From IMG/VR virus record IMGVR_UViG_3300023174_003433, positions 1 to 64,000 of that record: 64,000 bases of DNA; one strand, written 5' to 3'. Below, in pieces: positions 1 through 64,000 of the stretch. The notes under the pieces are model-generated. The model was not told the DNA's origin, did no database searches, and saw nothing but the letters and a program-made list of their open reading frames with translations. The position numbers were made by a program, and so were the translations under genes. This DNA comes from a virus. Position 1 is the stretch's first letter. Every line of letters starts with the position of its first letter.

Positions 1-6405: not shown

Positions 6406-7334
6406 TTGAACTCACAATCTACCATAATTTCGGTCAAACAAGCAATCATATTGATTTCGTGGTCGGCCACAAAGGCAGATTGATACTGGTATTTGGCCAG
6501 TATGAGAACTAGTTGCGGAACCGAACTAGGTGTAAGAACATCATATAGTGAATCATATATCTTACGATAAATTTTTGTTGGATCATTATCCAGATTAGCA
6601 GTAACCCATTTACGAGTAGATGCAAAGTCTTTATCTTTTAAAGATGAAATTAGTGACTCAAATTGTATATCACTAATATTAGAAAGGATGCCAGTATCAA
6701 TGGTGCCAGATACCGAGTATCGTTGCAATTCGTTAAGAATTCTACGATGGTCTGGGAAGTGTTTTGTGATAACTGCCGCCACGACATCTTTTGAATATTT
6801 GACACCTTCTTGCTCAAGAATACTTTCAACTCTTTTAAAGAACTGTGACGCCAGCTTTGGTTTAGAACCGTTGATTTTAAAATCGATGACAGAACACCGA
6901 GAATGGATTGGATCGATGATACGGTTTTTGAAATTACATGTGAAGATGAATGAGCAGTTTGATGCAAATTCTTCAATGGCTCCCCGTAAAGCAGGTTGAG
7001 TTGAATTAGGATTGAGATAATCAGCCTCATCAATGATGACAACTTTTCTGCCACCAGCCAAAGAAACTGACGAAGCATAGTTTTTAATTTTGTTACGGAG
7101 AACATCAATGCCAGACTCATCAGAGCCATTGATGACAATATAATCGCAACCAACCTCATTACACAATGCTTTAGCAACTGTTGTTTTTCCAACACCTGCC
7201 GTACCAGATAAAAGAAGATTTGGTATTTCTTTTCTCTTAACGAACTCCTGAAAAGTTTCCTTGAGCGCATCGGGAAGAATACAATCTTCAATTGTTTTTG
7301 GCCGATACTTCTCGACCCATAGTAAATGTTCCAT
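6402..7334 (-). CDS. gp44: clamp loader large subunit (AAA+)
   Basis: LWVEKYRP, GTAGVGKT, IIDEAD, SRC. Confidence 0.97.
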   Translation of the reverse strand: MEHLLWVEKYRPKTIEDCILPDALKETFQEFVKRKEIPNLLLSGTAGVGKTTVAKALCNEVGCDYIVINGSDESGIDVLRNKIKNYASSVSLAGGRKVVIIDEADYLNPNSTQPALRGAIEEFASNCSFIFTCNFKNRIIDPIHSRCSVIDFKINGSKPKLASQFFKRVESILEQEGVKYSKDVVAAVITKHFPDHRRILNELQRYSVSGTIDTGILSNISDIQFESLISSLKDKDFASTRKWVTANLDNDPTKIYRKIYDSLYDVLTPSSVPQLVLILAKYQYQSAFVADHEINMIACLTEIMVDCEFK

Positions 7335-7366
7335 TCAAAACTCCCATAATATAATTTACAACAATA

Positions 7367-7555
7367 CTACTCAACAGCGTTTAAACGACCTACTGTTTCA
7401 AGATAATCTTCATCTACTGCAATGTTACCATTTATAATACTAATAACTGTTTTTCCTTTTTGTTCACCTTCTGTAGCCGTAAAGACAGCCACAACATGTT
7501 TAGGATTAATTGCAATACTTGATTTTGAAATTGCTTCAGTAAAGTGTAACATCAT
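7367..7555 (-). CDS. hypothetical protein
   Basis: 62-aa ORF between gp45 and gp44. Confidence 0.6.
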   Translation of the reverse strand: MMLHFTEAISKSSIAINPKHVVAVFTATEGEQKGKTVISIINGNIAVDEDYLETVGRLNAVE

Positions 7556-7557
7556 TA

Positions 7558-8229
7558 CTATTCTCCAATCTTGGTTTCTTTTGCTTCAAAAGCAATCCAA
7601 TACTGAATGTCATCTTTGGTGTTTTTGAAATGACCGATTCCTTTGAAAGAAATCTTCACATTATAACTACCAGAAATTAATTTAATATTTTCTGTTTTGA
7701 ATACGATGCTGTATTTTGAACCATTACCAGTGCCAACTTCAATTGTGTTTGTGTGTGCGGCATTATTGTTTGCATCAAAAGTAACGATTTCAATTTTCTC
7801 GCCATCAGATTTGACGGCAATATTTGGTGACGAAACAACACTTGCTGATTTAAGCAAAGAATCCAAATCTTCTGATGTCAAAGTAAATTCACAATCAACA
7901 GAAGGCAAAGTAATTTCTTTTTCAGGTGGTGTTACAATCATTTCTTTGGCAGTCATTCTGTAGTTGCCAGAGCGTTTACCTACTTTAAAAATAACATCAG
8001 ATTCCGTAAAATCGATTTCAGAATCTTTATAGAGGCTATGAATTGATAAGAATTCATTCAAATCATAGATACAGAATTCTTTTGGAAATTCATCTTTAAG
8101 ATTGGCTTGTGCCAAAACAGTTTTACCAGAAGATACTGTGGTAAGTTTGTTGCCTTTTTTGAATTGAATACCTTGATTGATAGAAGAAAAGTTCTTCAAT
8201 ACGGTAAGGGTTTCATTTGATAGTTTCAT
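7558..8229 (-). CDS. gp45: sliding clamp
   Basis: MKLSNETLTVLKNFSSINQGI, IYDLNEFL, YWIAFE. Confidence 0.95.
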   Translation of the reverse strand: MKLSNETLTVLKNFSSINQGIQFKKGNKLTTVSSGKTVLAQANLKDEFPKEFCIYDLNEFLSIHSLYKDSEIDFTESDVIFKVGKRSGNYRMTAKEMIVTPPEKEITLPSVDCEFTLTSEDLDSLLKSASVVSSPNIAVKSDGEKIEIVTFDANNNAAHTNTIEVGTGNGSKYSIVFKTENIKLISGSYNVKISFKGIGHFKNTKDDIQYWIAFEAKETKIGE

Positions 8230-8584
8230 TCACTTCTCCATTATTTAAAAAATCTATTGTATCATGTTCATACAAAAACATCAAGCAGCACAGCGCATGT
8301 GCCAAGTGATTTTTACCAGTTTCTTGGTCATTTTGTTCACCACATTTCCAAGCCCAAAGATGCCGTTGTGCAGCATCAAAATATCTACGCTTTGAATCTG
8401 GTACCCATTTCCAATTATCTGGTTCATACTTCTCTGCACCAAAGGTAAGAATCTCTACTGTTGCCTTGAGTGCATTAGGTGGAATTAATCCATACTGCAA
8501 TTTACCACCATCAAACTTACGACCACCTGTTGTGGCCGTTTGTGAAGCTTTAACAATGTCTTTTGTTAAATTACTTCTTTTCAT
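8213..8584 (-). CDS. dATP/dGTP diphosphohydrolase-domain protein (DUF5664-like)
   Basis: GRKFDGGK, LTFGAEKY..DNW, AAQRHL, D.ETG..HLAHA. Confidence 0.8.
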   Translation of the reverse strand: MKRSNLTKDIVKASQTATTGGRKFDGGKLQYGLIPPNALKATVEILTFGAEKYEPDNWKWVPDSKRRYFDAAQRHLWAWKCGEQNDQETGKNHLAHALCCLMFLYEHDTIDFLNNGEVNETIK

Positions 8585-9402
8585 TACATCTCTCCTACGA
8601 AATTAGCCACAGCTGGCATATCTCCTTGGAAATGATAAGTGCCGATGTGTGATGTTTTCATCCAAGGACACAGGTGAATTTTTCCACCAATCTTACGCCA
8701 CATTTGGCAGAACATATAATCTTCTGAAAGATAACGGTCAGAACCACCACCAGTAATACTATTTGCAGTATCGATAACTGTATCAAAATAAGCATGAATG
8801 TAACGAGAACCGTCAAAGTGTGCTTGACCTACATGGTCGGGCTTATAACGAATCATTGGATAAGCACTTTCCATTTTCTTAAACACTTCACGTTTAATCA
8901 TCATGAAGCCAGTACCAATTTCCATAACTTCTAATGGCTCTGTAACGGAGAATTGTGCTGTACCTTTAACTGGATTAAACACATAATCACCAGTAACTTT
9001 CTCAAGCATACCAGGATCAATATCTGGATGTTTTGTTACGGCAGTTTTAACTGATTTCCATTTAATTGCTTTCTTAGGATAGGGACCACCAGATACTTCT
9101 TTATCCATAGCCAAGAGTGCAATCACATCTTGTGGATTAAAATGAATATCTGAATCAATAAACAACATATGTGTGCAATCGGAACGATGGAGATATTCAT
9201 CGACAAGATAATTTCTTGCTCGTGTAATTAGGGACTCATTGAATAAAAATGAGAATTTAACATTAACGCCATACTGCATACAAAGACCTTGTAAGTCAAG
9301 GCAGGCTTTCATGTATAGACCGTGATTCATGCCACCATACATTGGAGTGGCCACAAACAAACTTTTTTTCTGTAAATCTTCTTTTTTAATTGATATTTCC
9401 AT
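8584..9402 (-). CDS. GT-A fold glycosyltransferase-like protein
   Basis: VATPMYGG, ESLITRARN, FIDSD (DxD), GTGFMMIKR, SEDYMFC. Confidence 0.8.
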   Translation of the reverse strand: MEISIKKEDLQKKSLFVATPMYGGMNHGLYMKACLDLQGLCMQYGVNVKFSFLFNESLITRARNYLVDEYLHRSDCTHMLFIDSDIHFNPQDVIALLAMDKEVSGGPYPKKAIKWKSVKTAVTKHPDIDPGMLEKVTGDYVFNPVKGTAQFSVTEPLEVMEIGTGFMMIKREVFKKMESAYPMIRYKPDHVGQAHFDGSRYIHAYFDTVIDTANSITGGGSDRYLSEDYMFCQMWRKIGGKIHLCPWMKTSHIGTYHFQGDMPAVANFVGEM

Positions 9403-9419
9403 GTGAACTCCAGTATGGT

Positions 9420-9446
9420 AAAAAGGGTATACTTATAAGTATACCC
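9420..9446 (-). terminator. perfect 22-bp palindrome with U-tract (terminator, possibly also an operator)
   Basis: GGGTATACTTATAAGTATACCC followed by TTTTT on the minus strand. Confidence 0.65.
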
Positions 9447-9459
9447 AATTTACTTTTGA

Positions 9460-9747
9460 TTAAACTACTTCGTTGTGTGGTTGTTTAAAGCTGAAACCTG
9501 CGGCTAATGCGGCACGTACCATAGCTTTAGTTGGTTTGCCCATACGATACAAATTGAAACGAGTACCATCAGAACGGGTTTTTGTGTTTGTATAAATCAC
9601 ATGACCTTCTTGACGTAACTCATCGATGCGGGCAGACACATTTTGGATACGAAACATTGAACGAGCTTGGCTAACAGTTAGGCCACGATCTGAATGTTTG
9701 TTTAGATAGTTAACGATTTTTTGTTTTGCGGTTAATTGCTTTTTCAT
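9460..9747 (-). CDS. winged helix-turn-helix protein
   Basis: start MKKQLTAK with GGAG SD; LTVSQARSMFRIQNVSARIDELRQEGHVI. Confidence 0.7.
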   Translation of the reverse strand: MKKQLTAKQKIVNYLNKHSDRGLTVSQARSMFRIQNVSARIDELRQEGHVIYTNTKTRSDGTRFNLYRMGKPTKAMVRAALAAGFSFKQPHNEVV

Positions 9748-9795
9748 AAAAACTCCATAGTAAATTAAAAAACCTTGCTTATTGCAAGTTCTCAC

Positions 9796-9824
9796 ATCAT
9801 ATCATTATATAGATATAATGTCAA
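9796..9824 (-). promoter_or_regulatory. sigma70 promoter TTGACA-N17-TATGAT
   Basis: consensus with extended TG, upstream of the HTH gene. Confidence 0.7.
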
Positions 9825-9828
9825 GCGT

Positions 9829-11094
9829 TTATCGACCAACTTGTGGTAAATATTTTGCTTTCGTTTCTTCCCACGACAGGTAAATTAAATCGTCATAGAA
9901 AAGTGTTTCATATGAAACATTGTTTTTCTTTTGTAGTTGCCGAATACGACCTTTGGCATACTTTGTTTTCCATATATTGGACAATGCTTCTACGCTGGTA
10001 TCAAATGATTTTACCAGTTTATCTTCGGTAATTTGTTTGCAAAGGAACTCATTGGTATTATTATAGAGTGGACTAAAATAGATACCACGCTGATGTTCCG
10101 TTCTCGTTAATTCTTTTGGTATACCAAGTTTTGGATACGCAAAATGTAATGAACGATTTTTATGGTCACGCTTAAGTGGAAGTCCTTGTAAATTTTTGGC
10201 TTCCCACCATTCAAAATATTTCTTAGTGTGTTCTTCTTTTAACCATTCAAAAATCATTTTCTTGGTTGCTCTTGATGGTTCAAATGCCACAGAACCACTT
10301 GAGAAACCCATTTTATTCCAATGTTCTAGTCCATCGTACTGAGATAGACCGCCAGACTTAGTATTCCCATAAAGAGAAGTAGTTGTAACTCCAACAAGGA
10401 TATCTCCATATCTTTCCTTCCAATCTTTTTGAACTGTATCAGCCAAACAAAGTAGAGCAAGTAATTTACCGCCCATGTAATTGAAACCGAGTGGTTGTAG
10501 TGGAACAATAGTTGAACCGATTGCGGTATGATTAATCATTCCTTGTTGTGTTTTAACATCTCTATCCCAACCAATTGCTTTATCTCTAGGAGTTAAATCC
10601 AGAAAGTCTGAGGAGATACAGATGACACCCAAATATTTATTGGTAATTTCATCTTCAATCGTATAGAATAGATTACGACCAATATTGGAATTGTTCTTCA
10701 TTGTAGAAGAAAAGGTACGAATGGCATTCCACGTTTCTGCCAATTCACCGTTATGTAGTTTCATAACAGGTTTTAATTTTTCATAATCATCCGGTTCAGT
10801 AGGCATCCAGAAATTATTTTTAACTTGATTGATAAGTTTTTCTTGTTCGGGATTTACCATTTGACTTTCTTGGCCAAACAATGTAGATACTTCTTGAACA
10901 GGATATCTTTCTTTTACTTCGCACCATTTTTGATATAGAGTGTATTCACGAACATCCATTTGTGATGCATAAGTTAAATCTTCGGTAAGAACTTTTACTA
11001 ATTGTTCTTTATCAATGTGTTTAAATGTGGAAGGTGGGTTCTTTTCAGACCATTCGTTCCATTGTTTTTCTACATATTCAATTGGTGTCGCCAT
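9829..11094 (-). CDS. DUF4338 / DruA-like protein
   Basis: GRNLFY.IED, RDKAIGW, GGKLLALL, VTTTSLYG, SQYDGL match my recollection of the DruA/DUF4338 motif series. Confidence 0.7.
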   Translation of the reverse strand: MATPIEYVEKQWNEWSEKNPPSTFKHIDKEQLVKVLTEDLTYASQMDVREYTLYQKWCEVKERYPVQEVSTLFGQESQMVNPEQEKLINQVKNNFWMPTEPDDYEKLKPVMKLHNGELAETWNAIRTFSSTMKNNSNIGRNLFYTIEDEITNKYLGVICISSDFLDLTPRDKAIGWDRDVKTQQGMINHTAIGSTIVPLQPLGFNYMGGKLLALLCLADTVQKDWKERYGDILVGVTTTSLYGNTKSGGLSQYDGLEHWNKMGFSSGSVAFEPSRATKKMIFEWLKEEHTKKYFEWWEAKNLQGLPLKRDHKNRSLHFAYPKLGIPKELTRTEHQRGIYFSPLYNNTNEFLCKQITEDKLVKSFDTSVEALSNIWKTKYAKGRIRQLQKKNNVSYETLFYDDLIYLSWEETKAKYLPQVGR

Positions 11095-11663
11095 TAACGG
11101 ATTCTCAATTTCTTTATCATTTTGTTACGTTTATTCATACCAGACTGTAGTGCCATCGGTTTTACTTTTTCAGTATACACTATTCCATTCATGTGGTCAA
11201 GCTCATGTTGGAAGCAACGAGCAGATATGCCATTGTATTTTGCCGTTCTGGTTACTCCGTTAAAATCTTGGTATTCTACCTCAATCTCTTGTGGTCTGGT
11301 AATTCTAAGACCTAAAAGTGGAAACGATAAACAACCTTCTATCATATGGCATTCACCACTAGTTGAAATTATTTTGGGATTAAAAAACGCCACATACTCC
11401 TCATTGGCACCCATTACGAAAACACGATATGATAGTCCACATTGATTGGCAGATAAACCATATCCTTTATAATACTTGCAAGTTTCCACTAAAGAAGATG
11501 CAAGCGAATTTGGATTAACAGGAGGATTATCAAAATTAAATTTTGGTACAACTTGTTTTAATATTGGATTATCTTCGGCAACTAAAGGCAACACCTGTGC
11601 CTGAGGTTGTATTGGTTTTTGGTTTAATGCTTCTTCTGTATTGTATGTAAAAACTTCACTCAT
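11094..11663 (-). CDS. def: peptide deformylase
   Basis: GYGLSANQ, EGCLS, QHELDH. Confidence 0.95.
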   Translation of the reverse strand: MSEVFTYNTEEALNQKPIQPQAQVLPLVAEDNPILKQVVPKFNFDNPPVNPNSLASSLVETCKYYKGYGLSANQCGLSYRVFVMGANEEYVAFFNPKIISTSGECHMIEGCLSFPLLGLRITRPQEIEVEYQDFNGVTRTAKYNGISARCFQHELDHMNGIVYTEKVKPMALQSGMNKRNKMIKKLRIR

Positions 11664-13375
11664 TTTGCCACCTGACTAAAATTGTTTTTCTTTTCAAACC
11701 GGATGATACTCCGGAACTTATCAAATAATTGGTCACCTTTATGGGAGATAACAAAAATATTTGTATCAGAACCCATTTCTTGTATTAGTTTTAAAAACTC
11801 CTCGGTGCCAACACCATCTAAACTAGAATCAAATACTTCATCAAGAATTAATAGATTCGTATTGGTACTATTCTTTAGCTTGGCAATCTGTCGCCATGTA
11901 AACAATAGAGCCAAGTCAATACGCATTTTCTCACCTTCTGAGAAATTGGCATAACCAAATTCGTCACGATGCCTTGATTTGATTGTTTCTTCAAACGATT
12001 CATTAATATTAAAATTCACAAAAAAATCCATGGCAGTCAAATACTTATTAATCAACTTATTCATAATAGGTAAGTATTGACGAATAATCTTTGTTTTGAT
12101 GCCAGTATCTTTTAATAAATTGCCAGCAAATTCATAGTATTGTTTTTCTGAGGAAAGTTCTTCTTGTTTGGTAATCAATGCAGCCAACTGAGTTCTAAGT
12201 TCCTTTAACTTAGCGTTTTCTTCTTCTAATGAATCTTTCTTGGTCGATAAATCACTAATTTCTTTCTTGAGTTTATCAATGTAAGAATGTGCTGCTGATA
12301 TGGTAGAATTATGTTTGATTATTTCGTTATTATGTGCTGAAATATGAGTATTGATTTCTTGTATCTTTTCAATACGATTATTGGTATCTTCGATTTGTTT
12401 TTCAATATCTTTTAAAGCGGTACCTACTTCACCTTTTGTTTCATTAAGTGTAACAATCTGTTGAGTTCTGAAATCGTGGTCAATACCTTGTTTACAAGTA
12501 GGACAATTATCATGGTCGTGATAGAACACCACTTCTTTATCAATCTTTTTTAAACGGGATTCAAGTTTAGATTCCAAGTGAATTAACTTGGTACTTTTTC
12601 TTTGTGTGGCCATTTGGTCGGCAATTTTACTCTGTAACACATCAATATGTTTTTGTATTAACATAATGTTTTTACCAAGAGTTTGGCATTGTGTTTCAGA
12701 ATCTTCTATTTCTTTTTGTTTTTTTTCAATCTCTGTATCGTTATGTTTTTTATGCTCTTCGATATTTTGTTTTTGAAAATTGATTCTTTCAGATGTTAAG
12801 TCCATCTCAAATTTGTTTTTGGTACTTGTATCTTTAATCAGAGCCATCTTTTCTTTAACTACGGCATTCATTGATGAGAAGATGCCGATGTCCAACAAAT
12901 CTTCAATGATTGATCTACGATCCGCTGGAGTTAATTGCATAAATGGAACAAACGAAGCCGAACCCAAAATAACAACTTGAGTGAACGATTTATAATTTAA
13001 TTTGAGAATAAATTTTTCTAAATGTTCTTGGTAATCTTTTGCCTTGGCATCTTGGTCAACCATGTTACCATTACAATATACTTCAAATGTATTTGGTTTA
13101 ATGCCACGAATTACTTTGTATTGTTTTTTACCAATAGAAAATTCAATCTCAACTATACAATCTTGTTGATTAATGGAATTAAGTAATTGTGGTTTATTGA
13201 TTTTACGAAATGGTTTACCAAATAAACCAAAACACAATGCATCCAGAATAGTGGACTTACCTGCACCATTGTTACCAATGATTAATGTGTTTGGTGACCT
13301 TTGTAAATCAATTTCGGTAAAATAGGTGCCGGTAGACAGAAAGTTTTTCCATCTAACTTTTTCAAAAATTATCAT
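11660..13375 (-). CDS. gp46: recombination endonuclease ATPase subunit (Rad50-like)
   Basis: GNNGAGKS, CPTC hook, FSEGEK, LDEVFD. Confidence 0.97.
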   Translation of the reverse strand: MIIFEKVRWKNFLSTGTYFTEIDLQRSPNTLIIGNNGAGKSTILDALCFGLFGKPFRKINKPQLLNSINQQDCIVEIEFSIGKKQYKVIRGIKPNTFEVYCNGNMVDQDAKAKDYQEHLEKFILKLNYKSFTQVVILGSASFVPFMQLTPADRRSIIEDLLDIGIFSSMNAVVKEKMALIKDTSTKNKFEMDLTSERINFQKQNIEEHKKHNDTEIEKKQKEIEDSETQCQTLGKNIMLIQKHIDVLQSKIADQMATQRKSTKLIHLESKLESRLKKIDKEVVFYHDHDNCPTCKQGIDHDFRTQQIVTLNETKGEVGTALKDIEKQIEDTNNRIEKIQEINTHISAHNNEIIKHNSTISAAHSYIDKLKKEISDLSTKKDSLEEENAKLKELRTQLAALITKQEELSSEKQYYEFAGNLLKDTGIKTKIIRQYLPIMNKLINKYLTAMDFFVNFNINESFEETIKSRHRDEFGYANFSEGEKMRIDLALLFTWRQIAKLKNSTNTNLLILDEVFDSSLDGVGTEEFLKLIQEMGSDTNIFVISHKGDQLFDKFRSIIRFEKKNNFSQVAK

Positions 13376-13391
13376 GCTATAATATTTTCAC

Positions 13392-13688
13392 TTATACAGT
13401 AATGTATTGTTTAGTATTTTCCGTATCTTGTATTAAAAGATTTTTCATGTGTTGAATTTGTTCTTTGCCTAGAGTGTTTTCGATCCATGGATAAAGAATT
13501 TGTTTTCCTTTTTCTTCAACTTCAGAATATAAAAGGTATTCCTTTTCTTCATATGTTAGATGGACAATGTATAATCTTTTATACTTATCTAAACAATGAA
13601 AAAAACGGATTTCTGTAACGACATTTTCTATTCCGTTTTTTGTTTCCGTACCAATTTGAGAAATTTCATAAGAAAAATTATAATTCAT
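13392..13688 (-). CDS. hypothetical protein
   Basis: 98-aa ORF inserted between gp47 and gp46. Confidence 0.6.
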   Translation of the reverse strand: MNYNFSYEISQIGTETKNGIENVVTEIRFFHCLDKYKRLYIVHLTYEEKEYLLYSEVEEKGKQILYPWIENTLGKEQIQHMKNLLIQDTENTKQYITV

Positions 13689-13689
13689 T

Positions 13690-14790
13690 TTATGCTTGTT
13701 CCGTGTTTAAAGCTTCGATATATAACTCTCGTAATACCGTTTTCAATCGGGTATTATCGATGTGTTCTTCTTTAATACCATCCACATACTTATTGATAAT
13801 AGTTATGGTATCTTCTGCTTGATTAACTATATCATCATCCAAACCTTCTGTCAAGTCAATTACATCTTCAGCAATGGTAATATCGACAGGATTAACATTG
13901 TATAGATTACCCATAAACTTATCAAATAGATAAGGATTTGTTTTATTGACTACCACAACTTTTACATATGTGTTGGTATATTTATCTAGGTTTTTACTGG
14001 TAATTTCCGTAATGCTTTGTTCCTTATCATCATACACGATACGATGAAACATCACATTAGGATTCTCAATAAACTCCAACTGGCGGCTAGATAAATCAAA
14101 AAGATGGAACCCTCTTGGATCATTATAATCTTGCCAAGTAAGTTCGTAAGGGTTACCCAAATACCAAATATTATCTGCTTGAGAACGATGGTGAAAATGA
14201 CCACTAAACACCATATCAAAACGCTTAAATAAATCACGGTCATATCCTTCATAATTTGGTATGCCACGATTCATGGAAAAACCAGCAATTTCTAAATGGC
14301 CCATACAAAGTGATGCATCTGTGCTTTCAATAACCTTTAGACTTTCATCATAATTATCGGCACAAATCCAAGGAACCATACAAATCTTTGTGTCGTAGAC
14401 CTGAATGTTTGTGGGTGAATCAATAACATTAATATTGTTGTATTCTTGTAGTAATAAATGTACTGAGTTTACATTGTTGGTATTTTTAAAATATGTGTCG
14501 TGATTACCAGCCAACATATGAACTTTAATGCCTTTGACATACAGTTTATCAAAGAACATTTCTCTTGCACGTTTTAATGTGAAAAAATTTATATATTTTC
14601 TACGGTCAAATGTATCACCCAAAATAAGAACAGTATCAATGCCGTTCTTATCAAGAATTGGAAAAAAAGTGTCCCGATAAAATCTTTCATAATATTCTAA
14701 GAAATGTAATGAATCATTACGAGCACCAAAGTGTTGGTCAGTAATAATTGCTACTTTAGTTGCGGTTTGGTTTTCTGTTGTCAACGTCAT
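13690..14790 (-). CDS. gp47: recombination endonuclease subunit (Mre11-like)
   Basis: TDQHFG, GDTFD, GNHD, SGHFH. Confidence 0.96.
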   Translation of the reverse strand: MTLTTENQTATKVAIITDQHFGARNDSLHFLEYYERFYRDTFFPILDKNGIDTVLILGDTFDRRKYINFFTLKRAREMFFDKLYVKGIKVHMLAGNHDTYFKNTNNVNSVHLLLQEYNNINVIDSPTNIQVYDTKICMVPWICADNYDESLKVIESTDASLCMGHLEIAGFSMNRGIPNYEGYDRDLFKRFDMVFSGHFHHRSQADNIWYLGNPYELTWQDYNDPRGFHLFDLSSRQLEFIENPNVMFHRIVYDDKEQSITEITSKNLDKYTNTYVKVVVVNKTNPYLFDKFMGNLYNVNPVDITIAEDVIDLTEGLDDDIVNQAEDTITIINKYVDGIKEEHIDNTRLKTVLRELYIEALNTEQA

Positions 14791-14917
14791 TATAATATTT
14801 AATTTCTAATACAGATTCGAGTGGTTGTTGGTTGGCAAACACAGTTGCCTCATGTAGTGTTTCAAACGATTTAAACCTTAAACTTCCTCCGCTCAAGGTA
14901 TAACTAACTTTGTACAT
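14756..14917 (-). CDS. 53-aa hypothetical protein
   Basis: MYKVSYTLSGGSLRFKSFETLHEATVFANQQ...; fills the gap between gp55 and gp47. Confidence 0.55.
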   Translation of the reverse strand: MYKVSYTLSGGSLRFKSFETLHEATVFANQQPLESVLEIKYYNDVDNRKPNRN

Positions 14918-14921
14918 TATA

Positions 14922-15458
14922 TCATTCTCCTAAAAACTTTTCAATACCCTTGGGTTTCTTTACCTCTTTTTTCTTTTCTCTGGCTTCCTCATAGTTCTCA
15001 ATAAACTCGGCAATATTGTCATACAGTTCAAACTGCCTTGAAGTACCATCTTCAAACTCCATTAATTCCATTTCATCTAATATGCCCATTTGTTCCGTGG
15101 CTTTATATTTAACGTACAACTGTTTCTTTTCTTTTTGTATTCTTCGTAAAAAGGCATAGTAGATGATTTGTGTAAAGTAAGCAAATGGATTCTTGGACTT
15201 ACTAGGATCAAAGTTGTCAAAGTACATCAAACAGTTCTCAATACCATCAGACATCATTTCATCACGATAGGTATAGTTTATAAAATTAGGTTTATGTGAT
15301 AGTCCTTCCGCTATCTTCATAAAGCACTCGCCAATATAGTTTGGAATAGGAGGTGGCGGTGCCTTATTCTTCTTGGCTGTCTTTTGTGCCTTCTTGTAAT
15401 CAATTAACGCCTGTAAAAAGTCAGCATTGTTTATATAATGTTTTTGTTTAGTCGCCAT
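14922..15458 (-). CDS. gp55: late-transcription sigma factor
   Basis: HYINNADFL, YIGECFMKIA, NPFAYFTQI; ATG 15458 preferred over GTG 15467. Confidence 0.95.
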   Translation of the reverse strand: MATKQKHYINNADFLQALIDYKKAQKTAKKNKAPPPPIPNYIGECFMKIAEGLSHKPNFINYTYRDEMMSDGIENCLMYFDNFDPSKSKNPFAYFTQIIYYAFLRRIQKEKKQLYVKYKATEQMGILDEMELMEFEDGTSRQFELYDNIAEFIENYEEAREKKKEVKKPKGIEKFLGE

Positions 15459-15476
15459 GTTTACCACATAATGTTA

Positions 15477-15505
15477 TTGACATTCGCTTGACAAGAGTGT
15501 AAAGT
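15477..15505 (+). promoter_or_regulatory. plus-strand (antisense) sigma70-like promoter TTGACA-N17-TAAAGT
   Basis: two tandem TTGACA at 15477 and 15488 in the region upstream of gp55. Confidence 0.45.
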
Positions 15506-15529
15506 CGAGTATGTCCTTGGTTGAAAGTA

Positions 15530-15910
15530 TTAATGTATTGTATCATTACCTTGGTTTAAAGTATTTAATTCATCCACAATCTCTTGTATTTCTTCATCAC
15601 TCATTTCGTTAACTGAAGCTTTTGCTTTCAACAAACGTTTAATCTTTTCCACGGTATGGAGATAATACTCAGAGAATTCTTCATCAGGTTCCAAAATACA
15701 AAGAACGTCTTGTATTTTTAATTGTATTTGATTTTTCTTTAATAGTTGTACAGGCAACCAATGACGCATGACCAAACCAGAATGATTTCCACGATAATCA
15801 ATCTCAAATGACATAGGTTCTTCAACGTCATAATATTGAACGCCGTTGGCTGTTACTGTACCAACAATATCTTCACCATTCTGTAACTTAATTATTTTTA
15901 TGTTATCCAT
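15530..15910 (-). CDS. conserved T4-like hypothetical protein downstream of uvsW
   Basis: IKIIKLQNGEDIVG...MRHWLP; typical position. Confidence 0.7.
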   Translation of the reverse strand: MDNIKIIKLQNGEDIVGTVTANGVQYYDVEEPMSFEIDYRGNHSGLVMRHWLPVQLLKKNQIQLKIQDVLCILEPDEEFSEYYLHTVEKIKRLLKAKASVNEMSDEEIQEIVDELNTLNQGNDTIH

Positions 15911-17390
15911 TTTTAAGTCCTATTTTATAGATTTTGAATGGGAACTTCTCATTATTATATATCTTTGTTCTTTCCACAAAATGTTTTAATGTATAATTCA
16001 TATGTTTTTTGTATCTAAGGTCATCTGCTATGTCGTATAATGTGGCTATTTCTTTGCCATCACTTTGTCGTAAACTTCGTCCAATACTTTGCAAAGTTCG
16101 AATACTCGATTTTGTTGGCATCGCAAATATAATGTTATGCAAATTCCTAATATTAATACCAGTGCTAAAAGTCCCAAAAGAAGCCACAATAATAGCATCG
16201 TTTTCTATCTCCATAATTTTTCTAATTTCTTCACGGTCAGTAGTTTCTGTGCCGCCATAAACAAAGAATATTTTTCTATTGCCAATATTCTTGGTGTTCT
16301 TTATCATATCATACAGGACACGACCATGTTTGTCAACCATTTGAAAGAGTATAAGAGTATTTTTACCTAAGCTAACTGCAAGATTCTTAATGAATTTATT
16401 TCTTGTTTCATGTGTAATAAGATACTCAATTTCTTCTTGGTATGTTTTATCTTTTAACTTTAAACATTCTTCATCGGTATGTTTTAAAACTAAACATTTA
16501 ATTTCAAAATTTGAAAGTTGCTGTTTATCAATAAGTTCTTTTGTTGAGATTACTTTTTCTACAGAACCAAATAAACCTTCTAACACCAGTTTGTGTGTTT
16601 TGGTTCCATCTAAAGTACCTGTAAGACCAATACGGTATTTGGCATTGATACAAGATGTAAGAATAGTAGTAAGAGATTGTGCTTTGAATAGGTGTGCTTC
16701 GTCACCTATAATATAATCAAATTGTTCAAAGTATTCTTTTGGCATTTTATATAATGATTGCCAAGTAGAAATGATTAAATCTTTATCAGATTCTTTTTCT
16801 TTGCCTTGATAGATACGGTGAATATTGGTCATTTCACCATCATTATAATCACCAAAGTCGGAATATAATTGTTCGACCAATGATGTGGTAGGAACAATTA
16901 CAAGACCTTTAAGGTTTTGATATTTGTGTAACTGTTGGAAGATTAGATAGATGATAAGAGATTTGCCAGATGCCGTTGGAGAAACTAATAACGCTCGGCG
17001 TTTCTGCATGGCATGAATAAAGGCATCTAATTGGTGTTCTCGTACTTCAATAGGATCACCACGAGAATGTATATTTAATTCTTCAGCAAACTTTTTGGCA
17101 TGATATAAAGAAAACTCATCTTCAAAATCCAAATTGTTTTGAATTTCATAACTGTAGTTTCTTTCTTTACAGAATTCTTCAATGTAGTTTAATAATCCAG
17201 TGTAAATGGTATTGTTGCGTAAATCAAACAGGCGTATCTTGCCGTCCCATATACGATTTCGATATGCTGGGACAAACTGATAACCTGGAACAAAAAATGT
17301 AAAAAACTCCGATAGCTCTTTGGCTACGTGCTTTTCACATTCTATTTTTGCATAGACCTCATTTACTTTAGAGATTATTATATCATTCAT
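15903..17390 (-). CDS. uvsW: UvsW helicase
   Basis: WDGKIRLF, PTASGKS, DEAH, QSIGRSLR. Confidence 0.96.
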   Translation of the reverse strand: MNDIIISKVNEVYAKIECEKHVAKELSEFFTFFVPGYQFVPAYRNRIWDGKIRLFDLRNNTIYTGLLNYIEEFCKERNYSYEIQNNLDFEDEFSLYHAKKFAEELNIHSRGDPIEVREHQLDAFIHAMQKRRALLVSPTASGKSLIIYLIFQQLHKYQNLKGLVIVPTTSLVEQLYSDFGDYNDGEMTNIHRIYQGKEKESDKDLIISTWQSLYKMPKEYFEQFDYIIGDEAHLFKAQSLTTILTSCINAKYRIGLTGTLDGTKTHKLVLEGLFGSVEKVISTKELIDKQQLSNFEIKCLVLKHTDEECLKLKDKTYQEEIEYLITHETRNKFIKNLAVSLGKNTLILFQMVDKHGRVLYDMIKNTKNIGNRKIFFVYGGTETTDREEIRKIMEIENDAIIVASFGTFSTGINIRNLHNIIFAMPTKSSIRTLQSIGRSLRQSDGKEIATLYDIADDLRYKKHMNYTLKHFVERTKIYNNEKFPFKIYKIGLKNG

Positions 17391-18009
17391 ACATTACTGT
17401 GTTGGTGTTTCCTAATGCCCATTTAGGATCTGTTTCAACCGACCAGCGTTTTGTTGCTACTTTAAAATCTGGCATCTTCAATTCTTTTGGATTACTACTT
17501 GGTTCCAATATAATTAACCTATTATTTGGCTGAGCAGCAAACTGCCCATTATCACACATAACAAAATTATAAGATTTATGGTCCTCGACATCTTCGGAAA
17601 AGCCAGTATCAAGAGTATTAAAATCAGGATGGGCACTATCAACTGTGAAAAGATATACACCATACATCCAACCTCCATCTTTCAATTTAAACTTACACTT
17701 CATTGATTGTAACTGTGCCTTTTTAAGAACAGTAATATCATATGATAAACAATCCCACAACTGTAAACTATCTAATGGCAATGGTTCACCAACGATAGGT
17801 TTCCAACAAAATGCGTGTAATGGTAATTTGTCATACAATGCACCATATTCATTGAGATATGCCTCAATACGAAATGCTTGACCCCGTAATGATTTAATAC
17901 TTATCCACCAACATGGTTCAAGTTCTCCATGTCCTTTTTGAAAATCATAGAGAAACTCTTTACGAACAAAACATTTAACTGGTGGTAAGTTTGCTATAAT
18001 ATGTGCCAT
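17383..18009 (-). CDS. conserved hypothetical phage protein
   Basis: start MAHIIANLPP with GGAGG SD, coupled to the uvsY stop. Confidence 0.7.
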   Translation of the reverse strand: MAHIIANLPPVKCFVRKEFLYDFQKGHGELEPCWWISIKSLRGQAFRIEAYLNEYGALYDKLPLHAFCWKPIVGEPLPLDSLQLWDCLSYDITVLKKAQLQSMKCKFKLKDGGWMYGVYLFTVDSAHPDFNTLDTGFSEDVEDHKSYNFVMCDNGQFAAQPNNRLIILEPSSNPKELKMPDFKVATKRWSVETDPKWALGNTNTVMYE

Positions 18010-18443
18010 TATTGGCCTCCAATAAATTTTTCCCAAGAGATAAAATCTCGGAGTTGCCAAGTTCTTTGTTTCAATTCATTCATAATAGATTCAATGACCG
18101 ATACACATTCTTCATGGTATACTTTTTTCTCTAACATTTTAATCAAATCAGAATCGCCTTCCAGATAGGCACTAATGTCCGATTTTAATACAAATGAAAA
18201 AGGTTGCCATCCATGTTCTTCCAATTCTTCTTGGCTCATTCTGCCAGAGTAATACTCAATCTTTACCTTGCGCACACGTAGGTAATCAAAGTGTGCTTTT
18301 TTGGCCGCAATCTTGTGTTTGGTGAGAATGGAAAGATATTTGTTGTGTAATACCGGAATACGGAGAAGTTCTTTGCCAGGTTCTGTCTGGTCAATCTCTA
18401 CATCTTTTTCCCAATGTTTAAGTATTTGTTCTAAATTTTCCAT
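18009..18443 (-). CDS. uvsY: recombination mediator UvsY
   Basis: WEKD..ID, IPVLHNKY, YYSG, upstream of uvsW. Confidence 0.9.
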   Translation of the reverse strand: MENLEQILKHWEKDVEIDQTEPGKELLRIPVLHNKYLSILTKHKIAAKKAHFDYLRVRKVKIEYYSGRMSQEELEEHGWQPFSFVLKSDISAYLEGDSDLIKMLEKKVYHEECVSVIESIMNELKQRTWQLRDFISWEKFIGGQ

Positions 18444-18474
18444 AATATTTTCAATAGTTTAACATCAATTCTAC

Positions 18475-18503
18475 ATCATAACATACTTCATGTTAAATGG
18501 CAA
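18475..18503 (-). promoter_or_regulatory. sigma70 promoter TTGCCA-N17-TATGAT for uvsY
   Basis: near-consensus with extended TG. Confidence 0.65.
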
Positions 18504-18516
18504 TACTTTATGTCAC

Positions 18517-19047
18517 TTAAACTGGTATAAAATTATAGTAATCATACTGTAAGGTCACGGTGGAATACATGATATCGTCAGCAGACAATTTGGTATCAAA
18601 AACAATGTCTGCCAACATGATTGGAAATGCATTAACAAATTGAATACGTATGGTTGGATTGTTTAAGTTATTTAATACAGTTAAAGTGGCATCTGAATAT
18701 GGGCTTTCAGGTGTTTGTTTATATTGGTTTTGTAGTGCTGCCAACCTTTTTCTTTCCTCAAAACTCTCTGGAGAGGCAATGGAACGCATCCAAGAGTATA
18801 TATTCTGCCATGTTTCTAACTTCTCATCTACGGCAAAATCAACGTTTAACTGGTTATACATTATTTTATTACCAGGGGCAAATATGTCCAACATTGGAGT
18901 AAACAATGGAGCCTGTCCTAGATTAACTCCAGGTAGGTTTACTGATTGGCAGAAATACTGTACCGATCCAATTCTGTCAAATGTAAGAATATACTTTGAC
19001 GCTTGAAGATAGTTTGTATTTTCGGGGATTCTTGTAAGTGCTGTCAT
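18517..19047 (-). CDS. gp3: tail completion / tail tube terminator protein
   Basis: NYLQ...YFCQSVNLPG, VDEKLETW; follows gp23. Confidence 0.85.
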   Translation of the reverse strand: MTALTRIPENTNYLQASKYILTFDRIGSVQYFCQSVNLPGVNLGQAPLFTPMLDIFAPGNKIMYNQLNVDFAVDEKLETWQNIYSWMRSIASPESFEERKRLAALQNQYKQTPESPYSDATLTVLNNLNNPTIRIQFVNAFPIMLADIVFDTKLSADDIMYSTVTLQYDYYNFIPV

Positions 19048-19052
19048 ACGTT

Positions 19053-19060
19053 TATTTAGG
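19053..19060 (-). promoter_or_regulatory. late promoter variant CCTAAATA
   Basis: 5 nt upstream of the gp3 ATG, just after the gp23 terminator. Confidence 0.55.
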
Positions 19061-19064
19061 TGAT

Positions 19065-19094
19065 AAAAAAAGAGACCACCGAAGTGGTCTCTCT
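19065..19094 (-). terminator. rho-independent terminator after gp23
   Basis: AGAGACCAC-TTCG-GTGGTCTCT-TTTTTT. Confidence 0.9.
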
Positions 19095-19123
19095 AAATGT
19101 CCTTCTTGTCGAGGATTTTTTGA

Positions 19124-20470
19124 TTACATCAAGTTCTTAACGCCAAATAAACGATAGTATACGTTTCTACGGGCTTGTAACTTGCCATCATCTGGATATA
19201 CACCAGAAGCACCATTCGAGAATGGGTTAGCAACCATGCCGTAACGAGTCTTGAATCCAATCTTTGGTTGGAATGTATACTGGTCTACTGCACGAACCAT
19301 TTGGAGAGGAACGTATGGGCAATAGAACAAGCCAGCGTCATATGGACTTGTACCTTTGTAACCAATCGTTACCAACTCTTGGTTGCTTGTGTAGCCACCA
19401 AAATATGGGTCGATGTATACTTTGATACGGCCATGTAACAGACCAGCAAATGTATTGCCTGTGTCATCTACTTGCAAATCAGTTTGTAGAGCAGGAGTAT
19501 AAGAAAGAACACCAGCCATAGCCATTGCAGATGCTACGTCAGATGAAACAATCAATACGTTACCTTTACCTCTACGAGTTTGCTTAGCAATAACGTTAGC
19601 GTCACGCTCGATTTGGAAAATCAAACCTTTGAAACGCTCAACTGACCAACGGCCGTTAGAGTCTGTGTCAAGGTCGAAATAACCAGCGGTAGTTGTACCA
19701 TACTGAGCACCAGCAACAGCACAGGTGTAAATTGTACGGATAACTTCACGGTTGATTTCAGAGAGGATTTCTGTGGACAGAATGTTTGACAATTCTGTTT
19801 CAGCATCAAGACCATGAACTGCTTTTAAGTCTTGTGCAAGTTCCAGAGAATACTCAGCCTTCAAAGCACGTGATTGTGCTGTTACAGTAACTTTCTCAAT
19901 CGAGAATGCCATCTGTTGGAAGTTCTTTGTATAATCTGTATCTGTACCAAGAATCTCAGCGTTAGCTGTAGGCATTGCAATACCAGATGTGGTTGCGTTG
20001 CCAGTAGGATCTTGGAAAGAAGTGGAGATGTCAGCTGCACGTGTACCTTTGAAACCATAAGGATTGTTCTCAGAGAAAGAACCAGAGAATACCGTATTAG
20101 CTTCGTTGTAGAAGGCTTCTGTACCTGTTTGACTTGCGTAACGTGCACGCATTGCGAAAATCAAACCTGTAGGACCAGTCATTGGCTGAACGCCAGCAAC
20201 GTCATAAGCGATTAGATTTGGCAAAGCACGGCGTACTAATGAAATCAAAATAGGATCAAAATTGCTGATAGCAGATCCAGTAATGTTGGCAGGGGTGGAA
20301 CCACCAGTGGCGGTCTCATTCAAAGCCATACGATCTTGATTCATAGCTTGTTGTTGATTTTCCAAAACAAGAGCTGTAACAGCTTTTTTGTAAGGATCGG
20401 TAATCGATTCGAGCTCAGGATGCTCGAGTACCGGTTGCCATTTTTTTTGTAGTTCTTCTGTTAAATACAT
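19124..20470 (-). CDS. gp23: major capsid protein
   Basis: GVQPMTGPTGLIFAMR, ELAQDLKAVHGLDAE, FQPKIGFKTRYG. Confidence 0.99.
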   Translation of the reverse strand: MYLTEELQKKWQPVLEHPELESITDPYKKAVTALVLENQQQAMNQDRMALNETATGGSTPANITGSAISNFDPILISLVRRALPNLIAYDVAGVQPMTGPTGLIFAMRARYASQTGTEAFYNEANTVFSGSFSENNPYGFKGTRAADISTSFQDPTGNATTSGIAMPTANAEILGTDTDYTKNFQQMAFSIEKVTVTAQSRALKAEYSLELAQDLKAVHGLDAETELSNILSTEILSEINREVIRTIYTCAVAGAQYGTTTAGYFDLDTDSNGRWSVERFKGLIFQIERDANVIAKQTRRGKGNVLIVSSDVASAMAMAGVLSYTPALQTDLQVDDTGNTFAGLLHGRIKVYIDPYFGGYTSNQELVTIGYKGTSPYDAGLFYCPYVPLQMVRAVDQYTFQPKIGFKTRYGMVANPFSNGASGVYPDDGKLQARRNVYYRLFGVKNLM

Positions 20471-20504
20471 TTTGTTGTTCCTTTTTTTATGTATTAAAGG
20501 TTAA

Positions 20505-21767
20505 TTACTTAACCAAAGTTTGTGAAATGGTTTTTGTGTAAAGTTCCATCATGGGATCGCCAGAAGCAACTGACTTCTTTTCTTCCTCAATTTGGACTTC
20601 ATCATCTAGTGAAGAATTGTCTGCAACTTTAACATCTGACCTAAAATATGATTCCTTTAAAGTCGTAAGTTTAGAGGCAAATTCTTCCTCAGTATTAAAT
20701 TCCACACCCTCTGCGAGTGATTTTAATTTTTCTACTTGAGTTTGGGTTAAGCCTTCACACGCTGTGTAAATGGCTTCAATTTTTTTCTGTTCGTTTAACT
20801 CTTTGGTTAACTCGACACCTTTGCTAATTTGTTCATTAAGAGCAGATTCAAGTTCATCAACCTTTTCGGTCAATTCACCAATAACGTCAACCTTGTCGGC
20901 AGGAATATCGATGTAATGCTCTTCGAATAAACCTTTGAGACCAGTAATAAAATCTTCCACGATTTCAGCACGGAGGCCTTGTTCGATGGCGATTTCGTTT
21001 TCTTTCATCCACTCCTCAACCATGTAGTTGAGATAGTCATCAACTTTAGCGGCCAAATCTTCTTTGATTTCTTCTACTGCGGCTTCAAATTGTTCTGTCA
21101 AAGCAACTTCGGCTTCAGCAATAACTTCTTCAGCACGAGCAATAACGGCGGCTTCAAAAATTGTGGAAGCTTTTTGAACAAATTCTTCAGAAAGGTTCTC
21201 ACCGGATAAAAGAGCATCTAAATCTTCTTTCATTTTTTCCTTTTTCATCATTTTTTTGATAAGGGCTTTGTCTTGTGCTTCATCTTCATGGCCTTCTTCT
21301 TTTTCTTCAGAAACTACTTCATCATCAGATTCAGTTTCTTCACCATAAGATTGGAATGTGGCACCAGCATTGGCTTGCATTGTTTGTTTTGGTTTTATAC
21401 CAGGTTTACGGTCACGAATTGTTTCGTAAGAATCTTCAGAACCTTGAACATCACCGTTGTCACCGTTTTTGTCATTCTGTGGTTGTGCTGCCAATTTTTT
21501 CATTGGTTCAGAACTTACAGGAGGTGTGGCACCAGGAGGAGTTGCTGTTGGTGTACCTTTTGTATAATCTGGTAACTCATCTTTTGTAGAGTTTGGTGAA
21601 TCACCAATTTTACCAGCATCTTTCATACCGTAACCAACGGATGTGTTTAGTTTTTGTGGTTTGTCTTGACCACTTGCTTTGGAAGAAATGTTTGAATCAA
21701 ACGTTTCTTTGGCGCCTTCACCGACTAAAATTTGTTTAGCGGCTTCCGACAGATTAAATTTTGCCAT
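20505..21767 (-). CDS. gp22: prohead core scaffold protein
   Basis: LSEEF..KASTIFEAAV, VDDYLNY.VEEW; long low-complexity N-terminus. Confidence 0.92.
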   Translation of the reverse strand: MAKFNLSEAAKQILVGEGAKETFDSNISSKASGQDKPQKLNTSVGYGMKDAGKIGDSPNSTKDELPDYTKGTPTATPPGATPPVSSEPMKKLAAQPQNDKNGDNGDVQGSEDSYETIRDRKPGIKPKQTMQANAGATFQSYGEETESDDEVVSEEKEEGHEDEAQDKALIKKMMKKEKMKEDLDALLSGENLSEEFVQKASTIFEAAVIARAEEVIAEAEVALTEQFEAAVEEIKEDLAAKVDDYLNYMVEEWMKENEIAIEQGLRAEIVEDFITGLKGLFEEHYIDIPADKVDVIGELTEKVDELESALNEQISKGVELTKELNEQKKIEAIYTACEGLTQTQVEKLKSLAEGVEFNTEEEFASKLTTLKESYFRSDVKVADNSSLDDEVQIEEEKKSVASGDPMMELYTKTISQTLVK

Positions 21768-21795
21768 TTTAAAAATCTCCTTGATTTATATTGGA

Positions 21796-21803
21796 TATTT
21801 ATA
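21796..21803 (-). promoter_or_regulatory. late promoter TATAAATA
   Basis: exact consensus upstream of gp22. Confidence 0.8.
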
Positions 21804-21804
21804 T

Positions 21805-22449
21805 TTAAAGTTTTTTCATGAAGTTTTCAAAAATGTGCAGACTTACTTCTTCAATCTCTCGGCGTGAAGCCTGACGAATCGATTGAATCGCCTGAGAATG
21901 ATCCTGTTCTGTCCATACACCATTGACCAACATCCATTCTTTACCTTCCATGATACCTTGTACAAACGCACCAGGTGCAGAAGGATCTGCTACAATATCT
22001 GCCGCTGTGGCTAGATAGAAATCGGGCTGAACGACATTAACTCCATTAACGTTCTTTAATGAGCCCATACCTCTTGAAGATACACCTAATTGAGCACCAC
22101 CTTCAATAAGACTTCTGGCAATATTACCCATAGGAGTATCTAAAATTTTTGCTTTACCAATCCATGTATTACCATTTTCTCTTAATGATGTAATCATGTG
22201 TGATACACGGTCTAGATTGATACTTGGTGATTCAGGATGACCCAGTTCACCAAATGCACGATGTTTATTAATGTATTCTTCTGTATATCGAGCAACCTCT
22301 TTTTTCATGGTGTTGTATTCATACAAACGACCATTGCGATTTTTCTTTTCCGCAACTAAAAAAGGACCCTCGATATGCAAAGATTTTTTGCCATCGGCTT
22401 CTTCTATCAGATAACTGACTGTTTCTGTAATTTCTTTAATGAGTTTCAT
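21805..22449 (-). CDS. gp21: prohead protease
   Basis: NRNGRLY, GELGHP, GVSSRGMGS, DIVADPSAP. Confidence 0.97.
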   Translation of the reverse strand: MKLIKEITETVSYLIEEADGKKSLHIEGPFLVAEKKNRNGRLYEYNTMKKEVARYTEEYINKHRAFGELGHPESPSINLDRVSHMITSLRENGNTWIGKAKILDTPMGNIARSLIEGGAQLGVSSRGMGSLKNVNGVNVVQPDFYLATAADIVADPSAPGAFVQGIMEGKEWMLVNGVWTEQDHSQAIQSIRQASRREIEEVSLHIFENFMKKL

Positions 22450-22866
22450 TTATAGTCCCATTGCACTTCTGCGTCTTAAAGATATTTTTCTTTTTCTTAA
22501 CGACTGCCTTAATTTGGCTCGTCTTTTAAACTTAGACTTTCTTGATGCCATTTTACGGTTTCTACGTTCAACAGGTGACATACGAACCAACTTACCACCT
22601 CTTGTTGTATAACCTTGTACTGCTGACAACTTTTTGCGTCTTTGTACCTTCCCACCCCGAATACGGACACGAATCAACTTTGTTCGGCCCATCTTCATAA
22701 TATTACCTTCTTCTAATTCATCTAAATCTACATCAAACATTTCTAAAGCCATGTCATCTTTAACATCAGTTAAAGCGTCATCTGCTAATTCATCGAGCCT
22801 TTCATCTAATATTCTTTTGGCTTCGAGTAAATCATTAGAAAAAATGGCATCAATTAATGATCTCAT
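22450..22866 (-). CDS. basic prohead core protein (gp68-like)
   Basis: R/K-rich C-terminus ending RRRSAMGL, directly upstream of gp21. Confidence 0.7.
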   Translation of the reverse strand: MRSLIDAIFSNDLLEAKRILDERLDELADDALTDVKDDMALEMFDVDLDELEEGNIMKMGRTKLIRVRIRGGKVQRRKKLSAVQGYTTRGGKLVRMSPVERRNRKMASRKSKFKRRAKLRQSLRKRKISLRRRSAMGL

Positions 22867-23381
22867 TATGGTGCTAAAGCATACGGTCCATAGTTAAATG
22901 CTGCTGGATCGGTCAATTGGCCTTTGTCGTAATATTTGTTATTTTTATGCAATTCAATAATTATTGTATATGCTGCATTGGCAGTTGTACCCACAGTTTT
23001 AATTGTTACGTTACCTGTAGGACCAATTGCATTGTTTCCAATTGATGGAAACTGGTATTGTGGATTAGTATCAAAAACACCTACACCAGTTGCAACAATA
23101 GTGTGTGATGTTGTTGTGCCTTGCCACTTTAATTGTAGATGACCAACTTCAGCATCTACAGAAGCAAGAATTCTTGAAATAGTAAACGCAGAATTGGCTA
23201 GACCAGCAGGAGTTGTATTGCCTGTTTGATAGTAAGCGCCATTGGCATTCAATGCACCAAATAATTTTAATGGTTCAATGATGACTGTTTCATTTTCGTC
23301 AGAATCAATAATACCAATACGTTTAATAACGGTTCTAGAATTAGTATCGACTAAAGTTTGTATGCTATTTGCGATTGCCAT
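22866..23381 (-). CDS. hypothetical virion-associated protein
   Basis: 171-aa beta-rich ORF in the head cluster. Confidence 0.65.
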   Translation of the reverse strand: MAIANSIQTLVDTNSRTVIKRIGIIDSDENETVIIEPLKLFGALNANGAYYQTGNTTPAGLANSAFTISRILASVDAEVGHLQLKWQGTTTSHTIVATGVGVFDTNPQYQFPSIGNNAIGPTGNVTIKTVGTTANAAYTIIIELHKNNKYYDKGQLTDPAAFNYGPYALAP

Positions 23382-23390
23382 TTTTTTATC

Positions 23391-23606
23391 CTATTGAAAT
23401 TCTAATGGTACTGTAGAGGACCATTTCATTGCTGTATATGGTACGGTTACATATTTATCTAATTTATCCACATAGTATAATGCCACCCGTTGACCATCAG
23501 AAAACTGTCTAACAGATTTTCTTCTCATCATTAGAACGGCTGGAGGATCCATTTGAGTTTCTTTTTTCTCTTTGGCCTCAGACATTAATTGTTTAAGTGT
23601 TTTCAA
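23391..23606 (-). CDS. hypothetical head-cluster protein
   Basis: probable TTG start (M)KTLKQLMSE; DPPAVLMMRRKSVRQF. Confidence 0.6.
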   Translation of the reverse strand: MKTLKQLMSEAKEKKETQMDPPAVLMMRRKSVRQFSDGQRVALYYVDKLDKYVTVPYTAMKWSSTVPLEFQ

Positions 23607-23793
23607 CTTCTGTTTCCTGTTGTTCTTGGTCCAACTCTTGTTGTGGAGCAATTAAACTGTGTGCAATTTCTTGTTTTTTTGCTTCAATATGATCTGCCAC
23701 TCTGTCATGAATTGCCGAATACAAAGCATTACGAAACTCTACGCCGTTGTCATCTTGTGCAAAATCAATAATTTGTCTTGTTGCCTCTGTCAT
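23593..23793 (-). CDS. small acidic prohead core protein (gp67-like)
   Basis: 66 aa, acidic, directly after the portal gene. Confidence 0.65.
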   Translation of the reverse strand: MTEATRQIIDFAQDDNGVEFRNALYSAIHDRVADHIEAKKQEIAHSLIAPQQELDQEQQETEVENT

Positions 23794-23812
23794 TTTTTAA
23801 TCTCCATTCCAA

Positions 23813-23820
23813 TATTTATA
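23813..23820 (-). promoter_or_regulatory. late promoter TATAAATA
   Basis: exact consensus overlapping the gp20 stop. Confidence 0.75.
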
Positions 23821-25489
23821 ATATTCGTTTCAGTTTCACCAATGTATTGGTTTCTTCTTTAACACTTGACTTGGCGGCCGCTTGTTGGGCCAATTCTGCC
23901 TCATGCTCTTGGTCTAACGGATGTTGTGGTTGTGATGGTACTTGTGACATCATTTGTGCTTGTGCCACATCATTGGTCACACCAACTGGTAATCCAAGGC
24001 CTGCTTCTTTTTCTTCGTCCATCTCAATTTGCATCTCTTTAATATCATCATCATTTAGACGTAGAACATTTCTTTGAATCCAAGATTGAGAGAAATAACG
24101 ACCAGTATATGGATCAATTGTTGCCAACAAAGCCAATCTTTCTTTCATCAATTCAGCATCTTTGAGTTCAGTAAAGTTATTATCTTTAATAAAATCATAG
24201 TGAATGTTGGTTCTAAAATCTTCCCATTCTTGGTTTGTACAAATACCTTTTAATACACATTGTACTCGTAATGCTTGGTCAAATAAATCAGAGAAACGAT
24301 TACGTAAACGGTCTACAAATTTAGCAAACTTTAATTCGTCACGGGTAATCTCATTGGTACGACCGAGAGAAAAACCAGATGTTTCTGGATTCAAACGAGA
24401 TACAGGAACGTTTAGTGCCTTGTATAATTTCTTTTCAAAGTATTTGACATCTTCTAACTCACCTAAGTTTTGGCCACCAGGTAGTGTAGTAATCTCTGTA
24501 CCTTTTCCACCTTCACGGCGTGGTAACCAGAAATCTTCCATCATGGATAAAAATTTACGGTCATCACGGACTTCACCTGTGTTGGCATCATAGACAAGTT
24601 TGTTCTTGTATTTTACCATGATGTCACGGAGGTATTGTTCTGCCTTTAACTTAGGTAAATTACCCACGTCAATATAGAAAATACGGCGCTCAGGTGCACG
24701 TGAGATACGATAAATAACTGTTGCATCTTCAATCATACGTAACTGATTGAGTGGCTTAATGGCTTTGTGTAGGTACGATAGAACTACTGCACGGCGAGAA
24801 TCCATTAAACCGGAAACCACAGAGATAATAGAATCAGTAGTAATACGAACACCAACAGGACCAAAATTAGAAGAAGTGCCGGTATTAACTTTGTCGTTAT
24901 ACAGATAGTACTCATTAATTACCTTCATAACTTCTACGCCAGTACGCTCATCTTTTGATTTTTTCATCTCACGAATTTTACGTAGTTTGCGTGGATCAAC
25001 GTATCGTAATTCTTTAACACCTTCCATAGGTTTGGTTTGATCCACTATGATGTGGTAGAATAGGCGACCATCAACATAGTACCTACGGAAGATATCTTGT
25101 GCCATATTCTTATAATTCAAAAGCTTCATTACTGTTTCAAATTCAGTTTTAATGGCATTTTTAATTTTGTCTGGTTGTTTTAAATCGTCCAACACGATTT
25201 GAATAATCTTACCATCATCATCTTGGCAAATTGCTTCGCCAACAATATCATCAATAGCGGATTCAATCTCTGGTTGCATTGCCATTTCACGGTAACGTGA
25301 GATAAGTTCTACATCATTTTTTGCTGTGCCATCTAGGTCAACATATGTTCCATAATAAGCGGCTGAAGTAATTGTGAGAGCGCCATCATCATTTGATGGG
25401 GGCGTAAAAGACTGTTGCACGGTTTGATCTTCTTCGACCTTATTTCGTGCAATTGTAAAACCAAAAAGAGAGAATTTATTAGCTGCCAT
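23816..25489 (-). CDS. gp20: portal protein
   Basis: YRISRAPERRIFYIDVGNLPK, EDFWLPRREGGKGTEI. Confidence 0.99.
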   Translation of the reverse strand: MAANKFSLFGFTIARNKVEEDQTVQQSFTPPSNDDGALTITSAAYYGTYVDLDGTAKNDVELISRYREMAMQPEIESAIDDIVGEAICQDDDGKIIQIVLDDLKQPDKIKNAIKTEFETVMKLLNYKNMAQDIFRRYYVDGRLFYHIIVDQTKPMEGVKELRYVDPRKLRKIREMKKSKDERTGVEVMKVINEYYLYNDKVNTGTSSNFGPVGVRITTDSIISVVSGLMDSRRAVVLSYLHKAIKPLNQLRMIEDATVIYRISRAPERRIFYIDVGNLPKLKAEQYLRDIMVKYKNKLVYDANTGEVRDDRKFLSMMEDFWLPRREGGKGTEITTLPGGQNLGELEDVKYFEKKLYKALNVPVSRLNPETSGFSLGRTNEITRDELKFAKFVDRLRNRFSDLFDQALRVQCVLKGICTNQEWEDFRTNIHYDFIKDNNFTELKDAELMKERLALLATIDPYTGRYFSQSWIQRNVLRLNDDDIKEMQIEMDEEKEAGLGLPVGVTNDVAQAQMMSQVPSQPQHPLDQEHEAELAQQAAAKSSVKEETNTLVKLKRIL

Positions 25490-25520
25490 ATTGTGTTATT
25501 CCAATTCAAAAAAACATAAT

Positions 25521-25542
25521 GAGAGAGACCTTGGCCTCTCTC
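25521..25542 (-). terminator. hairpin after gp19 (probable terminator)
   Basis: GAGAGAG...CTCTCTC stem, T-rich tract a few nt downstream on the minus strand. Confidence 0.55.
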
Positions 25543-25557
25543 GTAAAATAAAATAAA

Positions 25558-26100
25558 TTAACTTGTTGTATCTGTTTCCCACCATTGATATGCGAATGTT
25601 ACTGCGTATTCTTCAATAGTGTCATTAGAACCCCAATCTAAATCAATGGGGGCCAGATCAAGAGGATACATGCCAACAAATTTATAAGTTTTCAATGTGT
25701 CGCCAGTTTTCCCATATTGTGTAACTGTTGCATCTACGGTGTAACCAGATGGACCAGATGCAGCACCAGTACGAACATTACCTGCGTGACTGTTAATGCC
25801 GTTCATCCACGATTCTAAAGCTTTACGAATTGTGAAATCTTCATCATTAATAATCTGTAATGTCCAGTCAGTAAATGTACGATTACCAGCAAATTTTAGT
25901 TCACGGCCAAAATAATACAACGGTACTTGGCCAATTGTTGAACCAGGTAATTGAGCAGTTTTAGCCATAAATGTGGTTTTCTGACCTGCTGCAACACCAT
26001 TTTCTGCAATTGTTGGAAAAATGAGAGTGACTTGAAATAGATTGGGACGTGCACCGTCACCAATCAAATTCGCTCTAAATTCTGCTACGTTGAATGCCAT
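25558..26100 (-). CDS. gp19: tail tube protein
   Basis: GARPNLF, GRELKFAGNRTF, IEEYAVTFAYQWW. Confidence 0.95.
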   Translation of the reverse strand: MAFNVAEFRANLIGDGARPNLFQVTLIFPTIAENGVAAGQKTTFMAKTAQLPGSTIGQVPLYYFGRELKFAGNRTFTDWTLQIINDEDFTIRKALESWMNGINSHAGNVRTGAASGPSGYTVDATVTQYGKTGDTLKTYKFVGMYPLDLAPIDLDWGSNDTIEEYAVTFAYQWWETDTTS

Positions 26101-26122
26101 TTGTTTTCTCCTATATCGTGGT

Positions 26123-26130
26123 TATTTATT
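26123..26130 (-). promoter_or_regulatory. late promoter variant AATAAATA
   Basis: upstream of gp19. Confidence 0.55.
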
Positions 26131-27871
26131 AAGCTGCACCAACGACTTCAGTAAAATCAACACCAGTTCTTACTGCAATAAAGTTCAACTGGATAAAGTT
26201 GATAGAACGAGCAGGTTTGATATAAATGTCACCAACAAACTGGTTAGAATCAATGACTTGTGGTGTATTATTTGTTGTATCACAAACAACACGGAAGTCA
26301 TAGATACCACGGCGACCTTGAATATCACGGAGGAACGGTGTTACTAATGCTACAAACTGAGCTCGAGTAAATTCATCATTAAATTCAAACAATGAATACT
26401 TAGCGGCTTGAGCAATTGTTTTTTCTAATACAATAAACAATCTACGGACATTGATACGGTCAAAAGCGGAAGGCTTGATTTGTAATGTCTTGTCACCATA
26501 CAATACCGTGCCATTTCCTGGGAATGTGGCAACTGGATTAACACCCTTAGAATACAATGTATCTCTTTGTGTTTTTGTTGGATTCCATGCCAAACGAACA
26601 ACATTTTTTAGATTACCACGATTGAAACCAGCAGGCGAGAACCATGGATCACGAACATTGTCGGTATTAACACAAAGACCGGCAATATCACCGTTTAGTG
26701 GTACCCAACGATAAATGTTGTTGTATTTGTCAAACATATATTTCCAACCAGAATCAGCAACAGCATAAGATGTTGAACGACCTAATGCAGTTGTCCAATT
26801 CGTAATATTGGTTGTTTCGTTACCGGCTTGATTAATAACGTTTGCTGAAGGAGGTGAAATAAATGCTAAACAATCTTTACGAGTATTAACAATATTGTCA
26901 ATTACGTATTGTTGTGTTGCAATATTGCCATCACCAGTTAGTACTAAAGAAATGTCCACTTCATCACCGTTTTGGAATAAACCAAAAGCTGTTTGTGTAT
27001 TTGCTGCAGAAGGAGCATCATCTGCACCACCAGTTAAAACATATGTACTGGTTGTGTTAGAAGTGTAATATGTTGTATTAGCTAATGGTAAACCCCATGT
27101 ACTATAATTAGGAGCAGTACTTAGTCCATCGACAGCATAAATGTATTTTGAATTATTAAAAATTACATTTTTGAAGTAGTTTGAATTGCCTAAAGCATCA
27201 ACGGCATCAGATCCTTTTGACATAAATGGAAATACTTCTAACACAGTATTTCTAACACCAGTAATTAAGCCACCAGTATCAACAACAATACCGTGAATTT
27301 CATCATACAATGCGCCAGCAGAATTAGCTTGTTCTGATGTTCCTGGAGCTCCAGTAAAATATGGTGCAAGTGTTACTACAATATTTGTATTTGATCCAGC
27401 TTGATATGTGGTGATATTCCAAGTAGCAAAAGTACTACTTGAATCACAGAAAGAAACTGTTAAAGAATTTCCTAAAGCACCAGGATACCTTGCAAAAGCT
27501 GGACCAGCAGCGGCTCCAGCAGAGCCAGTTAAATAAGCCGCTTGAAATACATCTTCGTTTGGAATTTGTAAAGCTGTACCGCTTGTGTTGGCACGAGCAT
27601 TTCGGCCAGCGGAACCAACTGCACGAACAACAGTTAAGTTATTACCATAAGCTAAGAATGAAGCAGCAGTAAAAAATGATGTTGCTGAGTTGCTGTCTGG
27701 AGTACCAAATACACTTGCAAGAGTAATCTCGCTATCTACTTGAATTCTTTTTTGTGCTGGACCCCATTTGAAATTTCCAGCAAAAGCACCGGCTGTAGTT
27801 AGTACTGAAGGTACGACTGTGGTTAAGTCAACTTCAGATACATTTACGCCTGGAGAGATTTGAAATGCCAT
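26129..27871 (-). CDS. gp18: tail sheath protein
   Basis: SPGVNVSEVD, PWFSPAG, FDRINVRRLF, IKPARSINFIQLNF. Confidence 0.98.
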   Translation of the reverse strand: MAFQISPGVNVSEVDLTTVVPSVLTTAGAFAGNFKWGPAQKRIQVDSEITLASVFGTPDSNSATSFFTAASFLAYGNNLTVVRAVGSAGRNARANTSGTALQIPNEDVFQAAYLTGSAGAAAGPAFARYPGALGNSLTVSFCDSSSTFATWNITTYQAGSNTNIVVTLAPYFTGAPGTSEQANSAGALYDEIHGIVVDTGGLITGVRNTVLEVFPFMSKGSDAVDALGNSNYFKNVIFNNSKYIYAVDGLSTAPNYSTWGLPLANTTYYTSNTTSTYVLTGGADDAPSAANTQTAFGLFQNGDEVDISLVLTGDGNIATQQYVIDNIVNTRKDCLAFISPPSANVINQAGNETTNITNWTTALGRSTSYAVADSGWKYMFDKYNNIYRWVPLNGDIAGLCVNTDNVRDPWFSPAGFNRGNLKNVVRLAWNPTKTQRDTLYSKGVNPVATFPGNGTVLYGDKTLQIKPSAFDRINVRRLFIVLEKTIAQAAKYSLFEFNDEFTRAQFVALVTPFLRDIQGRRGIYDFRVVCDTTNNTPQVIDSNQFVGDIYIKPARSINFIQLNFIAVRTGVDFTEVVGAA

Positions 27872-27924
27872 TTTATTATCTCCTTGAATATGATGTTATA
27901 TTGGCAATTAAGATACCATACGAA

Positions 27925-27948
27925 TATTTATGAAAGGCCATATTTAGA
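27925..27948 (-). promoter_or_regulatory. tandem late promoter variants (TCTAAATA, CATAAATA)
   Basis: TAAATA cores upstream of gp18. Confidence 0.6.
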
Positions 27949-29623
27949 GATTCCTCATAGCGTCTTTAATAAATTTTGAATATAGTTCGGAACCATCGGC
28001 AACTTCCCACAAATCTCCGTCCATATTTTCATACCGTTCACCCAGTCCGTCATCAATAATTGGAGCCGGAAGAACTTCTTCATCTAACTGATTCATATTT
28101 TCTAACTGAATCTGTTTACGAATATCATGGTTTACGATGTCTTTAAAGTATTTTTGAGTGGCCACCCAAGCAAAAAGTACCAAAGTCATTACTAAATCAT
28201 CATTATTATCATCTTCTGCCGCAAATGATGTTTTACTTGCCACAAAAGTTGTCAGTTCCGAAATGGTATCAAAATCTGGAATCAACAACTTATCACCTTC
28301 AATCAATGTTTTTAAATTGGAACAACCAATTCTTTTGACGGCCACAGACATTTTAAGTCCCATCTGTATGCCTCGGCCAAATCCACTATGTAACTGTTGT
28401 GGTTTTTTATTTCCTGTAAACACTTTCCAAAGATTCTCATACTCTAAATCTTGGTGTATAATGTCAGCTACCTGTGGATTGTTATTAATTTCAACCAAAA
28501 TGTAGGCATCATTATAATACCGAGCGGCATTATGAATCACCGTAGGAAACAATATGGGTGAAATAGAAGAACTCTTATACACCGCCACCTGTCTATATGG
28601 TGTTGATGAAATATCAAATACAGAAAATGCTGAGCAATCCAGATTACGACCTTCTGATACGTCCACGGTAATACAATACAGATGGTCTTTGGTAGTTTCA
28701 TCGTCACCTTTAATCGGATGTTCATAGATTATCATCTTATCATGGTGAGCAATTGGCGGACTGTAGGTCATCTTCTGTAACTTGGTACCAGCAATAAGAG
28801 TATTGGTGGAACCTAAAAACTCGGTTTCAAACTCCTGTCGGAACTGGTGTTCAGAAGTATTACGAATCGTTTCTTCTTTCCAATTCTCATCACGACCTGG
28901 TACCATCGACCAGTGTACCTCAAACGGCACATAGTTGTTTCTTTTATTGATGGCATCTGTCCATATCTTATAGAACAGATTCATACCATTAGGTGTAGAA
29001 ACAATAATAATCTTTGTTTTAGTACCAGCAGTAATAACAGGATAAACTGAGGTAAAGAATTCTGTGGCAATATTAGATGGTACGAAAGCAAACTCATCTA
29101 AGAATACAATGTTAAACGAACCAGAACGAGCTGCTGAAGAAGATGTTGAAGAAGCAATAATTACAGAACCATTCTCTAGTTCTACACGACCTTTGTTCCA
29201 CTCAACGACACCTTGCTGTAACCACATAGGCAGATTCTCATAGGCCAGTTGTAACTTACCAAGAATGCCACGAGCAGTTTCACCACGATTGGCCAAAACG
29301 GCAATTGATTGTGCATCTTGAAAGAGTATTGTCCAAAGAAGATATGCCACCGTGGTGGTTGTTTTACCCACCTGTCGTGGACATTTCATAATAGTAAAAC
29401 GATTATTGTGAAAAGTTCGTATCATGTCTTGCTGAAAATCATACATCCTGAAATCAGTTACACCGTCATCTAGTGTGATAATTTTAATGTACTTGGCAAA
29501 ATAGATAGGATCTCTAGAACACTTGATATATTCATCAACTTGGTCTTGAGTAAAATTGACTTGAACTCCTACTCGTTTGAGTAGAGGGTTGTCACGGTAA
29601 CTTTCTTTATTCTTTGCTGGCAT
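27944..29623 (-). CDS. gp17: terminase large subunit
   Basis: PRQVGKTT, LDEFAF, STPNG, DDLVM. Confidence 0.98.
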   Translation of the reverse strand: MPAKNKESYRDNPLLKRVGVQVNFTQDQVDEYIKCSRDPIYFAKYIKIITLDDGVTDFRMYDFQQDMIRTFHNNRFTIMKCPRQVGKTTTTVAYLLWTILFQDAQSIAVLANRGETARGILGKLQLAYENLPMWLQQGVVEWNKGRVELENGSVIIASSTSSSAARSGSFNIVFLDEFAFVPSNIATEFFTSVYPVITAGTKTKIIIVSTPNGMNLFYKIWTDAINKRNNYVPFEVHWSMVPGRDENWKEETIRNTSEHQFRQEFETEFLGSTNTLIAGTKLQKMTYSPPIAHHDKMIIYEHPIKGDDETTKDHLYCITVDVSEGRNLDCSAFSVFDISSTPYRQVAVYKSSSISPILFPTVIHNAARYYNDAYILVEINNNPQVADIIHQDLEYENLWKVFTGNKKPQQLHSGFGRGIQMGLKMSVAVKRIGCSNLKTLIEGDKLLIPDFDTISELTTFVASKTSFAAEDDNNDDLVMTLVLFAWVATQKYFKDIVNHDIRKQIQLENMNQLDEEVLPAPIIDDGLGERYENMDGDLWEVADGSELYSKFIKDAMRNL

Positions 29624-30035
29624 TGTTCTTTAGTAATTTGCTGAGTTCAGATGTTGAACCAACAAAAATAGCCTTATCAATATTGGTATTATTTGTTTCT
29701 TTTTTAATACCTTCCATTTCACGCATTTCTTTTTGTATCTTCAATAATCTATCATTGGCTTCGGTCATATTTTTTAATAGACCAGAATATACTTCAAACG
29801 CTCGTGGGTGTTGGCCAGCTTTGGCAATATTGAGTATTTCTTCCATGGCTTCTTTGCCTTGGTCAATAATACCTTGAAGATTTTCTTTTGATTGCTGATA
29901 AGCATCATTCAAATCTTGTTTGATATCTGCTTCATTATACTTAGCAGATACTACAGGTAAAGGAGTAATTTTTTCTTCTTTTACTGTGGGCGTCACATCA
30001 AATATTTGTTCCATATTCTTTTCAAAATTGTTCAT
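29607..30035 (-). CDS. gp16: terminase small subunit
   Basis: HPRAFEV, IFVGSTSEL; precedes gp17. Confidence 0.93.
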   Translation of the reverse strand: MNNFEKNMEQIFDVTPTVKEEKITPLPVVSAKYNEADIKQDLNDAYQQSKENLQGIIDQGKEAMEEILNIAKAGQHPRAFEVYSGLLKNMTEANDRLLKIQKEMREMEGIKKETNNTNIDKAIFVGSTSELSKLLKNNASKE

Positions 30036-31027
30036 AGTGTATTAGGAAATTCCGTTATTGTGGTGGTATATGTATAATCAACATTGGCGTTAGCTGTATT
30101 AGCCGTTGTGGGATTAGGCACAACAGTAATTGTGGCCATTTTTTCTGCTGGCACAACGTAAGAAGTAAATTGATAATTTGAATTTGTTTTTGTGCCTATA
30201 ATACGTGCATCAGATACAAAATTACCTTGTATGTTGGTCAAATGTAATATATTATTAGTCCACAAAACAACACGACCTGATGCCGTAGATTCTTGTGCTG
30301 AATATCCTTGATATACAATTTCACCGGTTTGATATTTTCCTGTGCCGGTATTGGCCATATTAAATTGAACAACATCAGTTGATGAAATATCATTAAATAT
30401 GTTTGTAATTGAAGTTCTAATTTGGCCTGTTGGTGTAGTTTTACCAAACACATAACCCTTAACAGTAAAACTTAAAGTCCAAATAATCATACGAGTTTCG
30501 GATTCTTTATCACCTTCATAAACGATGTCGTGTGTTGTACTATTTAACACGACAGGTATTTCTTTAACAATACCCATTTCAGGAATTAAATTTAATTTAA
30601 TGGTATAATCTGGTGCAAAGAATGGTAAAATATGTTCAATGATTTGTGTACCATCTTCTATGTTTCGTACATAGATGTAAAGATTAAAATCAAAATTATA
30701 TGGCACAGGATTATATTGTGAAATTAATCCGCCAGTTGTAGATGCAAATTGTTTAACATTAGTATTTTGTTTACGAGAAGAATCGTAAGAAAGGCCTGCC
30801 ATTTCAAATGACATTCTTGGTAATGCTATTTGAATTTTTTTACTTAAATCTGGATCATCTTCTAAACGTTTTACGTATAATTCTTTTGTTGCATACACAA
30901 TGGGCACCAACATACGTTCTGCTTCTGTTAAATCTGGATTATAACGAACTAGAGTAATGTTATCGAATAGGTTACCAAACCCAATGACCATCTTTCGAAT
31001 GATTCGGTGATATGTGGTATTTGACAT
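30032..31027 (-). CDS. gp15: tail sheath stabilizer / terminator
   Basis: FGNLFDNI, LPRMSFE, QIIEHILPFF. Confidence 0.93.
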   Translation of the reverse strand: MSNTTYHRIIRKMVIGFGNLFDNITLVRYNPDLTEAERMLVPIVYATKELYVKRLEDDPDLSKKIQIALPRMSFEMAGLSYDSSRKQNTNVKQFASTTGGLISQYNPVPYNFDFNLYIYVRNIEDGTQIIEHILPFFAPDYTIKLNLIPEMGIVKEIPVVLNSTTHDIVYEGDKESETRMIIWTLSFTVKGYVFGKTTPTGQIRTSITNIFNDISSTDVVQFNMANTGTGKYQTGEIVYQGYSAQESTASGRVVLWTNNILHLTNIQGNFVSDARIIGTKTNSNYQFTSYVVPAEKMATITVVPNPTTANTANANVDYTYTTTITEFPNTL

Positions 31028-31920
31028 TAAATTTCTCCAAACGGATTGGTCTCAGAGAAATCTATAATTGCGTCTGCTTGAGTATTAATATACTTGTTGT
31101 CATAACTTTCATTATAAGAATTATCTAATTGTGTATCATATGAAGTTAATATGTAACGTGCATTACTTGATGCACCAATAATTACAACATTATTTGTAAA
31201 CTCACCAGAAATATTACTGATCATTAGAGAATTGGCCGATGGTGTCCAAGCTTGTACGATTGCCACAGAAGTGGCATTGGCTTCAGTTTGGTCTGCGGCT
31301 TGATATACTGTTTCGTTTATTATATAATTATTTGCATTACCAGTTTTTGCGCCAGTAACCAACTTAATCATGTAACCAGAATCATTAACAATCATATCAA
31401 TATCGTTAACACCAGTATCAATAATTTCTTGAGCATACTTAAATTTCTCAAGGCGTAACTCATAAAAATATGGTTGTTTACGACCCAATGTATGAAAATC
31501 TTTTGCTTGCTCAGTAAATGTTATTTCATATAATTCACCAGTACCATTTAAAAATGGCACATAGACTAAATCACCTTCCCTTGGTCGTGTGAATGTATTT
31601 TGTGGAACTCGTTGTTGGAATGTCCTACGAGAAACAGATACCGTTACCACATTTTTAATTTCTAGGCCAAACTTAGAAAAGAACTCTTGTTGACCTTGGT
31701 AATCCATTACGTCACCAGAAAGGTACATTTCTAATGGAAAAGCTGATTTGAATTTTTTAACTGGATCTTCACCATATAATATATCTCTATCTGCCGGATT
31801 TTCTATAGGCAAATAGAATGCATCAAAACCCATGATTTGCATGGATTCAACAATCAGATCCTCTATTACTCTTTGTTCGGCAGTAGAGTTGTAGTTATTA
31901 AAATAAACCGATGTTGGAAT
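31027..31920 (-). CDS. gp14: neck protein gp14 (probable ATT start at 31920)
   Basis: frame extends 26 codons above the ORF-track ATG: IPTSVYFNNYNSTAEQRVIEDLIVES; PREGDLVY motif. Confidence 0.88.
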   Translation of the reverse strand: MPTSVYFNNYNSTAEQRVIEDLIVESMQIMGFDAFYLPIENPADRDILYGEDPVKKFKSAFPLEMYLSGDVMDYQGQQEFFSKFGLEIKNVVTVSVSRRTFQQRVPQNTFTRPREGDLVYVPFLNGTGELYEITFTEQAKDFHTLGRKQPYFYELRLEKFKYAQEIIDTGVNDIDMIVNDSGYMIKLVTGAKTGNANNYIINETVYQAADQTEANATSVAIVQAWTPSANSLMISNISGEFTNNVVIIGASSNARYILTSYDTQLDNSYNESYDNKYINTQADAIIDFSETNPFGEI

Positions 31921-31921
31921 T

Positions 31922-32497
31922 TTAGGTACCTATCTTTCTTTTCATTCTTGGTTTAAATGCTCTACCAAGAAACCATCCGGTTGGAATTGTATCTCCATTT
32001 TTAATTTTTTTTGAATCTGTGTTATTGTTTATCCAAATAGAGCCAAAACTAGGATTTTTTTGGCCAGTTCTTGTTCCTATCATTGATTTTTTTATATTTA
32101 ACCTATGTTCTTTTGATTTTGGTTTTTTGTGTTTGTTTTTTGTTTCTTCTGAAAGTTTCCAAGTTTTGCCTTTGGAACCATTTGTTAATTTCCTAACTTT
32201 CAAAAATTGATTTTTTTTAATTGTTTTTTCTTCTTCGGTTAAATTATTCCAAAATTCTTTACCTTTTTTAGATAAATGGTTTTTTATTGATTCTTGATTC
32301 ATTATACCTTTAAGTATATCTTCTTTACCAATTAAACCGGCCAGTCCTTGCCAAGCATAATAATCTTGATATCTTCCTTGTTCTTCCCAAAGCAATTTAT
32401 GAGCTTCGGCGTGTTCTTCAACAGTAAGTTCTATTAAGTTTGATGGATCATCAGTACCACCAGCGTGTTTTGGAATAATATGGTGTTTATGTTTCAT
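31922..32497 (-). mobile_element. free-standing HNH homing endonuclease with NUMOD3-like tail
   Basis: HKHHIIPKHAGGTDDPSNLIELTVEEHAEAH; LSEETK; fills the gp13-gp14 junction with 1-nt gaps. Confidence 0.88.
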
Positions 32498-32498
32498 A

Positions 32499-33272
32499 TC
32501 AATTCATTAGAAATTCCAATGGCGCTCCGTATTCGGTTTGCATTTCGGTTTCCAGCTTCTCAATTTCACCTACCGCTTCTTCATAAATCTTATCACCATT
32601 AAGTGTGACACCACCTGGTAACTGTAAGCCAGAAAACTTTTTGAGGTTATTTCCCCATGTTCGTTTAATTAAAGCGGTAGTATATTCTTTTAACCAACGG
32701 TCATTCCACACACGATTATATGTTGTGGCATCAATACAAGCATAACATTCGGCAACTACAATTGTACCCGCTGGTGCTTCAGATGCTCCCCATGCCCAAT
32801 CAATAAAGAGTTTTCCCATATGTCGTTGGAAACGAATAGGAACTTCTCCACTAAACAATAACTCTAGTGAACGTAAATGCTGTTGAGTTAAGGTATAATT
32901 GACGTATGATGCGGAGGTGAAGTCGTAGAGTTCGTTTAGACGGAGTTGATACCGCAGGTCAAACATATTAATAGTTGCCTGAGAATCTTGAACTGGAAAA
33001 ATACGAGTAACGCCAACAATGTCCAAAGGAACATTGGCAGAATCTAACACATTGGTTAAATTCAAATATTGATTATTGACATCGGTATCCGTAATCCTTC
33101 GAATATAATAGATTTTTTGGAGACCATCAAAGTGGTAGTCTTGCCAATATTGAATGGCATCATCTATTCTATCTTCTAACTGGTCATCATCAATATTGAT
33201 TTCAATGACTGGAAAACCTAATCGTCTGAGGCAATAATCTTTGAGTGTTTGTCTACTAGTTACCGCTGGCAT
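32499..33272 (-). CDS. gp13: neck protein
   Basis: YCLRRLGFPVIEIN, WGNNLKKF, LPGGVTLNG. Confidence 0.95.
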   Translation of the reverse strand: MPAVTSRQTLKDYCLRRLGFPVIEINIDDDQLEDRIDDAIQYWQDYHFDGLQKIYYIRRITDTDVNNQYLNLTNVLDSANVPLDIVGVTRIFPVQDSQATINMFDLRYQLRLNELYDFTSASYVNYTLTQQHLRSLELLFSGEVPIRFQRHMGKLFIDWAWGASEAPAGTIVVAECYACIDATTYNRVWNDRWLKEYTTALIKRTWGNNLKKFSGLQLPGGVTLNGDKIYEEAVGEIEKLETEMQTEYGAPLEFLMN

Positions 33273-33293
33273 ATTACCCTCCTATTATAGAGG

Positions 33294-33301
33294 TATTTAT
33301 A
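33294..33301 (-). promoter_or_regulatory. late promoter TATAAATA
   Basis: exact consensus upstream of gp13. Confidence 0.8.
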
Positions 33302-33312
33302 CCTTGTCCTGT

Positions 33313-34146
33313 TTATTGTATTCCAAGACTTTTCCTTATTTTGGTTGCGGAAATATCAGTAATTGATTTATCAAAAGACTCTTGTTCAATTTTATAACCT
33401 ACATCACGACCATAAGTAATATTTACAATGTTTGGTACCACCTGAATCTCATATTGACCTTGAAACAACGGATCCAAATCTCTACGGATGTATGATTTAA
33501 CTTGTTCAATGGCAAAAGGATTAGAACCTTGCCATCCTTGACAGTCACGGATTTGAATAACCACTTGACCAGTTTTGGCAATGGCTCGCTCAAATAAAGC
33601 TCGATGGCCTTCATGCCATGGTTGCCAACGACCTAACATCTGTACAGTTTCTTTCTGCCAGTCAAATGTTGGACGCCTACGATTCTCAATGATATGGTTA
33701 CCAATAAACTCAGCCCATTTTTCAGCATTTTGTTCTGTCACACGGAAGTCATATACTTCTGGTGGAATGAACGCTTTATTGGTATCTTCAAATCGACCTT
33801 TTTCAATTGTGTCCATCCAAATAGTCCAATCGGCTTTAAAGTTGTTTCTCATCTCAACCAATGGCGCCACAAAATCACAGATAACATAATCACCGCCAGC
33901 CTCTAAAGCAAACTGTGCCATTCTTAGAGATTGGCGAATACGACCAGCATCTGAGAAATCCCAATCATTATATTTTTTACGAACTTCATCAGCATTAAAC
34001 CAAGTGACTTGAGCATTAAAGCCTGTAATTGGCAACATCTCAGCAATATTATTCGTTGTACCGTTTTTTTCAAGGTATTTTTTTAAGGCTTCTGCCATAA
34101 ATGTTTTTCCAGAACCTGGTAATCCCATAATCAAAATCTTTTTCAT
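33313..34146 (-). CDS. adenylylsulfate-kinase-like domain fused to HxGH nucleotidyltransferase
   Basis: GLPGSGKT, NADEVR, DFSDAGRIRQ; C-terminal GRWQPWHEGH and ISATKIR. Confidence 0.8.
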   Translation of the reverse strand: MKKILIMGLPGSGKTFMAEALKKYLEKNGTTNNIAEMLPITGFNAQVTWFNADEVRKKYNDWDFSDAGRIRQSLRMAQFALEAGGDYVICDFVAPLVEMRNNFKADWTIWMDTIEKGRFEDTNKAFIPPEVYDFRVTEQNAEKWAEFIGNHIIENRRRPTFDWQKETVQMLGRWQPWHEGHRALFERAIAKTGQVVIQIRDCQGWQGSNPFAIEQVKSYIRRDLDPLFQGQYEIQVVPNIVNITYGRDVGYKIEQESFDKSITDISATKIRKSLGIQ

Positions 34147-34156
34147 TTGTATTCCT

Positions 34157-34894
34157 TTATTGAGGTTTGCATAATAAATTATTTCCTACTACCTTATAAT
34201 CATATTCATACTGATCTAAAAATTGCTTGATATCATCTATAATAGTTTTTCTGTTGTCGCAGTGTTCCACAAATATAATAGGTAGGTGCTTTTTGATTGT
34301 ATTGGAGCCTCCAACTAAAACATCTAAGTCCATACCTTCTACATCTATCTTTAGCAGATGCACTTTAGGTATATTATAGTGTTCTAAAAACCAATCAATT
34401 GTGTGTATGTCAACAACGACTTTATTGTTTGTTTTTTCGGTAATAATATCTTCTACTAAACTAAAAGTACCAAAATCATTTTTTCTAAAGTAATTAGGTT
34501 CTTCAAATTCAATTTTAGTATTATCTTTACCTAATCCAATGTTGTATGGATATACATTATATAGATTGTTTATAGAAGCATTTCCACACAGCATTTTAAA
34601 CACTTCTCTTTGAGGCTCAAAAGAATATATTTTTCCTTGAGGAAAGGCTCTGGACATCCAAGTGGTAAACGTTCCTATATTGGCACCAATGTCAAATATT
34701 ATAGGTTCAGAATATTCTTTAATTGATTCATAACAATTGAATGCTTCAATCGTAGAAGTATTTCCATGATCTAATAACCATTGGCCATGACCAACTTGTT
34801 CACTATTACAATCAAATCGATTTACAATCATTAAACCGTGGTCACAACTCAGTAACACATTTCGGTGAACTTTATCACCTATATTAAAAACCAT
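34157..34894 (-). CDS. FkbM-family methyltransferase
   Basis: FDIGANIG, SFEP, LKIDVEG. Confidence 0.9.
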   Translation of the reverse strand: MVFNIGDKVHRNVLLSCDHGLMIVNRFDCNSEQVGHGQWLLDHGNTSTIEAFNCYESIKEYSEPIIFDIGANIGTFTTWMSRAFPQGKIYSFEPQREVFKMLCGNASINNLYNVYPYNIGLGKDNTKIEFEEPNYFRKNDFGTFSLVEDIITEKTNNKVVVDIHTIDWFLEHYNIPKVHLLKIDVEGMDLDVLVGGSNTIKKHLPIIFVEHCDNRKTIIDDIKQFLDQYEYDYKVVGNNLLCKPQ

Positions 34895-34895
34895 T

Positions 34896-35528
34896 CTATT
34901 CTTTCAACTTTTTAAAAGCCACTTGAAAAGAATCTGGTAAATGTATTAATTCTATTTTATGCCAATTACATTGTATAAACATCTCAATGCCCATTCTTGG
35001 AGAGAGTTGTACAGGAGCACTACCATGTTCATCAACAAGTTTCCAGCCTATAGAATCGTCACATAACATTACTCCGCCTACTGGCAGTAATCTCCAAGAT
35101 AGCATCATATCTTCTAGAACAGCAGCAGATGTATGGTCACCATCAACAAAAATAAATTCAGCTGTTTCTTTTTGATGAATCAACTCGACTAAAGCCTCAT
35201 AACTGTATTTGTTAATGTATGTTACATTGCCTACACACTTACTTAAATTATATTCAAACGTTCTTTTAATTGTTTTAAAATCAAAATTTGGATTATCATT
35301 TAATGTGGTGTGTGGATCAATGGCATATATTTTAAATTTATCATTATGAATTTTACCAAACTCTGAAACCCAAAATGTGGTTATTCCTTCAAAACAACCA
35401 ATTTCTATCATTGTGTTTGGTACACCAAACTTTTCAAATAAAAATTTAATATTCGTTTGAGTTCTTTCTCTACCCATATCGACTGTTGAAATATACATAT
35501 CAATTATTCTTTTTATGCCAATCAGCAA
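34896..35528 (-). CDS. class I SAM methyltransferase (Methyltransf_24-like)
   Basis: EIGCFEG, AIDP, FVDGDH, GGVMLCDD; true start may be ATG ~35498. Confidence 0.82.
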   Translation of the reverse strand: MLIGIKRIIDMYISTVDMGRERTQTNIKFLFEKFGVPNTMIEIGCFEGITTFWVSEFGKIHNDKFKIYAIDPHTTLNDNPNFDFKTIKRTFEYNLSKCVGNVTYINKYSYEALVELIHQKETAEFIFVDGDHTSAAVLEDMMLSWRLLPVGGVMLCDDSIGWKLVDEHGSAPVQLSPRMGIEMFIQCNWHKIELIHLPDSFQVAFKKLKE

Positions 35529-36141
35529 ATCTTCCTGGCTTATGCACTCTGATAAAAATATTTACACTTTCACAGACATTCGCCATAGTATTTAAATTAA
35601 TGTCCATCTGTTTTGGTGCCAGCATACCATCTTGCTGTTGTTGTAACCAATAGCCAACCATATTGTAAGTCACATCATAAACTTCCAAATCTACGTCATG
35701 GTATAATCCAAATGTACTATCACTTAATTTTTTAGCAATAGATTCAAAATTTACTTTTTGGTCAAACATTTTAAAAGTTTTGGCAGTCAATGGCCTAACA
35801 TGAGTGTAATCGTCCCAAAACAAATCACACCGATGATGTGGTACATTGATAAACCATTCTGCTTGATCTGCACTTACTCGATACATTTCTTTAATAATAT
35901 TGGTAAAAACTTTTGGATCTTGACCTAAATGTTCCAAAACATTATCTGCTGTAATTTTTTCAAAGAAGTTATCTTCATATGGCCAAGGAGTTATTTCAAA
36001 ATCTAATACTTCATCAGGATTACATTTGGCTTCTACATCTACATTCCAATGGTCGTTTAATTTTTTAAATCCACAACCCATGTTTAGTTTTTTATTTTCT
36101 GGTGTCATAATATATTCCTTTATTAAATCCAAGCATTCCAA
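35500..36141 (-). CDS. class I SAM methyltransferase-like protein
   Basis: LNMGCG, NVD, VLEHL, EMYRV, DDYTH; true start likely at MTPENK. Confidence 0.8.
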   Translation of the reverse strand: MECLDLIKEYIMTPENKKLNMGCGFKKLNDHWNVDVEAKCNPDEVLDFEITPWPYEDNFFEKITADNVLEHLGQDPKVFTNIIKEMYRVSADQAEWFINVPHHRCDLFWDDYTHVRPLTAKTFKMFDQKVNFESIAKKLSDSTFGLYHDVDLEVYDVTYNMVGYWLQQQQDGMLAPKQMDINLNTMANVCESVNIFIRVHKPGRFADWHKKNN

Positions 36142-36920
36142 AATATTTCACGATTATACTGTTCGTAAATATCAAGTCCAAGATACTCTACACAATTAAC
36201 TGTGGTACGATCAAGTGATGGCTTAATCTTGTGTAAGTTAGGCAAACCAATTGCCAAATCATTATACACTTCTGTTTGAACAATCTTTTCAAAATCATGT
36301 TCAAACTTTGGTAGTTCTAAAAATTCATAGATACGTTTAGTTTGGCTTTTTGGACTATTGCAAAAACGATTGTAATCAATAAAAAGAAAACGATCCAAAT
36401 AACCCATTGTAATTGCATCTTTAATATTTCTATGAGATAATCCCATTGCGCCTTCTGGACCAGCATAGTAATAAGCTCTTGAAGCAATATTGGATCCTTC
36501 TCTTAAAGAAGAATCTGCTTTGGTAAAAAACAAAGGATTCTCTTTTCTAAGTTTTTCAAAAGAAGTTAAAATTTCGGCTGGGTTTCTAACACAAACAATA
36601 ATTTTAACTTTGCGATCCAAAATTGCTTCGACTTGTGGTAGTAGTGGAATCCATCCACGGTCTTTATCAACAATAATAGGCTTATCAATATGAGAATAAT
36701 ATCCCTGTAATACTGATTTTAAAACTCCAACTTTGGCATCTGTATTATTATATTCTTGATTTTGTTCCATACTAGACCAAGAAGCATTAATACTACCAAA
36801 TATAGAAGATAAAGAACTTACGGATTCTCCGTGAACTTCTGAATTTTGTTTGAGTATGTTTGTTATGAGAGTGGAACCTGATCTTGGGAGACCTGCCACA
36901 AAATGTATGGTTTTTTCCAT
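36123..36920 (-). CDS. sulfotransferase family protein
   Basis: GLPRSGSTL (5'-PSB) and VRNPAEILTS (3'-PB) motifs. Confidence 0.85.
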   Translation of the reverse strand: MEKTIHFVAGLPRSGSTLITNILKQNSEVHGESVSSLSSIFGSINASWSSMEQNQEYNNTDAKVGVLKSVLQGYYSHIDKPIIVDKDRGWIPLLPQVEAILDRKVKIIVCVRNPAEILTSFEKLRKENPLFFTKADSSLREGSNIASRAYYYAGPEGAMGLSHRNIKDAITMGYLDRFLFIDYNRFCNSPKSQTKRIYEFLELPKFEHDFEKIVQTEVYNDLAIGLPNLHKIKPSLDRTTVNCVEYLGLDIYEQYNREIFWNAWI

Positions 36921-36970
36921 GATTACCTTTCAGTTTAAAATTATAAAATCAAGATTTAACACTTGTTGTA

Positions 36971-36978
36971 TATTTATA
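36971..36978 (-). promoter_or_regulatory. late promoter TATAAATA
   Basis: exact consensus upstream of the sulfotransferase. Confidence 0.7.
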
Positions 36979-38035
36979 CGCTTATTTTTTCAGCTTTTTG
37001 TTTTTTAGTTTTTTGAGGAAAACGTTCTTTTAATTCATTAGAAACTTTTTGAAATGTATCTGTCCAATCTCCAAATTTAGTTTGCCTAAAAACTTTAGTG
37101 GTGTTTTGATACCAAGGACTATGATCTCCTCCATAAGCCCAAACATGATATGGTAACAATGGCACAATTACCCATGTGGGTTTACCCATTGCAGAAGCAA
37201 GATGAGCAATACTAGTACAAGAAGTAATAACTAAATCTAAATTAGCAATACATGCAGCTGTATCTTCCCAAGAAATTATTAAATGTTGAAGATCGGATAT
37301 TGCTTCAGGTAATTCTTTTACATCTGTATCTCTTTGCAAACTATAGAATTGTATATGAGGAAAATCTTTGTGTAAATTAATTAATTTTTCTGCAGGAAAA
37401 ATACGAAATTGCTGATGTTCAAAAAGAGGGCTACCACTCCAACGAATACCAACTTTTATTTTTTCTGTGTTTAACATTGTTTTCCAAAGATCGACACTTT
37501 CGTTTTTAGCAAAAATGTAAGGCTCGTTTGGTAAATTATCAAATTCATGTCCAAATAACCAGCTAGCACTAAATCCTGGAATCCAAAAATCATGATATGT
37601 TTGAGATACTTGGTCTAAAGTGATACATTCTTTAACACCAGGAATCCGTAGAAAGAGGGGGTGCAATAATTTTTCACAACACATAATACATTTACCGCCT
37701 CGTTTCCAAATTTCGGTGGCAAATCTAGCGTAAATCATTTGGTCGCCAAAACCACACTCCATATTTAAAATGACAGTTTTACCTTTTAAATCACTTTGAT
37801 CCCAAATTGGCTTAGTAGTGTTAATTTTACCACTACCATAAACTTTGAGTGCTCGTCCATTTTCAAGACATTGAAATCCTTCTTGTAATTTTCCTTGATT
37901 AATAAGAAACCAACCACGATTAAATTTTGCTTTTGGATCTGTAGGATCTAAAGCTTCCAATTCTTCAGCCAATTTCCAAGCTTCTTCAAATCTTCCTCTT
38001 ATCATCAAATTCAATTGCTGATCAATCATATGCAT
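36974..38035 (-). CDS. TPR-containing GT-B (GT9-like) glycosyltransferase
   Basis: N-terminal TPR helices; ECGFGDQM, KVGIRWSG, DTAACIANLDLVIT, HLASAMGKPTW, SPWY. Confidence 0.82.
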   Translation of the reverse strand: MHMIDQQLNLMIRGRFEEAWKLAEELEALDPTDPKAKFNRGWFLINQGKLQEGFQCLENGRALKVYGSGKINTTKPIWDQSDLKGKTVILNMECGFGDQMIYARFATEIWKRGGKCIMCCEKLLHPLFLRIPGVKECITLDQVSQTYHDFWIPGFSASWLFGHEFDNLPNEPYIFAKNESVDLWKTMLNTEKIKVGIRWSGSPLFEHQQFRIFPAEKLINLHKDFPHIQFYSLQRDTDVKELPEAISDLQHLIISWEDTAACIANLDLVITSCTSIAHLASAMGKPTWVIVPLLPYHVWAYGGDHSPWYQNTTKVFRQTKFGDWTDTFQKVSNELKERFPQKTKKQKAEKISV

Positions 38036-38067
38036 AATCTAAAACTCCTGTAAAATAATTATATAGA

Positions 38068-38075
38068 TATTTAGT
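38068..38075 (-). promoter_or_regulatory. late promoter variant ACTAAATA
   Basis: upstream of the TPR-GT gene. Confidence 0.5.
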
Positions 38076-38083
38076 AAAGCTTT

Positions 38084-41000
38084 TTATGAAATTCCTACTG
38101 TATGAGCATCACCACCAGCAGATACAGCAGTCCATGAGCTGGATCCTATTTGTACTGGACTGGATCTACTGGTAAGTGTACCATCTCCTAATCGGCCACT
38201 ACCATTATATCCCCACGTAAACAATGTACCACCAGAACGTATAGCTGCTGTATGTACACCACCAGCAGATACAGCAGTCCATGAGCTGGATCCTATTTGT
38301 ACTGGACTGGATTTACTGTTAATGGATCCACTTGTACCATCTCCTAATTGGCCTTGACCATTATATCCCCATGTAAACAAGGTACCACCAGAACGTATAG
38401 CTGCTGTATGATTACCACCAGCAGATACAGCAGTCCATGAGCTGGATCCTATTTGTACTGGACTGGATCTATTGATAAGTGTACCATCTCCTAATCGACC
38501 GACACTATTAGATCCCCATGTAAACAAGGTACCACCAGAACGAATAGCTGCTGTATGAATACTACCAGGACCAGCAGCCACAGCAGTCCATGAGCTGGAT
38601 CCTATTTGTACTGGACTGGATTTTTGAGTACCAAAACCACCAGTACCATCTCCTAATTGGCCATTACTATTAAGTCCCCACGTAAACAAAGTACCACCAG
38701 AACGAATAGCGACTGTGTGACTAAGACCACCAGCCACAGCAGTCCATGAGCTGGATCCTATTTGAACTGGACTGGATCTAGATGTGCTTGTACCATCTCC
38801 TAATTGGCCATATGTATTATTTCCCCATGTAAACAAGGTACCACCAGAACGAATAGCTGCTGTATGATCACGACCAGCACCTACAGCAGTCCATGAGCTG
38901 GATCCTATTTGAACTGGACTGGATCTACTAGTAGTTGTACCATCTCCTAATTGGCCAGCATTAACTCCCCATGTAAATAATCTTCCATCAGAACGAATAG
39001 CTGCTGTATGAGTACCACCAGCAGCCACAGCAGTCCATGAGCTGGATCCTATTAATAAGGGAGAAGGTAGAATAACCACAACATTATTGCCTACTGTTAT
39101 TGGACTGGATTTATTAGTTAATGATCCACCTGTACCATCTCCTAATTGGCCAGATTGATTATATCCCCATGTAAACAATATATTATCAGAACGAATAGCT
39201 GCTGTATGACCTCTACTTACGCTACTATTACCACCACCAGACACAGCAGTCCATGAGCTGGATCCTATTTGTATAGGACTGGATCTACTGACAATTGAAC
39301 TATTTCCTAATTGGCCTTGACCATTATATCCCCATGCAAACAGAGTACCACCAGAACGAATAGCTGCTGTATGCCTACCTCCAGCAGACACAGCAGTCCA
39401 GGAACTAGATCCTATTTGTACTGGCCTAGATTTAGCAACAGCTGTACCATCTCCTAATTGGCCACCAGTATTACCTCCCCATGTAAATAAGTAGCCATCA
39501 GAACGAATAGCTGCTGAATGAGATAAACCAGCAGTTACAACAGTCCATGACATAGATGCAAAATCGGATCCAATTTGTACTGGACTGGATTTACTGTTAA
39601 TGGCTCCACTTGTACCATCTCCTAATTGGCCATGAAAATTATATCCCCATGTAAATATTGTACCACCAGAACGTATAGCTGCTGTATGAGCATCACCACC
39701 AGACACAGCAGTCCATGAGCTGGATCCTATTTGTACTGGACTGGATCTATTGGTAAGTGTACCATCTCCTAATCGGCCATCACTTCTTTGAGAATTATTT
39801 CCCCATGTAAACAAATATCCATCAGAACGTATAGCTCCAGTATGATACCTACCAGCACCTACAGCAGTCCATGAGCTGGATCCTATTTGTACTGGACTGG
39901 ATTTGAGAGCAGTTGTACCATCTCCTAATTGGCCAGCACTATTAAATCCCCATGTAAATAGTGTACCACCGGAACGAATAGCTACTGCATGGTATTGGCC
40001 ACCAGCCACAGCAGTCCAAGAGCTAGATCCTATTTGTACTGGACTAGATTTAGAAACATTCGTACCATCTCCCAATTGGCCAAAAATACCTTGGCCCCAT
40101 GTAAACAACGTACCCCCAGAACGAATAGCTGTTGAATGCCGGCGCCCAGCAGCCACAGCAGTCCATGAACTAGATCCTATTTGAACTGGACTGGAGCTAC
40201 TAGTAGTTGTACCATCTCCTAATTGGCCATTATTATTATAACCCCATGTAAACAAGTAACCATCAGAACGAATAGCTGCTGTATGATCATTTACACTACC
40301 AGCAGCTACAGCAGTCCATGAGCTGGATCCTATTTGTACAGGACTGGAGCTACTAGTAGTTGTACCATCTCCTAACTGGCCATTGTTATTAAATCCCCAC
40401 GTAAATAATGTGCCACCAGATCGAATAGCTACTGTATGCTTAGCACCAGTACTCACAGCAGTCCATGAACTGGATCCAATTTGAACTGGACTGGATCTAG
40501 AAGTGGTTGTACCATCTCCTAAACATCCAGGATTATTATAACCCCATGTAAATAAATATCCATCAGAACGAATAGCTGCTACATGCGCATAACCAGTAGA
40601 CACAACAGTCCAACTCGCAGAACTTGCAATTACAACTGGACTTGATTGCACTATATTAATGAATCCTATTTGTACAGGACTGGATCTATTGGTAAGTGTA
40701 CTATCTCCCACTTGGCCCGCAGTATTAATTCCCCATGTAAATAATAAATTATCAGAACGAATAGCTCCCGCATGATAACCACCAGTACTCACAGCAGTCC
40801 ATGAGCTGGATCCTATTTGTACAGGACTGGAGCTACTAGTAGTTGTACCATCTCCTAACTGGCCACCGCTATTAAATCCCCACGTAAATAATGTGCCACC
40901 AGATCGAATAGCTGCTGTGAAAGCTGCGCCAGCATTTATTACAGTCCAGGAACTAGATCCTATTTGAATCGGACTGGATTTGCTATTAGCATCACCGGAT

Positions 41001-43450
41001 GTACTATCACCTATTTGTCCTCTGTAATTACCTCCCCATGTAAATAAGGTACCACCAGAACGAATAGCTGCTGTATGAGAACCACCAGCAGATACAGCAG
41101 TCCATGAGCTGGATCCTATTTGAACTGGACTGGATAGTGAAACAAGATTATTTCCAACCGTTACTGGACTGCTTTGCCTGAACCGTGTGCCAAAACTAAT
41201 TTGTCCTAATTGGCCATAATTATTAATTCCCCATGTAAATAAGGCACTATAAAAACCACTAGAACGAACAGCTGCTGTATAATATCGGCCAGCAGACACA
41301 GCAGTCCATGAACTAGATCCTATTTGTACTGGACTGGATTTATCAGCAGTTGTACCATCTCCCAATTGGCCTTGGGCATTTCGACCCCATGTAAACAAAG
41401 TACCACCAGAACGAATAGCTGTTGTATGATCGTTACCACCAGACACAGCAGTCCATGAGCTGGATCCTATTTGAACTGGACTGGATCTAGATGTGCTTGT
41501 ACCATCTCCTAATCGACCTTGGCCATTAGATCCCCATGTAAACAAGTAACCATCAGAACGAATAGCTGCTGTATGATAAGCACCAGCATTTACAGCAGTC
41601 CATGAACTAGATCCTATTTGAACCGGACTGGATTTAGCAACAGCTGTACCATCTCCTAATTGGCCATAATTATTTTGGCCCCATGTAAATAATAAATTAT
41701 CAGAACGTATAGCAATTCCATGTCGAGCACCAGCATCTACAACAGTCCATGAGCTGGATCCTATTTGTACAGGACTGGATCTATTGGTGGTACCACCATC
41801 TCCTAACTGACCAGTACTATTATATCCCCATGTAAACAAGGTACCACCAGAACGAATAGCTGCTGTATGAGATAAACCAGCAGTTACAACAGTCCAAGAG
41901 CTGGATCCAATTTGAACTGGACTGGACCTATTAAAACCAGAAGTCCCATCACCCACTTGTCCTCTGTAATTACCTCCCCATGCAAACAAATATCCATCAG
42001 AACGAATAGCTGCTGTATGAGTACCACCAGCAGCCACAGCAGTCCAAGAGCTGGATCCAATTTGAACTGGACTAGATTTACCAACAATTGTACTATCTCC
42101 TAATTGGCCTTGGGTATTTCGACCCCATGTAAATAATAAATTATCAGAACGAATAGCTGCTGTATGGTAACCACCTACAGACACAACAGTCCAGCTAGAT
42201 AAATTTGTTAGTGACTCATTTCCAATTTGGCCCGCACTTCCAAGACCCCATGTAAACAAGTATCCAATATTATTAATAGCTGCTGTATGAGTACCACCAG
42301 CACTTACAGCAGTCCATGAGCTGGATCCTATTTGAACTGGACTAGATTTATCAGCAGTTGTACCATCTCCTAATTGGCCTTGAAGATTATATCCCCATGT
42401 AAATAAGGTACCACCAGAACGAATAGCAGTTGTATGAAAAAAACCAGCATCTACAACAGTCCATGAGCTGGATCCTATTTGTACAGGACTGGATCTATTG
42501 GTAGTTGTATTATCTCCTAATCGACCGTTTCCATTACCTCCCCATGTGAACAAGGTACCACCAGAACGAATAGCAACTGTATGAACATAACCAGCACTCA
42601 CAGCAGTCCATGAGCTAGAGCCTATTTGTACTGGACTGGATCTAGTGGTAGTTGTACTATCTCCTAATTGACCATAATTATTTCGTCCCCATGTAAATAA
42701 TAAATTATCGGAACGAATAGCAGCTGTATGAGAACCATTAACAGACACAACAGTCCAGCTAAGCAAAGCTGTTGTATCTCCTTGCCCCAACTGGCCAGAA
42801 CCATTAAGTCCCCATGTAAATAAGGTACCACCAGAACGAACAGCCATTGTATGAAGAGCACCAGCAGCTACAGCAGTCCATGAGCTGGATCCTATTTGTA
42901 TTGGACTGGATTTATTGGTAAGTGTACCATCTCCTAATTGGCCTTGACCATTATATCCCCATGTAAACAAGTAACCATCAGAACGAATAGCTGCTGTATG
43001 ATTACCACCAGCAGCCACAGCAGTCCATGAACTGGATCCTATTTGTACTGGACTAGATTTATTGAAAGTTGTACTATCTCCTAATTTGCCATATTGATTA
43101 AATCCCCATGTGAACAAAGTACCACCAGAACGAAGAGCAGCTGTATGTCTAAATCCAGCAGACACAGCAGTCCATGAGCTGGATCCAATTTGAACTGGAC
43201 TGGATCTAGTGGTAGTTGTATTATCACCTAATACGCCATTATTATATCCCCATGTAAACAAGTAACCATCAGAACGAATAGCTGCTGTATGAGAACCACC
43301 AGCACTTACAGCAGTCCAACTGGATAAAGGTGTTGTTACAGTTGTTCCTAACTGGCCATAAGCATTATTTCCCCATGTGTATAAAAATTTATTCTCGGCT
43401 GGAGCAGCTGCAGAAGCACCTTTAGCTAAAAGTTGTTCAATGAATAACAT
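38084..43450 (-). CDS. giant RCC1/BLIP-II repeat beta-propeller protein (putative adhesin)
   Basis: 35 blade-equivalents of WTAVSAGxxHTAAIRSxGxLFTWGxNxxGQLGDxTxxxxSSPVQIGSSS. Confidence 0.92.
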   Translation of the reverse strand: MLFIEQLLAKGASAAAPAENKFLYTWGNNAYGQLGTTVTTPLSSWTAVSAGGSHTAAIRSDGYLFTWGYNNGVLGDNTTTTRSSPVQIGSSSWTAVSAGFRHTAALRSGGTLFTWGFNQYGKLGDSTTFNKSSPVQIGSSSWTAVAAGGNHTAAIRSDGYLFTWGYNGQGQLGDGTLTNKSSPIQIGSSSWTAVAAGALHTMAVRSGGTLFTWGLNGSGQLGQGDTTALLSWTVVSVNGSHTAAIRSDNLLFTWGRNNYGQLGDSTTTTRSSPVQIGSSSWTAVSAGYVHTVAIRSGGTLFTWGGNGNGRLGDNTTTNRSSPVQIGSSSWTVVDAGFFHTTAIRSGGTLFTWGYNLQGQLGDGTTADKSSPVQIGSSSWTAVSAGGTHTAAINNIGYLFTWGLGSAGQIGNESLTNLSSWTVVSVGGYHTAAIRSDNLLFTWGRNTQGQLGDSTIVGKSSPVQIGSSSWTAVAAGGTHTAAIRSDGYLFAWGGNYRGQVGDGTSGFNRSSPVQIGSSSWTVVTAGLSHTAAIRSGGTLFTWGYNSTGQLGDGGTTNRSSPVQIGSSSWTVVDAGARHGIAIRSDNLLFTWGQNNYGQLGDGTAVAKSSPVQIGSSSWTAVNAGAYHTAAIRSDGYLFTWGSNGQGRLGDGTSTSRSSPVQIGSSSWTAVSGGNDHTTAIRSGGTLFTWGRNAQGQLGDGTTADKSSPVQIGSSSWTAVSAGRYYTAAVRSSGFYSALFTWGINNYGQLGQISFGTRFRQSSPVTVGNNLVSLSSPVQIGSSSWTAVSAGGSHTAAIRSGGTLFTWGGNYRGQIGDSTSGDANSKSSPIQIGSSSWTVINAGAAFTAAIRSGGTLFTWGFNSGGQLGDGTTTSSSSPVQIGSSSWTAVSTGGYHAGAIRSDNLLFTWGINTAGQVGDSTLTNRSSPVQIGFINIVQSSPVVIASSASWTVVSTGYAHVAAIRSDGYLFTWGYNNPGCLGDGTTTSRSSPVQIGSSSWTAVSTGAKHTVAIRSGGTLFTWGFNNNGQLGDGTTTSSSSPVQIGSSSWTAVAAGSVNDHTAAIRSDGYLFTWGYNNNGQLGDGTTTSSSSPVQIGSSSWTAVAAGRRHSTAIRSGGTLFTWGQGIFGQLGDGTNVSKSSPVQIGSSSWTAVAGGQYHAVAIRSGGTLFTWGFNSAGQLGDGTTALKSSPVQIGSSSWTAVGAGRYHTGAIRSDGYLFTWGNNSQRSDGRLGDGTLTNRSSPVQIGSSSWTAVSGGDAHTAAIRSGGTIFTWGYNFHGQLGDGTSGAINSKSSPVQIGSDFASMSWTVVTAGLSHSAAIRSDGYLFTWGGNTGGQLGDGTAVAKSRPVQIGSSSWTAVSAGGRHTAAIRSGGTLFAWGYNGQGQLGNSSIVSRSSPIQIGSSSWTAVSGGGNSSVSRGHTAAIRSDNILFTWGYNQSGQLGDGTGGSLTNKSSPITVGNNVVVILPSPLLIGSSSWTAVAAGGTHTAAIRSDGRLFTWGVNAGQLGDGTTTSRSSPVQIGSSSWTAVGAGRDHTAAIRSGGTLFTWGNNTYGQLGDGTSTSRSSPVQIGSSSWTAVAGGLSHTVAIRSGGTLFTWGLNSNGQLGDGTGGFGTQKSSPVQIGSSSWTAVAAGPGSIHTAAIRSGGTLFTWGSNSVGRLGDGTLINRSSPVQIGSSSWTAVSAGGNHTAAIRSGGTLFTWGYNGQGQLGDGTSGSINSKSSPVQIGSSSWTAVSAGGVHTAAIRSGGTLFTWGYNGSGRLGDGTLTSRSSPVQIGSSSWTAVSAGGDAHTVGIS
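38090..43385 (-). repeat. coding tandem repeat, about 150-nt unit
   Basis: near-identical blocks such as cagcagtccatgagctggatcctatttg and ccaccagaacgaatagctgctgtatg recur throughout. Confidence 0.95.
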
Positions 43451-43945
43451 TTAATTTTCTAATGATGGCCAATTGACTTGAGCAATATTCACAACCTCAT
43501 TTTCTGAATATACTTGTATAATATCTCTTAGAGCTTGTCGATATATAATCCATTTATTTTTGGTGTTTTCATCAAATAAATTTTGTACATCTTGTAATTG
43601 AGTCCAATCAGAACTAACTAACAATTCATTTCTTTTTTTTCTTAGTTCTTCTATAAATCTATATTTTAAAGTAGAGAATTCTTCAACAGGTTCTGGTTGT
43701 CTTTCAGTTATAATAATACTTTCTAAAACATCATTCTCTCTAATCTCATAATTATATCCACTTACATAATGGGTTAAATCATTCCACGTTTCATTTTGTT
43801 TAGTTACAGGATACCAACCTACAGATTTTAAAAAAGGCAAATCATCAGCAGCCAAATTTAGTCCGCTTACATTTCTCCAATTATTAGGTAGTAAGTCATA
43901 CTGACCTGTAATTTCATTATTTTCTATGTGTACCCAATTTGCCAT
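43451..43945 (-). CDS. tail fibre assembly chaperone-like protein
   Basis: LRKKRNELLVSSDWTQL...WIIYRQALRDI...VNWP. Confidence 0.82.
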   Translation of the reverse strand: MANWVHIENNEITGQYDLLPNNWRNVSGLNLAADDLPFLKSVGWYPVTKQNETWNDLTHYVSGYNYEIRENDVLESIIITERQPEPVEEFSTLKYRFIEELRKKRNELLVSSDWTQLQDVQNLFDENTKNKWIIYRQALRDIIQVYSENEVVNIAQVNWPSLEN

Positions 43946-43957
43946 TTTTAATATCCG

Positions 43958-44518
43958 TTATTTGCTGTCTACCATAGAGGCCACACCTCGCCAATTTAAA
44001 CCGCCGTCATCTGTGATAAATGTTAACACATCAACACCGGCCGCTGTAAGAGATGGAGCTGTACCTCCAGGCCATTTGACTGCCGAAGGCCAAGTTAATG
44101 CTGCAGAGCCTCCATTGGTAAGCTCTAAAACAAAACCGATGGCAGCCGGCGGTGCAATTGGATTAGAAAATACCCAAGTTGTAACACCCGTTACAGTTGC
44201 TGATACATAATTACCTAAAGTTAAATCTATGGTTCTAGTACCAGAACCAGCACCCAATACATTATGTGTTGTACCATATTGAGTAATTGCTCTGTTACTG
44301 TTTATGTATGGAGAACCCAATATAGAATATGAATTGGCTGTTATGATACCAGTATGCGAACTTAATAAAACTTCTACGTTGGTGACTTGTGTGCCACCAA
44401 CAGGTAAAGTTTTGAAAAGCCGATTTGATGTTGGGTCATACACCTCATCACCAAGCCGTTGGCCGTTTAATGAGGTGTTTGCCGATACTACATGCCGAAT
44501 ATAATCCCGAGAGGACAT
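43958..44518 (-). CDS. tail fibre-associated protein
   Basis: start MSSRDY with AGGGAGG SD; TWPSAVKWPGGTAPSLT..GVDVL module. Confidence 0.7.
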   Translation of the reverse strand: MSSRDYIRHVVSANTSLNGQRLGDEVYDPTSNRLFKTLPVGGTQVTNVEVLLSSHTGIITANSYSILGSPYINSNRAITQYGTTHNVLGAGSGTRTIDLTLGNYVSATVTGVTTWVFSNPIAPPAAIGFVLELTNGGSAALTWPSAVKWPGGTAPSLTAAGVDVLTFITDDGGLNWRGVASMVDSK

Positions 44519-44528
44519 TTTACCTCCC

Positions 44529-47429
44529 TTAAGCTTGTGCCTCTGACCAACTAAAACGAGCGGCAACGTTAGCTGCACCACCTAATGGAGTAATACACAA
44601 AGTTAAAATATCTGGACCATCAGGATAAATTTGCAATGCTGTGTTTGATACGGCATTGTTTACACCGCCACCTAAAATACTATTACCAATATCACGCAAC
44701 CTTACTAAATCTTGAGAATCTGTATTATTTGCTGGTGTAAAGCCGGTCCAAATTGATTCACCACCATTAATTACAGCTGCTGGTCCATGAATAGCATACT
44801 GTGCTAAAGAAGAACCTCCAACTGGCAGATAAGTTCCTGAAGAAACACGACCATTCAAAACCAATTCAGCACGAACAGCATTATTAGAAGCAAAAATACC
44901 TATTGAAGCGGGAGCTAATTGCATACGGTTAATAATTTCACGTTGTCCTAAAACACCAGCAGTACCATTGTCAATTGATGGTGCTAGGCGAACACTAAAC
45001 ACCGGATAACGTATTGCTGGGCTTGGATATGTTTGTTGAGTATTTTGTCCAAAATTAAAAATAAATGATTTATCATCATCATAACGGCCGTCCATAATTA
45101 CAGAAGAACCCCAGTGACTAACTGTTGATGCTTGGCCAGGTGAATAAGATTCAACACGAACAGGAGCTGTACCACCAGGATTGACTGCTGTAGCACCAGT
45201 AACGGTAAATGTTGTTGCTGTGCTAGTACCTAAAGCAATACCACCAGTATTTGCTGAGTTGCGTTGTAGTCCTGTAAATGTTGTTGCTGTTTTACCTGTG
45301 TAGTAAATATATTCAATTGCACCACCAGTATCAGCAGCTGCATAAACTAATAATACACCAACAGGTGGGAAGAATGTTGTATCATTAACTGTCATTGATG
45401 TTGCACCAGCAGCCAATGTAGCAGTTAAGAATGTTGTAACAGGAATTGTATTTGTTTCGTAACGAGCAGGCAAGTTACCAGAACGCATATATGCTTCTGT
45501 GTTGATGTTGTTGTTTGGCATACGATGGCAATAAATTACTTCTCCACGAGTGTTCTTAAATCCGAAACGAACAGCACCTGCACCATACCAAGAATAGTCG
45601 GCATAGAACATTTGCATTCTTGTTAAATCTAGATTGAATAAACTTGCACCAGTGCCATCACACCGGTCAATATTCCATTGCGATTGAGGTACACGTAAAT
45701 CAACTGTTTTACTAATTTGGCAAGCAGACGATGTTACGCCACGATACTCAGGATAAATGTACATTAAAGTATCAGATACAATTGTTTGTACCAGATATGA
45801 TTGGCCACGAATGACAATATAATCATTTGGTTTTAGTTGTTGACTGAAACGAGTGCTTGTACCAAATACAGCACCGTTACCAGAAACAACAGAACCAACA
45901 CCAGATAATTGTAATGTGCTTGAACGTCTAACTGCATATAATGTTTGGCCATCATATTCAAAGAAGAAACCGTTTTGTGAATCAAACATACCAACACGAT
46001 TAGCAGCACCATACCAAGAATATGGTGAAACATTTAGTGGAAATCCAGATGCTGTTGCAGATGATGGTACTGAGTTTGCTGTGTAAGTAAACTGTAAAGG
46101 AGTATTTGCACCAGTCACGGTAAACAATCCATTGTATGCCGTTTCTGTTGCACCTGAAATTAAAATTTGTGAGTTGGCACCAAGACCATGAGCGAACTTG
46201 GTTGTTACTGTACAAGTCGTACCAGAACTTGTAATACCATCAGTTGCAACTGCTGGTTTTAGAATAGAACCGGTTGAAAATTGAATACCTTTACCGGACT
46301 GATAACGGAATTGACGGCGTGTCTGACGAATAACTTGATAACCATGGAATGGAGATACGTTAGAGAATTGAACACCGCCATCAAATGGACGATGCTGAAC
46401 ATAACCTAATGGACGTGGATAAATTGACGCATTGGCGGGAGCTGTAATTGTTCCTGTTGCGGCACAAGAGAATGTAAATATGTTAGTATTAGGTGTATTA
46501 GCAACAACCCAAGAACTGTTAATAAGTCCTGTATTGCCTGTGGCACCAGTAACATAAAATCCATCACCGACTCGAAAGCCATGAGCATTGGCTGTTGTGA
46601 TTGTACCAACTACACCGTTCAAAACGATGGTACCACCTGCTGCACCTGAAGAAGGTAACGCAGCGCCAGTATAATATGCACCAATAAATAAAACTGTTTT
46701 ATTAGAATCAAATAAAGCAGCTGCAGGAGTGTTTATTACTGTATATGTAAAGTTGGCATTAGGAGAAACGCCTTCAACAATCCACCATCCATCAGCGTTA
46801 GCATTATCTAAAGTACCTTGTACAAAAATAGGAGTGCCAGCAGTAATACCTGTTGTATTATTAATTGCTACTGTTACTGTTTTACCGGATGCTGTAACGT
46901 TAGTAATTTGATATGAACCAGCAGAACCAACGTTAGTAGAACCAACAAATGCTACGTTAGCAGAAATGTTTGAAATACTTTGTGTAGGATCATAAAAAGC
47001 ACCAGGACGATTGTTAAGAAGATTAATTGATTCCCATTTTGTTGGCTGAGGACCATATTCAAAGTCTGTATCAATCAATGCCTGTGGAGTAGATACACGC
47101 ATTTTGTCCACAGGATCACGTAAAACTTCATTTGGAGTAATTTCTTGATAAGTTTCTTCTGTAAGAATAGATAACTTATCTGTCGAGTTCATCGAGCCAG
47201 TAGCAAAAGCTAATACAATAGTGGTTGTTTCTAAACCACTAACTGTATTGGACGAATTGGTAAATGAAGTTGCTTGAAGTGCTGGATCGGAGAAATTATA
47301 AATGACTGTGCCAGAAGTTGTATTGGTAATCAATAACAACTGCTCTCTACGAATGTTTTTACCAGATACCGTAACGGTTCTTGTTGACGGGGTAAATGTG
47401 TAACTTTCTAATATAACATGCTTTGCCAT
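44529..47429 (-). CDS. large virion structural protein
   Basis: KMRVSTPQALIDTDFEYG; repeated T...HG....G..I.V.G modules; RQFRYQSGKG. Confidence 0.75.
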   Translation of the reverse strand: MAKHVILESYTFTPSTRTVTVSGKNIRREQLLLITNTTSGTVIYNFSDPALQATSFTNSSNTVSGLETTTIVLAFATGSMNSTDKLSILTEETYQEITPNEVLRDPVDKMRVSTPQALIDTDFEYGPQPTKWESINLLNNRPGAFYDPTQSISNISANVAFVGSTNVGSAGSYQITNVTASGKTVTVAINNTTGITAGTPIFVQGTLDNANADGWWIVEGVSPNANFTYTVINTPAAALFDSNKTVLFIGAYYTGAALPSSGAAGGTIVLNGVVGTITTANAHGFRVGDGFYVTGATGNTGLINSSWVVANTPNTNIFTFSCAATGTITAPANASIYPRPLGYVQHRPFDGGVQFSNVSPFHGYQVIRQTRRQFRYQSGKGIQFSTGSILKPAVATDGITSSGTTCTVTTKFAHGLGANSQILISGATETAYNGLFTVTGANTPLQFTYTANSVPSSATASGFPLNVSPYSWYGAANRVGMFDSQNGFFFEYDGQTLYAVRRSSTLQLSGVGSVVSGNGAVFGTSTRFSQQLKPNDYIVIRGQSYLVQTIVSDTLMYIYPEYRGVTSSACQISKTVDLRVPQSQWNIDRCDGTGASLFNLDLTRMQMFYADYSWYGAGAVRFGFKNTRGEVIYCHRMPNNNINTEAYMRSGNLPARYETNTIPVTTFLTATLAAGATSMTVNDTTFFPPVGVLLVYAAADTGGAIEYIYYTGKTATTFTGLQRNSANTGGIALGTSTATTFTVTGATAVNPGGTAPVRVESYSPGQASTVSHWGSSVIMDGRYDDDKSFIFNFGQNTQQTYPSPAIRYPVFSVRLAPSIDNGTAGVLGQREIINRMQLAPASIGIFASNNAVRAELVLNGRVSSGTYLPVGGSSLAQYAIHGPAAVINGGESIWTGFTPANNTDSQDLVRLRDIGNSILGGGVNNAVSNTALQIYPDGPDILTLCITPLGGAANVAARFSWSEAQA

Positions 47430-47433
47430 TTAA

Positions 47434-50019
47434 TTAATCTCCTAGTGCTATAGTAGCGGCTGAATATGGATATCTTCTATTTTGTGAAGCTGATGAACTA
47501 TTTATAAGCGTTAGAATCGCTTGGTCACCTGGTGCAGGTGGGTTGTAAATTACCAATTGAGAACTGGTATTACTACTTACCACCCTATGACCTTTAAAGG
47601 AATCATATGGTATTAACCATGGGTACCGAATCTCTGTTACATACGGTGCCAATTTAGCACCATTAATAATGACTTCCAGATTTCTGGAGTTCATAATGTT
47701 AATTACATTTGACTGTTCCGACCTCAAATCAAATACACATTTAAGGTTATCAAACTGATTAGTAATATCATTTAGAACTACGGATGGTGATGGAGTGACT
47801 ACGTTATTTGCAAGAACTGAAGTTACTATCTCAACACCACCAGAAACAAATACAGTATTGGAAATTAAATTTCCTGTTAGAACTATTGTATTGTTAGAAG
47901 CAACAAAGAATGAATTACTATTACTTAAATAACCTGTTGAGTTAGCAACGATGATTGTATTGGCTAACCATCCAAATCCGCCACCTGTGGCAGCTGTTGT
48001 TTGTTTTGTGCCATCAGCAAACGTAATACCATTGGAACCAGCAAAAAATGTATTGGCTGCACTAATGTTTGTATTGGAATAAATGGCACCATTGGCATAT
48101 AAAGCCCAAGAATTAGTTACAGTAAGATTCGTATTAGCAACATTAATTGATGGAGCATTTATATGAACTGTTGATAAATTTCTATAAGTTACTGGTGCAG
48201 GTGCATTTCTTAATATTGGACCAATAAAATAATTATAATATATTGGTTCTGCTATTGTTCCTGTATCGGAGATATCCACAAAAGTGGATCCTTTAACAAA
48301 TAAACTTCCTCCTAAAGCACTACCAAAGGGTCCACTTAGATTACGCAAAGAAAAGCCGTTATTGGTGCTACCACTGGTAGTTAAACCATTTTGTAAAACG
48401 GTGCCTCCGGTACTCGTAAAACTAAACGATGTCAATGAGGCAATCCAGCTAGCACCGGCGATGTAGGCACCACCAGCCATTTGTAAACTACCCGCCACCG
48501 GAAAACTACTTCCAGCATTTGTTCCAGTGAGTACCAAATTAGCCGCAGTGAATGTATTGGCTAATTGTAAATTATTATTAGATTGAAAAAATTGTAAATT
48601 ACTTGTGTTTGAAAGATAACCAGTAGAGTTAGCAACGATAACTGTATTGGCTGTCCAGCTAGATAATGTTTGATTGATTGCTGTATTACTATAATCCAAC
48701 CTTACATTCTGGCTGTTATCTACACCTTGTATAATAGTAATGGCTGTGTTACTGTAATCAATTCTTACATTTTGGCTTGCATCAGTACCTTCAATTACAG
48801 TTAATCTGGTATTTTGAGTAACATCAGTGCCTTGAATAATGGTGATGGCTGTATTACTATAATCCAACCTTACATTCTGGCTAGCATCTGTACCTTCAAT
48901 TACAGTTAATCTGGTATTTTGAGTAACATCAGTACCTTGAATTATGGTGATGGCTGTATTACTATAATCCAACCTTACATTCTGGCTAGCATCAACACCA
49001 TCCGCAATGGTCATTCTAGCGTTCTGGCTAGTATCAGTACCTTCTATAATAACCATTCTAGCATTTTGGCTTACATCTGTACCTTCAATAATAACCATTC
49101 TAGCATTTTGGCTAGTGTCTGTACCTTGAATTATGGTGATAGCTGCATTGCTATAATCTAAACGGACATTTTGGCTTGCATCAGTACCTTCAATTACAGT
49201 AAGTCTGGTGTTCTGGCCAACATCCACACCTTGAACAATAGTAATGGCTGTATTGCTATAATCCAATCTTACGTTTTGGCTAGTATCAGTACCTTGAATA
49301 ATAGTTATAGCTGTATTGCTATAATCTATTCTAACGTTTTGACTAGCATCTACACCATCCGCAATGGTCATTCTAGCATTTTGGCTAGTATCAACACCTT
49401 GAATTATGGTGATAGCTGCATTGCTGAAATCTAACCTTACATTCTGACTAGCATCTACACCTTGAATAATGATAGTGTTTGCCGAGGCACTATTTGCAGT
49501 ATCTCTGGCCGCTTGGTCAATCGATGTGCCGCCACCGCCACCACCAGAACCCATAACCCAAGGTAATCCGTTAGCCGCATATCGTAATATGTCAGTATAG
49601 ATACCATTTGATCCTGCACTTGTGCCACCAACATAGATATTACCTGTTACACCGACACCACCAAAAACAACTAGTTCACCAGTCGTATTTGAATTTGAGG
49701 TTGTTGCAGATGTGTTGGCACCAATAACAACACTACCATTGTATTGTGCTAGATTAACACGACCAGTATCCAGCACCTCAATACTAGGAATACCAGAGAT
49801 GTCATTGACGGAGAATAAAGAACCAGTTAGATTGTTGGTAATTGAGAATAGTTGACCAGCAGAACCTTCAAATGATAGAGTTCCATTAGATGTAGGATAA
49901 GCCCGAATGGTGATATTGGCTGAATTGGATGTGGTATTGGCCGCAGAAAAGACAATCGTAGGATCATTATTGGATCCAACATTGGGCGTTATTAGGATAT
50001 TTTTATCTAGATTACTCAT
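47434..50019 (-). CDS. fibre protein with heptad-module stalk
   Basis: LSFEGSAGQLFSITNNLTG head; IIQGxDxSQNVRLDYSNTAIT repeats. Confidence 0.78.
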   Translation of the reverse strand: MSNLDKNILITPNVGSNNDPTIVFSAANTTSNSANITIRAYPTSNGTLSFEGSAGQLFSITNNLTGSLFSVNDISGIPSIEVLDTGRVNLAQYNGSVVIGANTSATTSNSNTTGELVVFGGVGVTGNIYVGGTSAGSNGIYTDILRYAANGLPWVMGSGGGGGGTSIDQAARDTANSASANTIIIQGVDASQNVRLDFSNAAITIIQGVDTSQNARMTIADGVDASQNVRIDYSNTAITIIQGTDTSQNVRLDYSNTAITIVQGVDVGQNTRLTVIEGTDASQNVRLDYSNAAITIIQGTDTSQNARMVIIEGTDVSQNARMVIIEGTDTSQNARMTIADGVDASQNVRLDYSNTAITIIQGTDVTQNTRLTVIEGTDASQNVRLDYSNTAITIIQGTDVTQNTRLTVIEGTDASQNVRIDYSNTAITIIQGVDNSQNVRLDYSNTAINQTLSSWTANTVIVANSTGYLSNTSNLQFFQSNNNLQLANTFTAANLVLTGTNAGSSFPVAGSLQMAGGAYIAGASWIASLTSFSFTSTGGTVLQNGLTTSGSTNNGFSLRNLSGPFGSALGGSLFVKGSTFVDISDTGTIAEPIYYNYFIGPILRNAPAPVTYRNLSTVHINAPSINVANTNLTVTNSWALYANGAIYSNTNISAANTFFAGSNGITFADGTKQTTAATGGGFGWLANTIIVANSTGYLSNSNSFFVASNNTIVLTGNLISNTVFVSGGVEIVTSVLANNVVTPSPSVVLNDITNQFDNLKCVFDLRSEQSNVINIMNSRNLEVIINGAKLAPYVTEIRYPWLIPYDSFKGHRVVSSNTSSQLVIYNPPAPGDQAILTLINSSSASQNRRYPYSAATIALGD
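48670..49470 (-). repeat. coding 21/42/63-nt modular repeats
   Basis: heptad modules SQNVRLD, YSNTAIT, IIQGTDx. Confidence 0.85.
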
Positions 50020-50046
50020 TGAACATTCTTCTTATTGGTTACCTAT

Positions 50047-50054
50047 TATTTATA
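50047..50054 (-). promoter_or_regulatory. late promoter TATAAATA
   Basis: exact consensus upstream of the fibre gene 47434..50019. Confidence 0.75.
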
Positions 50055-50769
50055 GACCGTATCTTCCACGGCTGGCATTGAAATTGTTTAAAACTTCATT
50101 ACCAGAAAGTTCTATGGTGTAACATCTTATTGCATAAATGTCTGAATTGGTGGCATAATTTTTATCATTTGACCATCCACCAATACATAAAGTATCTCCA
50201 TATGCATTCATTCCATTATTACTAAGATAATCAAATGTACTGGTTGCTATCAACACACCATTGATATAGCTTTTAACAATACCATTATTATAAGTCATTA
50301 CGGAATGCACAATTGTTCCTGGTGCCACAGTAGCAACGTTTGCAACTAAAGCTCCTGTCCAACAGTTACCCGTTTTAATGGCGTGTTGTATGATAGTATT
50401 TGCTCCATCGGGAGCCAAATAAATTCCACCATGGCAACCAATTCTACCCACAAGAAATGATTCACCTGAAACTGGAGATGAGATGTTTTTCCATAAACCT
50501 TCTAATGACCAAGTGCCTGTTAAATTTGTACTTTTTAAAACTCCCTCATTAAAACTGGCGGACATCCAAGATTTATTGGTACTTGGATTTGTATTATCAT
50601 TTCTAACCTGAAATGAATTGGCTGTAAATGTAACAGAATTGGCTGTTATTGTATAATTTTTATTTGAAAGGTCTTTTACTGAAGTACTTAAATTTGATTT
50701 GGAATTATTTGCATCCAAATAAAATATCAGGCCTGCAGTAGTAACAAGAGGTCCACCAAATACACTCAT
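50050..50769 (-). CDS. LamG/concanavalin A-like domain protein
   Basis: GLIFYLDANN...YINGVL...EVLNNFNASRGRYGL. Confidence 0.8.
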   Translation of the reverse strand: MSVFGGPLVTTAGLIFYLDANNSKSNLSTSVKDLSNKNYTITANSVTFTANSFQVRNDNTNPSTNKSWMSASFNEGVLKSTNLTGTWSLEGLWKNISSPVSGESFLVGRIGCHGGIYLAPDGANTIIQHAIKTGNCWTGALVANVATVAPGTIVHSVMTYNNGIVKSYINGVLIATSTFDYLSNNGMNAYGDTLCIGGWSNDKNYATNSDIYAIRCYTIELSGNEVLNNFNASRGRYGL

Positions 50770-51410
50770 AGTTGATACCTTCCACGAGTAGCATTAAAGT
50801 TTTGTTGTATTTCTTGTGCAGTTAATACACGATCATATACAAAAGCTCCGTTTATTTGTCCTTGAAAATTGTTACTATTACCATATGCTGCAACCTGCAC
50901 ATCTCCAGTACCGGTGAAAGTAGTAGTTGCTACGTCAGTATCTTCTAATAAACCATTTAAATATAATGCCCAACCTGTTGTAGTACTAAATGTAACTGCA
51001 CCAAAATACCATCGATTTGCTAAAAGAGATGTATTTGATTGAACGATATACCACGATCCATTGTGGCCAGAATTTAATTTATCACCACTCGACAACCAAA
51101 AAGCGTGTTGGCCATTATTACCACTCATAATATTATTGGTTGCTGCTAAATTTTGTGTTTGAAACCAAGCGCATTTTGTATACGCAGTTGAGTTTAAAAG
51201 ATTATTAGATGTACTAGCATACTGAGATCCGTTAAAAGAAAATATATTATTTGCTCCTACTGTTGGTGAACCAACTAGGGTAAAAGAGTTTGTATTGGTA
51301 CTTAAATTAGTCCATGTGGTACCTGAACCTGAATAACTTTTTGAATTAACTGAATCCAAATATAAAGTTAATCCGTTAGTAACAATAGAAGGTGAATGAT
51401 TAAGTCCCAT
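50766..51410 (-). CDS. LamG/concanavalin A-like domain protein
   Basis: GLTLYLDSVNSKSYSGSGTTW...WYFGAVTF..LYLNG..YDRVLTAQEIQQNFNA. Confidence 0.85.
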   Translation of the reverse strand: MGLNHSPSIVTNGLTLYLDSVNSKSYSGSGTTWTNLSTNTNSFTLVGSPTVGANNIFSFNGSQYASTSNNLLNSTAYTKCAWFQTQNLAATNNIMSGNNGQHAFWLSSGDKLNSGHNGSWYIVQSNTSLLANRWYFGAVTFSTTTGWALYLNGLLEDTDVATTTFTGTGDVQVAAYGNSNNFQGQINGAFVYDRVLTAQEIQQNFNATRGRYQL

Positions 51411-52081
51411 TATAGGTTATACCTTCCACGGAGGGCATTGAAGTTTTGTGTAATTTCTGCTGATGTTAATGTTCTATTATAAACTTTTACAGAAGATATA
51501 TCACCAGCATAGTTAATAAAGAAATTATTTAAATATATTAATGGTACATGAGCATATGCACCACCATCACCGTTGTACATAGTTTTTGGTGAATTGTTAA
51601 TATAGAATTGGTAGTTTGTTGTTTCCCAATTAAAAACGATGTGATTCCATCCAGCGCTTATACTATCCTTTATTGCTGTTCTATAATAAACAGAACTAAT
51701 GTATGACACAAAAGTTAAAGTTTCTCCCGTAACAAAGCCGGTTGAAGCTCCAAAAGTACAATAACCTTGACTAAAAGTATCATAATTAAAAAAGTTGGTA
51801 GGAGCCGATGCACTTGTTATCGTATTCGGTAAGTTGATCCAAAACTCACAACTGTACATGTAACTATTAGTATTACCAGAATTACCCATAGTGGCTGTTG
51901 TTGGTGAAAATGTTATGGCATTGTTTGCAAATGTTGGTGTCTGGGAAAATATTCCGTTATTATTACTACCACTTAAATCAGTCCATATTGTACCAGAACC
52001 AGGATAACTTTTTCGATTGGCTGCATCTAAAGCCAACACCAAACCACTAGTTACTATCTGTGGATTATAATTGGTGCCCAT
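51410..52081 (-). CDS. LamG/concanavalin A-like domain protein
   Basis: GLVLALDAANRKSYPGSGTIW...WNHIVF..YNRTLTSAEITQNFNA. Confidence 0.85.
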   Translation of the reverse strand: MGTNYNPQIVTSGLVLALDAANRKSYPGSGTIWTDLSGSNNNGIFSQTPTFANNAITFSPTTATMGNSGNTNSYMYSCEFWINLPNTITSASAPTNFFNYDTFSQGYCTFGASTGFVTGETLTFVSYISSVYYRTAIKDSISAGWNHIVFNWETTNYQFYINNSPKTMYNGDGGAYAHVPLIYLNNFFINYAGDISSVKVYNRTLTSAEITQNFNALRGRYNL

Positions 52082-52083
52082 AG

Positions 52084-55000
52084 TTAACCTTCTACATCAA
52101 GTTTATCTACGTCAGCTCTTTCTCCGTATACAACATAGTAACAATAAATTTCTTTTCTGAACCATCCATCATTATTAATGATAATTGTATTGTCTTTGAT
52201 TTCTTTTACGGAAAGTTTTTGATATTTACCAATAGGTGTAAGTGAAACAGTAATTGTATCGGTATCAACTAACTTAGTCCAGTAATCAGGCAACTCAATA
52301 ACATTAGAACCTTTTAATGTGCCACGAACATACACACCAAACTCTGGTCCCTCTAAAGAACCATAACGTAGGTCTTTGCCTTCTTTAGTTGGATGTGGAA
52401 TGTTGAATGACTTGGTTGTAGCATTAAGAGCACCAGAGATACCTACACCACCTTGAACTACAAGAGCACCAGTAGTTGTATTGGAACTTCCTGTGCCGTT
52501 TTGAATCTTAACTGGAGAAATGCCAGCAAAGATTACAGTATTGTTACCATCATCTTTGGAAATTGTGCCTCGTTGTATCAAAGCGTTTTGATTGTATACA
52601 CCAATGGAATTATTAAAATAATAATAAGCGGTGCCACCAAAAGCTACGCTGCCTGTTGCAACACTATCAGAATAAATAAAGTTTGCTTGACTTAATGTAA
52701 TACGATTTATAGCAGCAGCACTTGAAGCCAAATTCATCGACAGGTTGCCGGACAATCCAAGGCCACCATCAACAATCAGAGAACCTGTAGTATTACTTAT
52801 AGATGCTGCAGTGTTTTGAATTCTAACTGGAGAAGAACCAGCAAATAATACGGTGTTGTTACCTGTGTCATTTAAAATTACACCTCTAGCAACATAAGAA
52901 GATGTTGTGTAAAAATTGGAATTAATATTTAAAAAATTTCCAGTAAACTCTGCTCCACCAAATTGATTACTTCTCATAAAGTAATTGTCTGTCCAACCTA
53001 AACGGTAACTTTGTGCACCGTTTGTAGTTAAAAAGAAATTATTAGCAGCTGACATAAACAAGTTACCAGTAATACCAACACCACCAGAAACAACCAGAGA
53101 ACCTGTAGTGTTACTTGTTGATACTGTGTTTGAAGTGACTAAAAGTGTATTATTGGATGAGATAAAGAAAACGTTACTATTTGATAAGTAACCTGCTGAA
53201 TTAGCAACAACAATTGTATTAGCCAAATAATTAAATGAATCTGGTTCTGTATTGGCACGATTGAAAGCCGCTTGAGCAAGAACTGTACCTGTATTGGCTT
53301 GATTATAAGCAGATGCCATTTTGCCATCAGTTGCATTAATGGCAGTATTACTAAAGTCCAGCCTTACATTCTGGCTATTGTCCACACCTTGAGCAATGGT
53401 GAGAGCAGTATTACTGTAGTCCAATCTCACATTCTGGCTAGCATCAACACCTTCTATAATTGTCATTCTGGTGTTTTGACCAACATCCACGCCTTGAATA
53501 ATTGTTATAGCTGTATTGCTATAATCTATTCGAACATTCTGACTAGCATCAACACCAATAGTCACATTGGCTTGATCAAATGCCGCATTGGCTTTAATGA
53601 AAGCTCCGTTAGCATGGAAGTATGCAGCTACAGACCGAACATCAGCAGTATTGGCCACATTGTAAGCGCCTTGCATCTTATTATCTGTTGCGGCAATGTT
53701 GGTGTTTTGAGTTAAATCGACACCCTCAATAATGGTCATACGGGTATTGCTAAAATCTAATCTAGAATTTACATCTAATCCACCAACTCTTGCTGTAGTA
53801 GCAATTAAGTTACCTTTGAACCAGTTACCATGAATATTTGCTTTAGTAAATGATGCAGCGTTAACATTGATTACGTTACCTGATACCTCTGGTGTATAAC
53901 CTTGAAACGCATAGAATTCTTTTGTTAGGGCATCTCGAATCATACCGGCATGAGCATTCGTGCCATCATTATAGTGACCAACATAACCAATTGTTAAAGC
54001 ATCTGTATAGTAATTTCCTATACCAAGTTGAATTAAAGTATCTTCTACTTCAAACGAGGTTACATTAAGTGATATGGTGTTGCCAAGAACAACTAAGTTA
54101 CCTGTTACTGTAACATCATTACCAAATACCACATTGCCGGTTACTGTTTGACTTGCTGCACCAGTTAATGCTAATCGATTTGCTATATTAGTATTCTGTG
54201 TAACATCCACACCTTCAATGATCGTCATGCGAGCATTTTGGCCTGCATCGACACCATCAATAATATTCATCCGTGTGTTACTGAAATCCAATCTTACGTT
54301 TTGGCTTAAATCCACACCCTCGGATACAGTTAATCTGGTGTTTTGAGTTACATCTACACCTTGTATAATAGTAATGGCTGTATTGCTAAAATCTAACCGA
54401 ACGTTTTGGCTTAAATCAACACCTTCACTTACAACTATACGAGCATTTTGGCTAGTGTCGGTACCTTCAATGATGGTCATACGAGAATTTTGACCAACAT
54501 CCACACCTTGTATGATTGTTATAGCGGCATTACTGAAATCTAGCCTTACGTTTTGGCTTGCATCGGTACCTTCAATCACGGTCAATCTGGTGTTCTGTGT
54601 AACATCTACACCTTGGATGATGGTAATAGCCGTGTTACTAAAATCCAGCCTTACGTTCTGACTTGCATTGGTACCTTCAATGATGGCCATACGAGCATTT
54701 TGGCTGGTATCTGTACCCTCAATGATGGTCATTCTGTTGTTTTGGCCAACATCAACACCATCAATAATGTTCATTCTAGTGTTACTAAAATCCAATCTTA
54801 CATTCTGGCTTGCATCAACACCTTCAATGATAGTCATGCGAGCATTTTGGCCTGCATCAACACCATCAATAATGTTCATTCTAGTGTTACTAAAATCCAA
54901 TCTTACGTTTTGGCTTGCATCAGTACCTTCAATGATTGTCATGCGAGAATTCTGGCCAACATCCACACCTTGTATGATTGTTATAGCGGCATTACTAAAG

Positions 55001-56574
55001 TCCAGTCTTACGTTTTGACTAACATTCACACCATCACTTATAGACATTCTAGAATTTTGACCTGCATCCACACCTTCTATGATGGTCATACGAGTATTAC
55101 TAAAGTCCAGCCTTACGTTTTGGCTTGCATCGGCACCTTCGATAATGGTCATTCTAGCATTTTGGCTAGTGTCAGTACCTTCAATGATTGTCATGCGAGC
55201 ATTTTGGCCTGCATCCACACCATCAATAATATTCATACGGGTATTACTAAAGTCCAGCCTTACGTTTTGGCTGGCATCTGTACCTTCAACAATGGTCATT
55301 CTAGCATTTTGGCCAACATCTACGCCTTGAATAATAGTAATGGCTGTGTTACTGAAATCTAGCCTTACGTTTTGGCTGGCATTTACACCATCAATTACAG
55401 TCATTCTAGTATTCTGGCCAACATCAACACCTTCGATGATGGTCATACGAGTATTACTAAAATCTAACCTTACGTTTTGGCTGGCATTAACGCCATCACT
55501 TATGTCCATGCGGGTATTACTGAAATTTAACCGAACATTCTGGCTCAAATCAGTACCTTCAATCACCGCCATTCTAGTATTGCTGAAATCCAATCTAGAA
55601 TTTACATCTAAACCACCAACTCTTGCTGTTGTAGCAATTAGATTGCCTTTGAACCAATTGCCGTGTATGTTTGCCTTGGCAAACGATGCATCATTAATGT
55701 TGACCGTATTACCTGTTACTCCTGGTGTGTAACCTTGAAATGCATAGAACTCTTTCGTTCCCGCATCACGAATCATACCAGCTTGAGCATTTGTTCCATC
55801 GTTGTAATGGCCAACATAACCGATAGTTAGTACATCTGTATTATAATTTCCTATTCCCAACTGAATTAAAGTATCCTTTACTTCAAGCGAGGTCACATTA
55901 AGTGATATTGTATTACCGAGAACAATTAAATTACCTGATACAGAAACATCATTGAGAAATGCAACGTTACCAGAAACAGTTTGAAGGCTTGCTCCAGACA
56001 AACTTAGTTTGTTCGCTATGTCGGTGTTTTGAGTTACATTCACACCTTCAATGATGGTCATACGGGTATTACTAAAATCTAATCTAGAATTCTGGCTTGC
56101 GTTTACGCCATCACTAATGGTCATACGACTATTTTGACCAGCATCTACACCTTCAATGATGGTCATGCGAGTATTGCTGAAATCTAGCCTTACGTTTTGG
56201 CTAACATTAACACCATCACTAATTGCCATGCGAGTGTTACTAAAGTCCAGCCTTACGTTTTGGCTAGTGTTTACACCATCACTAATGGACATTCTAGCAT
56301 TTTGAGAAGCGTCTACACCTATGGTTACGTTAGCTTGATTGTAACTAGCTTGAGCCAATACTGTTGCCGTATTTGCTTGATTATAAGCTTCTTGAGCTTT
56401 TAGATCAGTAGGAGGATTACTAATAATTTTGATGCCAGTATTAGATCCAATAAACAAAGTATTGGATACAAATGAAAATGCTAATTGTCCATCATCTAGT
56501 GTTAGTGGCGCACTATTAGAGTACGACCGAAGAATCTGTATGGTCGATATATTAGATGTATTTGCAGCTGGCAT
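52084..56574 (-). CDS. long fibre protein with heptad-module stalk
   Basis: N-terminal IQILRS..P..LDDGQLAF anchor; heptad repeats; GSLxVxGGxG modules; C-terminal KSFNIPHP..LRYGSLEGPE. Confidence 0.8.
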   Translation of the reverse strand: MPAANTSNISTIQILRSYSNSAPLTLDDGQLAFSFVSNTLFIGSNTGIKIISNPPTDLKAQEAYNQANTATVLAQASYNQANVTIGVDASQNARMSISDGVNTSQNVRLDFSNTRMAISDGVNVSQNVRLDFSNTRMTIIEGVDAGQNSRMTISDGVNASQNSRLDFSNTRMTIIEGVNVTQNTDIANKLSLSGASLQTVSGNVAFLNDVSVSGNLIVLGNTISLNVTSLEVKDTLIQLGIGNYNTDVLTIGYVGHYNDGTNAQAGMIRDAGTKEFYAFQGYTPGVTGNTVNINDASFAKANIHGNWFKGNLIATTARVGGLDVNSRLDFSNTRMAVIEGTDLSQNVRLNFSNTRMDISDGVNASQNVRLDFSNTRMTIIEGVDVGQNTRMTVIDGVNASQNVRLDFSNTAITIIQGVDVGQNARMTIVEGTDASQNVRLDFSNTRMNIIDGVDAGQNARMTIIEGTDTSQNARMTIIEGADASQNVRLDFSNTRMTIIEGVDAGQNSRMSISDGVNVSQNVRLDFSNAAITIIQGVDVGQNSRMTIIEGTDASQNVRLDFSNTRMNIIDGVDAGQNARMTIIEGVDASQNVRLDFSNTRMNIIDGVDVGQNNRMTIIEGTDTSQNARMAIIEGTNASQNVRLDFSNTAITIIQGVDVTQNTRLTVIEGTDASQNVRLDFSNAAITIIQGVDVGQNSRMTIIEGTDTSQNARIVVSEGVDLSQNVRLDFSNTAITIIQGVDVTQNTRLTVSEGVDLSQNVRLDFSNTRMNIIDGVDAGQNARMTIIEGVDVTQNTNIANRLALTGAASQTVTGNVVFGNDVTVTGNLVVLGNTISLNVTSFEVEDTLIQLGIGNYYTDALTIGYVGHYNDGTNAHAGMIRDALTKEFYAFQGYTPEVSGNVINVNAASFTKANIHGNWFKGNLIATTARVGGLDVNSRLDFSNTRMTIIEGVDLTQNTNIAATDNKMQGAYNVANTADVRSVAAYFHANGAFIKANAAFDQANVTIGVDASQNVRIDYSNTAITIIQGVDVGQNTRMTIIEGVDASQNVRLDYSNTALTIAQGVDNSQNVRLDFSNTAINATDGKMASAYNQANTGTVLAQAAFNRANTEPDSFNYLANTIVVANSAGYLSNSNVFFISSNNTLLVTSNTVSTSNTTGSLVVSGGVGITGNLFMSAANNFFLTTNGAQSYRLGWTDNYFMRSNQFGGAEFTGNFLNINSNFYTTSSYVARGVILNDTGNNTVLFAGSSPVRIQNTAASISNTTGSLIVDGGLGLSGNLSMNLASSAAAINRITLSQANFIYSDSVATGSVAFGGTAYYYFNNSIGVYNQNALIQRGTISKDDGNNTVIFAGISPVKIQNGTGSSNTTTGALVVQGGVGISGALNATTKSFNIPHPTKEGKDLRYGSLEGPEFGVYVRGTLKGSNVIELPDYWTKLVDTDTITVSLTPIGKYQKLSVKEIKDNTIIINNDGWFRKEIYCYYVVYGERADVDKLDVEG
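53340..56325 (-). repeat. coding heptad-module repeats plus a ~140-aa internal duplication
   Basis: SQNVRLD/FSNTRMT/IIEGVDA modules; duplicated domain at ~55590-56010 and ~53750-54180. Confidence 0.85.
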
Positions 56575-56795
56575 TAAAAGAATCCGTTATCTATAATTAA
56601 TCGTGAATTTTCTGCTGGAGCAATAATAAAAGAATTTGTTGAAGCCACATAAGTTACCACATCACGGTCTAGAGCACCAGCCATACTAACATCACTTAAT
56701 GCTTTTAATGTTGTTGCACCATATGATAGTGTTCGAACTGTTTGTTGAGAAGCACCTAGTTGTACATTGACTGTACCTATTGTTTGACCTGGCAT
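56574..56795 (-). CDS. small virion-associated protein
   Basis: LKALSDV...IDNGFF; coupled to the fibre gene. Confidence 0.65.
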   Translation of the reverse strand: MPGQTIGTVNVQLGASQQTVRTLSYGATTLKALSDVSMAGALDRDVVTYVASTNSFIIAPAENSRLIIDNGFF

Positions 56796-56798
56796 GTT

Positions 56799-57137
56799 TT
56801 ACCTCGTAACTCGTGGAGAAACATCAACAATGCCTTCTAAAACTCTTGTTACTGTATTGGCACCGGCATTGGTGATTATTGTGTCGTAAACATATCTTCC
56901 TGGAGAAATGTTAGCGGTTTGAGCAGAAGTCAAAGCAAGCTCAATGACCCCTGTGGCGGGGTATACTGTTGTTGAAAATGTTGCTGTAGCGTTTGAGGAA
57001 TAGTAGGATTTACGCATTTGACCACTGGCCGTACAACCAGTTAAATCGTATACGTTACCATATACATCGTCTAATGTAATAGTGGTATTAAATGTGGTAC
57101 CTTGTTCTAACAGTAGATTTGAGTAAGCAGCTGGCAT
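56799..57137 (-). CDS. baseplate/fibre adaptor-like protein
   Basis: EQGTTF, DLTG..A.GQMRKSY, GRYVYD, RVLEGIVDVSP. Confidence 0.7.
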   Translation of the reverse strand: MPAAYSNLLLEQGTTFNTTITLDDVYGNVYDLTGCTASGQMRKSYYSSNATATFSTTVYPATGVIELALTSAQTANISPGRYVYDTIITNAGANTVTRVLEGIVDVSPRVTR

Positions 57138-57169
57138 TTTATATTCCTGATATCATTAATCCTATTGGA

Positions 57170-57177
57170 TATTTATG
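57170..57177 (-). promoter_or_regulatory. late promoter variant CATAAATA
   Basis: upstream of ORF 56799..57137. Confidence 0.6.
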
Positions 57178-57271
57178 TCAACACCAACTTAAGCTCAAAA
57201 GTAAATTCGCTTTTTGGAATCTAGGATTTCGTCTCCGGAAATTCTAGGCCGGAATGAAAATTTTCGAATTT

Positions 57272-58528
57272 TTAATTATTCAGTTCGTTGTCAAGGGGTT
57301 TACGAATTGAATCTAATTCTTTTTTGAGTTCTTTGATGGCCTCGACTAAAAGTGGTATAACTCGTTCATAATGAATAGTGAGATATTTCTCATCAATCGG
57401 TGCTGGAACAACCACTTCAGGTAATACTGCCTGTACTTCTTGTGCCGATAGGCCAATTTCTGGTTTAACTGTATATCCTAGAGCTTGTGCGGTTTCATTG
57501 GCTTCATATTGAAAACCATTTAATGTCATTACCTTGGCCAACGCATTTTCTATATTACCCAAACGTTTCTTCAATCTATCATCCGAATAATAAGCAGTAA
57601 TATTGTTGGTGGCACGAAGTTCGCCTGTTGTACCAGAACCTGCAGTTCCTACACCAACCGATCTAAATTGAACATCATTACCCGTACTCACAGATTGGTT
57701 AATTGTGTAACTAGAGAGATTTGCTGAAGAACCGGCGATATCACCAGTTATCTTAGAACCCGCTAAAGATGTAATCCATGAAGGATTAGCATATGAACCA
57801 TTATTAACCACTCCATTAACTACTGCCATATTAAACGTATTACCTGAATTTAAAGCAGACTTAACAAATTGTGTTGTGGCCACAGTATTAGTGTTTGCAT
57901 TTAAATCTCCAGTAACCGCTGTTGAACCAGCGGATAATGTCGCAACACCACTATATGCACCAGCAATTGAACTTGTAGAAATTGCATTATTACATGTAAT
58001 ATTATTAAAAATGCCTGTTGTACTAGCGTTAATAAGTGGAGCAAATATTGCAGTATTTGAAGTTAAAGAATCTGCCACTACAAATCCAAGTGCATTTAAA
58101 TTTAAAGTTCTTATTAAAGTATTTGCTGTAATTCCGTTAACAAAGGCACCACCACTGGCATTTACTGTTGTGGTTCTTACTAAAGTGTTTGATGTGATTG
58201 AATCAGTAATTAATGTTTTTGCAATAACAGCATTATTAGCAACTTGCAAAGCAAAATCGGAACCAGTAATTGCTACGTTAGATGTAGCAACTAAATCTCC
58301 CAATAAAGAGGTGTTTCCAGAAACAATTGCTCTTCCTAAACTAACAGTATTGGCTACTGACAAAGCAACACCAACTCCATTTAAAAATAAAGTTCCAGTA
58401 TCTTTAGTGAAATTGTTAGAAGATGTTCCTCCAGCAAGATTATTTAACTCGACTGCAGCTTTATTTTGCTGAGCAACTAAGTCACCAAATGTGTTATTAA
58501 AACTTAAAATGTTTACTGTATTTGCCAT
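57272..58528 (-). CDS. tail fibre protein with C-terminal intramolecular chaperone (peptidase S74)
   Basis: YYSDDRLK cleavage motif, GLSAQEVQAVLPEVV, LLVEAIKEL. Confidence 0.88.
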   Translation of the reverse strand: MANTVNILSFNNTFGDLVAQQNKAAVELNNLAGGTSSNNFTKDTGTLFLNGVGVALSVANTVSLGRAIVSGNTSLLGDLVATSNVAITGSDFALQVANNAVIAKTLITDSITSNTLVRTTTVNASGGAFVNGITANTLIRTLNLNALGFVVADSLTSNTAIFAPLINASTTGIFNNITCNNAISTSSIAGAYSGVATLSAGSTAVTGDLNANTNTVATTQFVKSALNSGNTFNMAVVNGVVNNGSYANPSWITSLAGSKITGDIAGSSANLSSYTINQSVSTGNDVQFRSVGVGTAGSGTTGELRATNNITAYYSDDRLKKRLGNIENALAKVMTLNGFQYEANETAQALGYTVKPEIGLSAQEVQAVLPEVVVPAPIDEKYLTIHYERVIPLLVEAIKELKKELDSIRKPLDNELNN

Positions 58529-58530
58529 TA

Positions 58531-58752
58531 TTAGTTCCTAGTGAACAATTGTTGTAAAAGATGTTTAATTTCTTTTACATCATTTTTTACGTCATTAATT
58601 TCAGATTTTAGAGTATTTATTTCGGACTTCTGATTGTTTATTAACTTTGATTTAAAAGTATATTCTTCTAAACCTACAGAATCAGTATTAATCAGAGCCA
58701 TAGTGTTAGTATCTCTAACAAATGTGGTTCCTGGTATTTTAACTAATGGCAT
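58531..58752 (-). CDS. small coiled-coil protein
   Basis: VRDTNTMALIN...EINDVKNDVKEIKHLL. Confidence 0.7.
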   Translation of the reverse strand: MPLVKIPGTTFVRDTNTMALINTDSVGLEEYTFKSKLINNQKSEINTLKSEINDVKNDVKEIKHLLQQLFTRN

Positions 58753-58755
58753 TTT

Positions 58756-61700
58756 TTATCCTATTGCTGGTAGAGCGATTGCACGAATATCAGTTAAGAA
58801 CGGAACAGCAGTTTTATCTGATGTTGCAAGAACTACTTTAATTGCAAACTGACTAAATCTATTATATGTTTGTCCGTTAACTGTACTGGCGTAAGAAACA
58901 TAATTCTGAGCAGTTCCTCCAGAACCAGGAGCAGCAACATACTCGTACAAATTGTTTCTGTTTTCAGAAAACTTAGAATCGCCACTATTAATTAAAGTCA
59001 TTAACTGCCAGTTACCATCATCAAATAATTGTGTATCGGTTCTTGAAAGAATCTTGTAGTAAACATAGATATTTGTATTAACTGGACGATATGCGGTAAA
59101 GTATACACGTAAATCGCCAGAATCAAATCCTTGGTCCAATACAACTTTTTTGGTAATATATTTGGCAAGACCATTACCACCAGATTTAGAAGTTTCACCG
59201 GCAATCGTAATGATAGCATTTGCATTTCCTGTCAACCGAGTGTTTCCTGTTGATTCAGAAAGTGTAATTGTTGGTGTTGTTGCATAACCAGAACCACCAG
59301 AGGTAATGAAAATACTAGTAATATTACCTTGTGCTGAAACATTAGCTACAGCTACTGCACCCGAACCAAAACCATTTGCAGCAGTAACGGTAACCAATAG
59401 TGTATTGGCGTTATAACCACCACCAGTATTGGCAACAGAAATCATTGAATTAGAGATTCCAAGATTATTAATATTCCAACGAATTGTATACACACTTAAA
59501 CCATCATCAGAAATCATTGGTGACACGGCATCATCTGCGGTACTCATTACTGCATACAATGAGAACGATGTATTAGAATCGGCAACAAGTACACGTTCAC
59601 CATATCCATCATTTAAATAAATGTCATCATACGTTGGTGTACCAAATTTACCTGGAGTTATTCCGGTTGTTGCTGCAGCTGTAAATGAACTATTCAATGT
59701 AGCACTATAAGTGTAATTTAATGTTGTATCGCCGGGCAAGAAATCAGTTGTTGAGATATTCAATGCGTGAATTGGAACATTTGTATTTGCCGAAGTAACA
59801 ATCTTATTAGATGTTGTATTAGGATTCAAATAATAGTTAATATCATCTTCAACAACTTTTCTGTATGGTAATCTATTAGGTACAACAAACTGTAATGTTG
59901 GAGTTACTGTTTTAGAGAATACGCAACGATTCATTACAAACATCATTGCTTCATTTTGGTCAGCAGTCCATGTTTGTAGATTTTGAGAAACAAACAGAGA
60001 ACCAACATATGGTGCTGAATTAATCTTAGTTACTGTAGTTGGTGTTGTGTCTGTTGGCAAATTCTTAGTAGAAGATGCAATTGCAGTATCACCAAGTTGA
60101 GCAGTATAGATTGAATACTCATTTGATGTTGGGCAACGAACAATAAATGCATACAACTTGTTGGATTCCAAATATACAGGAGCAGGGAACTTAAACAATG
60201 TGTATGTTGTAGGATCCAAATAATGTGGTTCTGCTGTAGGTTCATTAATATGTTCAGAAGTCAAAGTTACTTGTGAATTATCTAAAGTTTCACCATTTGG
60301 ATAACCATTAGTAGTGCCAACAATTGACAATGTTACTGGTGCAAAACCTGTTGTTGGCTTAGTTGCAAAAAACAATTTAACAGAATCAATGAATACACCG
60401 TTAGGATAATTTTCTTTATCAACAATAAACGTTTGTGCAACAGGATCCCAAACTACAGTATATGTGTATGAGCTTGTATTTTCTCTTGTTGCTGTGCTAA
60501 CAAATGTATTCTTTGCAGCATCAATAGAAGAAGCATAATTTAGACCTTGTTTTGTTGCTTGTAATCCTGAAGCAAAGAATGTTGCCTTAGAATATGTTGT
60601 TGCACTATCTAAATTGTTATTGATACTATTATCAATTCTAAATGTTCTTTCACCTGTATTAAATGTGCCACCAGGTATAGAGAACACACCAGAAACCATA
60701 CCAACTTCATTGGTCTTTAATGAACCAATAGAGTAAATATCACCATTGGCTGCTGTGATAGAACTACCTAATGTGGCCAACTTAGTGGTGCCATTGTATG
60801 AGGTGATATTGGCAGATTGACCAACACCTGTTCCGTTAATTACATACAATGTATTGCCAGCATAGAAGTTGGTTGTATTTGAAGCAAGAGGTGATAATGT
60901 AAGTGTAGTAGTTGTATTGGCATTGGTAATTAAACCACCCAAATGAGTATAGGTACTAATTACACCACTTGCCGTTGTTGTTTGATATTGACCAGATGTG
61001 TTAAACTGTGCATTACGGACTGAAGCTCCAGTATTAAAATTCGCATTAACAATATCACCAATTACATATAAACGTACATTGGTTGTTCCTGAATAGCTGT
61101 AATATGAGAGAACTTTTGCAATTGGTGTAAAATTACCACCAGCAAAATAACCAATGATATCACCATCTTGGAATTCACCAGAAACATTAGTTAATTCTAA
61201 TACGTTTGGTTTACGAATATACTTATTAACTTGTACGTTGTCAAAATAAGCATTAACAGAAGTGTTAATTAACATGCCATACGAATTAAAGAATACAAAT
61301 TGTTGACGAATGTAAGGAAGAATACTAACGTCTTGTACATATCCAGAAGTTTCAACATAACTAGAATTTAACTTGTCATAGTTACCTAAAATAGTTTGTT
61401 GTTGTTCTTGGATATAATTTGTCACCCGATTGGTGAACCAGTTTCTACCAGAACCAATTGTAGCAACCGTTGTTGTTGCAACAGTAGTTTTCCAATCACC
61501 CACTTGTAACACATTAACTTGGTCGCTTGCACGATATACTTGTAAGTTAGGATCAACAATTAATAAATCAGGAGATTTTTGTGTATCTACCCAATTGTCC
61601 ATTGGAGGACTTAAAGTTGTTATACCTTCTTTGAGAGCCACAGCAAAAGGATTTAAATTGACTGTGCGGGAGGCAATTGGCTGTGTAACAACATTCGATG

Positions 61701-64000
61701 TTGTGTATGGTAATGTATAGAAATTAGAAGAACCAGATTTAGAAATCTTGTAGTTCAAATTGTTTGCACTTGTTGAATCTATCTGACCCATGTTATATAC
61801 AAGTGATAACGACTGTAACGGGAAATTAGAAACATTCTGTGATGCTGTCATCTGTTTTGTTCTACGATTGACAGTAATCAAATAATCATTATTATTTGTA
61901 TCTGATGTTGAGTAACCAGAGAAGTCATCAACTAAAATACCATTTTTGAAACGATTTAAACCATTAGTATCAGGAATCTGTAATGCGGCTGCATTTTTCT
62001 CTAAGAGATTTAATGCTGTATAGTATTCAAGATTGTTTACTCGGCTTTCTAAACCAGTAATATCACTCATTAACCAACGTTTATGTTTCACTTTCTCAAC
62101 AGAAAGATTTGGTAAAATACCAGTAGTTACTTCACTTGGAATATAAGCTGTGTATGGATCGTGGAATAGATTTGCAACAACCAATGCACCATCTGGTTCT
62201 GCCGGCAGTAAAGGATTATCAGAAGGTGTTCCTTGAATGATTTCAAATGCACGGTCTTTACTTAATACTAATTTGTCGTAACGTCCCAAATAATTGGAAT
62301 AATCAGAAACAAATGTACTTAAATCGACAGGCATATAGGCACCAGCAGCACCAGAGCCAGAACCACTAGTTCTAATTGTAAAGTTTGCTTGAGCATTAAT
62401 AAGTGCTGGTCTAAAATCTAAAGCATCTCGTAGTTGATATGTTGTGCCTGAAGTACTTGTGTAACTTGGTATCTCTGCATAATTTTCTGGTAAAGAAGAA
62501 ACTGGAGACAAATATGAACCAACAGAATAATAACCATCACCACCAGTTGTTTCATAATAATCTAACAACACCAACATATTACCTTGTATTGGTGTTTGAC
62601 CAATTTTTAAAGTAAGTGTTGCAAAATCATAATATGAATCTCTTTGGCCGTTATCAAACAAGAAACGGTTTGTAACATCAAAAGAAGGATTCGTCAACAT
62701 TGCATCTGTGGGCACAGTTGCCGGCGCACCAGTATCAATAATTTTACGAATTCGTTTTACATCAGTAATATATAATTTTTGTGGCTGTCCCGCAGAAACT
62801 AAACCAGAATTTTGTACATATACTTGTCCATTTGTTAAATCAACTTTGGTAAAAGTTGCAACAGTTGTACCGGTATAATTTACGTTTGCTGTATTTGCCG
62901 TTTTGAGATTTTTGGCTTTTAACACATAACTGGTATCATTACCATTTCGTACATATGCTTTGGCAATAATGGTGGCCGTAAACGCACCTAGGTCGCTTGT
63001 TGGAGTTGTGAAGGTCGCAGTTGATCCGCTACCTGAAATCGTTACGGTGCGACTTCCTGTCGTCCAAGGCAGGCATTGGCCGGCTCTCAGACCACTGGAT
63101 TGTGGATTGGTAACGATAATTTGAAAGTTTTGAGTAACCGAATCTGCTGAAAGTGCTCCGTTACCAAATGGGAAAGATAAAGTGGCAACTGGTGCGGCAC
63201 CAAATGTTAAAGCGGCAGAAATATTAGCACCAGAAACAGTAAATGCCACATTTCTAAACACCTGAACGGTATTATAAGAAGTATCTGTTACGGTGCTTAC
63301 ATAACGATTACCCAAATTGAATAATAATTCAGGATTGTTTTGATTTTGTAATACTGTATCACCAGTGGAAATATTACCAACTTTACTTGAATTATCAATT
63401 GCAGCGTTTGCCGTAATTGTGTATGGTGTTCCTGGAGTATCTACAATGATAGATTCATAATCAGTAACATCAAAACGTAATGTAAATACTGATGTCGTAT
63501 CTGGTGCAACAGTAAATGGCCGGTCAACAAAAGCAACTCTTGTTGCTCCACCTGGAACATAAGATGTAATTGTTCTAAAATCACCAGCAGATGTGCCTCG
63601 GTCAATACTAATTGTTACGTTATAGTAAGCATTGGCATTGGCAGAAAATTGTGCTGTACTTGGTATTGTAATAAATGTATTATTGGCGGAACTGGCTGAT
63701 GCATTTGCTGATAACGCTTGATTCTGTAATCCAAACACATATGCTTTGTAAATATAAGCATCACCATTAGAAGTGTTTGATGTGCTAGAAAATATTAAAT
63801 TGCGAATATAACCTGTACCTGCCAATGTTGAGTTATATGTAGTTACGTTTGCTGTATTAACATTTGCTTTAACTACACTATGAAAATCAACTGCCGGTAA
63901 TGTGGATACATCAAACACACCATTGGCAGAATTAACATAGAAATAATTGCCATAATCAATATATGTTGGATTATTATTTGCAGCTGATGTTGTTCTTGCA
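58756..64000 (-). CDS. very large virion structural protein (DUF4815/VrlC-like), 5'-truncated
   Basis: frame stays open to the window edge; FDNGQRDSYYD, RFKNGILVDDF, DPVAQTF, FAIKVVL. Confidence 0.82.
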   Translation of the reverse strand, partial: ARTTSAANNNPTYIDYGNYFYVNSANGVFDVSTLPAVDFHSVVKANVNTANVTTYNSTLAGTGYIRNLIFSSTSNTSNGDAYIYKAYVFGLQNQALSANASASSANNTFITIPSTAQFSANANAYYNVTISIDRGTSAGDFRTITSYVPGGATRVAFVDRPFTVAPDTTSVFTLRFDVTDYESIIVDTPGTPYTITANAAIDNSSKVGNISTGDTVLQNQNNPELLFNLGNRYVSTVTDTSYNTVQVFRNVAFTVSGANISAALTFGAAPVATLSFPFGNGALSADSVTQNFQIIVTNPQSSGLRAGQCLPWTTGSRTVTISGSGSTATFTTPTSDLGAFTATIIAKAYVRNGNDTSYVLKAKNLKTANTANVNYTGTTVATFTKVDLTNGQVYVQNSGLVSAGQPQKLYITDVKRIRKIIDTGAPATVPTDAMLTNPSFDVTNRFLFDNGQRDSYYDFATLTLKIGQTPIQGNMLVLLDYYETTGGDGYYSVGSYLSPVSSLPENYAEIPSYTSTSGTTYQLRDALDFRPALINAQANFTIRTSGSGSGAAGAYMPVDLSTFVSDYSNYLGRYDKLVLSKDRAFEIIQGTPSDNPLLPAEPDGALVVANLFHDPYTAYIPSEVTTGILPNLSVEKVKHKRWLMSDITGLESRVNNLEYYTALNLLEKNAAALQIPDTNGLNRFKNGILVDDFSGYSTSDTNNNDYLITVNRRTKQMTASQNVSNFPLQSLSLVYNMGQIDSTSANNLNYKISKSGSSNFYTLPYTTSNVVTQPIASRTVNLNPFAVALKEGITTLSPPMDNWVDTQKSPDLLIVDPNLQVYRASDQVNVLQVGDWKTTVATTTVATIGSGRNWFTNRVTNYIQEQQQTILGNYDKLNSSYVETSGYVQDVSILPYIRQQFVFFNSYGMLINTSVNAYFDNVQVNKYIRKPNVLELTNVSGEFQDGDIIGYFAGGNFTPIAKVLSYYSYSGTTNVRLYVIGDIVNANFNTGASVRNAQFNTSGQYQTTTASGVISTYTHLGGLITNANTTTTLTLSPLASNTTNFYAGNTLYVINGTGVGQSANITSYNGTTKLATLGSSITAANGDIYSIGSLKTNEVGMVSGVFSIPGGTFNTGERTFRIDNSINNNLDSATTYSKATFFASGLQATKQGLNYASSIDAAKNTFVSTATRENTSSYTYTVVWDPVAQTFIVDKENYPNGVFIDSVKLFFATKPTTGFAPVTLSIVGTTNGYPNGETLDNSQVTLTSEHINEPTAEPHYLDPTTYTLFKFPAPVYLESNKLYAFIVRCPTSNEYSIYTAQLGDTAIASSTKNLPTDTTPTTVTKINSAPYVGSLFVSQNLQTWTADQNEAMMFVMNRCVFSKTVTPTLQFVVPNRLPYRKVVEDDINYYLNPNTTSNKIVTSANTNVPIHALNISTTDFLPGDTTLNYTYSATLNSSFTAAATTGITPGKFGTPTYDDIYLNDGYGERVLVADSNTSFSLYAVMSTADDAVSPMISDDGLSVYTIRWNINNLGISNSMISVANTGGGYNANTLLVTVTAANGFGSGAVAVANVSAQGNITSIFITSGGSGYATTPTITLSESTGNTRLTGNANAIITIAGETSKSGGNGLAKYITKKVVLDQGFDSGDLRVYFTAYRPVNTNIYVYYKILSRTDTQLFDDGNWQLMTLINSGDSKFSENRNNLYEYVAAPGSGGTAQNYVSYASTVNGQTYNRFSQFAIKVVLATSDKTAVPFLTDIRAIALPAIG

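Follow-up and report, generated by a model that had tools for sequence, protein, structure and literature searches.

Beta-propellers are a textbook example of folds that grow by repeat amplification, and proteins containing several propellers are normally drawn as beads on a string. An exception is the DDB1-like triple WD40 propeller Trm734, in which two-level nesting by strand topology has been solved (PMC6847430). Its chain starts with strand d7 of BPC, and BPA lacks its d7 until after the complete BPB, which sits between c7 and d7 of BPA. Among RCC1-like propellers, UBR5 contains an interrupted domain in which one blade has only three strands and carries an insertion of about 270 residues, with a second insertion of more than 220 residues lying further on (PMC10830417). 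The inserted domains are UBA and small beta-barrel domains rather than further propellers, and there is no recursion. Near-identical RCC1 blades amplified within one gene have been described in highly repetitive RCC1/BLIP-II propellers and in giant RCC1-only proteins, which are mostly bacterial with some viral members and are predicted to be extracellular binders (PMC9218822; bioRxiv 10.1101/2023.11.21.568195). We found no paper on RCC1 nesting or on propeller nesting of the depth considered here; PMC9218822 contains none of the words nested, inserted or insertion, and the propeller and RCC1 passages of the bioRxiv paper mention no nesting, although supplementary files were not included and may show such arrays.

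Here, we analyzed a gene from an uncultured marine T4-like phage, located in a window of 64,000 nucleotides (positions 1 to 64,000 of IMG/VR record IMGVR_UViG_3300023174_003433). The open reading frame at 38084-43450 (- strand, as are all features described below) translates without stops to 1788 aa and consists only of RCC1 repeats. It scored 1481.1 bits against the Pfam RCC1-like domain PF25390 (cut-off 150) and 1073.9 bits against RCC1 PF00415 (cut-off 21.7) in 32 stretches. Splitting at the W-T-[AV]-[VI] anchor yielded an N-terminal piece (aa 1-44), 34 repeats, of which 19 are exactly 49 aa, and a 16-aa C-terminal half, corresponding to 35 blades. A first-pass annotation based on the sequence alone had proposed that these blades form five seven-bladed propellers inserted into one another, because three repeats lack their outer strand, three later sites carry an extra one, and an odd linker follows repeat 25. 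All of these marks were confirmed and lie within about 20 nt of the positions given in that annotation.

The outer strand of SSPVQIG type is missing after the GQ(L/I)G turn in the N-half (aa 35-44, nt 43319-43348), repeat 4 (aa 223-231, nt 42758-42784) and repeat 8 (aa 411-419, nt 42194-42220). Two outer strands in a row were found at three sites. Repeat 15 has its own strand at aa 760-766, followed by NNLVSL and a second strand at aa 773-779 (nt 41105-41152). Repeat 18 has strands at aa 923-929 and 936-942, separated by FINIVQ (nt 40613-40663, with SSAS following the extra strand), and repeat 28 has strands at aa 1448-1454 and 1462-1468, separated by NNVVVIL (nt 39038-39088). After repeat 25, a 7-residue linker, SDFASMS, replaces the usual SSS (nt 39548-39568).

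To evaluate whether this arrangement could arise by chance, the 3 "open" and 3 "close" marks were shuffled over the 34 junctions of the window's protein. A balanced parse with every domain a multiple of 7 was obtained in 345 of 2,000,000 trials (p about 1.7e-4). The analysis was then extended to 221 homologues, of which 115 carry at least one entry joint. Across their 7247 junctions, the distance from the WG motif to the next blade showed a main mode at 24-25 and two smaller modes near 14 and 38. Of 137 innermost bracket pairs, 78 enclose exactly 7 blades, and 107 of 191 clean closed domains hold exactly 7, against a shuffled mean of 8.3 (sd 2.9, maximum of 20 in 1000 shuffles). A blade number divisible by 7 was found for 65 of 94 gap-free proteins. 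It should be noted that the automatic parse is crude: 84 of the 191 closed domains are not 7, 94 opens stay unclosed and 262 closes are unmatched, many of the latter being long linkers between plainly sequential rings, as in homologue P0083. Homologues change by whole sevens at the same loops. An independent metagenome contig, L001 (IMGVR_UViG_3300009183_003113), encodes an 86% identical, colinear protein with the same marks and the same parse. In another close relative, L003, 49 blades with 6 opens and 6 closes parse into seven rings, six levels deep, with every level summing to 7.

Structure prediction agreed in part with the nested arrangement; domain memberships were read from aligned ranges and predicted contacts, not from a full-length model. 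AlphaFold2 prediction of aa 142-1301 gave a mean pLDDT of 87.4 and closed rings exactly at repeats 9-15 and 19-25 rather than in register from the start of the construct. In this model, repeats 9-15 (aa 420-766, nt 41153-42193) form the innermost complete seven-blade ring, aligning over protein 415-768 to whole UVR8 (4dnv_A; Z 56.3, rmsd 1.4 A, 347 of 370 residues). The strand that follows, at aa 773-779, was predicted as a strand (model 631-637, pLDDT about 65-75) and is taken to complete the blade of repeat 8. Repeats 19-25 (aa 947-1294, nt 39569-40612) aligned over protein 931-1261 to HERC2 RLD2 (7q40_C; Z 48.1, rmsd 1.4 A, 326 aligned), and WD40 propellers aligned from 934 to about 1270. 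The extra strand after repeat 18 (model 793-799) was the first aligned element of this ring for HERC2, RPGR, RCC1 and WD40 propellers. AlphaFold2 uses it as the closing strand of ring 19-25, not as the missing strand of blade 4, and on that reading the side branch sits in tandem with ring 5-18 inside the same loop.

The two outer split rings were assessed by a complex prediction of residues 1282-1788 with residues 1-231. The median score was 0.83 (best of 3 controls, 0.01). That mark was reached by 58 of 80 solved complexes and 2 of 110 mismatched pairs. The runs agreed in at least 78% of contacts, with a partner pLDDT of at least 84. Repeats 1-4 (aa 45-231, nt 42758-43318) and repeats 26-28 (aa 1302-1454, nt 39089-39547) were joined through contacts of 1302-1312 in repeat 26 with 195-210 in repeat 4, aa 219-220 of repeat 4 also contacting repeat 26, and of 1417 in repeat 28 with 50, 55 and 57 in repeat 1. 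In the outermost ring, comprising the N-half (aa 1-44, nt 43319-43450) and repeats 29-34 with the C-terminal half blade (aa 1472-1788, nt 38087-39037), residues 1781-1788 touched the N-half strand, and W26 touched 1784 and 1755. Residues 1285-1294 and 1452-1473 also lie in the interface with the N-terminal piece, the latter including the strand at aa 1462-1468 that is taken to complete the N-half blade. It should be noted that both constructs could close only the rings they contained, so that ring closure at 19-25 and the 4+3 assembly were the only complete solutions on offer, and that split propeller halves tend to pass complex prediction by likeness to solved RCC1 structures.

The remaining ring, composed of repeats 5-8 (aa 232-419, nt 42194-42757) and repeats 16-18 (aa 783-929, nt 40664-41104), is inferred by elimination and from high pLDDT (86-96 and 80-95, respectively). 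None of the 100 structure-match rows listed in two searches aligned to it, although each row shows only its best ring. The whole three-ring homologue P0111 was also folded, yielding a pLDDT of 78.1 and a pTM of 0.44. This model was weak exactly at the joints, with pLDDT under 50 for the N-half and both extra strands, and its structure matches covered only the last ring (residues 744-1093). The part of P0111 equivalent to repeats 29-34 plus the C-terminal half blade aligned to RLD structures at Z 45.8. Repeat-to-repeat identity matrices in protein and DNA showed no diagonal or register that would date duplications or fix the unmarked ring.

Taken together, all five ring memberships proposed in the first-pass annotation fit our evidence, and we consider it likely that the 35 blades fold into five seven-bladed propellers arranged as a tree rather than a string. 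In the proposed topology, the outermost ring is closed by the N-terminal strand, the outer strand returning at aa 1462-1468 and the C-terminal two strands. Ring 1 (repeats 1-4 + 26-28) is spliced into the loop between the third and fourth strand of that closing blade. The same loop of ring 1's fourth blade carries both ring 2 (repeats 5-8 + 16-18), which holds ring 3 (repeats 9-15) in its own fourth blade, and ring 19-25. Each child ring enters through a short linker that replaces the parent's outer strand and leaves through a 6-7-residue linker followed by that missing strand, so that two short tethers hold every child against its parent.

The genomic context was examined to infer a function. 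The upstream neighbor (nt 43451-43945, 164 aa) belongs to the phage tail(-fiber) assembly chaperone family (PF16778, E 3.4e-13, 49.7 bits, cut-off 26.6; PHROG tail-fiber assembly hits). The RCC1 gene follows a tail-fiber gene and this chaperone gene, with virion structural proteins among its neighbors, and lies upstream of neck, sheath, portal and capsid genes; the same order is found in cyanophage BUCT-ZZ01. The downstream neighbor (nt 36974-38035, 353 aa) has no confident family, but a homologue lies beside the RCC1 gene in all 9 related loci checked. Against L001, dN/dS was 2.26 at 8 loop positions and 0.22 in the framework. In L003, the genes downstream of the RCC1 gene are 94-99% identical, yet the RCC1 gene has two more rings. 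We therefore infer, from context and selection only, that the protein may be a virion-associated host-binding protein of a T4-like marine myophage. Each ring would offer one face of fast-evolving loops (repeat positions 8-9, 25-28 and 36-38), and nesting would pack five such faces into a compact branched body whose two chain ends meet in the outer ring. These would lie next to a conserved N-terminal helix motif (MLFIEQLL...), shared by 21 of the 221 homologues, that may anchor the protein.

Alternative explanations were considered. Five sequential propellers, with the missing and extra strands being merely three-stranded and five-stranded blades or long linkers, appear very unlikely. Plain sequential RCC1 arrays do exist in the same homologue set, as P0083 has a long linker after every 7th blade and P0053 and P0126 have no marks at all, and ring 5-8+16-18 was not seen directly. 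However, AlphaFold2 did not close rings in register from the construct's start, a missing strand followed exactly 7, or 7+7, blades later by an extra strand recurs across homologues far above chance, and the N-terminal 231 residues are predicted to pack against the C-terminal 507. It is even less likely that near-identical repeats were misassembled. The repeats are on average 77% identical in DNA and the record is a metagenome contig estimated at 69% complete, but this identity is low enough to assemble, the frame is open throughout, and L001, from another sample, is colinear over all 1788 residues.

Within a nested arrangement, the ring without entry and exit marks could be another run of seven among repeats 19-28, for example 20-26 or 22-28, closed by the preceding outer strand. 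The strand marks alone allow any such run, the second branch of ring 1 in L003 sits after its fifth blade, and neither construct could form another split, as one ended at repeat 25 and the other began at aa 1282. We regard this as unlikely, since the only abnormal blade-to-blade linker in repeats 19-28 follows repeat 25 and is conserved as G-S-D-(F/L)-x-x-x-S-W in L001, and AlphaFold2 uses the strand just before repeat 19 to close the ring. Moreover, ring 19-25 diverges from L001 as a block, with 59-76% identity per repeat and a dS of 0.50 against 0.14 elsewhere, and the block of low identity and high dS runs from about aa 926 to about 1333, close to this ring. A nested protein that is not a receptor-binding adhesin is also rather unlikely but cannot be dismissed so readily. 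It could be a structural decoration of the neck or tail, a scaffold modified by neighboring enzymes, or a protein acting inside the host. A conserved downstream cassette (sulfotransferase, two methyltransferases and an APS-kinase-like gene) travels with RCC1 genes in several loci, and eukaryotic and Legionella RCC1 proteins act inside cells (bioRxiv 10.1101/2023.11.21.568195). On the other hand, location in the late structural block directly after tail-fiber and chaperone genes, diversifying selection on surface loops and a change in ring number between near-identical phages are hallmarks of host-recognition genes.

More tentatively, whole propellers may act as plug-in modules. A reusable joint, consisting of an entry linker that replaces the parent's outer strand and an exit of the form SSP-I/V-TVGNN + linker + returning strand, could allow phages to add, remove or swap complete seven-blade rings by recombination among near-identical repeats, changing the number and geometry of host-binding faces without breaking the fold. 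The difference in ring number between the window and L003 and the separate history of ring 19-25 support this possibility. If confirmed by a structure, the architecture would provide a natural rule for building rigid branched proteins from one repeat, useful for protein design, and a new mode of receptor-binding-protein evolution in abundant marine phages. It would also warn that domain parsers and repeat annotators mis-segment such proteins. The bracket rule gives a simple sequence test for the design.

Compared with known systems, the protein shares its repeat family and predicted seven-bladed fold with UVR8, HERC2 RLDs, RPGR, RCC1 and BLIP-II. All 31 solved relatives found by sequence are single propellers of 370-536 residues, and, in the absence of an activity assay, nothing links this protein to a nucleotide-exchange or photoreceptor role. 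UBR5 chains aligned to our models over chain range 30-870 with about 260 residues aligned. Like phage tail fibers and receptor-binding proteins, the gene lies in the tail-fiber module, has hypervariable surface loops and varies in modular fashion between close relatives, and a seven-bladed propeller is known in phiKZ gp131, which matched at Z 18.5. However, it has no coiled-coil or beta-helix shaft and no recognized fiber domain. The likeness to Trm734 is one of topology, not of family, as the blades are of RCC1 type and WD40 propellers matched only at Z about 16-17. The protein appears to use the same third-to-fourth-strand loop as Trm734, a parent blade lacking its outer strand until after a complete inserted propeller; in the window, the three missing and three extra strands bracket 7, 7+7 and 28 blades. 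Trm734 has three rings and two levels, with insertion only in the closing blade, whereas the arrangement proposed here has five rings over four levels in the window and seven over six levels in L003, insertions lie mostly after blades 3-5 (27 of 30 insertions into closed parents), and whole rings are gained and lost between close relatives.

The region 38084-43450 corresponds exactly to a single open reading frame on the minus strand, which encodes 1788 residues without a stop. A Pfam search revealed nothing but RCC1: the RCC1-like domain PF25390 scored 1481 bits and the RCC1 repeat PF00415 scored 1074 bits in 32 stretches, whereas a weak fifth hit, NfeD (31.4 bits), had no matched stretch of its own. 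Splitting the protein at the first-strand anchor yielded an N-terminal piece of 44 residues, 34 repeats, of which 19 are exactly 49 residues long, and a C-terminal piece of 16 residues. The N-terminal piece contains a short helix motif followed by only the third strand and the GQLG turn of a blade, and the C-terminal piece contains only the first two strands. The seven irregular sites proposed by the first-pass annotation are all real and were located within about 20 nt of the positions it had assigned. The outer strand is missing after the N-half, after repeat 4, and after repeat 8; a second outer strand follows repeats 15, 18, and 28; and a 7-residue linker replaces the usual three serines after repeat 25. 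Counting the strands gave 35 of each of the four kinds, which is enough for exactly 35 blades.

To evaluate whether this arrangement could have arisen by chance, the three "open" (missing outer strand) and three "close" (extra outer strand) marks of the window were shuffled over its 34 junctions. A balanced parse in which every domain is a multiple of seven was obtained in 345 of 2,000,000 trials. A 49-position repeat model was then built from the window and applied to the window protein and 220 long homologues, which represented the best 120 listed in each of two searches yielding 7613 and 7843 hits among 8000 scored candidates. Over 7247 junctions, the distance from the WG motif to the next blade showed a main mode at 24-25 residues and two smaller modes, near 14 (no outer strand) and near 38 (two outer strands). 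When these were read as brackets, 78 of 137 innermost pairs enclosed exactly seven blades. In a stack parse, 107 of 191 cleanly closed domains held exactly seven, whereas shuffling the labels within each protein resulted in a mean of 8.3 (sd 2.9; maximum of 20 in 1000 shuffles). Sixty-five of 94 gap-free proteins had a blade number divisible by seven. It should be noted that the parse is crude: 84 of 191 closed domains did not hold seven blades, 94 opens stayed unclosed, and 262 closes were unmatched. Many of the latter are simply long linkers between sequential rings, as in homologue P0083, which has one after every seventh blade. The family therefore builds both plain strings and nested forms, with 115 of 221 proteins containing at least one entry joint.

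A scan of viral contigs yielded 15 related loci. One of these, L001, encodes a colinear protein that is 86% identical and has the identical bracket string, which rules out mis-assembly. The protein of a second locus, L003, starts with the same N-terminal motif and ends with the same half blade but has 49 blades. Both by eye and by the repeat model, it has six entries and six exits, and every level sums to seven, giving seven rings, six levels deep. The three-ring proteins P0128 and P0135 share the first two entry points of the window, after the N-half and after blade 4, and carry one ring where the window carries three. Insertions into closed parents lie after blades 3-5 in 27 of 30 cases, roughly opposite the parent's own entry and exit. 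In L001 and L003, the six genes downstream of the RCC1 gene are 94-99% identical in protein to those of the window. In contrast, the RCC1 protein is 86% identical in L001, and in L003 it is about 60% identical and has two extra rings. The upstream fiber genes are also variable, at 62-99% identity across the two loci. This is the gain or loss in units of seven at the same loops that the first-pass annotation had proposed as a check. Four further contigs (L004, L006, L013, and L014) share an identical 4385-codon open frame (1719-14873) with about 82 detected RCC1 blades and a related N-terminal motif, in which the parser found many unmatched long junctions.

Ring membership was evaluated by structure prediction, using aligned ranges and reported contacts. 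AlphaFold2 was applied to residues 142-1301 (repeats 3-25; model numbering is protein numbering minus 141) with a 40-row alignment, resulting in a mean pLDDT of 87.4 and a pTM of 0.50. Whole UVR8 superposed on protein residues 415-768 (Z 56.3; rmsd, 1.4 A; 347 of 370 residues), a range that is exactly repeats 9-15 up to their own last strand. HERC2 RLD2, RPGR, RCC1, and RCC2 superposed on residues 931-1261, with a Z of 48.1, an rmsd of 1.4 A, and 326 residues for HERC2 RLD2. Some thirty unrelated seven-blade propellers, mostly WD40 repeats plus integrin alpha subunits, started at 934-938 and ended at about 1270. The model thus closes ring 19-25 with the extra strand after repeat 18 as the outer strand of its last blade, leaving repeat 25's own last strand disordered (pLDDT about 31). 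Both extra strands in this stretch were predicted as strands, at a pLDDT of about 65-80. Repeats 5-8 and 16-18 had a pLDDT of 80-96, but no listed alignment fell on them, and their shared ring is therefore inferred by elimination. A prediction of the whole three-ring homologue P0111 gave a weaker model that was uncertain at precisely the joints.

To assess the two outer split rings, residues 1282-1788 and residues 1-231 were supplied as two chains to a complex prediction (ESMFold2). The three runs scored 0.83, 0.82, and 0.84, whereas the best of three controls scored 0.01. That mark was reached by 58 of 80 solved complexes and by 2 of 110 mismatched pairs, although these counts hold only roughly because we supplied our own alignment. 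The runs agreed in at least 78% of contacts, and the pLDDT of the partner was at least 84. The model supports binding but does not show it. Split halves of a fold with solved relatives tend to pass such a prediction by likeness to solved structures, and both this and the AlphaFold2 construct offered only complementary pieces. The reported contacts are those which the nested model requires. The first strand of repeat 26 (1302-1312) lies against repeat 4 (195-210, 219-220), repeat 28 (1417) lies against repeat 1 (50, 55, 57), and the C-terminal half blade (1784, 1755) lies against W26 of the N-half. Both the last strand of repeat 25 (1285-1294) and the region of the returning strand (1452-1473) are in the confident interface.

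The alternative of five propellers on a string is not favored by these data, as the rings closed by AlphaFold2 are not in register from the start of the construct. A different question is which seven blades form the unmarked ring. Strand marks alone would allow any run of seven among repeats 19-28, provided that the ring borrows the strand in front of it. However, the only abnormal blade-to-blade linker follows repeat 25, and this linker is conserved in L001. Furthermore, identity to L001 drops to 59-76% per repeat in repeats 19-25, compared to mostly 80-100% elsewhere, with the low-identity DNA block extending from about residue 926 to about 1333. Synonymous divergence is 0.50 in this ring (39548-40663, minus strand; residues 930-1301) and 0.14 in the rest of the gene, which points to a separate history of the ring as a module. 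Elsewhere, patches of 100% identity alternate with patches of 70-85%, and the overall pattern looks like ring-level module exchange plus gene conversion among repeats. We therefore favor 19-25, and another split remains possible but unlikely.

Overall, the interpretation of the first-pass annotation, that propellers were recursively inserted into loops of other propellers, is supported, and we consider the nested architecture likely, although the ring formed by repeats 5-8 and 16-18 rests on elimination. The strand-level detail differs from that annotation. AlphaFold2 makes ring 19-25 a tandem partner of ring 5-18 inside the loop of blade 4; in that reading, the last strand of repeat 25 returns to blade 4, and the ring is not an insertion between blades 4 and 5. 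As for how the nesting would work, we infer that a child ring starts at its innermost strand, about nine residues after the GQLG turn of the parent, and ends with its own outer strand, often of the form SSP-I/V-TVGNN, after which a 6-7-residue linker leads to the missing strand of the parent. The child would therefore be held by two short tethers at the rim of the parent's variable face, and, because the whole chain returns to its starting ring, both termini would sit together. If only whole sevens fold, unequal recombination among repeats, which are about 77% identical in DNA, would be filtered to ring-sized steps.

The window is part of a 117,727-base IMG/VR virus record that is estimated to be 69% complete and contains this single RCC1 gene. 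Genes on the same strand include those for large terminase, tail sheath, portal, scaffold, major capsid, and neck proteins. The capsid protein is at best 65% identical to those of Methylophilales phage Melnitz and Pelagibacter phages Mosig and HTVC008M, and the virus is an uncultured marine T4-like myophage. The RCC1 gene starts one base after the stop of a gene for a 164-residue tail(-fiber) assembly chaperone (PF16778; E 3.4e-13), which itself follows tail-fiber-like and virion structural genes, and it lies upstream of the neck genes. The cultured cyanophage BUCT-ZZ01 has the same order: tail fiber, a small homologous protein, and then a 700-residue RCC1 protein. Directly downstream of the RCC1 gene, a 353-residue protein (36974-38035, minus strand) has no confident family, its only hits being a weak TPR match and a faint heptosyltransferase-like match (E 0.0085). 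A homologue (43-97% identity) lies near the RCC1 gene in all 9 related loci checked, and within 200 nt downstream in 7 of them, including BUCT-ZZ01. It may be a dedicated partner, such as a modifier or chaperone. Between the RCC1 gene and the neck genes, a cassette (33313-36920, minus strand) encodes a sulfotransferase (PF00685; E 9.5e-16), two methyltransferases (PF13578; FkbM PF05050), an unassigned 213-residue product, and an APS-kinase-like protein. The sulfotransferase accompanies RCC1 genes in 6 of 9 loci (L001, L002, L003, L009, L010, and L015), and its target could, purely speculatively, be the serine-rich blade junctions. A 191-residue open reading frame (31922-32497, minus strand) with a borderline HNH endonuclease match (21.2 bits; cut-off, 21.4) is adjacent to the gene with the T4 neck-protein (PF11649) match at 31027-31842.

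Among the 19 canonical repeats, variation is concentrated at positions 8-9, 25, 27-28, 36, and 38, which are the loops after the first and third strands and, judging from general propeller geometry, probably lie on one face of each ring. Compared to L001, 43% of these positions differ, whereas 8.7% of the others do, and dN/dS is 2.26 at these positions and 0.22 in the framework. Together with the change in ring number between near-identical phages, this is the pattern of a host-recognition protein. We therefore read it as a virion-borne, multivalent binding protein, a role that we consider only somewhat more likely than not. The N-terminal motif M-L-(L/F)-I-E-Q-L-L (43411-43450, minus strand; residues 1-13), predicted to be helical in P0111 at low confidence, heads 21 of the 221 homologues sampled, across proteins of 3 to about 8 rings, and is a candidate anchor, virion-attachment signal, or assembly signal. 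Some nested RCC1 proteins, namely, those of locus L010 (residues 1-75) and homologue P0082, carry a different N-terminal domain of about 75 residues in its place. The same propeller tree may therefore be mounted on different adaptors.

We found no paper describing this architecture in a literature search that did not cover most subscription journals or any supplementary files. A study of repetitive propellers (PMC9218822) contains none of the words nested, inserted, or insertion, and the propeller and RCC1 passages that we read in a study of giant RCC1 genes (bioRxiv 10.1101/2023.11.21.568195) mention no nesting. The blades themselves are ordinary RCC1-like blades, and all 31 solved relatives found by sequence are single propellers. 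UBR5 has an RCC1-like propeller with a three-stranded blade that carries a large insertion of non-propeller domains (PMC10830417). Nesting of propellers by strand topology is already known from Trm734, in which BPA lacks its seventh outer strand until after the complete BPB and the chain begins with the last strand of BPC (PMC6847430). What is new in the architecture inferred here is the recursion of the same fold to four levels (six in L003), the use of RCC1 blades rather than WD40, the insertion into internal blades, and the turnover of whole rings at an inferred phage host-recognition locus.
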